Part shown: piece by piece, positions 1-64,000 of the stretch
Numbering within the stretch: position 1 is the stretch's first letter
How the letters are laid out: each line of letters starts with the position of its first letter
From: Haliotis rubra
Taxonomy: Eukaryota
Reading direction: 5' to 3'
Assembly (NCBI RefSeq): GCF_003918875.1
Contig: NW_025765714.1
Location: 1,302,001 to 1,366,000, forward strand
Length of the DNA: 64,000 nucleotides
The notes under the pieces: generated by a model
What the model was told of the DNA's origin: nothing
The model's input: the letters and a program-made list of their open reading frames with translations, nothing else
Database searches by the model: none
Made by a program: the position numbers and the translations under genes

Positions 1-164
1 TTCTTAGTTTCCTTATCTTGTTCCCTTCTGAATAACACAGACTTCTTATTCGAGTCGTGCTGTCTATAATCCATTGTACAACTTGGTTCGGGCGCTTGCG
101 GTACCGGTGTAGCCATGACTTGATAGAAGCCAACTGTCTTTCTACTGAAGGGAAATCGACTCAT
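1..164 (-). CDS. Probable first coding exon of an unidentified gene, divergent from LRP11-like and running off the window edge
   Basis: Strong minus-strand acceptor (ttttctttctttttcag|) opens an exon at 233. ATG at 164 stays open to base 1 (MSRFPFSRKTVGFYQVMATPVPQAPEPSCTMDYRQHDSNKKSVLFRREQDKETK). Upstream donor CATG|gtaagt at 727. No homology recognised. Confidence 0.45.
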   Translation of the reverse strand, partial: MSRFPFSRKTVGFYQVMATPVPQAPEPSCTMDYRQHDSNKKSVLFRREQDKETK

Positions 165-1036
165 AGTGTTGCTTACGCGACTTGACTCGATTAATACGCC
201 TTATAATTCGCAACTGTCGCGACGCTCTTTCACCTGAAAAAGAAAGAAAAATTGTATCTAAAAATAATTGTGATGTTACTTTAAAATGATATCGATACAT
301 ACATATAGAATATGTTTATATAGGTAGAACTATTTTAATTAGTTGTCATACTAGTTTCCTCGAAACATATTTTGAATGCCTATCTTTAAAAAACTTGAGA
401 TGTACGTTGATATACAGGGAATGTATTGAAGAACAGCAAATTATAAAATACAAAAGATCGAAATATAATATATTGTTTTAGACCAACATTTGGGTAAAGA
501 ATTACTTTTCGAAGATCATAAAATAACATTTGAAACATGAAATTGTTAACGTCACATACTGATTCGTGTTGATATTACAGAATTACAATTATGGATAATT
601 CTGGATCCGCCTTTGCACTTTGAATGTAGTCATGCAGTCTATTTTCAAAAAACACTGATATTCACAACCAGTTGAAGTATACCTGACTCAATAACACATA
701 GATAAGATAACCATACAGCAACTTACCATGTTTTAGTAAGTCTTTCTTCAAATATATATTTAAAAACAAACAAACAAGTACAGTAGAATATATTGTTTTG
801 TTGGTTTCAACATTCATGTTAATCTAAATAAGAATTGTCGGATTATTGTAAGTTACTAAAACAAACTTGTGCGTGCTCTTTTCAGCTTAAAACTTTAGGT
901 TGGGAACGAAGGTGATCCACGTTTTACAAGTTTTGATAGCTTCTGTAACACGGACGACTGAAGGCTTGTATCCTCGCACTAAGAAATGTAATAGCCCGTT
1001 TGGGGAATAGTATAATGTAACAATTCCCGGTGTCAA

Positions 1037-1046
1037 TGCGCATGCG
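1037..1046. promoter_or_regulatory. NRF1/EWG-type motif in a putative bidirectional promoter
   Basis: TGCGCATGCG about 75 bp upstream of the LRP11-like ATG, between two divergent gene starts. Confidence 0.4.
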
Positions 1047-1120
1047 TCTAGTAAGAAGCCATGTTTTGATGTTTATTTGTGTGTAAAATATTGTGATAAT
1101 AATTCAACCAGACTGCGAAA

Positions 1121-1531
1121 ATGAGGATAATTGCAGCCTTATTTTTTATTCTGGTGCCTTCGATGGCAGCTAAAGAATATCCCGATGATATTTCTCAACT
1201 TCTGAAAGACCCACAGCTTATATATGACCTTGTAAAGCGGCTCGGAAGTGATGTCGATTTATCTTCATCCCCTCAGAAAAAATCTTATTCGGATAAACAT
1301 TCCGATTCGACAGTACATGAAGATACTGATATCAATCGGGATCTCGTTAATAATGAAAACAAGCCGTCGTGCAACACTCGTAAACCTGAAAGGAAGATAA
1401 TAAGGACCGAAGATTCTAGAAAAGCCGGTGCTATATTTCTCGCTTCGTTCGAAAATATTGCCACAAACGAAGAATGTGTATCAAAATGTTGTTCTTCGAA
1501 AGGTTGTGACCTCGCTGTTTATGAAAACAAA
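1121..1531 (+). CDS. LRP11: LRP11-like exon 1: signal peptide and N-half of MANSC domain
   Basis: MRIIAALFFILVPSMAA signal peptide. IIRTEDSRKAGAIFL...ECVSKCCSSKGCDLAVYE matches the MANSC pattern. Donor AAA|gtaagt at 1531/1532, phase 0. Confidence 0.9.
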
Positions 1532-3101
1532 GTAAGTACTTGATCTGATAGATTACAGAAGTAACCACGAAATGTGTTCCTAGCGGAATTTATGGTGTTT
1601 GACAGCGCTATATAATGTTACTGATGCAAATGGGAAATATTCCCGGATATGATACAATCTATCGGTTATTTGTTACACCCTGAACTTTGGAAAGAGGTAG
1701 ATATTCATTACTATCACTATCAGTTGTATAGTGTCATTTACATCACTGATCAATACCAGAAGAATAATTCATGAAACGTTCGTTTTTAATGTAGCTTCAA
1801 CAAATGTACCATTAGCTGTCAAATATTACAAGGAAAACACAAACACAAAACTTTGTGAAACATATATCCCAAATTGGATAACATTTGTAACCTATGCTGG
1901 TTCTAAATATACTGTTGATTATAATATGCTATGGTAACAGCTTGTTTATATAAGGATGAGGAAAATATAATGATTCAGATCATTAGAATATAATGAGATT
2001 ATCATGATAATTATATTGTCAACAGCTGTTTAAGAGAGACTCATATTTTTAAATTAGAAGTAAGATACTAGTAATCTGTCTCAGAATAATGTGAGCCACA
2101 TTGTATTTAGATACACTCTGCAAACCATAACATTTTCAGCTTAATAAAACAGGTCAGTGTTTCTTTAATGTTATCATCTACAGACTGGATGAAATGGCGT
2201 CTACTCACCAGAAGGTCCTATAAGAAACACCTACTGTATCTCATGAAGTTCCACCAGTTCAGTGTTGAGTGGCCCCTTGAATCAACTTATCTTGTTATCA
2301 GTGTATTGTCTTTCAAAGTCCAGCTAGCCATGCTTCAGTGATTATGTATTGCCAGAAAGGTTTGTTTGGGCAGTGTAAATTGCCCTCCCCTCTCATTAGC
2401 AGTGTGTCATTCACTGAGCTCAGTGCGAGGGCACAATAAAGTGAGCCATATACACAACAAGGGCAAGAGAAATGCCTCAGGCTATCAGGCAGCTCAAATA
2501 CACCTATATGAATTTTCATGGTCACGCACACCTTATGGATTCTAATGGAAAGACATAACATGATTTGTGCTGGTCTTAGGACAGGCGTGCTTTTACCATG
2601 ATCGACTAAACTAAGGGCAAGGGTCCTCATAGAAAATATATGTCCTCTTATGTTCAGAAATAGTATACCATACGGTACAATAAGATTTGATAATTACTTT
2701 AATTACAGGAGCTTTATATTTCTTATCAAACAAATTGGTACAATCAATATTAGGTGCATCCATCAGGATGCAATGTATCTATTTTTCAGCATCCATTCTT
2801 TACATCTGTACAAACTGGATACACATTTCAGCATTGAATAAAACACTGTTAATTCAGGTGGCAAAACAAGAATACTTTCTTGAACACTTTAATCAGTGGT
2901 TATGAGCATGATGACCACCAGCATTGTTACCTGAGCTGCACAGGTTCACTTGTGTGTTCTGTGTAGCCAAAACGTTTTCTGAGTGAATACTAATCAGCAG
3001 TTATGAGTGCAACTAGCATCAAAAGTTCTGTTCATAAAACTGTCTCTCCACTAACATGTCTGTGCTTGTGATAAGTGTCTGACGTCTGCAGCACTACAAT
3101 T

Positions 3102-4884
3102 ACAGTACAACCAGAAATTATTGAGAATTTAAAGATTGTAATTTTTTAATTTTTTTCACTCATTACTCACGTATTAATGTGAATATTAGCAGAACATAAC
3201 TCCAGATTCAAAGACAGGTGAACAGTTAGTATTTTGTCAAGTCACCATGGGCTGCAATGCAGGCTTCAATGCGGTGGGGCATACTACTGATCAAAGAAGT
3301 TAGAAAGTCGTGGTCCATGCTGTCCCAATATCGGACCACCTCTTCTTTCATTTCAGCAATATTTGTCAGATTTTACTTATTGACACTTTCCTTCATAAGT
3401 CCCCAAACATTTTCTATTGGATTAAGGTCAGGGCTATAGCTTGGCCAATCTAATAATGTCATATTTTCGGTCCGAAACCAGGCCTGTGAATACTTTGAAC
3501 AATATTTTGGGTCGTTGTCCTGCTTGAAAATCCAAAAGTTTCCATAGAACACGTGAGCAGATGGAAGTAAATGTCCCTCGAGAATATCTGTGTACCGCTC
3601 ACTGTTCATATTCCCTTCAAATACACAGAGGGGCGTTGCCCCTAACACAGATATGCCACCCCACACATTAAATTTCGGACTGTACTTTGGGTGCTGATAC
3701 AAAGGTTTTTCAGTTTGTTTGGTCCAAAATTTCAGTGTATTAGGGAACAGCCACACAGAACATTCATCTGAGGAAATCACATTGTCCCAGTTAAAATTTC
3801 TATGCTGTAAGCACCAGTTCAATCTTCGTTCCTTTTGTTCAGGTTTCATGATCGGTGATGGAATTCCTTGACTTTCTGCCAACCCATTGCATGCAGCTCA
3901 GTTCTAATTGTCTCCTTACAGACAGCCACAGTTCCTCTATCAATCATATCCAGCCTTAAGTTTTCTAAACTCCTTCGTTTGTTTTTAGAAACAAGAATAC
4001 CAAGCTGCCTCCTGTCACCGACAGTCAATTTTCTGGGCCTACCTGCGCCTCCCTGGTGCTCAATGCCATATCCATTTGCAATATTTTTCAAAACACGATA
4101 AACAGTGCAGAAAGGGATGCCTGTTATACTTGAAATCACTTTAGTTGATCTGATGTCCTTGTTATAATACTCTAAAATCAACTTCCTCTTCTCTAAATCA
4201 TCCATACTGAGGATCACTGAAAATGTCGTCTGCAAGCAAGTAAACAAAGGGGATAACTCTTCACAAACTAATGATAAAGGATTAACGGAGTTGTCTCTCT
4301 TGAATGAAACCAAGCACTTGATAGCTGGTCAAGGTTGTTTATTCTAGAAATCCAATTAAACATATTCCTAAAATTCTCCCGGTAAAAAAGTCCCCTTTTC
4401 ATTTTCTAACAGATATGTATTAGAAAAACAATGCTTTTTTATTTATTCTTTATTCATCGTCATGCATACAACAAATGTAAAGGTCCTATGACATATTGAA
4501 ATGTTGATATAAAGATCATATGAAATGACTACAGTTAACATTAGTTATGAGTTACATAATGAATCATATGATCACACGAGATAGTCTAGGCCTACTGGTA
4601 TCTATGAAGTCAAATGTTAACTGCCACAGTCGTCTGTTCCTTCTGGCACCATTTGATGGTCTTCCAGACAGTGTTTGGTGTACATGTGACCATCTAAGAC
4701 CAGTTTCAAACCACCTTTGTTGGTCAGAGTGACCTCCATCATGGAATGGAATTGGTACTACATGTTTTACCAGGGTACATATTTATACCCAATATGAACA
4801 GATGCCAGTCCACGTAATTAATCTTCTTAATTAATATTCATATTAACAAGAATTAAGATTCTTCAGTATTTTTACTGGTAACTA
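3102..4884 (-). mobile_element. Tc1-family DNA transposon, inactive
   Basis: TA-CAGTacaaccagaaattattgagaat terminus at about 3101-3128, with a degenerate complementary end near 4857-4884 (uncertain). Contains a transposase pseudogene. Confidence 0.75.
3226..4205 (-). pseudogene. Tc1 DD34E transposase pseudogene
   Basis: MDDLEKR... HTH region with GRPRK linker; SDE, QDN and WPSYSPDLNPIE motifs with 34 residues between the second D and E. Frameshift near 3860-3880. In-frame TAA at 3373-3375, after which the Tc1 tail (SMPHRIEACIAAHGDLTKY*) continues. Confidence 0.92.
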
Positions 4885-5297
4885 GTTCTGGGTGAGATGC
4901 AATCAATTAAAATCACACTATAATCGGTGATCAGTAAACACTGACACACTGGATATTTAATCCGTGAGCAAATCATGTATTTTTGGATGTCGTTTAAAAG
5001 ATGAAACATTAATTTAAAAATTTGATCTGTCATTCTGTGTGATTTCTTCATTTTATTTTTTAGATCTTTGATGTCAGTCTTGTCAAATAAATAACTAAAT
5101 CAGTAAAAAGGACTTTTTCACCAGTACTTTTTTTTTACCAAGGACTTTTTACTGAGGACTTTTTTTCCTATGATCGTTTATTCAGGCATTATATTTTTAA
5201 AACATTCTGTGCCTAAACCTGCCTGTATTTCGCTCCTTATAAGTAGGTTTTACTGTAATCATATGGCATTTATTGGCTGATCTCACTAGATTGAACT

Positions 5298-5456
5298 GGG
5301 CAGTGAGGTAGCCTGTTGGTTATAGTGTTTGCCCCTCATGCCTAAGACCTGGGTTCGATTTCCCTCATGTTTACAGTGTGTGAAGTCCATTGATGGTTTC
5401 CCTCGCCATGATATTGCTGGAATATTGCTAAAAGATGCATAAAACCATACTCACTC
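5298..5456 (+). mobile_element. tRNA-derived SINE family A, diverged copy
   Basis: A-box/B-box head (gggttcgatttccc), body tgtgtgaag.ccatt, tail gatattgctggaatattgctaaaa...actcactc. Confidence 0.8.
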
Positions 5457-5883
5457 TCTAGACTGTAAAGACGTTTACTGGACTTCAGCATATGTCTAAT
5501 GGCTGCTGTCATAGACTGTAATAGCTAATATATCCTCAAGCAGAATCATTACAGCCAGGGCATTATACTGGGATTAGCTTGTCAACAAATTTATAATGTA
5601 GGAAGTTAATTTCTCTGACAGACACTGAAATCAAAATATCTAAAATATTCCAAACAAGTTTAGTCCATTTTGGCAAGTCGAAATTTCTTTGTTTTTTTAA
5701 AAGGAAACCTATTCCCTGGGGTCAGTACTAATATACACTGTATGTCATTATACATGTATTGAGAAACATGTTTATGTCAAACATATTTTCATTTCAGCAA
5801 CTTAATCTATCTCTGTCTGTTATATATTTTACTGGTGTGAGATACATAATGTACTTTTATCAAACAAGAACCTTGTATTTCAG

Positions 5884-6157
5884 ACAAAACACAACTGCTA
5901 CCTGTTTACATGTCGAGATGCAGTGTCAGGCGAGAACAAGTGCAAATTTGAAACCCATGCCGACTATGTCTCCACAAGAATGTCCAGCTCTGTGGAGGAC
6001 AACCATAAGTTGGTGGACACAGAGGACACTGGTCATCATGTTGAGCCAGACCCAGACTCTTTGGCTGATAGGCAGCAGGAAAAAGTGACGGAAGTACCAA
6101 AATCCCCCCACACCAAGGTGAAATCAACTCCTAGACCCACACAACTGCCACACTCAG
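5884..6157 (+). CDS. LRP11: LRP11-like exon 2: C-half of MANSC domain and linker
   Basis: Acceptor tatttcag|; reads TKHNCYLFTCRDAVSGENKCKFETHADY (MANSC CYLFxC...CxF..H..Y); donor CAG|gtagg, phase 1. Confidence 0.9.
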
Positions 6158-9100
6158 GTAGGGCTTTCAAGCTTTCATTTGTGGATGATATCAATCTAAA
6201 TATTTCTTCATGATATGCATGGAATGTTAAATGTGTCAGTTACATGACTATTCTTTCAGTCTGATTTTGATTTTTCAGGTTTTGACTACAGCATGCTGAA
6301 GTTGGTAATCTTATAGGAAGGATGTGGGTCACCTCTTTATTCTTAAACATGTATTCTCTGATTTTGAGAAGTTTCATATTTTGTTAAGGATTTTGCTTGT
6401 GGGACAAACCTTTATATTCAAACTAGCAAAGCCATGTCACTATTTCTTCTCAAAGGGTAATACTTAGTCATCAGTGGTATGCATGGCAGTCAAATGTTAA
6501 AAATCAACAACTTATGTGTCAGGCACTGGATCAATATGTGAATGAACAGTCTACAAAATGATTGAACCTTTCGGTATGGTTTAAATATGTTTAGTGACAT
6601 AAATTACATTATAAATATCAATATGGTGTTTGAAATGGTGATGTGGAGATCTGGTGGTATTGGAAGATGTCACTCTCTATGACAGACTACTCTCTATTAT
6701 ATGAGGTATTTTCAGCTGTTATAGTTATAGCAATGTCATGGAGTAGACCTACCTGATACGCACTGGCATTGTATGAGTATGACACACTGAAGTGAAACCC
6801 CTCGATGCTAAACTGATTGCTGTTATCAGATGATACATCCACCTGACTAACCCACTATGACTTAAATGCTATTTGAGTGTTTGTGCATTAAGGTGTTTGA
6901 AACTGACATACATAGCCAGTCATCAGTGGAGACAGATTCACATAGCCCTAACTCAGTTTGCTCGACACTCAGTGTAGATAACTAACCAGCTGTGGAAAAA
7001 CTGCTCCAGTGAACACATGCAAACCAACTTCTCTAATATATTATTTTGTGATCTGTTTATTTTTGCTATGTACGCCTTAGTTTAGTGTATGAACTTTCAG
7101 GGATCAAAGATCTCTTTCTCCAACCTTACTTGACATACCAGGAATACCTTAATAGGGGATTGTCAACAGTTTGCACATATTGAAGACCATACTATCACTA
7201 TCAAATGGACAGATGATTGTCAGTTTGTCTTGTCATGTTTGATACAGTTTGTACTCTTTTGTTCTTGGTCATCATTCATATTGAGTAATAAGTATTTTGA
7301 TATTATGTTTAATGTATTGTGTTCAAGTTATTTAAAGTGAGTGTTAATCTTCTATTTGTTATGATAATTAGTTTTAGTCACCACATTGAGACCTAATGCT
7401 TACATCTTACATAACATATGATACTTCAGACAAGTAGTCACTGGTATGTCGTTGTATTCCACTACCAAACACACTGTTATCAATAATGTCATATTTATCC
7501 GTATAGACATCAGCTTTTGTGGCTTCCTGTGACCTTCCAGGGGGAGAAGTTTCTTGATCACAAAGTAAATACCATCTTGACTTTACCTGCCCCTCCTACA
7601 TGAACAAATCACACATATCCTACCTGTATGCCAAACAAAACCTAGACTGTTGACACCTCATGAGTAGTGAGGTCTGATACAGCTACGTGGAAGTGAAAGG
7701 TGGGCTGGCTCACCTGTCACACGGTCAAAACCAGATAAACACAATCATCCACCATCTGATCACCTTGTCCTACCACATGGCCCAAATCCAACCAGTAGAT
7801 CTAATAATTGTTGATTGTGCTTTGTTGTGTAACTACAGCCCTTTCTGGTGTTTAGCAGACTTACCTTCACACAAGAGGGAATGCGAGTAGAGCCTCTAGC
7901 AACACCCTAGGCCTGTACAACCCATATCGTGTCCAACGCTTTGCAGATATATGATCACCTCTGACAAGATGTAATAGTAGCCCTCCCTACTCTACCCACT
8001 GAGTTGTTTGAAGTTTTGCCAGCAGATGCTTTGTTATCTAGCTTGACCTAGGGCCAGGCTGGCTCTCTCCACCAGTTGAAATATACCTGATATCCAAACA
8101 CTATAACACAGCCGATGTGATTGTCAAATATTGGACCTTTACTGTACCTTTATAGCTGTCGTGGAATGAATTCTGATTGAAAGACAGAGAATTGTGAACA
8201 CGTTTAGGACAAAGAGCTGGAACACGGGTCCTCCTTAACACAATTCCAAGATGCCTGTATGTAGCAGTGTCATGCATGAGAGATGATGATATGAACTGAA
8301 TTACCAAGCAGGAAGTTTTGTGACTGGGCACATTTATTAGGTAGGGTGATGTCATTGTCATGTGATTTAGAAGTTAAGTTAGATTGTGGCAGTGTGGTTC
8401 AGGATTAGGGAATAATTGTCGGTGGCTATGCTTGTCTTGAAATGTGCCTCTGAGTAATTAGTCCTACTTCAAAAGTCCCCTATATTTTGTGTAACATGCT
8501 ATATCACGAATAGAAGATGGGTACAGAAATGACCCTTCTGACGCTTTGAGGCAAGACAACTTACTTACCCTGTGTTCAGGAATAGGATTAGAGACAGGTT
8601 GCTGATGTAATAATCATAGACTCACACAAGAAGAAATGCTTTTCAGCTCAAGTATGTATATTTATTACAAACTATCAAATACCAAAACTGAAAGAAGGAA
8701 GGACATTGCATATTTTTCATAAAACACGAAACCAAATGAGGGAAATACTGAATATGAAAGTAGTGATCAGACATATGATATTTTTACAGGCATGTTGGAT
8801 AAAAACTGGGCGAACAGTTGATATAGCCTCTTTAATCTGATTTTTTTTATCGAAGCATTATATAACTAGAAATTCAATAGTATTTTGTTCATGTATTTTT
8901 GCATGTTGAGCCTCGTTCTATTTGATAATCATGGTAATTTTCATATCAAATATTCAAAGTGGTGATAATTTGAACAATATGTCTTTTATGTATTCAATCT
9001 ATGCAAAACTCATGATTCAGTTGGTGAATGTGAACAATAATTTCATTAAATTTCATAAGGGTTAAGTTGACCTCGATTCGGGTTGGGGTTGTCTCCTCAG

Positions 9101-12100
9101 TGCACCCTTCGATGAAAGTTAGGTAGGCATGGATGTTTAATGTGTTTATATAATTGTAATGTTGATTGAACAAAGAGAGTAGTGGAAGAAGGAAACGGTG
9201 ACATATGATTTCAGATATGTTAGTTGTAGCTGCTACTGTTTGTTTCCAAACACACCTGCCAGAGATTTAACCTGAGGTTATTTGGGAAGTTAGCAGCAGT
9301 GAGTTCTTTATTTGGTGTCAAAGCATGGATTTATTTCCAAATTGGTAAATCACATTGGGCTTCCTTAGGCCTTTGAAAAATCTACAGATCCAATATTCCC
9401 TTGACCTGTTGAAATATGTGACTATAACAAAAGGTGTCAGGTTGGTGAGATTTGTGGAGTGTTTGTTCAGAGATGCTACAATCCCTGGCATAATGCATGT
9501 GTCTCTTCCATGTTTAGGTTAAGCATCTTGACAAGTCCATGTTGTTGTCCACCTCTCTGATGTTCCATCCAGTGATTTGTGGAGGCGCTAATCTCCATTT
9601 GATTGTCAGCACAACACTGCTTATTACTTGGCAAGCAACTTGTGCATAATCCATGTTAAGCTGCCTTCATAATTTCAAATGCTGAACTGGGACAGTAACC
9701 CTGATTTACTCAGCTTCAGCCTATAACGGCTTACTGAACACTACTTCACAAAGATTAGGAGAAAACTTGGATAGAAGACTCAAGTCTGTCATTTTCCTTT
9801 CAAGAGATATTTTAAAACTAATATTGTAAACATTGTGAAAGAGCCCCAAAACATGTTGGCCCCGCCATTGGCTATATTGGGTCTTTGTGTACTGGACAAC
9901 AAGAACTTTGTAGAGGTCTTGTTTTGTTCAATGTGTCTTGGATTGTATTAAAATCACCGATACAGTCAATTATTGAATGAAATATCTTGAATCTAAATCT
10001 AAGGGACCACAAAACAATGTATTGTGAGCGTATACAGTTTATGACAGATGGTAAGACAATGTTGGCAGATAGGAATGTAAGTGTTAGATTAACTTTGAAA
10101 TAACAAGACTCATCTTCCTTGATCAAGCAATATTCACTAATTGTCTCGCATGGCTGAGATTGCAACTACATATTATTATGTTTTACTTCACACCTTTCAA
10201 ACATGTCGTCCAAGACCAAAATTTTATCACTGTTATCTATCAAAGAACTATGGAAGTGACATGCTATGACATGTTAGAATGCCAAAGAAACTTCTGTTTG
10301 TATCTCATTTAATTCAAATTTAAAACCTCTTTGATTACACTAATGCCACACTACCGTACTGGCCAAGGGGTAGGTATAGTCTTCCTGTTGTATGAGAGGA
10401 ACAGAAGGACACTCATGTACTGTAGTGTGGAGTTGACATCAAGTATCACCAGCTTGTAGGAATGTTCGTTAGGGTTGATATTTGTCTTGACAAGACATAA
10501 ACTTGGGTGTAAAGTTAATGTCCTTTTGTGATGCCACAGAGCTGTATTTCTGTGTGATGACTTGATTACTGACTCTTTACTGGACACAATCTTGATGTCA
10601 TCTTATAACTATTAGTTGGTCGTTTCAGTTTACTGTAATCATTTCCTGCAGTGAGAGTGTGAAGAGTATCAATTTCCTTGGCCAAGTGCCAGTGATACAT
10701 ACTATAGTCCCTATCACTTATCCTGTAATGACAAGAAAGCTGAAAGTATTAATAGACTTGTCAGTCATCTCACGTCATAGGTAAGTTGATTACCTGTTAG
10801 TCTACTCCCATTAGGCATGATGGGGGATTATACTGTCATACAAGTCAGATAGTCCAGCCAACACTGTCATAGATCGGAGACCGGTATATTGACACAGGAT
10901 AGTGGAGAGATGAAATTAATACAATAAACAGGACAATATTGTTGGTTTAGCAGCCTTGTGAACATATTTGTGTATTGATCTCATGTGCTTGAGAAACTAG
11001 AACTTTAAGCTAAATGCTACCTAGGTATTTAACTATACTGCCCAAATATAAATAGTGGTAAAATTTTGACATGATTTTATATGAGAAGTGACTGTTCTAA
11101 TCTACATCCTGTTTTAAAAAATTCAGATTTTTCCTTATCCTGACTCATGCTCTTTTGCTTGTCTCCTTCTTCTTGCGAATGATAGTGGAACACTTGAATC
11201 CCCTTTTGAAGCCCTCTTCAAAAAAGCAGACGTAAAATCACTCACCCCGGGAGTAGCCTCCCTTTGCTCTTTGGCGCCCTTATTGGTCACCTGACCAGCC
11301 ATGCTTGTTACTAGCTCCTTCATCGCCCTAGAGGACGGTTGTGAGAGCGCCTGGATCCCCTATACGGCACTATATCCTTTTAATTTTAGGCCTTTTCCAC
11401 TAATTTTAGGAGATATACCAGCAATATGGTTGGGATTTTTTCTTTGTTGTCTGATTTATCTGTTTATTCACGTTGTTGACGTGATATTTCATCTTGTTTA
11501 CAATTGATGAAAAACTTCGTTGCAGGTACCGGTTGTCTGCTGCTGATCCTCATCTATTATGTCCTAATTGCACTTCTACATGTTCTTCCAGCTTTCGCTG
11601 CCAACTTTGTCAGCATTTATCGGAAATTGAATTTAATAATTATTTATATTCCATTTCTTAGACGTGCTAAGGACAGGTCTAGACGGCATTTACAAGTCAT
11701 GTCTAACCGAGTGAATGCGCTGATAACCGTTTATTGCTGGCTGCTGAGATTCACCATTCCAGTGAATTGCCGGTTGCTACTATGGAGCATGTTGCTGTGG
11801 CAGAGGGGGAGCTCCGGCTCCAGGAAGAGATCGTCAACGTCAGAAGTAGCCTCGTCACAGTCTTTGAAGACCAGGGCATTGTCTTCAAAGAGAAGAAGCC
11901 GTCTGCAGATGAGACTTCGGCGAAGTCTTCCCATGGGGCAGCGCAGAAGACGAGGTCCTTCTCTGCAGAGATCATCCCTCCAGGCGAAGTAGACGTGTAT
12001 GACGAGCCACTCATCCTCATTCCTGAAGTAGCAGTTAAGAAGAAAACGAGATCCTCTACTACAGTGACGTCAGCAGTCATCTCAGCGCAGTCAGATGATC

Positions 12101-13090
12101 TATCAACGCAGACATCAGGTACCAGAGACGGCAGTTCTTCACAAGTGCAGCAGTCCTTGGAAGAAGCCTCATCACTCTCAGATGCGTCGTCATCTGCAGC
12201 AGCAGCAGCCGTCGTCGCAGAACTTCAACCTGGGTATCTTCATGCAGCAGTTTACTCAGCAGATGTTGGAGCTGATGGAGCGATGGTTCGCATAGGAGAA
12301 GGCTGCGGCGAAGGCCCCATCTACAACGAGCCTGCACGAAGGACAAGCAGTCGGCACAAAGACGAAGGCCTGCGTGAAGGATGAAGTCTGTGTGAAGGCT
12401 GCTACGACCTCATCTACGATGATGAGCCTGCACGAAGGACCAGCAGTCTTCACCACGCATCCCAACGAAGATGGAAGCCTGCGTGAAGGAGGAAGTCTGC
12501 GTGAAGGCTGATACGATGACGAATCTGCACGAAGGATCAGCAGTCTTCACATCGCATTTCCAAACGAAGATGGAAGCCTGCATGAAGGAGGAAGCCTGCG
12601 TGAAGGTTCACACTTGACTGCAACCTCGACAACGATGATGCAGCCCTAGACATGCCGGAAGGACCTTCCAAGGAGCCTTCGCACAGGAGCAGGACTAGAC
12701 GTTCTTCGGAGTAGCGCAGAAGTCGGTCACATGGATCATCTTCACCCTCAGACGCGGATCTTCGTGGTGAGCCTGCGTGCAGGCACTCCTCTTCACGGAG
12801 AAGAGAATCCACACCCTTCACGAAGGCAGAGGGATACGTCTCAAGATTCAAGGGAAGATTCATATTCCAACCGTTCACCTGCGCGCAGGTCTTCAGACAG
12901 GCAGGGACTCACGTCGTCGTGGATCAGAAGCACTCGTACAAGATATCTAACGATGATTTGATACGTTCACCTTTCACCTATCGACCTGAGTGATAGCTCA
13001 AGTACCGGAGAATCTCAGCGCAGCCTTGGTAAGGCTACGAAGTTCCAGAGTCAACATGTCCCGACGTTCAACACCAGGAAATTCCTACTA

Positions 13091-13627
13091 TAGTTTGGCA
13101 TGAAAGCTTATTCAGATGATACTAAACGTTTAAGTAGAAATGTGTTGAATTTTTTTTAAAAAGAGAGCAAACGTAGCAAATCCGATTTATAAGGTGTCGG
13201 GTTACATGAAACGTACGTTTGCTATTGGCATGAAAAAGAACATCGTGCTAAAAATCGTGAAAAATAAACCAACAACCAATAAACAAAACCTTGTACAAAA
13301 AGGTAGGCATCCAAAGTTAGATCCTTTTGACATCAGGGTCATCAGCATAGCTGACCTACATTGACGAACGTTGACCTTTATGACCCAACACTGCCGCTGT
13401 TACAGGTCATTGGCTCCCTCCCTCTGCAAGCCCTCTCCGTTCTGCTGTTTATTTTGTTGACAGTTACATAGACAGATTCTTTAATACAAATGCATAAAAT
13501 CGGTGATTTACAATGTGATTAGGTTGTCTGACAAAACATCCACTTGCACAGTTTGAGATCGATTGGGTCATTGGATGAAGAGATATTTACAAAAAAAACG
13601 GGTCCACATGCATTTCATGCCAAACTA
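13091..13627. mobile_element. MITE nested in the DIRS element
   Basis: TIRs tagtttggcatgaaa / tttcatgccaaacta flanked by TA on both sides; AT-rich interior contrasts with the host element. Confidence 0.8.
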
Positions 13628-14899
13628 TAGTTCATATGGAACCCTTCATGAAGGCTCCAGAGATTGATGAGAACTACAAGATCAACGACTCCCATTGCAG
13701 AACTTAAACAACTACTAAATGTACTTGTTTCTGGCGAGACAGATCCAACATCAGCGGGCTTGACTCTTGTGAGGAACGGGACAGCTTGACAGTTATCACT
13801 GGCCTAGCATTGGCATTGTCGCAGTTCTCAGCGTGACATCGTTTTTTCACGGTCATCGTAGCGAAGAATCAACTCTACAAGAACCTTTTTGTATTCAACA
13901 CAATTGGTTATTTTACGGCGCTTCATTGAGACCGATGACTACAGTCTACAAGTAACAGCGTTCAGCAAGTATGGAACTTCAGCTGATCATCTGTATAAGA
14001 TGACGACTGCATTATCTTCAGTGAAGAAGGAAACAATCACAACAGCCAGGGAGACAGTCTACCTACATCGGTATTACGTGGCAAAATCCTTCGCGCGTTT
14101 TCCACTCAGCCTGCTATACACGTGTTCACTCGTGTAACTCCGGGAGGTTACGGACAAGGCCGAGTGTTAATGAAGAAATCAACAACTGCACAAGATTTTA
14201 CAAGGATCTTTTTCCTGCAACACCGGTGACGTCACATCGCGGGAATCTGAGATGCATCAAATGCTGCAATTTGACTGGTCCATGAGAGACCACGCCCTAC
14301 GCAGAAGTCGGGCATAGCTTACATGCCAGGAAGTCGTCTACAGTTGTAAACAACTTTTCAATTTGGGAGGAAGGCTCCATTTACAGTCCAGTTAGCAGGG
14401 TACAGCTTGATTCGACTGTCTTCACGGGTCATAAGGACCCTCCCTGTCAGCAGATTGAAGATTGTTTATCCGGCGATTTGCAGCAACATACTTTTGATGA
14501 TTTCTGCTCGCGGCATCCCGTCTACTATACATAGACTTCACAGCGATGGCAGTTCCAGTACATCTAGAGACGACGAATTATGCGTCAATGCACTTTGTTG
14601 GGATTCTGGGGAAAAGTCTTCTTGACATATTATCGGAAGATTGAAGAAATAAACTTCAAGTCATGATTCCAGAACCGGACATAGCTCCGCTTCCATTACG
14701 GACATGGCAAGGGTTCCACGGTCTACTTACCTACAACATAGGATATGAGCAGATTTCTGGGAAGATGTTCATCTCACCACAGAATCGCATGGTCATCACA
14801 GAGGATCGTTGGGTCTAGATACAAGCCATGGTATCTCAAGCACTACTCTCTCCGTTACCACTACGAAGTTGGCACTACTACGCTCCTTCAAGTTGGAAG

Positions 14900-15350
14900 A
14901 CCAACAAAAGAAGTTTAAGGAGCCTGCTTGGGATCTCGACGTAGTCTTGCAGCATCTCACCAGTGACGCTTACGAACCACTAGAAAGGACATCCTACGAG
15001 TTTTTAACTCGTTAAAATTCAAGCGCCTTTTCATCCTTCTATCCACGGAGACAACCACAGAAGTCTCACGTACAACAATATCCATTTGGATGAGACCAGT
15101 CATCTTAAGGGCCTACAAAGCAGCAGGACTTGAGCCTCCACGAGCCTCCAACCCTCATGAAGTCAGAGCTCTGGCATCGACACTCGCTCTGCATGGAAAC
15201 TGCTCCATCTCGATGATAATGGATGGCTGCTTTTGGAAGTCGGAGACGGTGTTTGCCAACCACTACCTCAGAGACATTGCTACCGAGGACGTCCCCGGCA
15301 TTCACCAGTTTGGGCCTTTTGTTGTAGAACAACAATTGACACGGTTCCAC
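14900..15350 (+). pseudogene. DIRS tyrosine recombinase remnant
   Basis: WDLDVVLQHLTSDAYEPLE, then HEVRALASTLA...CFWKSETVFANHYLRDI (HxxR...W...Y catalytic motif). The central part is deleted. Confidence 0.85.
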
Positions 15351-18300
15351 AAAGGCGTTGAGATGGATCTCACCCTTTTATCACGTGACTTGTAAAAGCC
15401 AACGCTCTGGAGAGCTAGAGCTGTAGAGTCCATGCGCACGTCTAGGACAGACCAGCATGAGTGATAGACCCTGTACTTGTAAAGGACTTACTCGTACATG
15501 AAGAAGGGTCGCTTCTCCACTTGATGCGAGCATCAAGACATGGAGTTGCATAAATCCACACATAATGTCAGGAGAAGAGTTGTGGTCCCCCCAGACTCAT
15601 CAGAGGAAGCTGGAAGAGAAAAGGATCAGCACAAGTGCCATCATAAGTTCCCACGGGGGGTATGCAGGACGTAAATCTACAACCGATGAATCCAGAAGTG
15701 GCCTGACCCACCACCGGTTCCATCGGATTCTACAAGCAAAAGAGCATGAGTCAGGATAAGGAAAAATATGTAGTTTTCTGGCTAAAATTGATATTTTATA
15801 CTTATCCTGACTCATTAGGTCATCCCTCCCAACCTCCCCTCTGGACACTCTGGATTTCCCGGTAATCTGAGAGTCGGGCTCATATACGGAGAGAGTGACA
15901 AGCATGGCTGGTCAGATGACCAATAAGGGCGCCAAAGGGCAAAGGGAGGCTACTCATGGGGTGAGTGATTTTACGTCCGCTTTTTTTAAGGGAGCTTCAA
16001 AAGGGGATTCAAGTGTTCCACTATCATTCGCAAGAAGAAGGAGACAAGCAAAAGAGCATGAGTCAGGATAAGTATAAAATATCAATTTTAGCCAGAAAAT
16101 TAATTTACATGTATATACTGAACGGATAATTCTACCTGCGCGTCCTGCGTAATATACGCATGAAATTTTGGAAGGACACACAAATATCTTGTGCATCCTG
16201 TGGATGCATACATATTCACCAATCATGTTTATAAATAAATAAACTGCAAGGGTTGAAATTAACGGACGCTAATACAAATTACAATAGTAATAAAGGACGA
16301 CTTTTTTGGCGTCTCACAGTGTTGCATCCAGGCTGCGCAATTGCACTATTCCCCGCGTACTTCGCCCTAAAAAAAATGAAAATCGATGTGACCTGTCACG
16401 CAATATAAATGACCACGTAACTATCATATTGTGTCAACACACGCACCTGCGTAACATGTGTGGAGTCAGGACGCATATATGCATCGCAAATCAAAAGCGT
16501 CTTTGGTAAATATATAAACAAGACTGCAAATCATGTTGATAAACTCTTCTGTTTGTTAAACCAGCCCGGTTTCATCATTCTATTTTCATGACAAATACCC
16601 AAAGCGGTTTCTTGACCTATATCTATTTTAGGTTTTGCATATATTAATGTATGGTATAGTCCGTAGGTTTACTTCAGGCAGTCAGGTGCTGCATATTAAA
16701 GCTTGGTGACGTTCGTAATTTCTTTAGACTGATGATTGATCGAAAACATCACGACCTCGTGTCCAACTAAAACTAGTCTGTCACACCAAGGGTATACTTC
16801 AGAACGGGGTGACCCGAACAATACACCGAAGTGTTATTACATAACATTAGTTATGATTATTAATATTTTACATTGATAGAGCAGAATCTGCAATTAGAAT
16901 TACACAATGCTAGAATATATTTCTCTTGATAAAATAACAGTTTCCGAACTGCATCAGAATTCATATTGAAAATCACTGGTAAATCGTGGGGGACGTGTGC
17001 ACAGCTGATTGCGATTTCCGGCTCTGTAATCGAGACAAATACACACGGTAATCTTAATCCCTGCATATAATACAATGCAAAGCAAAAACAAATTGGAACT
17101 GAAATGGTAAACAATCGTGTCTAGTGATGTTTAATTGCAAATTTACTGTCTTTACTGACAAAGTTGTCTTCTCTTGTTCGTTCACTCAAACCGATATGTA
17201 ATGTCGTTTTCTTACTCCCTGAAAAAAGGTTTCACGAAAGTGTAGCCCGTAGATAAGCCTACCCCCTTCTACAATCAAAATTGACTGGCCCAGATCTTAG
17301 GAATTTCCCTGTTGCAGCAAAGAAAGACGTTTATTTCACAAGTGTTTACCATTAGTTAAGGTTGTGAAAACTATAGGTTATTGGTTTTGGAATTACTTTT
17401 ATGTTTTTGCTTCTTGAAATTTCATTTAGTTCTAACCCTGATTAACAACAATGCTTTAAAATTGTTTTTTAACAATGAAATCTAGACATTGGTAAATGCA
17501 GTTCAGCGACAAACAAGTGGAAAACCCTGCTTGGCTTTGATTATTTGATCATTTCTTCTTCTGAAGTTTAAGGGACTCACAAAAATTTCAAAAGGACTTG
17601 TTACTTTTCAACAGTGAGTCCCAGGACTTACACACTAAAAATTGTAGATTTATCACTGAGACTGTTAAAAATGTAGAATGAGAAGTCACTAAATGCTGTT
17701 GAAGTTGAAAAAACCTAATTGCATATCCCTGAATTCTTTAGAAATGTGCCAACTTTTCTGAATGTTGAAGTTATTGTCACAATGACATCTCACATAATTT
17801 TTAACTGACTGAAAGTAGTATTTTATACAGTGAAAGATGAAAGTGCCATAATAATTGTTTTCAAAACGACACTGGCTTTAAATTGAGGCATTAAACGTCA
17901 AGCATGATATTTAAGCAGTTATGCAACCAATGTTAGCTTTTTAAAGTGTAATAATTTGCTTTTAATGGAAGCCGAATGGAAATTGTTTTATCCTGTATAT
18001 TCATGCTTGATTGCTCTACAATTCCCAGATTGTGTTTCCTCCATGCATCTTATACCTGACATGTGAGGTGGTTTATCAGGACTGTCTACTGATGTTTTAT
18101 CCTGTATATTAATGCTGGATTGCTCTGTAATTCATATTGATAATCTGGTCTCTAAAATTGATAATCCACTGTTGTCACATTTTTCTTGTCCATATTATAT
18201 TGATGTTCAAACAGGCCATAGTGAAGTGGAATTGAGCAAGCAAAGCTTGTGGGCTCAAATTCAATCGAATTAGTAGACTAACATATGGAATGAAAATAAA

Positions 18301-18643
18301 TGATACTGTCCAGCACAACAGACATCAGCAGAGTATGTGAATCATGGGTGGACAGGGCTATTGGAGACCATGCTATGCTGTCTGTGGCCACGCCATAGTA
18401 ATCAGTATCTTTATGTATATATGACTGTGAACTCATGTAGACCATTTGTTTTTGGCCAGTATATCGTCTTTCTTCAGTTTTAGTTTGGTTTTACCTTATG
18501 TTCAATATCAATGTATCCTTTCACAGATCTATAAATGTTTCTGCTTTCTATATTAATTGGTTTTGTACATATCAGACAACACTGCCATGATTGGCATGGT
18601 AAAATAATTGGTATCATAGCTGACAAGAACCTTTATATTACAG

Positions 18644-18760
18644 TGGCCTTGGATGGTTCTTGTCTGGCTGACCTGAGCTGTGAGGACCCACATGCTGTCT
18701 GCTCATCAACAGGTTTCTGCAAGTGTCAGGACAACTACAAACAGAAAAGTGGTTTCTGCA
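18644..18760 (+). CDS. LRP11: LRP11-like exon 3: six-cysteine EB/EGF-like module
   Basis: Acceptor ttacag|; VALDGSCLADLSCEDPHAVCSSTGFCKCQDNYKQKSGFC; donor A|gtaagt; 117 nt, phase 1-1. Confidence 0.85.
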
Positions 18761-19918
18761 GTAAGTCACACCTTGGCCAGCTTCAGGATCTGGCTGAACT
18801 GTTGCGTTTAGAATGCACTTCTACACCAAACTGTCGGTGTAGGTTTGTCCTCTCAGATATGTGCATAGAATCTTTTCTTGGCCAGGCGAACAAGAGACAA
18901 AACTAATTGGCATCAGTCAGCATTGTCCTACATATTAATCACCAGGTTCACAACTTAGTAAATTCTTTTGGTGTTCAAGTACAAATTAGATTAAAACATC
19001 ATCTCCCATTCAAGTGTTGTGTCACTTAGTAAAAATAAGCTTCTGATACTCTGGATTGTTCAGGCAGCTGTCTTGGTGTGACATGCATACATATAAGTAT
19101 TGACCTTCAAATACTGTCTTGTTTTTGTGTCAGAGGGTTTCTTAATGTCCCTGTTATTGACAATCCCCACCGTGTTTACTTTCCAGCAGAGCAAACAGTT
19201 GGAGTAGACGGGCTGCCAAGTGGATTTCATAAACTCGTATATTGCATTTTCCAAAGTCAATATGCTCAGATAGGGAAAGTAACTCCACTTAAAATTCCCT
19301 GTTTATCAAATTTGTAATGGTCATAGGCCAGGGTTTGATTTAAGTTTATGCTGAAATCTAAATATGTGTCAAGTATCTTATTTTAAGTCTCATGTTCCTA
19401 GGTTAAAGAGTTGGATTAAGAATTAGTTTTTGCTATGGCATACATTAATTTCAATACCAGTTGAACTTTGTGTAGGAGTAGTGTTGTATGCCATAACAAC
19501 ACAGGAGGCCTTTGTGCTGTTCAAGATTGAGTTATAATGTTTTTAAGTTGGTATTGGTGTGGCTTTATTGTTTAGTTTGCTCACATTTGACAGGCTAATA
19601 ACAGCCTTTAGTCGTGCATCTTCTGTCAACAGTCAACCACTTATTTAATCAACTGCTTTGATGATGGAATTTTTGGATTATCTGCATAGTAATCATGAGC
19701 TCAAATAATTCTTTCATTGTACTTTTGGCTGCCTACTCATACCAGAATTAAAATCTGTAATGCTTTGTTCAGGAGAAATTTTATTTGGAATTATGTTAAG
19801 TATTCAGAGTGTGTAGAAGGGAATTTATATATACTTGTGTTAGTTGTGCCAGATTGTGTTTCGGTAAGACTACAGAATACCAGATACCTTCCGCATCTTT
19901 GAAAGCATGCGAGTTTAC

Positions 19919-20042
19919 TTAGGGTTAGGGTAAGGTTTAGGGTTAGGGCAAGGGCAAGGTTTAAGTTTAGTTTTAGGGTTAGGGTAAGGTTTAGGGTTAG
20001 GGCAAGGTTTAAGTTTAGTTTTAGGGTCAGGTTAGGATTAGG
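19919..20042 (+). repeat. Interstitial degenerate telomere-like hexamer array (TTAGGG and variants)
   Basis: ttagggttagggtaaggtttagggttagggcaagg..., about 20 hexamers. Confidence 0.85.
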
Positions 20043-20053
20043 TTGGTAGGTAT

Positions 20054-20504
20054 TAGTGGTGGTCCGATTAATTGAAATAATCGAAGATTGGTCGCATTGA
20101 CTAAACAACCAAGCAATTGATTATGTTTTCTCATAATCGACCACAAACGATTTGGGAACACTTGTTTGCATTAACAATATTTGGTTTGGCCTGTGTCATT
20201 AAATTTACATTTCAAAAGCACTACAAGCTCTTTCCAAGTCATGACTGAATTTATCGTAAAGGCTCAAAGAAATATATGTTCCTTACATGCTAGTCATACT
20301 TTAAAGATGTGAAATTTTCAAATGCATTTTGTACAATTTGCAAGAAAAAAACCAAAAACCAAAGAACTACATGGGGTTATTTTGTTTGTTGTTTTTTAAT
20401 TTTGTGCATTAATAAACATAACATGAAAATTTGATAAATACCACAAACCAATTATTTTCGATTATAGATGGGGTTGTAATGAACCAATCAATTATGAAAC
20501 ACTA
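20054..20504. mobile_element. hAT-like MITE, copy 1
   Basis: TAGTG...CACTA termini, perfect 8-bp TSD gtaggtat (20046-20053 / 20505-20512); homologous to 44739-45153. Confidence 0.85.
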
Positions 20505-21281
20505 GTAGGTATCCAGTATTTTGCAGGTGTACCTGTGTTTCCTCCATGCATGTTATACCTGACATGTGAGGTGGTTTATCAGGACTGTCTACTGATGTCT
20601 CTCAACCACCTGTATCTGTAGCAAGTTTTAACTGTGCAATGTGAATGACGGATTTCTTGCTTTTGAATTGTCTGCTATGACTTTTTCTTTTTGTAAATAA
20701 TAATGTAATTAATAAATATTTTTAAAAAACCCAACTCATTTAAGCTTGGTACTTAAAATGTCCATGTATGCAGACTTGGTCTCGTCACTATATGGCTAAG
20801 ATAATGCTGATGTGACATAAAACTCAACTCAACTCAACTCTGACCTACAAAGCTCAAGTGTAAGAGCTGTACTTTTCTGTCCTGGCACAGCCTGTAGTTT
20901 GCAATCATATGTCTCATGTTTAGAATGTTTTACATTGTTTGTGAGAGAGACCTTAGTATCCTATTTCCTTAATCATGTTTGTACACTGAAAGCTATCTCC
21001 GATATGTTTAGCTGTTTAATATATAATAGAACATGTGACTATTAAAGTAACTACTGTGGATAAAATGAGCTGTATAGTTCATGATCTTGGGTCAAACCAT
21101 AAAATTCTCAGATTTTGTATCATTTGATGCCAATGAATGAACCCTATAATTTCATACCTTCTAGATTTGCAATAAAGCCACAAATATCCTAGAATATCAT
21201 CAACATAGTGTGCATGTATTGTGCAGTAACCATGTGTGCAGTCTACCATATGTCTGCAGGTGGTGTGACTGTTTGTTCCAG

Positions 21282-21425
21282 GAGAGGTATGTGGTGCAGA
21301 TCAGGTCGAGTGCAAGATTCGAGGGACATCATGGGTGGGACCAGACTGCATCCCCAAATCCAAGCGTTGTGATGGTACCACAGAATGTGCAGATGGATCA
21401 GATGAGAGAGACTGCTCCCCTACAG
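21282..21425 (+). CDS. LRP11: LRP11-like exon 4: LDL-receptor class A repeat
   Basis: Acceptor ttccag|; EVCGADQVECKIRGTSWVGPDCIPKSKRCDGTTECADGSDERDC (CDGxxxCxDGSDE acidic motif); donor CAG|gtgaat; 144 nt, phase 1-1. Confidence 0.9.
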
Positions 21426-22553
21426 GTGAATAGACTTGGCATATTGTCAGTCACTGTAATGTGACAGTCTACTTACCTTTCACTAACTTGTCTTCAGATA
21501 TTTAGTAGATGAACAAAAAGTTCCTGATCTTTGGTTGCAGGTGGTTTAGAAGGGGTTGTCTAACTTGGTGTATTACATCAGTATACAGAGTATCAGGGAG
21601 GGAAGGAGGATGTTATTGTACCTGAAGTCATTGTTCATTGTTCATTTTGTTTCAAGGGAACCGCCCACAGAAACAGCATAATATGTACCCGTCTGTCAAT
21701 ATCTCAGTATTTACATAGGTTATTGTTATGTGGAGAGTAGCAAATTATCTTCTATATTGTACGAGTTTTGTAAATACAGAGATATCAATGTATACAACTC
21801 ACATGTACTCCCCAACCCCCTTGACTTATCAGCGATCTGGTGGCGTAAAGTTACTCCTGTCTATTCACATATAGGCACATAAACACACACACACACACAG
21901 AAAAAATAGTTCTGCGATTTGATTGAATGTTAACAACCAAGCAGAATGCTACACTTTTGTTCTGAGTCACTCATGCATGATGCAAGTTGTGTTATCAATT
22001 TTACAGGGGGATAGAGGGCTACTGTTAATCCAAACAGTGGTTCAGTTGGTGGTGGGATTGAATTATTAAGAAAGGGAATTGTATTCACTGTTCCCAGTAA
22101 CAAGAACCATGCTGATACTCTGTGGACAATCACAGTCAAATATGACATCACCTGACACAGGCTCTCTCCATTGTGATTTATGGCTGGCTGGAATTCACTG
22201 ATGTACAGTTGTCTTATTTCAACCTGAATTACAAAGCCAAGCTGAGACGAAAACATGAAATACATATATTCTGTGGCAGGCCCCCGGGTTTATTTTGTCA
22301 TTATATTACTATCTGGATACATTTTCCCAAAAAATAGTAGAAATTCAAAGTACCCGGTACTATTTTGATATTTTCTCTGAAAAATGTCTCAGAATGCTGT
22401 AGGTTTAGAAAGGAGTTCCTTCTTTGTCAGATAGATTTGAGCTTGTTGGACTCAGCATGATGTACAGTGATAACAGTTATATCCTAGTTTGGCTGGGTGT
22501 GGTCTGTTAGAGATTATGTTCATAACTAGTTTATTGGTTGTTGATTTTGTTAG

Positions 22554-23684
22554 CACTGGTGGCGGATAAACAGTTAGAACCATGGCAAAGGAAACCCCCA
22601 GCAAGTCTCCCTGGTGATGGGAACTATGATGATATGGGCTATGGCAGTGACATACAGATCCCTGACTTACCACAGGGAGACTACTCCAGGACAGACCTAG
22701 AGAAGGAGCTGAGTGACGGCAAGGAAGTGAGTCAGGGAGTCTACACTAAGGATGCTGATCGTACTGACAAACTTGCTGATACTGTCAACAATGCATACAG
22801 CAATACCAGGGGAAAGGTGCATGATTATGAGTACTCATCGGATGTGGATAAAGAACTAGAAAGAGTGAGCATATCTGAAACTGACCGGCCCTTGGTGAAG
22901 CCTACGTTCCTCCCATCAAAGCCAGAGGTATCATGGTACAGAGATGAAGTGTTGCCCGAGGGTCAGAGGAATGAGGACAAGCAGAAGAGTGATTCAGATG
23001 TTGCCAGTAAGAGGGTTCACAGGGTCGACACAACTGTTGAGGAAAGTGCAGATAGACCTCCAGCGAGTTCAGGAATGAAAACTCCAAAGCATGATCTACA
23101 TGCAACTCCAGTTGGTCGTCCTGAAGCAAGACCTCGACCCCCTCAAAGAGCCAAGCCTGAGATTACTCACTCTCCCCAAAAGACAAGCTTGCCTAAAGCT
23201 CAGCCAAGTGAAATGTATCCCAAGCCCAGCAGTCAGGACTCAGCATTCCAGACACTAGCCCCTGATGCCCCGTCAGAAGGAGATGACAGACTCATGGACA
23301 ACAAGCCTGCCTCTAACATGGGCTACAGACCAGCATTTAACAGACAGTATCCACCACATGGTTTGAACAGACAACCCCCAAGGACCCAGGCAATAAACCC
23401 CAATATTCCCGCTCCAGACTATGACACCAATCTGTATGGGCTGGGTCAGCAACGCCCTTACCCCATAAGGAGGCCATTCCAACAAGGTCATCCTAATGGC
23501 CCGTATCGGAAGTTCCCTGATACTGGTTTCAACCATGCATACACAGGTGGCTACAACAACTATGACTACAATGACTTTGATCCCTATGTCCCTCTCCAAG
23601 GCAAAGACTACAGCAATCCTGACACCCACAGAACTTATGGCAGCCAGGGCAAAGCGAACTACCCTTATAAGTCATATGGTGGAG
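22554..23684 (+). CDS. LRP11: LRP11-like exon 5: long low-complexity extracellular stalk (D/E-, then P-, then Y/G/N/P-rich)
   Basis: Acceptor ttttgttag| in the frame of the 430-aa ORF; donor GAG|gtact at 23684 keeps phase 1. The 3' boundary is less certain. Confidence 0.8.
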
Positions 23685-25069
23685 GTACTCTATCGTTGTT
23701 GTGCTCACTGGAACCACCAGCATGTGTTGTAGTCTTCATTTTGTTGCAGTATACTCTTCAGTTCCTTCTGTCACATCGTTTTCCTTTCAGTTGCAGACAG
23801 TATCCTATCCTATGCTGTATTTGTGAATAGTTTTAGTACAGATAAACAAACTGCATTGTTTTATAATTTGTGGTAAAAATGTAGTTCATATGAAAATCCT
23901 CTTTGACATTATCGTTGTGTTTTGCTGTAATCTCACTCGCTTCTTCTGAATGTCACATGTGAGTTTTTTTCTTCTGCCCATCGTCCACTCCAGTTGTCAG
24001 TGTTGTACTCTGTTGTACTTGATGTGACACACTTCTCATCCAGCGTCATCTCCTGTGTCATAACAGATGTTGTTTCACGGCACTTTGTTCTCTTACAACT
24101 GCTGGCTGGTCAGAGGGTATCCAATAGTTTCACTGATGTAGCCACATAAAACATTATAGTTTCACAGAACTACCTGTCTTATTTGGCAATTTGTAATACT
24201 TTCCACAATATCTGAAAGAGTGTTTTCACTTTATCATATTTTATTGACATAATCTTTCAGGTACAAATGGGTCTATGTGTATGTGGCAAAGAGCATTATA
24301 AAGACATTTCAAGCAAATCTTTAACTGATTTATATAAAGAAAGAAAGAAAATCAACAAACGTATTTCTAAAAATATGATACTATTTGTATGTTTTGTAAT
24401 GTAAGTCAGATGTCATATTGGCATTTGTTGTCTCAATTTTCAGACCTGTCTTCAATGTTTAATGCCAAAATATATGCATGCAATATCTTTGACACAACTT
24501 CTAGCCTGGTACATGTGTCCACCAAAATATCACCGTTAAAACTTTCCAGATAGCTTGATTTCTGACCAGAATGTAAATGTCATACATAAGGACCTTATCC
24601 ATTGTTGAATGAAAATATGAATATGTTGTCTCAGATTTATATTAAAAGTAACTTAATTCAGTTAAATGCATTATTAAAATAATGTGACCCACTTGCATAT
24701 ATATAATATATAATATATACACATATATAAACAGCAGTATTTTCTGGATGATATTTTCCTTGATAACTGTTGGTTTGTTAGAGCCTCTGGGAACTCAGTG
24801 TGATAGCAGTAAAAGCTTTACCTTGACTGATAGTGAAAGAGTTAACCATGTGAACACATGAACGTAAATGTGCCATCCAACTCCATCCCTCAATACTTTG
24901 TCACATCCTAGCAAATAAATGTCTTGTGATTGAAAAAGAATCTGAAATAAGTACATTTTCCTGCAATGTTCATTGTTGCATTTGCAGACTATCATGATGG
25001 GAACAGCCCCCCGGACATGGTACCCTCCCAAGGTATGTCAATTGTATTGTGTTTGTAGTGGGAGGTGAG

Positions 25070-26135
25070 ATGTGTGTTTCATATGAGAACCTACAAGAAG
25101 ACAATAAGCAGGTTTCATTTGAGAATGTGTTCGGAGGTGAAATGTGTGTTTCATGTGAGAATGTACCCGAAGGCAACAACCATGTGTCATGTGAGAATGT
25201 ACCAGAAGGCAACAACCATATGTCATGTGAGAATGTACCAGAAGGTGACAACCATGTTTCATGTGAGAATGTGCCCGAAGGTGACAACCATGTTTCATGT
25301 GAGAATGTGCCCGAAGGTGACAACCATGTTTCATGTGAGAATGTGCCAGAAGGCTACAACCATGTTTCATGTGAGAATGTGCCAGAAGGCAACAACCATG
25401 TTTTATGTGAGAATGTGCCAGAAGGCAACGACCATGTTTCATGTGAGAATGTGCCTAAAGGTGACAACCATGTTTCATGTGAGAATGTGCCTAAAGGTGA
25501 CAACCATGTTTCATGTGAGAATGTACCAGAAGGCAACAACCATGTTTCATGTGAGAATGTGCCTAAAGGTGACAACCATGTTTCATGTGAGAATGTACCA
25601 GAAGGCAACAACCATGTTTCATGTGAGAATGTACCAGAAGGCAACGACCATGTTTCATGTGAGAATGTGCCCGAATGTGACAACCATGTTCCAAGTGAGA
25701 ATGTGCCCAAAGGTGACAACCATGTTTCATGTGAGAATGTGCCGGAAGGCGACAACCATGTTTCGTGAGAATGTGCCCGAAGGTGACAACAATGTTTCAT
25801 GTGAGAATGTACTAGAAGGCGACAACCATGTTTCATGTTAGAATGTGCCCGAAGGCAACAACCATGTTTCATGTGAGAATGTACCAGAAGGCGACAACCA
25901 TGTTTCATGTGAGAATGTACCAAAAGGCAACAACCATGTTTCATGTGAGAATGTACCAAAAGGCAACAACCATGTTTCATGTGAGAATGTACCAAAAGGC
26001 AACAACCATGTTTCATGTGAGAATGTACCAGAAGGCAACAACCATGTTTCATGTGAGAATGTACCAGAAGGCAAGAGTTCTTTTTGTTTGAGGGTATCCT
26101 GGTTAGGTGAGATTTGTGTGAATGTGAGAACATGC
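25070..26135 (+). repeat. 36-bp minisatellite (LRP11-like intron 5), about 26 good copies plus decayed edges
   Basis: Unit tcatgtgagaatgtaccagaaggcaacaaccatgtt. Confidence 0.95.
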
Positions 26136-26232
26136 TTGTAGGTTTCTCTGTTTCAAGTAAGAATTTGCTGAGAGGTGAGCTTTGTGTGAAAGTTGTAAAT
26201 GTCATGTGAAGACACCTGTTTTGATTTTACAG

Positions 26233-26343
26233 ACATGCCAGATGAACAGGTTGGATCAACTCAAGATTCTGACACTGACAATTCCAACAACTTAGCAGTT
26301 GTCAATGAAGACAAACAAACCCAACAAGGCAGTAAAAGTACAG
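26233..26343 (+). CDS. LRP11: LRP11-like exon 6
   Basis: Acceptor ttttacag|; open DMPDEQVGSTQDSDTDNSNNLAVVNEDKQTQQGSKST; donor CAG|gtttg; 111 nt, phase 1-1. Confidence 0.75.
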
Positions 26344-26485
26344 GTTTGTTTTGATATATATTTCCGTGTATCCCTATTGTGTTGGTAAATTCTGAGATGG
26401 TAGTGCTAATGTGCAAAGATGCATCCCTCAGGAAGTGGGGCTGGAGACTGAATAACAATCAGTTGTTCCCTCTGGTCTTTTTCAG

Positions 26486-27012
26486 ATGCCACATCCCAGT
26501 CATCAGAGGCTAAAACTGATGCAGCAGTGTCCACTAACATGGTTAAGGCAGAGAAAAAGCCAACCAGTCAAGACAAAGATGACAAGCAGGTGTCCAATCA
26601 CAGCCAAAGCAACAAAGATACCCAAGAGACAGACATCAAAAAGGAACCAACTGAATCTAAAGACAAATCTAAGGATGACAAGACACTGTCTCCTACTAAG
26701 AGCATCACTGCATTGAAGCCAGTCGGTGACAAGAATGTGAAAGCAGCTTCTACACCAGTGCAACATCCAGCTGTGAATGTTGTGGATGAAGAACAGGAGA
26801 CAGTATTTCTCACCAAGGAAAAAGTCATTGTAGCTAGCCCAACAGACAATGCTCAGGGACCTATAGTTGCTCTGTCACTTGGTCTGGCCATAACAGTCAT
26901 ATTGCTGGTGTTTGTTGGATGCAGGCTCAGAAATGTGCGGCGGAGATTACGGAAAGGACGACCCCTACATTCCAATGAGGCCGACTATCTCATAAATGGG
27001 ATGTACTTGTAA
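26486..27012 (+). CDS. LRP11: LRP11-like terminal exon: S/T/K-rich stalk, transmembrane helix, cytoplasmic tail
   Basis: Acceptor tttttcag|; TM IVALSLGLAITVILLVFVGC, basic RLRNVRRRLRK, and C-terminus EADYLINGMYL*, matching the LRP11 DYLINGMYL tail. The seven exons sum to 2715 nt (904 aa + stop). Confidence 0.92.
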
Positions 27013-29652
27013 AAATATTTACTTTTAATTTGAGATTGTTGAGACAAATAGTGTGTAAGTGTCATATTACGAACATCATTGTACTTGTGTATCAAACAAA
27101 GAATGAACTTTTTGCCAGGTTACAAAAGTCAAATTAAGATAGAAAAATGAAACATTCCTTCATTGAGCTTTTTGATATTTATTATGTCACTTCCAGCATT
27201 TAAATGATCTCAAAATATGTTTCTCTGATCTGTTTTGATTCAATAATTCCCACCATGGACTAAAGGGTCATGTACATTTAATCTTCAAATACTATAACAT
27301 TGGCACTTCACTCCCTTACTCTTAAAGTGACATTCCAAAGGGACACATGATACCTTTTTATACTCCCATTTCTTACTTTTACATCAGCTTTAAGTGTGAA
27401 GTGTATCTTGACGTTAGAAATCCATTGGCATATGTTTTTTCTGATTTTAAAATGGCAATTACTGTGACCATTAAATGAAAGGACAAATACTCAGTTTAAT
27501 ATGACAGCTGTTCTTACATACAAATGTTTCTTTTCTTATTACATTAAAGATATAGATATGCACTGCTAGTTATGATGCAATCAGATTTTGTTACCTGTTT
27601 CTCCTGCTTGTCCATCTCCACTTGATGCTGCAGCCCTCCACATCAGTGTGCATTTAGGCAACAAATAAGCATTTACCGCAGGTGTACTCATTGTGATATT
27701 TGACCAAAACATTCAAGTGAGGACAGGTTACCTCTGTTGTGAGGAGTGTATTCACTTGTGAGGAAGTAGGTTGGCTTTATTCTTCACTGTTCTTGTGATA
27801 TGTTTTATGGTAGCGTTATTTGTATTGGATGTCGTTGTAAATATTTGTGTGGTTCTCTTTGTTTGTTACCACGTATTCCAGCTAGATAGTGATCATCATA
27901 AACTTGTGAAGGTTGTATACAGCAGCCAGCAAAAACACCAAACATGTAATCAAAAATATGTTTATACATTCCATTTTATTTCGTTTGCTCAAATGTTGAT
28001 GCCATGAAAACAGAAATCTATATACCTTTGTTAATCCCTGAGTTTCCTTATACTTACCACTGTTGATTTGATCATGTTAAATCAAATTATAATGAAAAGA
28101 ACTCATTTATCACCTGCAATCAACTGTTTATGTATGCCAAGTTTCTGACTATATAGTTCTACATTTATATTTATACACTTTGTTGTCATCTTGTTGAACA
28201 GAGTATTTAATATGTTTATTCATGTTACCTTGTGAAATCTGTGCACTTCAGATTGCAAATCAAAGAAATTGAACTTTTAGGAAATGTTTAAAATGAAATG
28301 GTAACAAATCAATAGTCATCATGATTATGTATGTTTAATGTCAGCATGGTTGTGGAGGCTGTTACTCTTTAATAGTACTTTCATGTTTGACAAAGGTGTA
28401 CAAGTATATGTTTACTAATCAGCTGCAATGTCTTTAAGTTTAAATGTAACATTGTACATAGCATGTACATCACATTACTTACTAGATCATAGTGACAAAT
28501 GATTCTATGTAACAGGTGTAGATGTGGACTGATCCATATCTTCATCACAAACATCCTTATCCGGTGTATGAACCCTATCTTCATGGTATAGGGACAGAGT
28601 CCACTCCTCTCCATTTCACCTCTGTTGAGAGATGGTAAAGAGAGCCCAGTTTCTGCAAGCAGGTTCTGATCAATTGTATATGTTTCTGTGACATGGTATA
28701 TCAGAAACTTCAGCACAACCATGATAACAGGGTACTGATGGGAGTTGAGGGGACACAACTCTACTTACAATTACAGCAGTGATGAAAGAAAATTGAATTT
28801 ATGAATCATTAAATATATCAATCAGGTTCAGAATTAAAGTAATAATAGTTAATAGCTGTTGATGAAGCAGCATAAAACCTTAGCCATCTTACATTGATTG
28901 GTATGAAGCACTACCCCACTGTCCTTACAATATGTTATCACATGTGTTCTTTTATGCTACAACTTTATGCAGTGTATTTATGTACTGGTACATTAGTTTG
29001 AGAGTATTCCCTACATACTGGACAACACACTGAACAGCCTTCAGCTGTGCTTTATTTTGTTCACACAAGAAAAAGAAGAGAGGAAGACTCATTAGGTGGT
29101 TGAGAACTACATTTACAAGGTTTAGTAGGCCTATATTTCAGTGGTCATGCCAATGCTGTACATTCCATAGGGTAATGACAGATGTTTGACATTCAGTGTA
29201 GATTTCCCCCTATATCAATGAATATATAGTCATGTTTGTTGTTGAGTGGACAACTTTAATTCATATTTCAGAATGTCAGAATCAGATATGATTGGATTAT
29301 TCAATAAGATACCTAAAAAGCATGATAGTTTGCAGTACCTGAGATGTATTTCTTGTGTCTTTCAGTTTGTCTTGCCCACATGTTGTGTGTGATATTTACA
29401 GGTGGAAAGCTTTGTTTGCACTGTGTTTCGGGGTATGGTTTCCAACTGCTGTAGAATGACACATTGTTGGGAATTATGTGGATATCTGGAGTAGCACTGG
29501 AAATCATGTTTTTCATGCAAAGAAAGTTTACCACATATTTACCAAACCTGTACCCAGTTAATTTCAGTTTTAACGTAGAAAAATATTTGATTGTGTGTAG
29601 GGTGACATCAGTCTCTTTCACTGTTGTCTGTGATATTTGTTTCTTTCCCAGA

Positions 29653-29658
29653 AATAAA
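29653..29658 (+). terminator. Candidate polyadenylation signal of LRP11-like
   Basis: AATAAA followed by GT/T-rich sequence (gtgtttttgtt). Other candidates exist upstream. Confidence 0.3.
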
Positions 29659-29959
29659 AAGTATTTTGTAATTAGTGTTTTTGTTCCCTTAACAACGAAG
29701 ATGTGAAACCAGCAGAAGGCCAGAGTGGAAGTCTTTGTTATTTGGAAGTCATGACGCCTTCAGATAATCCTTAGGAGAGGATGTGATGTGGTGTGATCTG
29801 TTTAACTGGGAATGCAGTAACCTGTGTTGTACAGCCCATGAGGACATGCAGTACTTAGCTGTACTTCAAACTACTCAAACCTGGAAAATATTTTTTATGT
29901 CAAATTCAGTTTAGTGCCTTCAAATTTAAGAAATGTTTAATTAATATAATGATAAACAT

Positions 29960-30698
29960 GGGGGCTATTTTAAGCATTTTATTGAGCAAATATGTACAAA
30001 ACTGTTACAAAACAAGCACAAAAATGGAGCTGGACAGTTTGCTCTAATCAGCTGAGGTTGGTAACAGTCCACTATAGCCTTTGCAAAGAACAGGAAATTG
30101 ACCAGTTAGGTTTTAGGTCTAGTAGCAGCATCAGCAACAGTGAGTGGTGTTCAGAGATGATATAAATAACTGCCCATTTAGACAATACTATATACTACAG
30201 ACTATTATCAAGAGATTGACTTCTCAATTGATATTCTTTTACTCCATTGTGATCCAAACATTTCAATGATTAAGAAAACATTTGAAACTGAAAAGAGGGC
30301 TTGGTGCTAAACTTTCCATTTTGAAATGTGAGTCACCTTTATATATTATGACAACAGTGACAGACTACCTGTGCAAATGACACCATTCCAGCTGACAGCT
30401 GCATGAAATATACACCCCTCTCCGGCAGTCAGCGACATATATATACACTTGGCATAGTGACATATGTACACCTGGACACATCACCTGTTTCTCACCGAAA
30501 CACACAAGGTTGGAAGTGAAGGGTTCAGAGCAGACCAACAGTTACCTTGGCACGTCTATTGAAGTTGCCAGAAGAGATCTGATATAGTGGAGCAGGCTAC
30601 TAGCCTGGTTCCTACATTTGTGGTCTGCCTGCACTACGGACAGGGTGCTTGGGTTGGGGATGATCAGCATAAAGAGGACTTAACTGTCCCACTCTCAC
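29960..30698 (-). other. PCMT1: Candidate PCMT1 terminal exon (G-TGA then 3' UTR)
   Basis: Acceptor ttttgtgtacag|GTGA at 30698; minus-strand AATAAA at 29978-29983. The 3' end is approximate. Confidence 0.55.
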
Positions 30699-31103
30699 CT
30701 GTACACAAAATATAACATGAAATATGCTGAAGTGCACTGCAGGTCTACACTAAGATAAAGAACAAAACTATACAATGTATCTTTCACTGTAACAAGTAAT
30801 AAGCTCAGTGTGGTACATGTATCAGAATTAATGTTAACCGTAAAACGTAACTCGGGGGGGGGGAACAGTGGTTAAAACAAATCAACACAATTACAGTCAG
30901 GTGAGAAACATTGTTTCAGCTGGCATGTAGCTCTACAGTTGCCGTGGTGACTACTGTATGGTAAGACCACACTGACTTTAGTGCCGACCTCATCACATCA
31001 AGGTCAAGGCTGTCAGATAAGCATGAAGGTCAGCAAGATTAGACAGTTGGAGACTATCACTGAAACTCGAACTGCGGTCATGGGCATGGCTCCTTGTACT
31101 CAC

Positions 31104-31118
31104 AGCTCTGGCTTGGGT
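31104..31118 (-). CDS. PCMT1: Candidate 15-nt alternative microexon of PCMT1 giving C-terminus RPKPEL
   Basis: cttatgtttcag|ACCCAAGCCAGAGCT|gtgagt, phase-compatible with the AG|gtggag donor at 35779. Confidence 0.6.
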
Positions 31119-32867
31119 CTGAAACATAAGATACAGAAGGTATAGTCTGGGGTTGGCCACTACATCGGTTGTTGATAGTCTCCATACTGCTAAACAGAAA
31201 CAGTTCATTCCAGTTTCTGCAAATAACAAATCCTCAGTTATCCAGTGCCCATCTCCAGCATGATAATACCCTGACTCCTGGGCCCATTTCAGATGCAACA
31301 TCACTCCATCTCTCTCAGTGTATTCAATTCAATTTCTTTTATTCCCACAAACCACCCTCGGTTGTACAGAAACATTTTACAGTATGAATATATAATATGT
31401 AACGTGATCAGTTGGGTAAATAAAAATATTACGCTTTGACGGTTTCATTCACAATCCGTATTGGCTTGAAGTTGAGAACTATCTACAGAGCCACTTCTTA
31501 ACATTAGATCATCAAATATGGACATTCAAAATTGTAGGAGAGAGCTCCCGATGTAGAATTGAATCAGAATATGAGCGGTTCAAAATATAGGGAAGGAAAG
31601 TTCTTATGCTTCCATTTTCAGTATGTAACCATATGCAACAAGGCAACATGGGTCTGGGGATGTTGCTGCCTGTTGCCATCATGGAAGAAAGGTGTAATTT
31701 GATTCCACAGATATTATTGAGCATTTGTGTCTTGCAGGGTATTTATCATACTAAAATGGTGACATGTTAGATAAACAAAAATACAGTCTACGACAAAGTG
31801 GTGTTTTCTTTCAAGATGTAGTTAAAGTATCTTCCCTAAATTAGTTTTCACTTTGATTATTGGGAATGACAACTGAGATACTTCGAAAAACAGTTACACC
31901 ACTGTGTTAGACAGTAAGTTTCTGCAAGTGGCAACTAGATCGTACCTACTAGAGCTCCCCTTACAACAGACAGCACTGACTGTACCTACACAAAAAGACA
32001 ACAGACCTTGCATCAGTCAAAGCTCAACCACAAAACTACAACATGCAAAGTTGGTTGGAGTTGTCTCCCTTCAGGTATTCATTGTAAGGCATGTCTTATG
32101 TATGCAGCAGGGCAAAGAGGCTATGTACAGCGCCAGCTTTTCACCACTATATTTTAGTGAACAACTTGTACAACAAAGAAATAGAATAATCTGCAATGAT
32201 TATTATCTTCAGTACTTCAGTATCAGGAAAACCATTTGACATCATTCAAAACTATCTGTTACACATTCAGCATCACACCAACCTATGTATTGATTGGGTT
32301 TTACATGTGTGGCACCAATCTTCACAATACCAACATAGGTCTTGATTGGATTTTACATAAAACCAACATATACATGTGGACTATTTTTTTTCACGTGTGA
32401 CACCAATTTTCACAATACCAACCTTATGTTTTACACATAACCACAATCTGTATCAATCAGTTGTGATTCTGTTTGTCTTTAGGCACATTTCACAAACAAA
32501 TATTGAACACTTCAAGCCAACCTTAGATTTATCCTAAGTTCCATATTCACAACTATTAAAACAATTTTGATAAAAATAGGTCAGTGTTATGTTTTGTTAT
32601 TTAAAACACCATCACCAATACAAAGCTGTTACACTGAAGCCCAGTGTTCTAGACTGATTTGGTACAATGTACTTACACTGGCACATATACAGACATAATG
32701 GACTTCCTAGACTGCCAAATAACAGACCCTATGTTCTGACTCTATTCACTGAGGGGCACCAGCTATTCCAGCACCACCTGACAAATGACGGGGAGACCTT
32801 ACACAATCACCACCTGACACTGAAGGGAAAACACCTGTGATGTGTGCCCCTATACATGCACCTGTGC

Positions 32868-34129
32868 CAGGGGCGTAGCTCCCATTATAGAAAAAAGCCC
32901 GGGCTTACACATGATTTTTGCTAAAATATTTTGTTTCTAATTCTGCCAAATACGTTATCAGAACAATTAAAAAAAATAGTAGTCCCTCCATGAATCATAT
33001 TGACTACAATATTCTTTGATAACAAAGCATTATCAATACAGTAACAAACCGAAACATGAGTCTCATTAACCTATTCAGACAATGACCTACTTTTCAGCCA
33101 ATCCGATTTTTTCTCGTGTGAAAGTGAAAATAGACAACTATGGTTACACTGAATTCCAATTCCTTGTTTCATAAGAAAATACTATGTACAGATGAATTTT
33201 AATTTTAAACTTTAATAACATCGTATTTCTACATTTTATGGCGATGTGTAGGCAGCATGGCCTTAACCAAGACGTCACAGACTGCCCCCAGTTTGATGAG
33301 GTCGTAAAATGATTCACAAAGCATCTGGCTCACTGGTTACACCTGTTATGTGTTTTTTTGCGCTTTTTCAGTGTAGTTCTGTAACGCACAATGTGATTGA
33401 TATAATATCAAGTCCGTACCAGACTGCCAAACTTTTCTAGCGACAGAGCCTCGTTTTGAGATTGCCAGGTTTCTGTTTGTTAGTGCTCGCTGTATGACAG
33501 AGCACGCTGCACGACATGTTTGCAAGGATTATAAGGAGCATAGTGGTGCAATATACAAGTGCTTAGATGTATCAAATAATACTGATTAATATTTATGTAT
33601 CCAGTTGAATGAATTGGTCTCAAAATTCTGGGCTGGTTATTGTACTAAGTTGCACAATAGGACGGAACACTGTGAACAGGAAACGAGACTGTTGTGTAAT
33701 CAATGTTTTGACTTGCATGTTATTCTTCGGGGCGGTGGGGTAGCCTAGTGGTTAAAGCATTCTCTCGTCACGCTTCAAAGGACCGGGTTTCGATTCCCCA
33801 CATGGGTACAATGTGTGAAGCCCATTTCTGGTGTCCTCCGCCGTGATATTGCTGGAATATTGCTAAAAACGGCGTAAAACCATACTCAGTCAGTCAGTCA
33901 GTGTCATTCTTCGTATATAAATTTGAAGTGTTTTTCTTTCAGTGATGATTGTTTTTCCATCGACATGTATGTGAATGTTTTGCTACAGTCGTAATTATAT
34001 GTGAATCATAACTGAAATGCAGGTATGTACAACGAAAACGTAAGCGTTACTTCATTCTGTAGTCATTCTGAGGGCTTTTAGGTGCAACCTATCAGGCTTA
34101 CACAAAAAAATTGGCTTGCTACGCGCCTG
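32868..34129. mobile_element. Non-autonomous DNA transposon with CAGG-CGTAGC TIRs and 5-bp TSD
   Basis: caggggcgtagc ... gctacgcgcctg, flanked by tgtgc on both sides; contains a nested SINE. Confidence 0.7.
33729..33903 (+). mobile_element. SINE family A
   Basis: Full length, with TSD tgttattcttcg / tgtcattcttcg. Confidence 0.9.
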
Positions 34130-34299
34130 TGTGCCACTGTGATTTATGCCCCAATGCAAGTACTTGTGCTGTGTTTTTTCTGATCTGTGCTGTGGGCAAT
34201 GAAGAAAGGAACTTGCTCATCAAGACAATCTGATGTTGCCGTTTACCTGCCTTGAAGCAAAACTTGGGAACTCACAATTTTTATGCTGTGTTAACAGAA

Positions 34300-35765
34300 G
34301 CAAGCAACGGTGCTGTGTGCCCCAAGTTAGTATGCTGTGTTACCCTAACCAAGCACCTGTGCTGTGTGCCCCAAGTTAGTATGCTGTTACCCTAAGCAAG
34401 CACCTGTGCTGTGTGCCCGAGGTTAGTATGCTGTGTTACCCTAAGCAAGCACCTGTGCTGTGTGCCCCAAGTTAGTAAGCTGTGTTACCCTAACAAAGCA
34501 CCTGTGCTGTGTGCCCCAAGTTAGTAAGCTATGTTACCCTAACCAAGCACCTGTGCCGTGTGCCCCAAGTTAGTATGTTGTGTTACCCTAACCAAGCACC
34601 TGCGCTGTGTGCACCAAGTTAGTATGCTGTGTTACCAGAAGCATGCACCTGTGCTGTGTGCCCCAAGTTAGTATGCTGTTAGTCACAATATGGCTGAAAT
34701 ATTGCCAATGTGACTTAAAACCTTAACTCACTCACTCACTAGTATGCTGTTACCCTAATCAAGCACCTGTGCTGTGTGCCCGAAGTTAGTATGCTGTTAC
34801 CCTAAGCAAGCACCTGTGCTGTGTGCCAAAAAGGTTAGTATGCTGTGTTACCAGAAGCAAGCACCTGTGCTGTGTGCCCAAAGTTAGTATGCTGTTACCC
34901 TAAGCAAGCACCTGTGCTGTGTGCCCCAAGTTAGTATGCTGTTACCCTAAGCAAGCACCTGTGCTGTGTGCCCAAGGTTAGTATGCTGTTATCCTAAGCA
35001 AGCACCTGTACTGTGTGCCCGAGGTTAGTATGCTGTGTTACCCTAACCAAGCACCTGTGCTGTGTGCCCGAAGTTAGTATGCTGTTACCCTAAGCAAGCA
35101 CCTGTGCTGTGTGCCCGAAGTTAGTATGTGCTGTTACCCTAAGCAAGCACCTGTACTGTGTGCCCGAGGTTAGTATGCTGTTACCCTAAGCAAGCACCTG
35201 TGCTGTGTACCCGAAGTTAGTATGCTGTTACCCTAAGCAAGCACCTGTGCTGTGTGCCCCAAGTTAGTATGCTATGTTACTCTAACCAAGCACCTGTGCT
35301 GTGTGCCCCAAGTTAGTAAGCTATGTTACCCTAACCAAGCACCTGTGCTGTGTGCCCGAGGTTAGTATGCTGTGTTACCCTAAGCAAGCACCTGTGCTGT
35401 GTGCCCCAAGGTTAGTATGCTGTGTTACCCTAACCAAGCACCTGTGCTGTGTGCCCGAGGTTAGTATGCTGTGTTACCCTAAGCAAGCACCTGTGCTGTG
35501 TGCCCGAGGTTAGTATGCTATGTTACCCTAAGCATGCACCTGTGCTGTGTGCCCGAAGTTAGTATGCTGTTACCCTAAGCAAGCACCTGTGCTGTGTGCC
35601 CGAGGTTTGTATGCTGTGTTACCCTAAGCATGCACCTGTGCTGTGTGGCCCATGCTAGTAAGCTGTGTTACCAGAAGCATGCACCTGTGCTGTGTGCACC
35701 ATGCTGGTATGCTACATTTCCCTCAGCAAGCACCTGTGCTGTGTGCCCCATGCTAGTACATGCTG
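34300..35765 (+). repeat. 41-44-bp minisatellite abutting the PCMT1 stop codon
   Basis: Unit aagcacctgtgctgtgtgccccaagttagtatgc(tg)tgttaccctaagc; interrupted by a SINE tail at about 34682-34740. Confidence 0.95.
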
Positions 35766-35768
35766 CTA

Positions 35769-35948
35769 CTATCTCCACCTGGGCCACTGCTTGTCCTTGC
35801 TGGTCAGCGGCACATAGATGACTCCCATCAGGTTCTTCCTGACCACCTGGCCATCAAGGGTCTTGTCAATCTGCATCAGCTTCTGGTTCTCTCCTTGACC
35901 TCCAACTGGGATGATCAGCCGTCCTCCTGGTTTCAGCTGATCCACCAA
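35769..35948 (-). CDS. PCMT1: PCMT1 exon 5 (motif III; C-terminus WPRWR*, or internal donor at 35779)
   Basis: ttgcag| [16 protein letters not shown]...[20 protein letters not shown]. The five exons sum to 690 nt (229 aa + stop). Confidence 0.95.
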
Positions 35949-36289
35949 CTGCAAGAATTCAGAGACCTACACTCATTCGATGGTTATAGTGAGCAGTGTG
36001 AGTGGTTGAATGTCTATTACTGAGGTCAGCAAATTCTGGCAACATCACTGCACACTGTAGCTGAAAGCATGAGCCCCAATCTAACAACATGCAATCAGCC
36101 ACATCAAGCACACTTACTACCCTCCCTATTCTAGCTGTCTCTTATAACAAGCTAAAGGTATTGGGAACCCATCCTGACTTTGAATCACTGAATGGGTGTA
36201 AAGTGGTAGCAGTTTAGAAAGTGGTAAGCAACAGGTGTGTAGGACTGACATTCTACTGATGGGTAATATAAGGGTGTGTGGAAGTAATT

Positions 36290-36757
36290 AAAGGACTGTG
36301 TACAGACTGGCACATGCAGGTGTGTGGCAGACAGTTACAAGTCCTCCTGAAGAAAGGTCAATGTAGGACTAGTGCATGACTGTCTACTCACAGGTGCATG
36401 CAAGTGTGAAGAAGACAAAAACAGGACTTTCTGCAGACAGGTACATGCAGGTGTAGTGAAGTACAGGACTGTCTGTAGACAGGTACATGTAGGTGTAGTG
36501 AAATACAGGACTGTCTGTAGACAGGTACATGCAGGTGTGAGGAAGACAGGACTGTCTGTAGACAGGTACATGCAGATGTAGTGAAGTACAGGACTGTCTG
36601 TAGACATGTACATGCAGGTGTGAGGAAGACAGGACTGTCTGTAGACAGGTACATGCAGATGTAGTGAAGTACAGGACTGTCTGTAGACAGGTACATGCAG
36701 GTGTACTGATATACAGGACTGTCTGTAGACAGGTACATGCAGGTGTATGGAAGACAA
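36290..36757 (+). repeat. 41/42-bp minisatellite (PCMT1 intron 4)
   Basis: Unit ggtacatgcaggtgtagtgaagtacaggactgtctgtagaca, alternating with a gtgaggaagac variant. Confidence 0.9.
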
Positions 36758-36789
36758 ATACCGTCCGGTCAACAAGTGTATTGACTCAC

Positions 36790-37002
36790 CGCCTGGGGCA
36801 GCTCCGGGGCTGCAGCTCCCACATGTATAGCATCAAAGGGTGCATCCTCCTCATAGCCTAGTCTGCCATCACCCAGAACAAGTTTCAGCTGACCTCTATC
36901 CAGAAGTTTCCCCAGGCTCTTGTCCTTCCTGACATTGGTGGTAGCCATCTGGATAAGCTCATCGATGTGGTCAATACCCACAGCCACACCCTTCTCCCCC
37001 AC
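36790..37002 (-). CDS. PCMT1: PCMT1 exon 4 (motif II)
   Basis: ctgtag| [16 protein letters not shown]...[28 protein letters not shown] |gtgagt; 213 nt. Confidence 0.95.
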
Positions 37003-37450
37003 CTACAGACAACAGGTGCAATACAGTCAACACGGCGGGCAAACCATTCATATAGACACGTTCCTGTATGTAGTCACATTGATAATTACTAGTTTCAGTT
37101 TAACAATTGCACGTCTGACTCTAATCCTACATGATTATGACACATTTTCCTGTCAAAGGACACTATTGTTAGAAGACATACCAAGATCTTTAGAAGCTTG
37201 TTTCAAGTATTTAGCTAAGGCATATAATAGTTTTCCTGTTTCTTTTTCACACCATAAAAATCATTGTCTATGTTTTAGATTTACATGCTAGGTTTACATC
37301 TGTGTCTGTGAATTTCTGGTCGTTTTAATGTAGTTCGTCAACAGGTTTTTTATATTTTTCAAGTTTATGTGTCATGAATGTATAACTTGTGTTAGTCAAT
37401 ACTAGGCTGAAATACTGCCAATGTGTCTAGAAATATAACTCAATCACTCA

Positions 37451-38802
37451 ATGTAACCAGCCCACCTGACTATCAACACAGAATGAGAGCTAATGTTGTC
37501 TTCATGTTACCAGCCCACCTAACTATCAACACAGAATGAGATAATGTTGTCTTCATGTAAACAGCCCACCTGACTATCAACACAGAATGACGTAATGTTG
37601 TCTTCATGTAACCAGCCCACCTGACTATCAACACAGAATGAGCTAATGTTGTCTTCATGTAACCAGCCCACCAGACTATCAACACAGAATGAGCTAATGT
37701 TGTCTTCATGTAACCAGCCAACCTGACTATCAACACAGAATGAGCTAATGTTGTCTTCATGTAACCAGCCCACCTAACTATCAACACAGAATGAGCTAAT
37801 ATTGTTTTCATGTAACCAGCCCACCTGACTATCAACACAGAATGAGCTAATGTTGTCTTCATGTAACCAGCCCACCTGACTATCAACACAGAATGAGCTA
37901 ATGTTGTCTTCATGTAACCAGCCCACCTGACTATCAACACAGAATGAGCTAATATTGTCTTCATGTAACCAGCCCACCTGACTATCAACACAGAATGAGC
38001 TAATATTGTCTTCATGTAACCAGCCCACCTGACTATCAACACAGAATGAGCTAATGTTGTCTTCATGTAACCAGCCCACCTGACTATCAACACAGAATGA
38101 GCTAATGTTGTCTTCATGTAACCAGCCCACCTAACTATCAACACAGAATGAGCTAATGTTGTCTTCATGTAACCAGCCCACCTGACTATCAACACAGAAT
38201 GAGCTAATATTGTCTTCATGTAACCAGCCCACCTGACTATCAACACAGAATGAGCTAATGTTGTCTTCATGTAACCAGCCCACCTGACTATCAACACAGA
38301 ATGACGTAATGTTGTCTTCATGTAGCCAGCCCACCTAACTATCAACACAGAATGAGCTAATGTTGTCTTCATGTAACCAGCCCACCTAACTATCAACACA
38401 GAATGAGCTAATGTTGTCTTCATGTAACCAGCCCACCTAACTATCAACACAGAATGAGCTAATGTTGTCTTCATGTAACCAGCCCACCTGACTATCAACA
38501 CAGAATGAGCTAATGTTGTCTTCATGTAACCAGCCCACCTGACTATCAACACAGAATGAGCTAATGTTGTCTTCATGTAACCAACCCACCCATCCTAACT
38601 ATCAACACAGAATGAGCTAATGTTGTCTTCATGTAACCAGCCCACCTGACTATCAACACAGAATGAGCGAATATTGGTTTCATGTAACCAGCCCACCTGA
38701 CTATCAACACAGAATGAGCTAATGTTGTCTTCATGTAACCAGCCCACCTGACTATCAACACAGAATGAGCGAATATTGTTTTCATGTAACCAGCCCACCT
38801 AA
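37451..38802 (+). repeat. 51-bp minisatellite, about 26 copies (PCMT1 intron 3)
   Basis: Unit ctgactatcaacacagaatgagctaatgttgtcttcatgtaaccagcccac. Confidence 0.97.
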
Positions 38803-39015
38803 CAAACAACATAATCATTGCAGTCTGTAACAAGCTTAGACAAGATAAACCTGTGATTTTGGGTGAGTGAGAAGTATCTCAGTTATACCATGGCTATGTC
38901 GCAGATGCCAAAGGACAAGGTTGTTTGCTGCCATGCCTTGGTGAAACCCTCCAGCATAGACATGGTGTTGGCACACCCATAAAGCGTTCACTCACAAGAT
39001 CCTGCCACAGCTAAG

Positions 39016-39980
39016 AATATCCTGTTTTATCATACAGTGGATAGCGTTCTCGGCAGGATAAAGCCAACAGATATTTTCGGTATCCGTTGGGGTCATATAC
39101 GGATATCGATGCAAATTACAGAGGGCATATGCATATTTTAGGGACTAATTTTACAGTGTAAAGAAACATGGCGTCACGTGTCAGCTATCGCGTCCGGATT
39201 GACGGCCGTGGTTACGGTACTGTCAGTGCTTTGATCCAAGACCATTCATGTCTGGGTATGATAGATGAAGAGGATTGCGAAGACAGAAATTCATAGGCTT
39301 ACGAAGATACCAACACCAGTTCCCCGAATGACTGTCAGTGTTAGCGAGTGTACGGCACAGGAATCCAGATGCGGAATGTCCGCCGAACGTTTAAGTGTAT
39401 TTGTTGTTCAAAAGGTTAATTGAAGGTTTCTGAAGATCCACACGAGTTTGTAGTAATTTTTCAAAAGATTTGTTGACAACAATACAAGCTTTTACATAAA
39501 AAACTGAGAACTAGATGACCTAACGCAGTCATTTGAGTGATCAGAAGAAAATTGTGTCACTGCGCGCGTGACGTAACATATTATTACGCACATATTTGTG
39601 ATGTCATAGATATCTATGCACATTCCACGAAGTTTAGTGTCATGATTTGTGGCAATTGAAACATTTTTTTTAAATTATAAAGTAAAAGTGAGTGAGTGTG
39701 TATGGTTTTACACCACTTTTAGCAATATTCCAGCAATATCACTGCGGGGTACACCAGAAATGGGCTTCACGCATTGTGCCCATGTGGGGAATCGAACCTG
39801 GGTCTTCAGCGTGACGAGCCAACGCTAAACCATTAGGCTACCCCACCGCCCCTATAAAGTAAGTATGACATTGTATGATAAAATAGGTTATCACACTCGT
39901 GTGTTTTGGGATGGTTAACAATGTTTATTCCTAATGCAGGATATTAACCATCCCAAAACACTCGCGTGATAACCAATATT
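39016..39980. mobile_element. Probable non-autonomous element with inverted repeats (class uncertain), with nested SINE
   Basis: cctgttttatcataca (39021-39036) vs tgtatgataaaatagg (39872-39887), a further ggttatcac/gtgataacc hairpin to about 39975, and a CpG-rich interior. Confidence 0.5.
39687..39852 (-). mobile_element. SINE family A
   Basis: Full-length reverse copy with TSD tataaagtaa. Confidence 0.9.
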
Positions 39981-40055
39981 GACCACCCTTTCCCCTTTGG
40001 CTTTTACACTGAGCATGTGTGAAGGAGGACACATCTCCTGCCCCCATCTGCCTAC

Positions 40056-40160
40056 CATAAGTGCCATGCAAGCTGTGAGGTAGCCACTGCCTGATCCCAC
40101 GTCCAGGGCACGCCCACCCTCCTTCAGGTTCTCCGACAGCAGCTCCAGGGCATGTGCATG
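40056..40160 (-). CDS. PCMT1: PCMT1 exon 3 (SAM-binding motif I)
   Basis: ccag| [35 protein letters not shown] |gtaggc; 105 nt. Confidence 0.95.
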
Positions 40161-41149
40161 CTGGCATGTACAAGAGAGAAGCTCATCACCAGCAGCATAG
40201 TAGTATCACAATGAACTTACCATGGTTCTCAGCAATCTTTCAAAAACAGAAAGGTGTAAGCATCCCTGACAATATGAAAGATAATTAATTAAATAGTCCT
40301 ATTCCACAAACCATTTGTAGCGCTACGATAATCTCAGGTATAAATCTCAAACTTTAGCATAGACTTACAACATATACATTTATTAATAAGTCCATATTCT
40401 CACCCTTTCTGCAGGTGAATCACAACCCTGAAACATTTGTTTCCAAATTTCTGATAGCAAAGATGGGATATTGAAGGTAAGAAACATATAGGCTGCAAAG
40501 CAGCCATATTGGAATTGAGCCTGAAATAAAAAGAGTTTCTGTTGGGTACTACTTTCAGTGTCTAGAAACAAATGTGGCCTTTCTGTATTACAATTACAAA
40601 TTACAGGGATAATTGTTGTCATCAAAATAAGTCTACGATATCAAACAAAGTTGTTTAACAAGGGTGTAGCTGAGGCTTTTTTTCAAGTGCACGCAATATA
40701 TGAGACATAATATTGTGATGCAATGTTAGCAGGTACTCATGTCAGATCAGTTCCTGTCTTCAGGCTCTTTTCCCTGGATTTGGACGGAATATGTCTGCTA
40801 TTTTAACTTTAGGTCATGGTGTGTCCATAACATTACCGCAAGAGTGGACACGGCAGACTCTAAATACACGAGGCATTTCATAGAATAGGAGTAGCTTCCC
40901 TTTGAAAAAGGACAAATATTCGAGGAGACAGACCAATTGATTGAAGCAAAACATAATCAGTAACACTGCTTTAAAAAATATTACTATGAACATATTACAT
41001 GTAGTAATCTGTCTTTCAATCCATGTTGTACTTATGCCACACAAAAAGTAAGTTTCTGTTGGAACAAGGCTTGCTAAATATTTCTAAGTCAGGACATTTA
41101 CCATCCCAGAACAATCATGATATTCTTTACTGATATGATAATTACTTAC

Positions 41150-41286
41150 CATGTGGGGTGCACTAATTGTTACAGCGTATCCTATACTCTGGGGCGAGTC
41201 ATTGTACGGGTTGAACTTGCAGAAGTGTACTCGATCTACAGCCTTCATGACTTGAACAACTTGTGGAGATTTGATTATGCCATTCG
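41150..41286 (-). CDS. PCMT1: PCMT1 exon 2
   Basis: tttcag| [45 protein letters not shown] |gtaagt; PIMT pre-I motif TISAPHM. Confidence 0.95.
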
Positions 41287-41486
41287 CTGAAACAGTCGAA
41301 CTATGCTACATGACAAAAAGAAGTGGGATCTTCACATTTCACATCATATTCAAGGTGCCTATTGTCAACAAAAACTGAAACTGCCCCTTACTGAAATATT
41401 ATATACACTGATGTACAGAAATTGTGAACCCGTCTGTACAATGAGGGCAGGAGTGAGAGCGTGGTAGGTTTGATTCATCTGTGGAA

Positions 41487-43511
41487 AGTGTTTCAGGTAC
41501 ACCACAGCATGTCAGCTGTAAACAGTGTTTCAGGTACACCCCAGCATGTCAGCTGTAAACAGTGATTCAGGTACACCCCAGCATGTCAGCTGTAAACAGT
41601 GTTTCAGGTATACCACAGCATGTCAGCTGTAAACAGTGTTTCAGGTACACCACAGCATGTCAGCTGTAAACAGTGTTTCAGGTACACCACGGCATGTCAG
41701 CTGTAAACAGTGTTTCAGGTATACCACAGCATGTCAGCTGTAAACAGTGTTTCAGGTACACCACGGCATGACAGCTGTAAACAGTGTTTCAGGTATACCA
41801 CAGCATGTCAGCTGTAAACAGTGTTTCAGGTATACCACAGCATGTCAGCTGTAAACAGTGTTTCAGGTACACCACAGCATGTCAGCTGTAAACAGTGTTT
41901 CAGGTACCATACCCCAGCATGTCAGCTGTAAACAGTGTTTCAGGTACACCACAGCATGTCAGCTGTAAACAGTGTTTCAGGTACACCACAGCATGTCAGC
42001 TGTAAACAGTGTTTCAGGTACACCACAGCATGTCAGCTGTAAACAGTGTTTCAGGTACACCACAGCATGTCAGCTGTAAACAGTGTTTCAGGTACACCAC
42101 AGCATGTCAGCTGTAAACAGTGTTTCAGGTATACCACAGCATGTCAGCTGTAAACAGTGTTTCAGGTACACCACAGCATGTCAGCTGTAAACAGTGTTTC
42201 AGGTACACCACAGCATGTCAGCTGTAAACAGTGTTTCAGGTATACCACAGCATGTCAGCTGTAAACAGTGTTTCAGGTACACCACAGCATGTCAGCTGTA
42301 AACAGTGTTTCAGGTACACCACAGCATGTCAGCTGTAAACAGTGTTTCAGGTACACCCACAGCATGTCAGCTGTAAACGGTGTTTCAGGTACACCACAGC
42401 ATGTCAGCTGTAAACAGTGTTTCAGGTACACCACAGCATGTCAGCTGTAAACAGTGTTTCAGGTATACCCCAGCATGTCAGCTGTAAACAGTGTTTCAGG
42501 TACACCACAGCATGTCAGCTGTAAACAGTGTTTCAGGTACACCACAGCATGTCAGCTGTAAACAGTGTTTCAGGTACACCACGGCATGTCAGCTGTAAAC
42601 AGTGTTTCAGGTACACCACAGCATGTCAGCTGTAAACAGTGTTTCAGGTACACCACATGGCATGTCAGCTGTAAACAGTGTTTCAGGTATACCACAGCAT
42701 GTCAGCTGTAAACAGTGTTTCAGGTACACCACAGCATGTCAGCTGTAAACAGTGTTTCAGGTACACCACAGCATGTCAGCTGTAAACAGTGTTTCAGGTA
42801 CACCACAGCATGTCAGCTGTAAACAGTGTTTCAGGTATACCCCAGCATGTCAGCTGTAAACAGTGTTTCAGGTACACCACAGCATGTCAGCTGTAAACAG
42901 TGTTTCAGGTACACCACAGCATGTCAGCTGTAAACAGTGTTTCAGGTACACCACAGCATGTCAGCTATAAACAGTGTTTCAGTTTCAGGTACACATGTCA
43001 GCTGTAAAGACAGTGTAAACAGTGTTTCAGGTATACCACAGCATGTCAGCTGTAAACAGTGTTTCAGGTATACCACAGCATGTCAGCTGTAAACAGTGTT
43101 TCAGGTATACCACAGCATGTCAGCTGTAAACAGTGTTTCAGGTACACCACAGCATGTCAGCTGTAAACAGTGTTTCAGGTACACCACAGCATGTCAGCTG
43201 TAAACAGTGTTTCAGGTATACCACAGCATGTCAGCTGTAAACAGTGTTTCAGGTACACCACAGCATGTCAGCTGTAAACAGTGTTTCAGGTACACCACAG
43301 CATGTCAGCTGTAAACAGTGTTTCAGGTATACCACAGCATGTCAGCTGTAAACAGTGTTTCAGGTACACCACAGCATGTCAGCTGTAAACAGTGTTTCAG
43401 GTATACCACAGCATGTCAGCTGTAAACAGTGTTTCAGGTACACCACAGCATGTCAGCTGTAAACAGTGTTTCAGGTACACCACGGCATGTCAGCTGTAAA
43501 CAGTGTTTCAG
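41487..43511 (+). repeat. 37-bp minisatellite, about 55 copies (PCMT1 intron 1)
   Basis: Unit tacaccacagcatgtcagctgtaaacagtgtttcagg. Confidence 0.97.
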
Positions 43512-44738
43512 TTTCAACAAATGCAGTATTTCAGCTATAAAAGGGCAATCCTCTGGAAGAGACAATCCAGTGATTGACATAATCACCATTGATCTTTGCA
43601 ACTGACATACGATGACAAGCATCATATTGTCACTCGATGTTGGGACAAGCATTGGTTGCTGAAGTCTGATTCTAGCCCACAGCTTCACAGGTGGACATAT
43701 TAAGTATTGCTGATGGCAAAGGTAAACAGTACATTGCTGATGGCAAAGGTAAACAGTAATACTGTCTTAGCATTGTTGAACCAAGACATCAGTGTATTGA
43801 AACCTAACTGGGTGAAATAAATGCACTGTAAGATATTTATCAGTGGGATGTTGCTTAATTTGGATGGAGTAAAATATGAAAGAAATATGCAAATGTACAT
43901 GTTTTTATTCATTTTGATTTCTTCTAGATAAACATCGTATCGTTCTGTGGTTTGAATATTTTTACTAAAGTTAAATACTCTTAATAATACACTTATACAA
44001 AACTGTTAACTGTTGATTCTGATCTGGTAAGTAATAAGTGTGCTCAGTGAAATAAAATCTTTTTTCTTTCTTTTTACAATATTTTGAATACAGACCAGCA
44101 AATACTTTTGACACTAACAGCTATGATCGTGATCGAGGCAAAGAAATTCACGTAAGTGGATGTAGATATCAGTCCTAGCCCCACAGTAGTTCCAAATACA
44201 CCACAAACAAGTACTTTGACATTTCATTTTCAAGACTCATCATCACCTTCTTATCATTTCCAATTACTGAAATGTCAATCCCTTCTGTCATGTCGAAATA
44301 CAAACTTGAGAAATCTTATAATGCAATACATTTTGACATAAATAACATAGAAGTAAATCATGAGATTAGTTGGAATATAATTTAAGACAACGCTAAGGAC
44401 CCTCAGCACAAGCTTTCAGAAACACATTTAATACTTTCATGTACAAGCTTCAATAATTCCCAGATATAATACTTTTCAACAATTCATTTACCAGCTTCTG
44501 CACATGTCACACAAATAAACCTACAAACCACCGCAACATGATTTCTGTGATTAGGTATGCACACGTCATCAGTTGTGAAACAATAATAGAGCAAACAATA
44601 TGTTTGCTACTACACCTAGCCTAATCCTAGCCGTATTGTGTAAGGCATGGGTTTTGAAACATAAAGTCATATGAAGGCGACAGGCATATATTGATATGTG
44701 GAGCTAAGCATACAAACATACTTAAAACAGGCAGGAAG

Positions 44739-45153
44739 TAGTGGTGTTCCGATTAATTGAAATAATCGCAAGATTGGTCGAAGTGACCAAACAACCAAGC
44801 AATCGATCACATTTTCTCATGATCGAAAATAAACGATTTTGGAACTACTGTTTAAGTCTTTGAAATACTTGACAATGGAACATATCTTAGAAGTTGTCAG
44901 GGCCTGAAAACATGTTTTATTCTTAGAAAACTCACTTCGTTAACTGAAAAGTCATGACTGATTATTTCTCTAAGACTCCAGGAAGTTTATGTTCATGATA
45001 TATTAGTAGTAAGTTGCATCATGTTATACTTTTCTGCAATAACAACCTGGGTAGGAAAATCTGAAAAATGACGCTTACCAATTTTTTTCAACGATTGTTC
45101 GTTGGTAATGAAGCAATCATCAGTTGTAAGATTTCAACCAATTCCCAACACTA
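44739..45153. mobile_element. hAT-like MITE, copy 2 (PCMT1 intron 1)
   Basis: Shares ccgattaattgaaataatcg...aaacaaccaagcaat with copy 1; flanks gcaggaag / gtaggaac match 6/8. Confidence 0.8.
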
Positions 45154-45760
45154 GTAGGAACATGATGTAAGTGTGACTGCCTCTTCACATTACTAAATTA
45201 TGTTATATGTCTCATTTGTTATTTCAAAATCCAAGATAAACATGTTAAATAATTCCTACCATGTTTTGCATAACAATTTTATGGATGAAATGTTCGAACT
45301 TTACAACTGGTGTATTAAAGATTTGGTGAACATATTGTAAAGTTGTGCCCAATATTTATTTATCTCAGGTATAATTCAAACAACTGAATCTGTTACATAC
45401 AAGTGCACAATCATACTACTACAACCACACAAGGCTAAATATATTCTCATTCATGTTAATAATCTAAACACCAACGAAAATGCATAATGTGCATCTGTGC
45501 ATGATCAGCAGAATAATAACACTGATGACATCAAACAACCAAATAACCAAAATTAAACATATTCTCTAACCAACCAGGAGTGCGTCCAATCGTGAATTTC
45601 AAACATCTAAAATATGTAACTGCTCTTAAAAATCATAATCAAATGAAACGAAGGCTATTTCTAACATTCCACACATAGGCTCGTGTGGAATGTCACAGAA
45701 GCTTGTCGAACACAAAACAAAACAATAACACATCTATTGATGTCGATGCATTTCGCTTAC

Positions 45761-45815
45761 CATGCAAGTTGTCTACGAGGTTGGAATTGCTGGTACCGCT
45801 CGATCTCCACGCCAT
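45761..45815 (-). CDS. PCMT1: PCMT1 exon 1 from the canonical ATG (in-frame upstream ATG at 45890)
   Basis: MAWRSSGTSNSNLVDNLH, the typical PIMT N-terminus; donor G|gtaagc; 55 nt. Confidence 0.93.
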
Positions 45816-46654
45816 TGTTGACCGGGGCACCACAGCAAAGACGAAAGTCACTGAACTTAAAACGACAGCTTTCAGTCTGTCCCAAAACATCACATATCCC
45901 AATGATTCCAGCTAATGGCCATCGCCATTACTCGGCGAAACTACAAAATACAAGAAAAGCATTGCTCATGTAGTTACTATAATTTGAAAGTTTAGTTAAT
46001 AATGTACTGCTTGCAACTGTTGTCAAATTGCCATTGGTATATTTGATGACGCTTACGCGTTTAAACTGACACGCGCACTCACAGACCAGCCCCCATTACT
46101 GACCTTGACCGCCGACGATGACCTTCACCTTTGGGCGACAGGTGCTCATCATTCACGAATGGACGATAAAAGCATACCGCTACATTGACGTACATTCAAA
46201 AGACGCACACTCTTGTAGGTTGGAATTTCGGAGACCATTTATCAAGGAAATAATACGCTTCGAGTAGAAAATATCTCGTGACCTTTGCCGCACGGATAAC
46301 GTAAAAATAAACTGCCCCTATGTCTGTGTATAACATGAGCTATGGAGCCTCTATAAATATCTGTAAGGAAAATATTTTGCCTTCCTTTACGGAGCCAAGA
46401 TCAATTTATATAAAATTTCCTTCTCCTGAAAAAGAATGTTTACCGTTCATCTTTTTTCAACAGATATTCGGGTTGATCACAAATTATCGCTTTTTCCATA
46501 AGCATTAAAGTAACATGGATCACAAAATCAGTCAATCTAACATTGAAGAACCAGACGTAGCATAGCTTGAACTGATTTGATGAACAGACAAGTTTCATAT
46601 ATAAATGTGAAATACATATCCAGTAGGTGTTTTAATCTATAAAAAATAATAGTG

Positions 46655-46771
46655 TTTAGCAATAAATATTCCAGCAATGTCACGGCTGGGGGACACCAGA
46701 AATAGGCTTCACACATTGTACCCATGTGGGGAATCAGACCCAGATATTCAGCGTAACGAGCGAACGCTTTA
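46655..46771 (-). mobile_element. SINE family A, partial
   Basis: Reverse complement of the body (ggacaccagaaataggcttcacacattgtacccatgtgggga). Confidence 0.8.
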
Positions 46772-46853
46772 AATAACAACTTGGCTATAATTAGTATGTA
46801 TAAGCAGATTAATAAGTAATTGTTTTGTTTCGTTAATATTTCATATTATCTTA

Positions 46854-47165
46854 AGGGACCGTTCATAACTTATGGCTCGGGGATGGGGGTGGAGTGTGGG
46901 GTGGGGTGTGATGATGTTAGGGGTGGGTGGGTGCTGTGTTATTTTAACCCGTTATGTCCCGAGGAGGTGGGGGGCATCAATTTTGTACACATGTACTGGA
47001 ATATTAAAAACACTATGCTTACAAATTATGGGGGGGATTGATTTTGTTTGTATATGACATGCAGGGTGTCACTTACTTTGTACTTAATGTTGTTGTTTTT
47101 TGGGGGGCGGTGGGGGTGGGGTCATTCACATTGTCCATGCTTCTCCATGCAAATCATATTCACCC
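46854..47165 (+). mobile_element. Dispersed G-tract repeat, copy 1 (probable non-autonomous DNA transposon)
   Basis: agggaccgttcat...tatggct start; shares several colinear blocks with 55876-56167. Confidence 0.6.
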
Positions 47166-47302
47166 CTCCAAGCCATACCATTATGTTTAGGATCCAAGTA
47201 ATCAAGGTAACATGGAGTGGGTAGCTGTAAATCATGATTGGCCACGGGCACCTTAAAAGTGTGCAACCAAAAGTGTAATTAGTAGTTGTTTCTTTCCAAT
47301 AC

Positions 47303-47546
47303 CGGTGAAGATCCAGGTTAGAATAGATCTTCAGTAACCCATGCTTGCCGTAAGAGGCGACTATAACGGATCGGGGTGGTCAGGCTCGCTGACTTGGTTG
47401 ACACATGTCATCGTATCCCAATTGTGTAGATCGATGCTCATGCTGTTGAGCACAGGATTGTCTGGTGCAGACACGATTATTTACAGACCAACGCCATATA
47501 GCTGGAATATTGCTCAGTGCGGCGTAAAACTAAACTCACTCACTCA
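47303..47546 (+). mobile_element. SINE family B (different body, same 3' tail as family A)
   Basis: Body ccatgcttgccgtaagaggcgacta; tail gctggaatattgct...gcggcgtaaaactaaactcactcactca; TSD tctttccaa. Confidence 0.8.
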
Positions 47547-47755
47547 TCTTTCCAAAATATTTTAACAACGCGGGGATAAAACGTTTACCATTTAAGAAAA
47601 CATAATGATTCACTTTCACTTTCGCCGTAAACAAAATACATACGATATACAAATGAAGATGTCCGCCTATATTTTTCGGCTGATTGGTGAACGGCCGTGA
47701 ACAACGTCATATACGAGGACATGATGATGACGTCATTCAATATTCAAAACATCAC

Positions 47756-47926
47756 GGGGCGGTGGGGTAGCCTAGTGGTTAAAGCGTTAGCTCGTCACGC
47801 CGTAGACCCGGGTTCTATTCCCCACATGGGTACAATGTGTGAAGCCCATTTCTGGTGTCCCCCGTCGTGATATTGCTGGAACATTGCTAAAAGCGGCGCA
47901 AAACTAAAGTCACTCACTCACTCACA
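47756..47926 (+). mobile_element. SINE family A
   Basis: Full length, with TSD caaaacatcac / caaaacatcgc. Confidence 0.9.
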
Positions 47927-49271
47927 CAAAACATCGCAGGTTCTTCCGTCTGATATCCCATGATACTTAATTGTAAGGTATTCTCAAATCAACTGTTATC
48001 ATGGAAAATCAAATGTGTTTCATGCAACAATAAATGTAAAATCTACTACAAACTACGGAAACTCCTATATGCCATGGTAAAAATATACATAGCGTGTCAC
48101 GTTTCCTCGCAATAGAGTCTCGGCGAGTCATTTGGATCAGGTATAGCCGTTCCTTCAATGAAAGTCTTGCTTGCAAGGACACAACGATATGGTGTGTTAT
48201 CTTTGTATTTTTATAAATATTCATACATTCAACGACGACTTATGAAGTATTTTCAGTTTAAAAACTATTGGTCAGATTTGTATAGATTTATAACGACTCG
48301 TCGCTCCAGTATTGTATCAGTGCGAAATGTGTGTTGAATGGGTTCAGCAGATGGGAACTAACATGTACAGCTTCAGAACCTGTCAATCATTTCATCTGCT
48401 CCGAGGAGTAATTTTAATCACTTGGCAATAGAATCAATGAAGATGTGTGGTTTTACTGAATTCAGTCTGTTATCTGCAAAGTACTTATCTAGTTTTATGG
48501 ATGTTTAATGTGTTAGGAACATATTACCAAATTGTGATCACTGTGATAATCGACGTTGGGCTTTTTTCTGGTTTTCTGACGAATGGAAGTTTAACCTCGA
48601 CGTTTTCTGGCCATAAAAATCGATTTTGGAAACGTCCCAATGCAGCATTTTCACAGCTCGATCGTTGTGTGGGTGGGTCCATAAGGGTACCATGTGGTAT
48701 GTCAATGACTGACCATTCTGTGTTCCGTATTTTCCATTGCAGAGTCACGGGTCAGTACTTTCAGGACAACGTTATCGCATCACGTTGGTGCTGCTTGAAT
48801 ATTACTCACCACAAGGTATAGGTAACTATTGTCTTGTCTTGGGGATATTTTTGTAAGTTGCTGCACAAATCGAGGTTTGAAACAGTCGAGAGGCATTGCT
48901 GATTTCTCGATCAGGTGTCAAATAAATGGTAGCAATTGGCTGTCTTAAATGAGTGAAACCAGAGACCAATGCATATACATGTACATGTAATTAATTGTCT
49001 CTGCTGAAACAGTAGACTATTGCTTAGTCTCTGCATATATATAGTTTTGATAGTAACAAACAAGCCCATTTAACTTGAAAAGGAGCCCCAGGGAAACCAG
49101 AGATAGGGTTTTAGCATTGCAGGGAGGGCTAGGCACTGTAGGCAGTAGGGAAAATAATATGGTTCAGTGGACTGACAGACTTGCGCTGTATACCCAGGGA
49201 CCCAGACTGGAGTCACTATGGGGTTCGACAGTTAAGACTTGACGTACCCATGATTTATACCTACTATCAGT

Positions 49272-49406
49272 CAGGGGCGCAGGAACGGTTTTCGGGGGGG
49301 GGGGAGAGAAAGCTAATTTATGAAAAGTTATGAAAATCAAAATCAAATTGTAGTTATGGTAAGGTAGATATGGTTTCGTCTTGAAAAAAGTGTTCCTACG
49401 CCCCTG
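49272..49406. mobile_element. 135-bp MITE with related CAGGGGCG termini
   Basis: caggggcgcaggaac / gttcctacgcccctg TIRs; flanks tcagt / tcaat. Confidence 0.7.
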
Positions 49407-50130
49407 TCAATACTGTATATACAAGAAAACAATTCTTATGATGACATATCTGACTAGACAATATAGAAATGAAATCATTTCCATGTTAACGCCTTGAGCA
49501 TGTGTCTTCCATCAACAGTTACTGCTCGTGATTGGGTCGTCTGCTGACACTGAGGAGCACGGGTTGTTTGTCCCGGGGAATATATGGAGGCATGACAAGA
49601 GTGGTTATGCACCTCCTTCTACGGTGACAGTTACATAAGATAAAGTACAGAAACTTAAATGTTAAACTGCCTGGTGCAATGCCCTTAATAAAATATATAT
49701 CTACGTCTTTGCATAATCCTAATCACCGCAGCCATATAAACATATGAACTTATGTACAAACCGAAGGAAACTGACGTTAATATATTTTAGATTGAACATT
49801 GACACATAGTACCATTATGACTGATAGCACCAATTCTAAACAGATGACAAATACAATTAGTGCTATGAAGACTGACGACATTGCTGAAACCGCTTGCAAT
49901 ACAAGGGAAATAACTCTGCAAAGCTTATAGGATCATGTTCCACCAGACAAGGCGACCGGGTAACAATGTTGTACATGTGAATGTTTTAGGTTCCTCCAGG
50001 CAATAAGATTTACAACATTGTCTTATTTCTAATAGTGTGAAATAAGAAAAGGTAATCTTCTATTATTCACTTACAGTGTAACAGATTGTTTCTTGACTTC
50101 TTTGAGTGGCATTTTAGAAGTTGGAAGTCA

Positions 50131-50308
50131 GATAGAACAAGTATATATGGATGACAACTTCTTTTATTCTAGAGCACAACGTTTCGATACAGGTTCTTGT
50201 ATTGTTTTCAAGTCATTCATTCTTACTTGAAAACGATACAAGAACCTGTATCGAAACGTCGTGCTCTAGAATAAAAGAAGTTGTCATCCATATAATATTT
50301 GTTCTATC
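50131..50308. repeat. Near-perfect ~180-bp palindrome resembling inverted Penelope-like element termini
   Basis: Arms of about 83 bp around an ~11-nt spacer; each strand reads cttgaaaac-gatacaag..ctgtatc-gaaacgt..aataaa. Confidence 0.85.
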
Positions 50309-50962
50309 AGATTGTTTATTATTTGAGAATTTGTGAATTTGTGAATTAGTGAATTTGTACTCTTAAAGTATGTTCAATTGTAAAACAATTATTGTATAAA
50401 ATTCTTTGAACAGCATTTAGAACTGATACACATAAAAGGAGAGAATTTATGGATATCAACTTCTTTATTATGCAATAGTTCATGCAAAATATCAGTGACA
50501 GCAGAACAATTGTGGGCACATGACTGGGGCTAATAAGCATATCATCACAATACCTACAAAGGTGGAAATATGCTGATGCTACTAAATGTACAATAAACTA
50601 ACTTCCTCACACAATGCTGTGGCATGTGTGGACCATATTGCATATAATATGTGGATTACATTATTATTATTTTTGGATATTTATATAGCGCACATATCAG
50701 AAATAGAAAAAAACTGTTGTTAGGTTGTTACTCTGTATCCCTAAAATTGACAAATTTACAAATAGCATATATCGAAATAACCCACATCGGCCTAACTGGG
50801 CATTCAGTGGGATGCGTCGTAATATGATATCCAGAAAAGCATGTTTACTCGTAAAATCAGGCAAAAGATCGGACTATAGATCGCAATTAGGTCGCTCAGC
50901 CAGGTATGACGACGGACCGTCGACTCACCTGGCATGAAATGCACGTCCTGCCTACATACACA

Positions 50963-51290
50963 AGGGGTCATCTCAAAGATATTTTATGCTTTTTCATGTG
51001 TGTTGAATATGTCTCCTCTATTGATCATAAAGTTTATGTTGAGATATGTAAAAGGGTATGATACCCATGGAAAAGCTTAAATCAGCCATCATATTAACTG
51101 TCTCAAAATATATAGGTGGCATGAGCACCCAAAGATCAACAGGACTGGATATTATTTGTAAATTGCCGTTTGCTTCCCAGTTTAATTCCCCTAAAGAATT
51201 ATCGTATCTCAGCTTATATCTCTATCCCCCAGCCCGACCCCAACCACCATCTGCGACACCCGTCATGGATTTGCTTTTGAGACGACCCCT
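50963..51290. mobile_element. Mariner-like MITE
   Basis: TIRs aggggtcatctcaaa / tttgagacgacccct with one mismatch. Confidence 0.5.
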
Positions 51291-51754
51291 CCTACCTGTT
51301 TCTTTTTATAGTGATGGCAGCTACATCCTTAATAGTTTCAGTATTAAAGTTATTATTTTATACGTCAGCTATCATTTATAATGAAGCTAAGTTTAATTTC
51401 AAAGTGGACATTTAATAATTGTCCTTTGTAATATAATATCATCACACACTAATTTGCATAAAGCCATGGCCTGTTTTAAATAAGTCACTTTGGACTTAGA
51501 GAAGACCCGCATTTCTCATTTCTGCACCAATCTCTCCTCAGTAAAGTCCTTTTCTACTTTTCCTATCTCCCTACCACTGAGACTGTAGTTAGGCCGAACT
51601 TAGTTTAACAGATATTTCACACTTACACATATTAGCTACATAAGTTGTAGATATCAATGCGAAAAAATGTTTTTTTTCTATTTCTGACAGTACTTTAGTG
51701 CATGCTTAAGGTGCTGGTATTTTTCCCCTCGATCATTGGATGTCAATCTTAAAG

Positions 51755-52139
51755 GCACATTTTATTATCAGTCTCAGCTCCCTGGGGAGTATACAACTCT
51801 TGCTACCACAAGGCGCACTGAGTTATTGCGTCTTTCCCATCCTTACGAGGTACCCATTCACAGCTGGGTGGACTGGGACACATAGTCACAGTACTTTGTC
51901 CAAGTTTACTGTACGTTGCTGTACCCGCAACCATCTGGTCATATACCAACGGATTCGTGTGTTTTTTACGTGCACAGGGTTGTGTACTGTACACTAGGGG
52001 TTGTGACAACACTGAAAGAGTCTGCATACAAAGCTGACTCCATGGTTTTTACACCTGGTCACAGGTGGGCTCGATCCTGGCACCTCATGCTCGCTGGATC
52101 ACTAGCCTGGCACCTTAGCCAGCTCGCCCACCACGCCCC
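51755..52139 (-). mobile_element. Longer tRNA-headed SINE (family C)
   Basis: Minus strand starts ggggcgtggtgggcgagctggctaagg...ggatcgagcccacc (A/B-box-like) and contains gtccacccagctgtgaatgggtacc, which resembles a conserved SINE core. The 3' end is approximate. Confidence 0.55.
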
Positions 52140-52516
52140 ATTAAATACCAACCTAAACACCTGAACATAGTGCAGTCACAACAAAATATCACACATTATA
52201 GCCACAAATTTAGCATATCTTTGCTACATGCATGGTAAGTACTTCATAAAAATATTCAAATCATTGCCTGTGCTAGAGAATCAGCTATTCACTAAGTCTC
52301 GCACACTACGTAGAATATAACATTTGTGTGTATATTTAGGTATTTAGTTGTAAACAAACCTTGAAAGTTCAATGTCTTCCAATTGCATCTACTTCTTTCA
52401 GACTTGAGTGTTTAAAAGGCTTGCAAAGCTGACCCTGAGGTGAATAACAGGGGCAGCCATTCAGCCGGAACATTTGGCCTGGGTGAAAGTTGTGACTGAC
52501 CGAACAAAATCTACTG

Positions 52517-54403
52517 AAACTGTTGAAGGTGCACGTAGGTGGAACCTTCGTACCACCTGACACAGTGGGAACTGTTGAAGGTGCATGTAGGTGGAACCTT
52601 CGTACCACCTGACACAGTGGGAACTGTTGAAGGTGCATGTAGGTGGAACCTTCGTACCACCTGACACAGTGGGAACTGTTGAAGGTGCATGTAGGTGGAA
52701 CCTTCGTACCACCTGACACAGTGGGAACTGTTGAAGGTGCATGTAGGTGGAACCTTCGTACCACCTGACACAGTGGGAACTGTTGAAGGTGCATGTAGGT
52801 GGAACCTTCATACCACCTGACACAGTGGGAACTGTTGAAGGTGCATGTAGGTGGAACCTTCGTACCACCTGACACAGTGGGAACTGTTGAAGGTGCATGT
52901 AGGTGGAACCTTCATACCACACCTGACACAGTGGGAACTGTTGAAGGTGCATGTAGGTGGAACCTTCATACCAGCTGACACAGTGGGAACTGTTGAAGGT
53001 GCATGTAGGTGGGTACCACCCGGACACAGTGGGAACTGTTGAAGGTGCATGTAGGTGGAACCTTCGTACCCACACAGTGGGAACTGTTGAAGGTGCCACA
53101 CCTGACACAGTGGGAACTGTTGAAGGTGCATGTAGGTGGTACCACCTGACACAGTGGGAACTGTTGAAGGTGCATGTAGGTGGAACCTTCGTACCACCTG
53201 ACACAGTGGGAACTGTTGAAGGTGCATGTAGGTGGAACCTTCGTACCACCTGACACAGTGGGAACTGTTGAAGGTGCATGTAGGTGGAACCTTCATGTAG
53301 GTGGAACCACACCTGACACAGTGGGAACTGTTGAAGGTGCATGTAGGTGGAACCTTCGTACCACCTGACACAGTGGGAACTGTTGAAGGTGCATGTAGGT
53401 GGAACCTTCGTACCCTGACACAGTGGGAACTGTTGAAGGTGCATGTAGGTGGAACCTTCGTACCACCTGACACAGTGGGAACTGTTGGAACTGCTGTACC
53501 ACCTGACACAGTGGGAACTGTTGAAGGTGCATGTAGGTACCAGCTGACACAGTGGGAACTGTTGAAGGTGCATGTAGGTGGAACCTTCGTACCACCTGAC
53601 ACAGTGGGAACTGTTGAAGGTGCATGTAGGTGGAACCTTCATACCAGCTGACACAGGGGGAACTGTTGAAGGTGCATGTAGGTACCACCTGACACAGTGG
53701 GAACTGTTGAAGGTGCATGTAGGTGGAACCTTCATACCACCTGACACAGTGGGAACTGTTGAAGGTGCATGTAGGTGGAACCTTCGTACCACCTGACACA
53801 GTGGGAACTGTTGAAGGTGCATGTAGGTGGAACCTTCTGTACCACCCTGACACAGTGGGAACTGTTGAAGGTGCATGTAGGTGGAACCTTCGTACCACCT
53901 GACACAGTGGGAACTGTTGAAGGTGCATGTAGGTGGAACCTTCGTACCACCTGACACAGTGGGAACTGTTGAAGGTGCATGTAGGTGGAACCTTCGTACC
54001 ACCTGACACAGTGGGAACTGTTGAAGGTGCGTGTAGGTGGAACCTTCATACCAGCTGACACAGTGGGAACTGTTGAAGGTGCATGTAGGTGGAACCTTCG
54101 TACCACCTGACACAGTGGGAACTGTTGAAGGTGCATGTAGGTACCACCTGACACAGTGGGAACTGTTGAAGGTGCATGTAGGTGGAACCTTCGCACCACC
54201 TGACACAGTGGGAACTGTTGAAGGTGCATGTAGGTACCACCTGACACAGTGGGAACTGTTGAAGGTGCATGTAGGTGGAACCTTTGTACCACCTGACACA
54301 GTGGGAACTGTTGAAGGTGCATGTAGGTACCACCTGACACAGTGGGAACTGTTGAAGGTGCATGTAGGTGGAACCTTCATACCAACTGACACAGTGGGAA
54401 CTG
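52517..54403 (+). repeat. 52-bp minisatellite with a 40-bp deletion variant
   Basis: Unit ctgacacagtgggaactgttgaaggtgcatgtaggtggaaccttcgtaccac. Confidence 0.97.
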
Positions 54404-55875
54404 AACTTTATGATAATAATAGGCAACTCTGACATACCATAAGCATATAACAAAAATGATCTCAAGAAACAGATTTTTTTATTTGATGTTATTTTTTTAC
54501 ATTTTCACGCACACATGCAAAGAAAATGTTAGAAGGAGAATAGGTTTTGTTTTTGGATTCAAATTGCCAGGTTCAATCAAAGGTCAGGAAATAATTTTGA
54601 AAATTAGTAGATCGACCAGAGCTTTGGTTTATTAATATAGGTACTACACAAATCTAACAAAAGTAACTGCTTATTTTTTAAATGTGCGTGTAATGCATAA
54701 TGATCTCTGACTTCTGTAAACACATTATGAACAGAGCAAGCCTTGGCTGACATAGGCAAGTACATGTACATCTCACTGTAGTTGTAACAGAGTACACATT
54801 TCTTTCCCAAACTGTACCAAGACACCCATACAGCTGGATGGTAAATATAATAACTTTGTTTAACTAAACACATTCAAATAACCAATGAATCATGCGAGGT
54901 TTTTGGGTGTAAGCTAGATATGCCTTGCACTGTTAATACATGTTCCGAGACAGGATGAGTCAATGTAGGCAGGTATAACAAATGTTTCTGGTGACATGTA
55001 CAGTATTTGGAAGGTCATATTTTAGATCATTGTAAATATGCAAATACATATCAATTGCTCTCGAGCTGAGTAGTCTCATTATGCTGACCAATAGAACCAC
55101 TCCTCTGTGAAGATCTCAGCTTTATAGTCTGAAACTATGTTATGGAAGTGCTTGTTCATTTCTTAGTTCTGTAAACAGATAAAGCACACGAAAACATGGA
55201 ACCAACCTGTCATCTGTATTTACCTGTAGTAAATATACAAAGTTTGCTTTAAATAGACTCAGTAAGCCTTATGTCCAAATTGATCTGGTAATGTTCTTGG
55301 TGTCCCACTGGTTGTGATATGGCTGGAATAATGTATTAATGGCATATAGTTACCCTCCCCCACACAGTCACTCAGTGATGGGTACATCTTTCTTGTATCA
55401 TATGGCTGGTGAATATATTTGTAATTTCTAAATTATGTGCAACTGTTTGCTACAGAGACCAATTCACTTGCTTTATGTACATGTACATATTTCATAAGAC
55501 AGGGTTCATATAACCTTATCTTCAGTGTCATGTCCTACAGGCCTACTGGAACTCCTCACCTCTCAGCCTTTAGTGTTGGCACAGGAATGAATTATGTTCT
55601 CCAGCACCATCACTCTTGAATTGAGAGATACCTACTGATACAGTATGAATCCTGATTGTATGATACTTGTTGTTTTGTGTTCAAGTTAAAATGGGGTAAA
55701 ACATACAATACTTCATATGCACCTTCAACCCAGAGTCTGAACACCATAGGATCTTGTAAGTCATGCATTCATCTATCTGAATATGGGGAAAATGTCAGGC
55801 AGTTAAAACATTTAATAGACCAGCTTCTGGTGTTTCAAGAATTGATTTCCTGGCAAATCATAGGGTTAATTTGAC

Positions 55876-56165
55876 AGGGACCGTTCATGATTTATGGCTA
55901 GGGGGTTGGTGATGATGACTTTAAGGGGGGTCACCCATTTTTTTTCTGAGGAGGGGGTGTGGTCATACACTTGTACTAGGGGACATCATCAATTTTGTAC
56001 TTAACAATATTAAAAAAAGTTATGCTTAAAAGAATTGGGGAGGGTGGGTGTCATTGATTTTGTACATGACATGCGGGGTGGGTGTGGGTGTTTCAATTAC
56101 ATTGTCCATAAATGGTTTTTTTTGGGAGGGTCATTCACATTGTACATGCTTCTACATAAAAATCA

Positions 56166-56167
<2 letters not shown>
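55876..56167 (+). mobile_element. Dispersed G-tract repeat, copy 2
   Basis: Same start and shared blocks (catcaattttgtac, attgattttgt, gggtcattcacattgt..catgcttct). Confidence 0.6.

Positions 56168-56241
<74 letters not shown>
56168..56241 (+). repeat. (CA)n microsatellite
   Basis: About 37 perfect CA units. Confidence 0.98.
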
Positions 56242-56242
<1 letters not shown>

Positions 56243-57285
56243 ATGATGTGATTGTTTTGTGAACTGGTTGTAACATCTGCTCAGGGGTTTGAAGGTGTAG
56301 TCAGGTATGTAGTACGTCATCAATAAGTCAATAAGTAAGCAGTAAGTTTGCAGTGTCTGTGTGATGCTGTATACTGATAGTGATATATGAGTGACACCGT
56401 AACTTGAAGCAGTCATGTGATGAGTACCCATCATCAGAGGAGATGGTTGGCAATCTCTGCTTTCCATTACTCATGATTCATTCAAAATTAGTCTTTTTTG
56501 CCTAATGTTTTTACAGCCCTCTTTCTGTTTTCTGCCATAACTTGAACTTGATATTCCAATCTATCATGTATTTCCTCTGCTATGCAAAATGTAAATCATT
56601 AAAATTGCATTTAAGGTTAAACATTTACTCGGAGAAGGAACATTTACCAAGTGGGGTTAAATCGACCCTAAATGCAGGTAAACACTTGAGGCAGACTCGG
56701 CAAGCCGGCCTCCCTCTTGGTAACACAGGAGCCTTGATGACAGTGAAACAAGCTATGTAAGCCTTCATTGGGAGACCTGGCAGGCCTCTGCCATGCTGGT
56801 ATGGAGGGCCATCTTACAGGGGGACTACTGTATGTCAAAGTTTGTGTTTATGAATGATAAGAAAAATACTTGCTTGACTTAACAGATTTTGTGACGTCAG
56901 GCATTCATGTCTTGCAAAGTAGTGTCAGTCACACCCACTTTTAGTGACAAAGTGATAAACCGTTTTGCTTTGTTGGGTTTAGGTTAGTATGTAGGGTGTT
57001 CATCTTAAATGAAACATAAAGGTTTATATGTCATAAAATGATGAATAAATCTGTTGAATTGTTTGAAGATAGTATCTACTTTATTTACAAAGAAAATATT
57101 AATATACAATTTATTTCATGATTACTAACAAATTGATTGGTTTAATATTAGCTTTCCCAGAAACATATTTAGTTTTGTCATTTCCCCTTATTAATTGAGT
57201 AGGCTTATTCAGGACAGACAGGAGTATTTTCTCTTCGGTGATAACAGTTCCAAATATCCCAGCATTCAGATGAGCTTTACAGCTT

Positions 57286-60200
57286 CATGGCTGATCCTCC
57301 CAACCACAACACTGAACAGCCTCTACATGGCTGATGTTCCCCATCACAACACTGAACAGCCTCTACATGGCTGATGTTCCCCATCACAACACTGAACAGC
57401 CTCTACATGGCTGATGTTCCCCATCACAACACTGAACAGCCTCTACATGGCTGATGTTCCCCATCACAACACTGAACAGCCTCTACATGGCTGATGTTCC
57501 CAACCACAACACTGAACAGCCTCTACATGGCTGATGTTCCCCATCACAACACTGAACAGCCTCTACATGGCTGATGTTCCCCATCACAACACTGAACAGC
57601 CTCTACATGGCCGATCCTCCCAACCACAACACTGAACAGCCTCTACATGGCTGATGTTCCCCATCACAACACTGAACAGCCTCTACATGGTTGATGTTCC
57701 CCATCACAACACTGAACAGCCTCTACATGGCTGATGTTCCCCATCACAACACTGAACAGCCTCTACATGGCTGATGTTCCCCATCACAACACTGAACAGC
57801 CTCTACATGGTTGATGTTTCCCCATCACAACACTGAACAGCCTCTACATGGCTGATGTTCCCCATCACAACACTGAACAGCCTCTACATGGCTGATGTTT
57901 CCCCATCACAACACTGAACAGCCTCTACATGGTTGATGTTCCCCATCACAACACTGAACAGCCTCTACATGGCTGATGTTCCCCATCACAACACTGAACA
58001 GCCTCTACATGGCTGATCCTCCCAACCACAACACTGAACAGCCTCTACATGGCTGATGTTCCCCATCACAACACTGAACAGCCTCTACATGGCTGATGTT
58101 CCCCATCACAACACTGAACAGCCTCTACATGGCTGATGTTCCCCATCACAACACTGAACAGCCTCTACATGGCTGATGTTCCCCATCACAACACTGAACA
58201 GCCTCTACATGGCTGATGTTCCCAACACAACACTGAACAGCCTCTACATGGCTGATGTTCCCAACCACAACACTGAACAGCCTCTACATGGCTGATGTTC
58301 CCCATCACAACACTGAACAGCCTCTACATGGCTGATGTTCCCCATCACAACACTGAACAGCCTCTACATGGCTGATGTTCCCATCACAACACTGAACAGC
58401 CTCTACATGGCTGATGTTCCCAACCACAACACTGAACAGCCTCTACATGGTTGATGTTCCCCATCACAACACTGAACAGCCTCTACATGGCTGATGTTCC
58501 TAACCACAACACTGAACAGCCTCTACATGGCTGATGTTCCCATCACAACACTGAACAGCCTCTACATGGCTGATGTTCCCCATCACAACACTGAACAGCC
58601 TCTACATGGCTGATGTTCCCCCAACCACAACACTGAACAGCCTCTACATGGCTGATGTTCCCCATCACAACACTGAACAGCCTCTCATGGCTGATGTTTC
58701 CATCACAACACTGAACAGCCTCTACATGGCTGATGTTCCCAACCACAACACTGAACAGCTTCTCTACATGGCTGATGTTCCATCACAACACTGAACAGCC
58801 TCTACATGGCTGATGTTCCCCCACAACACTGAACAGCTCTCACTGAACAACACTGAACAGCCTTACATGGCTGATGTTCCCATCACAACACTGAACAGCC
58901 TCTACATGGCTGATGTTCCCCATCACAACACTGAACAGCCTCTACATGGCTGATGTTCCCCATCACAACACTGAACAGCCTCTACATGGCTGATGTTCCC
59001 AATCACAACACTGAACAGCCTCTACATGGCTGATGTTCCCCATCACAACACTGAACAGCCTCTACATGGCTGATGTTCCCCATCACAACACTGAACAGCC
59101 TCTACATGGCTGATGTTCCCCATCACAACACTGAACAGCTCTACATGGCTGATGTTCCCCATCACAACACTGAACAGCCTCTACATGGCTGATGTTCCCC
59201 ATCACAACACTGAACAGCCTCTACATGGCTGATGTTCCCCATCACAACACTGAACAGCCTCTACATGGCTGATGTTCCCATCACAACACTGAACAGCCTC
59301 TACATGGCTGATGTTCCCCATCACAACACTGAACAGCCTCTACATGGCTGATGTTCCCCATCACAACACTGAACAGCCTCTACATGGCTGATGTTCCCAT
59401 CACAACACTGAACAGCCTCTACATGGCTGATGTTCCCCATCACAACACTGAACAGCCTCTACATGGCTGATGTTCCCCATCACAACACTGAACAGCCTCT
59501 ACATGGCTGATGTTCCCCATCACAACACTGAACAGCCTCTACATGGCTGATGTTCCCCATCACAACACTGAACAGCTTCTACATGGCTGATGTTCCCCAT
59601 CACAACACTGAACAGCCTCTACATGGCTGATGTTCCCCATCACAACACTGAACAGCCTCTACATGGCTGATGTTCCCCATCACAACACTGAACAGCCTCT
59701 ACATGGCTGATGTTCCCCATCACAACACTGAACAGCCTCTACATGGCTGATGTTCCCCATCACAACACTGAACAGCCTCTACATGGCTGATGTTCCCCAT
59801 CACAACACTGAACAGCTTCTACATGGCTGATGTTCCCCATCACAACACTGAACAGCCTCTACATGGCTGATGTTCCCCATCACAACACTGAACAGCCTCT
59901 ACATGGCTGATGTTCCCATCACAACACTGAACAGCCTCTACATGGCTGATGTTCCCCCCATCACAACACTGAACAGCCTCTACATGGCTGATGTTCCCCA
60001 TCACAACACTGAACAGCCTCTACATGGCTGATGTTCCCCATCACAACACTGAACAGCCTCTACATGGCTGATGTTCCCCATCACAACACTGAACAGCCTC
60101 TACATGGCTGATGTTCCCAACCACAACACTGAACAGCCTCTACATGGCTGATGTTCCCCATCACAACACTGAACAGCCTCTACATGGCTGATGTTCCCCA

Positions 60201-63200
60201 TCACAACACTGAACAGCCTCTACATGGCTGATGTTCCCCATCACAACACTGAACAGCCTCTACATGGCTGATGTTCCCAACCACAACACTGAACAGCCTC
60301 TACATGGCTGATGTTCCCCATCACAACACTGAACAGCCTCTACATGGCTGATGTTCCCATCACAACACTGAACAGCCTCTACATGGCTGATGTTCCCAAC
60401 CACAACACTGAACAGCCTCTACATGGCTGATGTTCCCCATCACAACACTGAACAGCCTCTACATGGCTGATGTTCCCCATCACAACACTGAACAGCCTCT
60501 ACATGGCTGATGTTCCCCATCACAACACTGAACAGCCTCTACATGGCTGATGTTCCCCATCACAACACTGAACAGCCTCTACATGGTTGATGTTCCCCAT
60601 CACAACACTGAACAGCCTCTACATGGCTGATGTTCCCCATCACAACACTGAAAAGCCTCTACATGGCTGATGTTCCCCATCACAACACTGAACAGCCTCT
60701 ACATGGCTGATGTTCCCCATCACAACACTGAACAGCCTCTACATGGCTGATGTTCCCCATCACAACACTGAACAGCCTCTACATGGCTGATGTTCCCAAC
60801 CACAACACTGAACAGCCTCTACATGGCTGATGTTCCCCATCACAACACTGAACAGCCTCTACATGGCTGATGTTCCCCATCACAACACTGAACAGCCTCT
60901 ACATGGCTGATGTTCCCCATCACAACACTGAACAGCCTCTACATGGCTGATCCTCCCAACCACAACACTGAACAGCCTCTACATGGCTGATGTTCCCCAT
61001 CACAACACTGAACAGCCTCTACATGGCTGATGTTCCCCATCACAACACTGAACAGCCTCTACATGGCTGATGTTCCCAACCACAACACTGAACAGCCTCT
61101 ACATGGCTGATGTTCCCAACCACAACACTGAACAGCCTCTACATGGCTGATGTTCCCCATCACAACACTGAACAGCCTCTACATGGCTGATGTTCCCCAT
61201 CACAACACTGAACAGCCTCTACATGGCTGATGTTCCCCATCACAACACTGAACAGCCTCTACATGGCTGATGTTCCCAACCACAACACTGAACAGCCTCC
61301 ACATGGTTGATGTTCCCCATCACAACACTGAACAGCCTCTACATGGCTGATGTTCCCAACCACAACACTGAACAGCCTCTACATGGCTGATGTTCCCCAT
61401 CACAACACTGAACAGCCTCTACATGGCTGATCCTCCAAACCACAACACTGAACAGCCTCTACATGGCTGATGTTCCCCATCACAACACTGAACAGCCTCT
61501 ACATGGCTGATGTTCCCCATCACAACACTGAACAGCCTCTACATGGCTGATGTTCCCCATCACAACACTGAACAGCCTCTACATGGCTGATGTTCCCCAT
61601 CACAACACTGAACAGCCTCTACATGGCTGATGTTCCCCATCACAACACTGAACAGCCTCTACATGGCTGATGTTCCCAACCACAACACTGAACAGCCTCT
61701 ACATGGCTGATGTTCCCCATCACAACACTGAACAGCCTCTACATGGCCGATGTTCTCCATCACAACACTGAACAGCCTCTACATGGCTGATGTTCCCCAT
61801 CACAACACTGAACAGCCTCTACATGGCTGATGTTCCCCATCACAACACTGAACAGCCTCTACATGGCTGATGTTCCCCATCACAACACTGAACAGCTTCT
61901 ACAAGGCTGATGTTCCCCATCACAACACTGAACAGCCTCTACATGGCTGATGTTCCCCATCACAACACTGAACAGCCTCTACATGGCTGATGTTCCCCAT
62001 CACAACACTGAACAGCTTCTACATGGCTGATGTTCCCCATCACAACACTGAACAGCCTCTACATGGCTGATGTTCCCCATCACAACACTGAACAGCCTCT
62101 ACATGGCTGATGTTCCCCATCACAACACTGAACAGCTTCTATAAGGCTGATGTTCCCCATCACAACACTGAAAAGCCTCTACATGGCTGATGTTCCCCAT
62201 CACAACACTGAACAGCCTCTACATGGCTGATGTTCCCCATCACAACACTGAACAGCTTCTACAAGGCTGATGTTCCCCATCACAACACTGAACAGCCTCT
62301 ACATGGCTGATGTTCCCCATCACAACACTGAACAGCCTCTACATGGCTGATGTTCCCCATCACAACACTGAACAGCTTCTACAAGGCTGATGTTCCCCAT
62401 CACAACACTGAACAGCCTCTACATGGCTGATGTTCCCCATCACAACACTGAACAGCCTCTACATGGCTGATGTTCCCCATCACAACACTGAACAGCCTCT
62501 ACATGGCTGATGTTCCCCATCACAACACTGAACAGCCTCTACATGGCTGATGTTCCCAACCACAGAACTAAACATCCTCTACATGGCTGATGTTCCCCAT
62601 CACAACACTGAACAGCTTCTACAAGGCTGATGTTCCCCATCACAACACTGAACAGCCTCTACATGGCTGATGTTCCCCATCACAACACTGAACAGCCTCT
62701 ACATGGCTGATGTTCCCCATCACAACACTGAACAGCTTCTACAAGGCTGATGTTCCCCATCACAACACTGAACAGCCTCTACATGGCTGATGTTCCCCAT
62801 CACAACACTGAACAGCCTCTACATGGCTGATGTTCCCAACCACAACACTGAACAGCCTCTACATGGCTGATGTTCCCCATCACAACACTGAACAGCCTCT
62901 ACATGGCTGATGTTCCCCATCACAACACTGAACAGCCTCTACATGGCCGATCCTCCAAACCACAACACTGAACAGCCTCTACATGGCTGATGTTCCCCAT
63001 CACAACACTGAACAGCCTCTACATGGCTGATGTTCCCCATCACAACACTGAACAGAACAGCTCTACATGGCTGATGTTCCCCATCACAACACTGAACAGC
63101 CTCTACATGGCTGATGTTCCCCATCACAACACTGAACAGCCTCTACATGGCTGATGTTCCCCATCACAACACTGAACAGCCTCTACATGGCTGATGTTCC

Positions 63201-63790
63201 CCATCACAACACTGAACAGCCTCTACATGGCTGATCCTCCCAACCACAGAACTGAACATCCTCTACATGGCTGATGTTCCCCATCACAACACTGAACAGC
63301 CTCTACATGGCTGATCCTCCCAACCACAGAAATAAACAGCCTCTACATGTCTGATGTTCCCCATCACAACACTGAACAGCCTCTACATGGCTGATGTTCC
63401 CCATCACAACACTGAACAGCCTCTACATGGCTGATGTTCCCCATCACAACACTGAACAGCCTCTACATGGCTGATGTTCCCCATCACAACACTGAACAGC
63501 CTCTACATGGCTGATGTTCCCCATCACAACACTGAACAGCCTCTACATGGCTGATGTTCCCCATCACAACACTGAACAGCCTCCACATGGTTTGATGTTC
63601 CCCATCACAACACTGAACAGCCTCTACATGGTTGATGTTCCCCATCACAACACTGAACAGCCTCTACATGGCTGATGTTCCCCATCACAACACTGAACAG
63701 CCTCTACATGGCTGATGTTCCCAACCACAACACTGAACAGCCTCTACATGGCTGATGTTCCCCATCACAACACTGAACAGCCTTTACATG
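57286..63790 (+). repeat. 40-bp tandem array, about 6.5 kb and 160 copies
   Basis: Unit ctctacatggctgatgttccccatcacaacactgaacagc. Confidence 0.98.
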
Positions 63791-63894
63791 GTGCGAGCTT
63801 GTGATGTAAGGAAGTTTCTTCACAACCATATTCAATGTAAAAAATTCTATCAAAAACTGTTGCAGTTTTTTATAGAACTTTCAGTGCAGCATTT

Positions 63895-64000
63895 GGGGCG
63901 GTGGGGTAGCCTAGTGGTCAAAGCGTTCGCTCATAACACTGAAGACCCAGGTTCGATTCCCCACATGAGTACAATGTGTGAAGCCCATTTCTGGTGTCCG
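63895..64000 (+). mobile_element. SINE family A, cut by the window end
   Basis: ggggcggtggggtagcctagtgg...ggttcgattccccac head. Confidence 0.9.

What the first reader, a model, noticed from the sequence alone, without database searches (positions are those of the whole stretch)
30695..45890. Parts list for a secretory-pathway (ER) isoform of the repair enzyme PIMT: signal-like N-extension plus KDEL-like tail
Seen: an in-frame upstream ATG (45890) adds a hydrophobic 25-aa leader, and an alternative 3' splice path ends the protein in KPEL. Known: PIMT is regarded as cytosolic. Mammalian PCMT1 has an -RDEL splice isoform, and from memory an annotated hydrophobic N-extended form also exists. Inference: finding both features in a protostome suggests an ancient switch that sends isoaspartate repair into the ER lumen, where long-lived secreted and matrix proteins are made. 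Caveats: Pro at -3 falls outside the classic [KRHQSA][DENQ]EL pattern, and a luminal SAM supply would be needed.
Basis: partly seen in the sequence, partly recalled or inferred. Interest (0 to 1): 0.85.

Follow-up and report, generated by a model that had tools for sequence, protein, structure and literature searches.

The report
Abalone PIMT repair enzyme: secretory-type isoform
The abalone gene for the protein-repair enzyme PIMT makes an mRNA that carries both a signal-peptide-like leader and a KDEL-like tail (-KPEL); the same two-part design recurs across bilaterian animals, which makes the 30-year-old puzzle of PIMT's "ER tail" directly testable, although entry into the ER is not shown.

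Summary
The minus strand carries a five-exon PCMT1/PIMT orthologue whose spliced products are identical to Haliotis rubra RefSeq models (X3 -RWR, X2 leader plus -RPKPEL). An in-frame ATG at 45890 adds 25 signal-peptide-like residues. The AG|GT donor after 35779 joins to 31118 and gives -RPKPEL*.

RNA contigs from three runs in two studies show exactly this joint. By length, they also contain exon 1 from about 45940, so the leader and the tail lie on one assembled mRNA.

The "microexon" is really the start of a terminal exon of about 1.16 kb. A third RefSeq tail, -YSQCCLL, resembles a CaaX box.

In a survey of 172 animal PIMT sequences, 80% carry a hydrophobic extension directly before MAW and 40% end x-x-[DE]-[LF]. 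Thirty-five transcript contigs carry both. The two-part design is therefore bilaterian-wide.

Translation from the first AUG and entry into the ER are untested. Proline at -3 (KPEL) is the one residue that abolished ER retention in a human reporter screen.

The isoforms are already in RefSeq, and the mammalian -RDEL form has been known since 1992. The same reader noted both parts on this same window (s1-335101, s1-335170).

The parts
46030..46140 (-). Conserved block upstream of exon 1 with donor-like sites (CAAG|GTCAGT near 46103, TCT|GTGAGT near 46081). It is probably a non-coding first exon or promoter.
   Evidence: It is near-identical in four Haliotis species, whereas the sequence between it and 45941 diverges. 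The exon boundaries are inferred, not shown.
45761..45940 (-). Exon 1: a 50-nt 5'UTR segment, the leader and the first 18 canonical codons. Acceptor ttttgtag|, donor CATG|GTAAGC.
   Evidence: All 14 sampled words are held by 8 runs. The contig length upstream of exon 5 is 635-637 nt, which equals exons 1-4 counted from 45940. The acceptor is conserved.
45890..45928 (-). 12-codon uORF (MAMAISWNHWDM) with a strong AUG context. Its TGA overlaps the leader ATG (ATGTGATG).
   Evidence: Read from the sequence. It is conserved in four Haliotis species with only two variable sites. Its function is inferred.
45816..45890 (-). 25-codon signal-peptide-like leader MFWDRLKAVVLSSVTFVFAVVPRST. The AUG context is gtgAUGu (weaker).
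   Evidence: It has a 15-residue uncharged run and a 9-residue hydropathy maximum of 2.52. The reading frame and ATG are kept in four species.
45813..45815 (-). Canonical start codon (MAWRSSG...), in the strong context acaAUGg.
   Evidence: It aligns with residue 1 of human PIMT 1I1N after Met removal.
41150..41286 (-). Coding exon 2.
   Evidence: GT-AG borders; the product equals the RefSeq model.
40056..40160 (-). Coding exon 3 (SAM-binding motif LDVGSGSG).
36790..37002 (-). Coding exon 4.
35779..35948 (-). Coding exon 5 up to the internal donor AG|GT, which splits the Arg codon after QWP.
   Evidence: Contigs align to 35779-35949 and then jump to 31118. The donor is conserved in four species.
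35769..35778 (-). Read-through end of exon 5 (..R WR TAG), giving the -RWR isoform (RefSeq X3).
   Evidence: No contig in the four runs continues past 35779; this absence proves nothing.
31961..31985 (-). Alternative terminal coding segment giving -R YSQCCLL* (RefSeq X1), with a CaaX-like end.
   Evidence: It is conserved in four species. It has no depth in the four runs laid.
29960..31118 (-). Terminal exon of the KPEL isoform. Coding part 31118-31103 (A CCC AAG CCA GAG CTG), TGA at 31102-31100, a 3'UTR of about 1.1 kb, and AATAAA at 29983-29978.
   Evidence: The joint 35779->31118 and unspliced cover down to about 30004 are seen in X1, X15 and X17. The poly(A) signal is. Only synonymous changes occur in PKPEL among four species. 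The 3' end at about 29960 is inferred.

Best explanation
This is the abalone (Haliotis rubra-type) orthologue of PCMT1/PIMT.

SHOWN. Its mRNA starts upstream of 45940 and holds two in-frame AUGs. AUG1 (45890) opens a 25-residue leader with a signal-peptide-like n/h/c layout. AUG2 (45815) is the canonical MAW start. An internal donor after 35779 is spliced to a terminal exon at 31118, so the assembled transcript in three RNA runs encodes leader + PIMT + -RPKPEL. RefSeq also models -RWR (read-through) and -RYSQCCLL.

INFERRED. One mRNA gives two enzymes. Ribosomes that start at AUG2 make the classical cytosolic enzyme; AUG2 has the better context and is favoured further by a conserved 12-codon uORF that ends on AUG1. 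Ribosomes that start at AUG1 make a precursor that enters the ER, where the leader is probably removed. The best-fitting cleavage site is T-M-A|W, with the invariant Ala of MAW at -1. The x-x-E-L tail then engages the KDEL receptor, so isoaspartate repair would also operate in the early secretory pathway. In abalone the Pro at -3 probably weakens retrieval, so part of the enzyme may be secreted.
For: - Gene model and identity to RefSeq isoforms.
- Family membership: Pfam PCMT 266.9 bits, human PIMT 1I1N E=3e-91.
- Splice joint 35779->31118 in contigs of 1845-1935 nt from 3 runs in 2 studies, with zero depth over 31201-32800 of the skipped intron, so the runs are RNA.
- Exon 1 words 14/14 in those runs. 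The contig length arithmetic places their 5' ends at 45940-45942.
- PKPEL differs only by synonymous changes in four Haliotis species; both ATGs, the uORF and the reading frame are conserved.
- Survey of 172 animal PIMTs: 138 have an extension (median 26 aa). 87% of these have a hydrophobic 9-residue window of 1.8 or more, against 24% of random stop-free ORFs. 82% have net positive charge before that window. The hydrophobic core ends a median of 5 residues before the Met. The residue before the Met is T/V/A/I/G/S/C in 117 of 138. Sixty-eight end in [DE][LF], with K/R/H at -4 in 48.
- 35 transcript-like contigs carry both parts. Two were inspected and are intronless mRNAs with a 5'UTR, an in-frame stop, the leader and -SAKDEL or -KKFEL; in both, AUG2 carries G at -3 and +4, whereas AUG1 lacks the +4 G.
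- Skate and cuttlefish transcripts with both parts were seen on dozens of contigs.
- METTL9 is a precedent for a SAM-dependent methyltransferase with a signal peptide in the ER lumen (PMC12313917).
Against: - No evidence here that AUG1 is translated. Its context is weaker, and a strong uORF lies in front of it.
- AKPEL-type tails failed: the -3 position tolerated every residue except proline in human cells (PMC2140024). No other lineage in the survey has Pro there.
- Within Haliotis the leader's pN is about equal to or above pS against two species.
- Basic residues follow the hydrophobic core (PRST, then WR), which is not ideal for a c-region. No trained signal-peptide predictor was available.
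- Mammalian -RDEL isozyme II was purified from cytosol (established literature, from memory).
- The field states that PCMT1 lacks a signal sequence, and its secretion was not blocked by brefeldin A (PMC12187236).
- A SAM supply in the animal ER lumen is not established.
- Leader and tail are linked by short-read assembly, not by single molecules.
- The association of the two parts on transcript contigs is weak (odds ratio 3.4, p=0.048).
Confidence: 0.5

Rival explanations
1. The leader is effectively 5'UTR. The uORF and weak context make AUG1 initiation negligible, all enzyme is cytosolic, and -KPEL is just one of several functionally neutral or cytosol-acting C-termini, like mammalian isozyme II in red cells.
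For: AUG1 context is gtgAUGu against acaAUGg for AUG2, and a strong-context uORF stops on AUG1. Pro at -3 is non-functional in human cells. The leader's pN/pS is not low against two Haliotis species. The 5'UTR segment is more conserved than the leader. PMC12187236 and PMC7859441 report no signal peptide on the standard forms.
Against: A stop-free hydrophobic extension placed directly before MAW occurs in 80% of 172 animal sequences across many phyla without sequence similarity: 87% are hydrophobic against 24% of random ORFs. The [DE][LF] ending is at 40%, against roughly 1.6% expected from my approximate residue frequencies. PKPEL shows only synonymous change.
Confidence: 0.25
2. The leader is a true signal peptide but -KPEL does not bind the KDEL receptor. 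The abalone AUG1 product would then be secreted (haemolymph, mucus, shell or extracellular matrix) rather than ER-resident.
For: Pro at -3 abolished retention in the only systematic screen. Abalone is the only surveyed lineage with Pro there. Extracellular PCMT1 is reported in mammals (PMC12187236).
Against: PKPEL is kept by synonymous-only change in four species whose flanking intron diverges. The terminal E-L and K at -4 are retained as in functional tails. Mollusc KDEL-receptor specificity is unknown.
Confidence: 0.15
3. The extension is an uncleaved membrane anchor (ER or mitochondrial outer membrane) that tethers PIMT, either with the catalytic domain in the cytosol or as a type II luminal protein. 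It is neither a cleaved signal nor a mitochondrial presequence.
For: Basic residues flank both sides of the hydrophobic core. The rat PCMT1 X2 extension has a hydrophobic stretch of about 27 residues after a long Gly/Ser-rich N-region.
Against: In abalone the uncharged run is 15 residues and the survey median is 12, which is too short to span a bilayer. A KDEL-like tail has no role on a cytosolic domain. The leader contains Asp and has few Arg, unlike a mitochondrial presequence.
Confidence: 0.1

Closest known systems
Mammalian PCMT1 isozyme II (-RDEL) versus isozyme I (-RWK) (MacLaren 1992 and Potter 1992, as cited in PMC7859441)
   Same: The enzyme is the same (E=3e-91 to human 1I1N). The alternative C-termini diverge right after QW(S/P)R; one arises by read-through (-RWK / -RWR) and one by splicing to a tiny coding segment ending in E-L. 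The position of the human donor inside the Arg codon is from my memory and was not tested here.
   Different: The abalone tail is -KPEL (Pro at -3), which lies outside PROSITE [KRHQSA]-[DENQ]-E-L and outside the relaxed code of Raykhel 2007. Abalone has a third, Cys-rich tail. In three RNA runs the KPEL form is the assembled transcript.
Vertebrate pcmtl (l-isoaspartyl protein carboxyl methyltransferase, like) of skates, teleosts and squamates
   Same: It has a hydrophobic leader ending ..(L)(T/V)RT directly before MAW, plus -RDEL, -RGEL or -GHEL, both on the same transcripts. This is the same two-part layout as abalone.
   Different: It is a separate paralogue in which every retrieved model carries a leader. 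Sequence similarity in the leader itself is nil apart from the P/T-R-x-T ending.
N-terminally extended PCMT1 models of mammals (rat XP_063138121.1; the human 285-aa RefSeq form is from memory)
   Same: An upstream in-frame AUG adds a hydrophobic segment that ends directly before MAW (..LRVCFA|MAW).
   Different: The mammalian extension is 58 residues, with a long Gly/Ser-rich N-region and a longer hydrophobic stretch that looks more like an anchor. I found no functional study of it.
Dual targeting by alternative translation initiation (leaky scanning or uORF control)
   Same: There are two in-frame AUGs on one mRNA, the first in a weaker context and encoding a targeting peptide, with a uORF upstream.
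   Different: The mechanism is inferred here from sequence only. There are no initiation data.
METTL9, a seven-beta-strand methyltransferase with an N-terminal signal peptide in the ER/Golgi (PMC12313917)
   Same: It is a SAM-dependent methyltransferase fold delivered to the secretory pathway by a cleavable leader.
   Different: It is an unrelated family with constitutive targeting and no KDEL-type tail. That paper attributes its main roles to non-catalytic functions.

Membership tests
PIMT / PCMT (Pfam PF01135, EC 2.1.1.77) | Profile match above the curated cut-off over the whole domain | tested here: met
   PF01135 scores 266.9 bits against a cut-off of 20.3, over residues 34-247 and profile positions 2-209 of 210.
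PIMT / PCMT (Pfam PF01135, EC 2.1.1.77) | Close sequence relation to a solved PIMT, with the SAM-binding motifs intact ([35 protein letters not shown]) | tested here: met
   Human 1I1N/1KR5 E=3.2e-91, aligned end to end; all motifs are present in the alignment.
PIMT / PCMT (Pfam PF01135, EC 2.1.1.77) | Isoaspartyl methyl-ester forming activity | not testable with these tools
   This needs an enzyme assay.
PCMT1 isozyme-II-type alternative C-terminus | A splice from an internal donor just after QW(S/P)R to a short terminal coding segment | tested here: met
   The donor AG|GT after 35779 is joined to 31118 in RNA contigs of 3 runs. The same three isoforms are modelled in 4 Haliotis species.
KDEL-type ER retrieval signal | PROSITE pattern [KRHQSA]-[DENQ]-E-L at the extreme C-terminus | tested here: not met
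   The tail is K-P-E-L; Pro at -3 lies outside the pattern (pattern quoted in PMC2140024).
KDEL-type ER retrieval signal | Relaxed experimental code: -4 basic or aromatic, -3 any residue except Pro, -2 E (D weaker), -1 L or F | tested here: not met
   Positions -4 K, -2 E and -1 L fit. Position -3 is Pro, the single excluded residue. Relatives do fit: KDEL, KFEL, KAEF, KNEL, RDEL and others.
KDEL-type ER retrieval signal | The bearer is a soluble protein delivered to the ER lumen | not testable with these tools
   This depends on use of AUG1 and on translocation.
Cleavable ER signal peptide | Positively charged n-region followed by an uncharged hydrophobic h-region of 7-15 residues | tested here: met
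   MFWDRLK has net charge +1. AVVLSSVTFVFAVVP is a 15-residue run without D/E/K/R/N/Q/H, with a 9-residue hydropathy maximum of 2.52.
Cleavable ER signal peptide | A c-region with small residues at -1 and -3 of a cleavage site (von Heijne rule) | tested here: inconclusive
   T-M-A|W fits (Ala at -1, Thr at -3). Across 138 sequences the residue before Met is T/V/A/I/G/S/C in 117. R-S-T|M does not fit. No trained predictor was available.
Cleavable ER signal peptide | Translated, and cleaved on translocation | not testable with these tools
   Only transcription of the leader is shown.
CaaX prenylation box (for the -YSQCCLL isoform) | Cys at -4, aliphatic residues at -3 and -2, X at -1 (Leu implies geranylgeranylation) | tested here: inconclusive
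   C-C-L-L has Cys at -4 and Leu at -2 and -1, but Cys at -3. It is conserved in 4 species. CaaX-like tails also occur in prawn (CSLL), cricket (CAAS) and acorn worm (CQVL). There is no RNA support in the four runs laid.

The most novel reading that the evidence does not exclude
PIMT has an ancestral, bilaterian-wide secretory-pathway form made from the same mRNA as the cytosolic enzyme. Initiation at an upstream AUG adds a signal peptide that is cut at the invariant x-M-A|W, so the conserved 'MAW' doubles as start codon and signal-peptidase site. An alternatively spliced x-x-[DE]-[LF] tail holds the enzyme in the ER. A third, CaaX-like tail would send the cytosolic form to membranes. If so, isoaspartate repair of secretory and matrix proteins begins inside the ER, and the reported 'unconventional secretion' of PCMT1 would need re-examination.
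Probability: 0.35. Interest if true: 0.8.

Novelty: new member of a known kind. Interest (0 to 1): 0.6.

Why it matters
Since 1992 the -RDEL tail of mammalian PIMT isozyme II has been an oddity, because an ER-retrieval signal sat on an enzyme with no known way into the ER. Recent papers still state that PCMT1 lacks a signal sequence and call its release unconventional (PMC12187236). One notes only that N-extended isoforms "may be generated" (PMC7859441).

Here, an abalone transcript carries both missing parts. A survey also shows the same pairing in many phyla, often on single mRNA contigs. This turns the puzzle into a short list of experiments: initiation-site mapping, translocation and cleavage assays, and tail swaps.

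If the luminal form is real, repair of isoaspartate in long-lived secreted and matrix proteins, and a SAM supply to the ER lumen, become concrete questions. If it is not, the strong conservation of a hydrophobic in-frame extension and of an [DE][LF] tail still needs another explanation.

Tried and rejected
- **Microexon path.** The path 31118-31104 spliced to 30698 (also in note s1-335101) is not used by any contig; all three run unspliced from 31118 to about 30004.
- **-RWR and -CCLL forms.** The four runs' contigs show neither read-through past 35779 nor the exon at 31985-31961. Contigs drop rare variants, so this is not evidence of absence.
- **Look-ups of the 257-aa isoforms.** These failed because only the longest product per gene is indexed. 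The 259-aa isoforms worked.
- **Mitochondrial presequence.** Rejected on composition: an Asp, few Arg, and a 15-residue uncharged run.
- **pN/pS of the leader within Haliotis.** Too few sites and equivocal: 0.018/0.158 against H. asinina, 0.071/0.053 and 0.089/0.054 against the other two.
- **Rfam scan of the very deep repeat at about 33729-33900.** No match.
- **Paper searches.** Searches for PCMT1 with 'signal peptide', 'alternative translation initiation' or 'secretory pathway', and for KPEL with 'KDEL receptor', found no study of a signal-bearing PIMT or of KPEL. Only the open-access subset is searchable.
- **Not available or not run.** No trained signal-peptide predictor was available, so only rule-based features were computed. 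I did not run a structure prediction, because it would not decide targeting.
- **Single read-laying run.** The 5' end rests on the word index and on contig-length arithmetic.


Full report
**What is in the window**

The minus strand between about 46140 and 29960 holds one gene. Stop-to-stop frames and GT-AG borders give five coding exons:
- 45890-45761
- 41286-41150
- 40160-40056
- 37002-36790
- 35948-35772, followed by a TAG stop

The product is a protein-L-isoaspartate O-methyltransferase. Pfam PCMT scores 266.9 bits against a cut-off of 20.3. Human PIMT 1I1N aligns end to end at E=3.2e-91 with all SAM-binding motifs present.

The spliced proteins are residue-for-residue identical to two Haliotis rubra RefSeq models: XP_046564112.1 (isoform X3..QWPRWR) and XP_046564111.1 (isoform X2..QWPRPKPEL). 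Isoform X1 (..QWPRYSQCCLL) is encoded at 31985-31961. The window is therefore from H. rubra or a genome with an identical PIMT. The introns are filled with tandem arrays.

The ATG at 45890 is in frame with the canonical ATG at 45815 and adds MFWDRLKAVVLSSVTFVFAVVPRST. An in-frame TAG 21 nt upstream bounds this extension.

The sequence AG|GT after 35779 splits the Arg codon that follows QWP. The acceptor tttcag| before 31118 continues A-CCC-AAG-CCA-GAG-CTG-TGA, which reads R-P-K-P-E-L-stop.

**RNA evidence**

- The word index finds all 14 sampled 31-mers of exon 1 (45762-45940) in eight runs of one organism label, from two studies.
- I laid four of these runs on 30001-36000. One contig each in X1, X15 and X17 (1935, 1884 and 1845 nt) joins 35779 to 31118. 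The skipped 4660 nt are bounded CT..AC on the plus strand, which is GT..AG on the gene strand.
- Each contig then continues unspliced to about 30004-30061.
- The stretch 31201-32800 of the skipped intron has zero depth, so these runs behave as RNA.
- The part of each contig upstream of exon 5 is 635-637 nt. Exons 1-4 counted from 45940 sum to 635 nt.
- The contigs therefore begin at the conserved acceptor ttttgtag|45940. They contain the uORF, the leader ATG, the whole coding sequence, -RPKPEL* and a 3'UTR of 1.1 kb.
- A contig that stops exactly at an acceptor is what a de Bruijn assembly gives when several upstream sequences join there. The TSS therefore lies further upstream. A strongly conserved block at 46030-46140 with donor-like sites is the likely first exon or promoter (inference).
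- AATAAA at 29983-29978 fits the contig ends.

Three caveats apply:
- These are short-read assemblies, not single molecules.
- The contigs are 95-99% like the window, so they may come from another individual or a sister species.
- The -RWR and -CCLL forms were not seen, which proves nothing for contigs.

It is simply the start of the terminal exon.

**Conservation within Haliotis**

I fetched the orthologous loci of three other species and aligned them.
- The exon-1 acceptor, both ATGs and the reading frame of the leader are all kept.
- A 12-codon uORF is also kept. It starts at ATG 45928 in a strong context, and its TGA overlaps the leader ATG as ATGTGATG.
- The leader changes conservatively (K>R, T>S, V>L, A>S, S>A/E). 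However, pN is not below pS against two of the three species, so residue identity is not under visible constraint. This is typical of signal peptides but also compatible with neutrality.
- The PKPEL codons differ only by two synonymous changes, while the intron in front of them diverges strongly.
- CCLL is also kept.

**Conservation across animals**

Two database searches and the representative search gave 172 animal PIMT sequences with a recognisable MxW..G start.

*Leader*
- 138 sequences (80%) carry an extension of 13-97 residues (median 26) that ends directly before that Met.
- 87% of these have a 9-residue hydropathy window of 1.8 or more, against 24% of random stop-free ORFs of the same lengths.
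- 82% have net positive charge before the window.
- The hydrophobic core ends a median of 5 residues before the Met.
- The residue just before the Met is T, V, A, I, G, S or C in 117 of 138.
- With the invariant Ala of MAW, this makes x-M-A|W a good fit to the -3/-1 rule for signal peptidase (established rule; the site itself is my inference).

*Tail*
- 68 of 172 sequences end in [DE][LF], against about 1.6% expected from my approximate residue frequencies.
- K, R or H sits at -4 in 48 of these.
- Examples are KDEL (Mactra and other bivalves), KEYDEL (cuttlefish), KKFEL (Biomphalaria), NKYDL (Elysia), TNEL and KNEL (spiders, horseshoe crabs), GRNEL (termite), and RDEL, RGEL and GHEL (vertebrate pcmtl).

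*Both on one transcript*
- Of 71 transcript-like contigs (about 5 kb or shorter, encoding the whole protein), 35 carry both parts, 19 the leader only, 6 the tail only and 11 neither. The odds ratio is 3.4 and p=0.048, a weak association.
- Two such contigs were inspected. They are intronless mRNAs with a 5'UTR, an in-frame stop, the leader and -SAKDEL or -KKFEL; AUG2 has G at both -3 and +4, whereas AUG1 lacks the +4 G.
- Skate and cuttlefish forms with both parts were seen on dozens of contigs.
- A rat PCMT1 model carries a 58-residue extension with a hydrophobic stretch ending ..CFA|MAW.

**How it most likely works**

*Shown:* the mRNA, its two in-frame AUGs, the uORF, the splice choice and the comparative pattern.

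*Inferred:* dual targeting from one mRNA.
- AUG2 always reads AUGG, and in abalone it has A at -3. A ribosome that has translated the short uORF, which stops on AUG1, would more easily resume at AUG2, 75 nt further on. Both points favour the classical cytosolic enzyme.
- Ribosomes that start at AUG1 would make a precursor with a 7-residue charged n-region, a hydrophobic core of 14-15 residues and a Pro-containing c-region. This is the length class of cleaved signal peptides, not of membrane anchors.
- In the lumen, the C-terminal x-x-E-L would be read by the KDEL receptor.

I put this whole chain at about 0.5.

**Points against**

[quoted passage not shown] Abalone is the only surveyed lineage with Pro there.
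- Abalone may therefore retain the enzyme poorly and secrete it, or its receptor may differ. This cannot be decided here.
- Translation from AUG1 is untested.
- Basic residues after the hydrophobic core are not ideal for a c-region.
- Mammalian isozyme II is a cytosolic protein in red cells (from memory).
- A luminal SAM supply in animals is unproven. METTL9 shows that a SAM-dependent methyltransferase can be signal-targeted to the ER lumen (PMC12313917).

**Comparison with what is known**

The closest known case is mammalian PCMT1 isozyme II (-RDEL), cited as a possible ER form since 1992 (PMC7859441).
- That paper ran TargetP on the standard zebrafish forms, found no signal, and remarked only that N-extended isoforms "may be generated".
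- A 2025 paper states that PCMT1 lacks a signal sequence and is secreted unconventionally (PMC12187236).
- I found no paper that describes a signal-bearing PIMT (open-access subset only).

The abalone isoforms themselves are already in RefSeq as automatic models. I therefore file the locus as a new member of a known kind. I note that the bilaterian-wide pairing of leader and tail appears not to have been pointed out in the papers searched.

**Earlier notes**

Two notes by the same reader lie on this same window. s1-335170 (the N-terminal extension) agrees with what I found. s1-335101 (a microexon toggling three C-termini) is only partly right. There are three C-termini, but they are -RWR, -RPKPEL and -RYSQCCLL, and the microexon splice is not seen.

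Noticed in passing
window 45890-45928 (minus): A 12-codon uORF (MAMAISWNHWDM) in strong AUG context. Its stop overlaps the leader start as ATGTGATG. It is almost invariant in four Haliotis species and more conserved than the leader itself. It is a candidate control of the AUG1/AUG2 choice.
   Followed up: partly
L005:45-137 (snail mRNA contig, SRR26439020): An out-of-frame uORF starts upstream of AUG1, runs over it, and stops in a TGATG that overlaps AUG2. This is the same stop-start overlap as in abalone but at the other AUG. It may be coincidence.
   Followed up: no
window 31961-31985 (minus): A third alternative tail, -YSQCCLL, resembles a CaaX prenylation box and is conserved in four Haliotis species. 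CaaX-like PIMT tails also occur in a prawn (CSLL), a cricket (CAAS), an acorn worm (CQVL) and a periwinkle (CTAW). It has no RNA depth in the four runs laid.
   Followed up: partly
window 46030-46140 (minus): A block conserved across four Haliotis species with two donor-like sites, a CCAAT box and a TGACGC-like motif. It is probably the promoter or a non-coding first exon of the PIMT gene.
   Followed up: partly
window 41487-43511, 37451-38811, 36421-36747, 34740-35748 and 34282-34679: Large tandem arrays lie inside the PIMT introns: 37 nt x 54 copies, 51 nt x 26, 42 nt x 8 and 49/96 nt x 21. The 49-nt array starts about 20 nt after the -RWR stop codon, so a read-through 3'UTR would run into it.
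   Followed up: partly
window about 33729-33900: A dispersed repeat in the last intron has summed contig depth of about 1e5 in all four RNA runs, with many different flanks. It has no Rfam match and is probably an abundant SINE-like element.
   Followed up: partly
window 57286-63791: A 40-nt satellite of about 160 copies at 94-96% identity explains the strong negative GC skew at the right end of the window.
   Followed up: partly
P0072 cluster (JGI metagenome contigs up to 465 kb): A PIMT from environmental contigs, host organism unidentified, also starts MAWRSSG behind an Arg- and Ala-rich hydrophobic extension. N-extended PIMT may therefore not be limited to the animals surveyed.
   Followed up: no

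What the first reader, a model, noticed from the sequence alone, without database searches (positions are those of the whole stretch)
30695..35779. 15-nt microexon toggles three PCMT1 C-termini, with a fail-safe stop
Reading through the donor at 35779 gives WPRWR* (229 aa), parallel to human -RWK. Splicing to 31118-31104 and then 30698 gives WPRPKPEL* (232 aa). Skipping the microexon gives WPR* (227 aa). If the microexon donor is not used, CT|GTGA still reads L-stop, identical to the spliced CT|G TGA, so both routes yield KPEL*. Strong splice sites on both sides and exact phase fit argue against chance. Microexons of this size are often neural-regulated (general knowledge).
Basis: partly seen in the sequence, partly recalled or inferred. 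Interest (0 to 1): 0.75.

Follow-up and report, generated by a model that had tools for sequence, protein, structure and literature searches.

The report
Abalone PCMT alternative tail exons

Summary
The window is Haliotis rubra (blacklip abalone) DNA, with a PCMT (protein-L-isoaspartate O-methyltransferase) gene on the minus strand.

**What holds**
- Every coordinate and reading frame in the finding is correct.
- The -RWR and -RPKPEL ends are real. They match RefSeq isoforms X3 and X2 exactly, and the same isoforms are annotated in three other abalone species.
- The PKPEL codons differ between species only at synonymous positions.
- Other animals carry KDEL-like tails at the same place.

**What does not hold**
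- In all four species the annotated coding span stops at the TGA directly after the 15-mer (31100), not at 30695.
- Four-species identity stays at 63-67% from 31118, through the proposed intron, to a conserved AATAAA at 29983. It then falls to 21%. This is the pattern of one continuous last exon of about 1.17 kb.
- The 30698 acceptor and the -R-only product are no better than chance.
- The "fail-safe stop" is simply the exon's stop codon.

The third annotated end is -RYSQCCLL, from an exon at 31985. Its CCLL box is the same as RalB's lipid-anchor signal. Tails with Cys at position -4 recur in PCMT isoforms of insects, crustaceans, ticks, snails and an acorn worm.

The parts
45761..45890 (-). 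First coding exon. The upstream ATG at 45890 gives a 25-aa hydrophobic extension (MFWDRLKAVVLSSVTFVFAVVPRST). The conserved MAW start is at 45815. The donor is ATG|GTAAGC.
   Evidence: identical to the N-terminus of RefSeq H. rubra isoforms
41150..41286 (-). Coding exon 2 (A-NGIIKSPQ...ISAPHM)
   Evidence: Pfam PF01135, E 4.4e-13; boundaries
40056..40160 (-). Coding exon 3 (HAHALELL...DVGSGSG...ALM). It holds the AdoMet-binding glycine motif.
   Evidence: Pfam PF01135, E 5.2e-12. The boundary was inferred by fitting the RefSeq protein ...LMVGEKG....
36790..37002 (-). Coding exon 4 ([12 protein letters not shown]...AAAPELPQA)
   Evidence: Pfam PF01135, E 4.2e-19; donor GCG|GTGAGT
35779..35948 (-). 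Last common coding exon (LVDQLKPGG...KDKQWP + AG of the Arg codon). It ends at a weak donor, CAG|GTGGAG.
35769..35778 (-). Read-through tail G TGG AGA TAG, giving -RWR* (RefSeq isoform X3, 254 aa)
   Evidence: P0413. The same RW[KRH]-stop follows this donor in Elysia, Lottia, Patella, Aplysia, oysters and vertebrates.
34282..35748 (.). Tandem repeat arrays of 49/96 nt that begin 31 nt after the donor. A read-through (X3) 3'UTR would run into them.
31961..31985 (-). CCLL is a CaaX-type box.
   Evidence: Conserved in four Haliotis species (YGQCCLL in H. asinina).
31100..31118 (-). Coding start of the distal last exon: A CCC AAG CCA GAG CTG TGA, giving -RPKPEL* (RefSeq isoform X2, 257 aa).
   Evidence: Only synonymous changes occur (AAG/AAA, CCA/CCG) across four species. 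The annotated coding span ends at 31100.
29960..31099 (-). Inferred continuous 3'UTR of the distal last exon.
   Evidence: Four-species identity is 0.67 (31099-30699) and 0.63 (30698-29960). This compares with 0.37 in the upstream intron and 0.21 past the poly(A) signal.
29978..29983 (-). Poly(A) signal AATAAA (ATTAAA in one species). Conservation collapses about 30 nt downstream of it.

Best explanation
This is the 3' end of the Haliotis rubra PCMT gene. It makes three alternative C-termini by ordinary use of alternative last exons, not by a toggling microexon.

After the last common exon (ending at 35779 in the AG of an Arg codon) there are three routes:
1. The weak donor CAG|GTGGAG is not used, and translation reads on to -RWR*. 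This is the counterpart of vertebrate isozyme I, -RWK.
2. The donor is spliced to an exon at 31985, giving -RYSQCCLL*.
3. The donor is spliced to a last exon starting at 31118, giving -RPKPEL*. This exon runs on unspliced for about 1.17 kb to a conserved AATAAA at 29983.

The GTGAGT after it is the Leu-stop codons plus two bases. The AG|GTGA at 30698 lies inside the 3'UTR.

PKPEL is the abalone version of the KDEL-like tail found at this position in PCMT of many animals (vertebrate isozyme II, -RDEL).

Shown here: the sequences, the RefSeq isoforms, their conservation, and where the coding span ends. Inferred: that the 3'UTR is continuous, and any role of the tails in localisation.
For: - The window is identical to H. 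rubra GCA_003918875.1 contig QXJH01000174.1 (54 of 54 sampled 50-mers).
- RefSeq isoforms X1 -RYSQCCLL, X2 -RPKPEL and X3 -RWR exist for H. rubra, and the same three tail types for three other Haliotis genomes.
- The recorded coding span of the gene runs from the ATG at 45890 to exactly 31100, the TGA contiguous with the PKPEL codons. The same holds in H. asinina and in the two other Haliotis assemblies. A 31104-to-30698 splice would have put the end at 30695.
- Four-way identity is 0.89 over the 19 coding nt, 0.67 over 31099-30699 and 0.63 over 30698-29960. It is 0.37 in the upstream intron and 0.21 past the conserved AATAAA.
- The PKPEL codons differ only synonymously between species.
- Homologous tails occur after the same Arg: NKFDL (Elysia marginata, as one contiguous exon with no GT after the stop), NKYDL, KKFEL, SKAEF, SKDEL, RHRDDL and others. 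In all, 88 of 247 full-length PCMTs collected end in [DE][LFI].
- Vertebrate -RWK/-RDEL splicing is documented (PMC9146343 and PMC7859441, both citing MacLaren 1992).
Against: - No RNA reads were available, so transcript structure rests on RefSeq computational models and on conservation.
- The GTGAGT after the 15-mer and the ACAG|GTGA at 30698 are both invariant in the four abalone species. An optional 405-nt 3'UTR intron is therefore not excluded.
- The look-up tool reports a coding span per gene, not exon lists. I take that span to be the union of all isoforms' coding parts, because it extends beyond the stop of X1, the longest product.
- The four species are close relatives, so high conservation of a UTR-sized block is suggestive rather than decisive.
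Confidence: 0.75

Rival explanations
1. 31118-31104 is a true internal 15-nt cassette microexon spliced on to 30698. Including it gives -RPKPEL, skipping it gives -R, and the in-frame stop in the donor is a safeguard.
For: - All sites fit arithmetically.
- GTGAGT and ACAG|GTGA are invariant in four abalones, and the sequence just after GTGA at 30694 varies by insertions and deletions.
- -R-only isoforms are annotated in other snails (Physella acuta X2, Bradybaena).
- Only 3 microexon-like patterns occur in 128 kb.
Against: - No annotated coding span in four independently annotated species reaches 30695.
- No -R isoform is annotated in any abalone.
- There is no conservation dip in the supposed intron.
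- The exon side of the donor is GCT, and given CTG-TGA the GTGAGT costs only 1/16.
- 29 AG|N-stop sites lie in 9.8 kb.
- The Elysia homologue has no donor after its stop.
- Spliced or unspliced, the protein is the same, so a 'fail-safe' is not needed to explain the stop.
Confidence: 0.1
2. A silent 3'UTR intron. 31118 starts the last coding exon as in the main reading, but a fraction of X2 transcripts also remove 31103-30699. This changes only the 3'UTR, since the protein is still -RPKPEL. No -R isoform is made.
For: Both splice-site cores are conserved in four species. H. asinina lists three transcript accessions for the same X2 protein, so UTR variants exist.
Against: Such a transcript would place the stop codon at 30697-30695 and extend the coding span, which is not seen in any of the four species. 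The three accessions could equally differ in their 5'UTRs.
Confidence: 0.12
3. The PKPEL tail is an annotation artefact: a chance acceptor picked up by gene prediction, with no real transcript.
For: RefSeq XP_ models are computational, and I could not inspect the RNA support behind them.
Against: The tail has the same five residues in four species with only synonymous changes. Homologous x-K-x-[DE]-[LF] tails of the same length follow the same Arg in other gastropods. It has the best pyrimidine tract of the gene's acceptors (16/20). A conserved 3'UTR and poly(A) signal follow it.
Confidence: 0.03

Closest known systems
Vertebrate PCMT1 isozymes I (-RWK) and II (-RDEL), made by alternative splicing at the last common exon (MacLaren, Kagan & Clarke 1992 and Potter et al. 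1992, as cited in PMC7859441 and PMC9146343)
   Same: The last common exon ends in the AG of an Arg codon. Reading through the donor gives R-W-K/R-stop. Splicing to a downstream exon gives a short tail ending in -EL. Vertebrate genomic and transcript fragments show the same ...KQWSRWK and ...KQWSRDEL ends.
   Different: The abalone tail is -PKPEL (five residues, Pro at -3) instead of -DEL. Abalone also has a third annotated tail, -RYSQCCLL, with no mammalian counterpart that I know of.
RefSeq models for Haliotis rubra PCMT-like isoforms X1/X2/X3 (XP_046564109.1, XP_046564111.1, XP_046564112.1)
   Same: These are the products of this very locus: -RYSQCCLL, -RPKPEL and -RWR.
   Different: They are automatic predictions.
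KDEL-type ER retrieval signals (PROSITE [KRHQSA]-[DENQ]-E-L; Raykhel et al. 2007, PMC2140024)
   Same: The C-terminal K-x-E-L is paired with a hydrophobic, signal-like N-terminal extension. Orthologous tails in other animals are canonical (-KDEL, -HDEL, -RDEL, -KEDL).
   Different: Pro at -3 is the one residue that failed to give ER localisation in the human AKxEL reporter series. KPEL therefore fails the motif as tested in mammalian cells.
CaaX geranylgeranylation box of RalB (CCLL) and Rac2 (CSLL), table in PMC7674641
   Same: The X1 tail ends in exactly CCLL. The prawn PCMT isoform ends in CCSLL.
   Different: Prenylation of any PCMT isoform is untested. I found no paper linking PCMT to CaaX.

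Membership tests
PCMT / PIMT protein-L-isoaspartate O-methyltransferase (Pfam PF01135) | PF01135 domain match above the gathering score | tested here: met
   Four exon translations each hit PF01135 (57, 69.6, 46.4 and 49.9 bits against a cut-off of 20.3). Together they cover profile positions 11-209 of 210. The last common exon aligns to human PIMT 1I1N residues 168-222, E 5.4e-19.
PCMT / PIMT protein-L-isoaspartate O-methyltransferase (Pfam PF01135) | AdoMet-binding glycine-rich motif (DVGSGSG) | tested here: met
   [14 protein letters not shown] is present in exon 3.
PCMT alternative C-terminus system (isozyme I / II type) | The last common exon ends in a split Arg codon, and read-through gives R-W-[KR]-stop | tested here: met
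   CCC AG|G TGG AGA TAG at 35779; RefSeq X3 ends in -RWR.
PCMT alternative C-terminus system (isozyme I / II type) | A downstream exon supplies a short tail ending in [DE]-L | tested here: met
   The exon at 31118 gives -RPKPEL. This is RefSeq X2 in four Haliotis species.
PCMT alternative C-terminus system (isozyme I / II type) | Both mRNA forms observed in RNA | not testable with these tools
No Logan transcript contigs were found for ORFs in the 3'UTR.
Internal cassette microexon (30 nt or less) | Short length that keeps the reading frame, flanked by AG and GT | tested here: met
   15 nt, ttcag|...|gtgagt.
Internal cassette microexon (30 nt or less) | The downstream donor is actually used, so the piece is internal and not the start of a last exon | tested here: not met
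   The annotated coding span ends at the contiguous TGA (31100) in four species. The supposed downstream intron is conserved like the 3'UTR (0.67 against 0.63), up to a conserved AATAAA. This is indirect evidence, since no RNA reads were available.
Internal cassette microexon (30 nt or less) | The skipping product exists | tested here: not met
   No -R-only isoform is among the 10 abalone cluster members. The 30698 acceptor is at chance level.
KDEL-type ER retrieval signal | C-terminal tetrapeptide fits [KRHQSA]-[DENQ]-E-L or an experimentally accepted variant | tested here: not met
   KPEL has Pro at -3, the one residue reported not to work at that position in human cells (PMC2140024).
KDEL-type ER retrieval signal | An N-terminal signal sequence to enter the ER | tested here: inconclusive
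   A 25-aa hydrophobic extension begins at the upstream ATG at 45890. It is present in the RefSeq models and in 71 of 88 [DE][LFI]-ending homologues. No signal-peptide predictor was available, and which start codon is used is unknown.
CaaX prenylation box (for the X1 tail) | Cys at -4 followed by aaX, with X = L for geranylgeranylation | tested here: met
   -CCLL is identical to the RalB box. Cys at -4 occurs in 15 of 247 PCMT tails, against 1-7 at other tail positions.
CaaX prenylation box (for the X1 tail) | The protein is actually prenylated | not testable with these tools
   This needs a biochemical assay.

The most novel reading that the evidence does not exclude
PCMT's alternative last exons may be an ancient three-way address switch rather than the two-way switch known from mammals. 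The three forms would be a cytosolic read-through form (-RW[KR]), an ER form (hydrophobic N-extension plus a KDEL-like tail, here -KPEL), and a lipid-anchored form with a CaaX box (here -CCLL, the RalB box).

Tails with Cys at -4 sit beside KDEL-like or read-through tails in isoform sets of abalone (CCLL), prawn (CCSLL), cricket (CCAAS), termite (CCVVA), leafhopper (CEIC), tick (CNTL), butterfly (CNIN), Pomacea (CTPV), Littorina (CTAW) and an acorn worm (CQVL). I found no paper describing a prenylated PCMT.
Probability: 0.35. Interest if true: 0.6.

Novelty: already known. Interest (0 to 1): 0.22.

Why it matters
As submitted, the finding matters little. The real part, alternative PCMT C-termini, is a textbook feature of the vertebrate enzyme and is already in RefSeq for this abalone. 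The new part, a toggling microexon with a fail-safe stop, is probably a misreading of a last exon.

Two things are worth keeping:
- The -RW[KR] read-through and the KDEL-like spliced tail are conserved from molluscs to humans. The long-debated ER form of this repair enzyme is therefore ancient and probably functional, even though abalone's KPEL breaks the mammalian rule at position -3.
- A third, CaaX-like tail class recurs across protostomes and a hemichordate. If these tails are really prenylated, they would place a protein-repair methyltransferase on membranes. This appears to be undescribed and is easy to test.

Tried and rejected
- **Transcript contigs by another route.** Exact look-ups of two small ORFs inside the putative 3'UTR (30368-30538 and 30545-30670) found nothing on record.
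- **More distant genomic loci.** L002 and L004/L005 (unnamed ENA assemblies) showed no [DE]L tail candidate within 10 kb. They were uninformative without annotation.
- **First full-length query.** The representative I picked (P0079) turned out to be a beetle protein, so that search returned mostly arthropods. Molluscs were reached only with alignment A1, made of an annelid protein plus the window's exons as separate rows.
- **No joined model was searched.** Exons were always given singly by reference.
- **Alternative DEL-type exon.** I considered that a different exon might be hidden in the intron. The scan found only the 31118 site.
- **30698 as a donor.** CAG|GTGAGA at 30698 also looks like a donor. 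I did not pursue this.
- **Assembly gaps and human DNA.** The window contains no N runs. I took no contig for human.
Full report
**1. What is at the coordinates**

All features lie on the minus strand.
- The last common exon ends ...AAG CAG TGG CCC AG at 35779 and is followed by GTGGAGATAG. Reading through gives QWPRWR*.
- At 31118-31104 lies ACCCAAGCCAGAGCT. It is preceded by ccttctgtatcttatgtttcag (16/20 pyrimidines) and followed by GTGAGT.
- Joined to the AG of 35779, this reads R-P-K-P-E-L. The Leu is completed and the stop supplied by G TGA, whether those bases come from the adjacent GTGA or from the GTGA after acag| at 30698.
- Joining 35779 directly to 30698 reads R-stop.
- The window has no N runs.

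**2. What gene and what genome**

- Four stop-free stretches upstream each match Pfam PF01135 (PCMT) well above threshold. Together they cover almost the whole profile.
- The last common exon aligns to human PIMT structure 1I1N, residues 168-222.
- Exon 1 has the conserved MAWRSSG start at 45815. It also has an in-frame upstream ATG at 45890, which adds 25 hydrophobic residues.
- The word search with single exons reached only fragments, and none was a full-length relative. I then used the one representative search, followed by a profile search. The profile was made from an annelid PCMT plus the window's five exons as separate rows (A1).
- The best match was a cluster of Haliotis RefSeq proteins, 218/225 identical over the exons.
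- The genomic locus of the H. rubra protein (GCA_003918875.1, contig QXJH01000174.1) is identical to the window in 54 of 54 sampled 50-mers. The window is blacklip abalone.

**3. The C-termini that are annotated**

The cluster holds three isoform types, found in H. rubra, in H. asinina and in two further Haliotis assemblies. From memory I believe those two are H. rufescens and H. cracherodii; their names were cut off in the output.

| Isoform | Length | C-terminus | Status in the finding |
|---|---|---|---|
| X2 | 257 aa | ...QWPRPKPEL | confirmed |
| X3 | 254 aa | ...QWPRWR | confirmed |

- All three start at the upstream ATG.
- The -R-only form is absent from the cluster.
- The X1 tail is encoded at 31985-31961, tttttgtgtag|G TAC AGT CAG TGC TGT CTG TTG TAA. 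It lies 867 nt upstream of the PKPEL piece and is conserved in all four species.

**4. Microexon or last exon?**

This is the heart of the finding, and three lines of evidence point to a last exon.
- **Annotated coding span.** The span recorded for the gene runs from 45890 to exactly 31100, the A of the TGA contiguous with ...GAGCTG. The same is true in all four species. A 31104-to-30698 splice would end the coding span at 30695. The recorded span extends past the stop of X1, the longest product, so I take it as the union of all isoforms' coding parts.
- **Conservation.** In a four-species alignment the fraction of invariant columns is as follows:

| Segment | Invariant fraction |
|---|---|
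| Intron upstream of 31118 | 0.37 |
| 19 coding bases (31118-31100) | 0.89 |
| 30698-29960 | 0.63 |
| Beyond 29950 | 0.21 |

  The drop follows a conserved CTCAATAAA at 29983. This is the profile of one continuous exon of about 1.17 kb with its poly(A) signal, not of a microexon followed by an intron.
- **A sea-slug homologue.** In Elysia marginata the annotated homologous tail (G AAC AAG TTC GAC TTA TGA, giving NKFDL) has no GT after its stop.

**5. Chance estimates**

- The acceptor plus tail is well above chance. It is the only AG followed by a tail of 12 residues or fewer ending in xEL in the 15.8 kb downstream. It is also one of three microexon-like patterns in 128 kb.
- The donor adds little. 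Once Leu(CTG)-stop(TGA) is there, GTGAGT needs only GT next (1/16), and the exon side is GCT rather than MAG.
- AG|N-stop sites number 29 in 9.8 kb, and three of them have a pyrimidine tract as good as the one at 30698.
- Against my reading, GTGAGT and ACAG|GTGA are both invariant in the four abalones. An optional, protein-neutral 3'UTR intron therefore cannot be excluded without RNA.

**6. RNA evidence**

- Exact look-ups of two small ORFs in the putative 3'UTR, tried as a way to pull transcript contigs, found nothing.
- Transcript structure therefore rests on RefSeq models and on conservation.

**7. What the tails are like**

- **Read-through tail.** R-W-[KRH]-stop follows the same donor in sea slugs, limpets, a chiton, oysters and vertebrates. 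It matches the documented human isozyme I, -RWK.
- **KDEL-like tail.**
  - The spliced tail after the same Arg ends in [DE][LFI] in 88 of 247 full-length PCMTs collected.
  - Examples are -SKDEL and -SSSKDEL (bivalves), -RHDEL (a nemertean), -RHRDDL (a tubeworm), and -KKFEL, -NKYDL and -SKAEF (gastropods).
  - PKPEL has the same length and the same x-K-x-E-L shape as the gastropod tails, and its codons change only synonymously among abalones. It is therefore the abalone member of the isozyme II (-RDEL) class.
  - The ER-retrieval role is inferred, not shown. Raykhel et al. found that every residue except proline works at -3 in a human reporter (PMC2140024), so KPEL fails the motif as tested in mammals. 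KPEL occurs only in Haliotis in my set.
- **CaaX-like tail.**
  - The X1 tail ends in CCLL, the geranylgeranylation box of RalB (PMC7674641).
  - Cys sits at -4 in 15 of 247 PCMT tails, against 1-7 at neighbouring positions.
  - Isoform sets of a prawn (-RWRY / -RREL / -RCCSLL), a cricket (-RNEL / -RCCAAS), a termite (-RNEL / ...RCCVVA), a leafhopper (-RSEL / -SCEIC), a tick (-RWR / ...SGEL / -SCNTL), Pomacea (-RWH / ...HDDL / -RCTPV), Littorina and an acorn worm (-RCQVL / ...HEEF) show the same classes side by side.
  - I found no paper linking PCMT to CaaX.
  - This is a side observation. It rests mainly on automatic gene models.

**8. Verdict**

- The gene does switch C-termini, and -RWR and -RPKPEL are genuine. 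The switch is most likely among alternative last exons: read-through, the exon at 31985, and the exon at 31118.
- The "microexon", its skipping product and its "fail-safe stop" are not supported.
- The real part is already in RefSeq and belongs to a long-known vertebrate phenomenon, so novelty is low.
- The most interesting residue is the recurrent CaaX-like third tail.

Noticed in passing
window 31961-31985 (-); also P0286, P0246, P0277, P0250, P0467, P0408, P0335, P0345: A third PCMT C-terminus, -RYSQCCLL, ends in the RalB-type CaaX box CCLL. Tails with Cys at -4 (CCSLL, CCAAS, CCVVA, CEIC, CNTL, CNIN, CQVL, CTPV, CTAW) recur as alternative PCMT isoforms in prawn, cricket, termite, leafhopper, tick, butterfly, acorn worm and snails. 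No paper on a prenylated PCMT was found.
   Followed up: partly
window 45816-45890 (-): An in-frame upstream ATG adds a 25-aa hydrophobic, signal-like extension (MFWDRLKAVVLSSVTFVFAVVPRST) before the conserved MAW start. Comparable hydrophobic extensions precede MAW in most annotated invertebrate and fish PCMTs (71 of 88 with KDEL-like tails). A short upstream ORF (ATGGCGATGGCC...TGA) lies just before it, at about 45890-45930.
   Followed up: partly
window 34282-35748: Large tandem-repeat arrays (period 49/96 nt, about 8 and about 21 copies, about 90% matches) start 31 nt after the donor of the last common exon. They lie in what would be the 3'UTR of the read-through (-RWR) transcript. No canonical AATAAA/ATTAAA occurs on the minus strand between 35779 and 33217.
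   Followed up: no
window 25147-26074: A 36-nt minisatellite of 25.8 copies with 91% matches. It lies between PCMT and the neighbouring gene, or at that gene's edge.
   Followed up: no
window below about 27012 (+ strand); L006:24879-26791: The neighbouring convergent gene encodes a 919-aa protein with MANEC and LDL-receptor class A domains. The same neighbour is present in all four Haliotis loci.
   Followed up: no
window 3849-4328 (-): A 160-aa ORF looks like the N-terminal DNA-binding part of a Tc1/mariner-type transposase. I judged this by eye only.
   Followed up: no
P0270 (Lamellibrachia satsuma PCMT model): The annotated tubeworm protein contains the last common exon twice in tandem (LVDQLVPGGRL...TSK followed by [11 protein letters not shown]...). 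This suggests either duplicated, possibly mutually exclusive exons or a model error.
   Followed up: no
window 22671-22696 and 17632-17661 (-): These are the only two other microexon-like patterns in the window (good pyrimidine tract, AG, 30 nt or less, GTRAGT). They were not examined.
   Followed up: no
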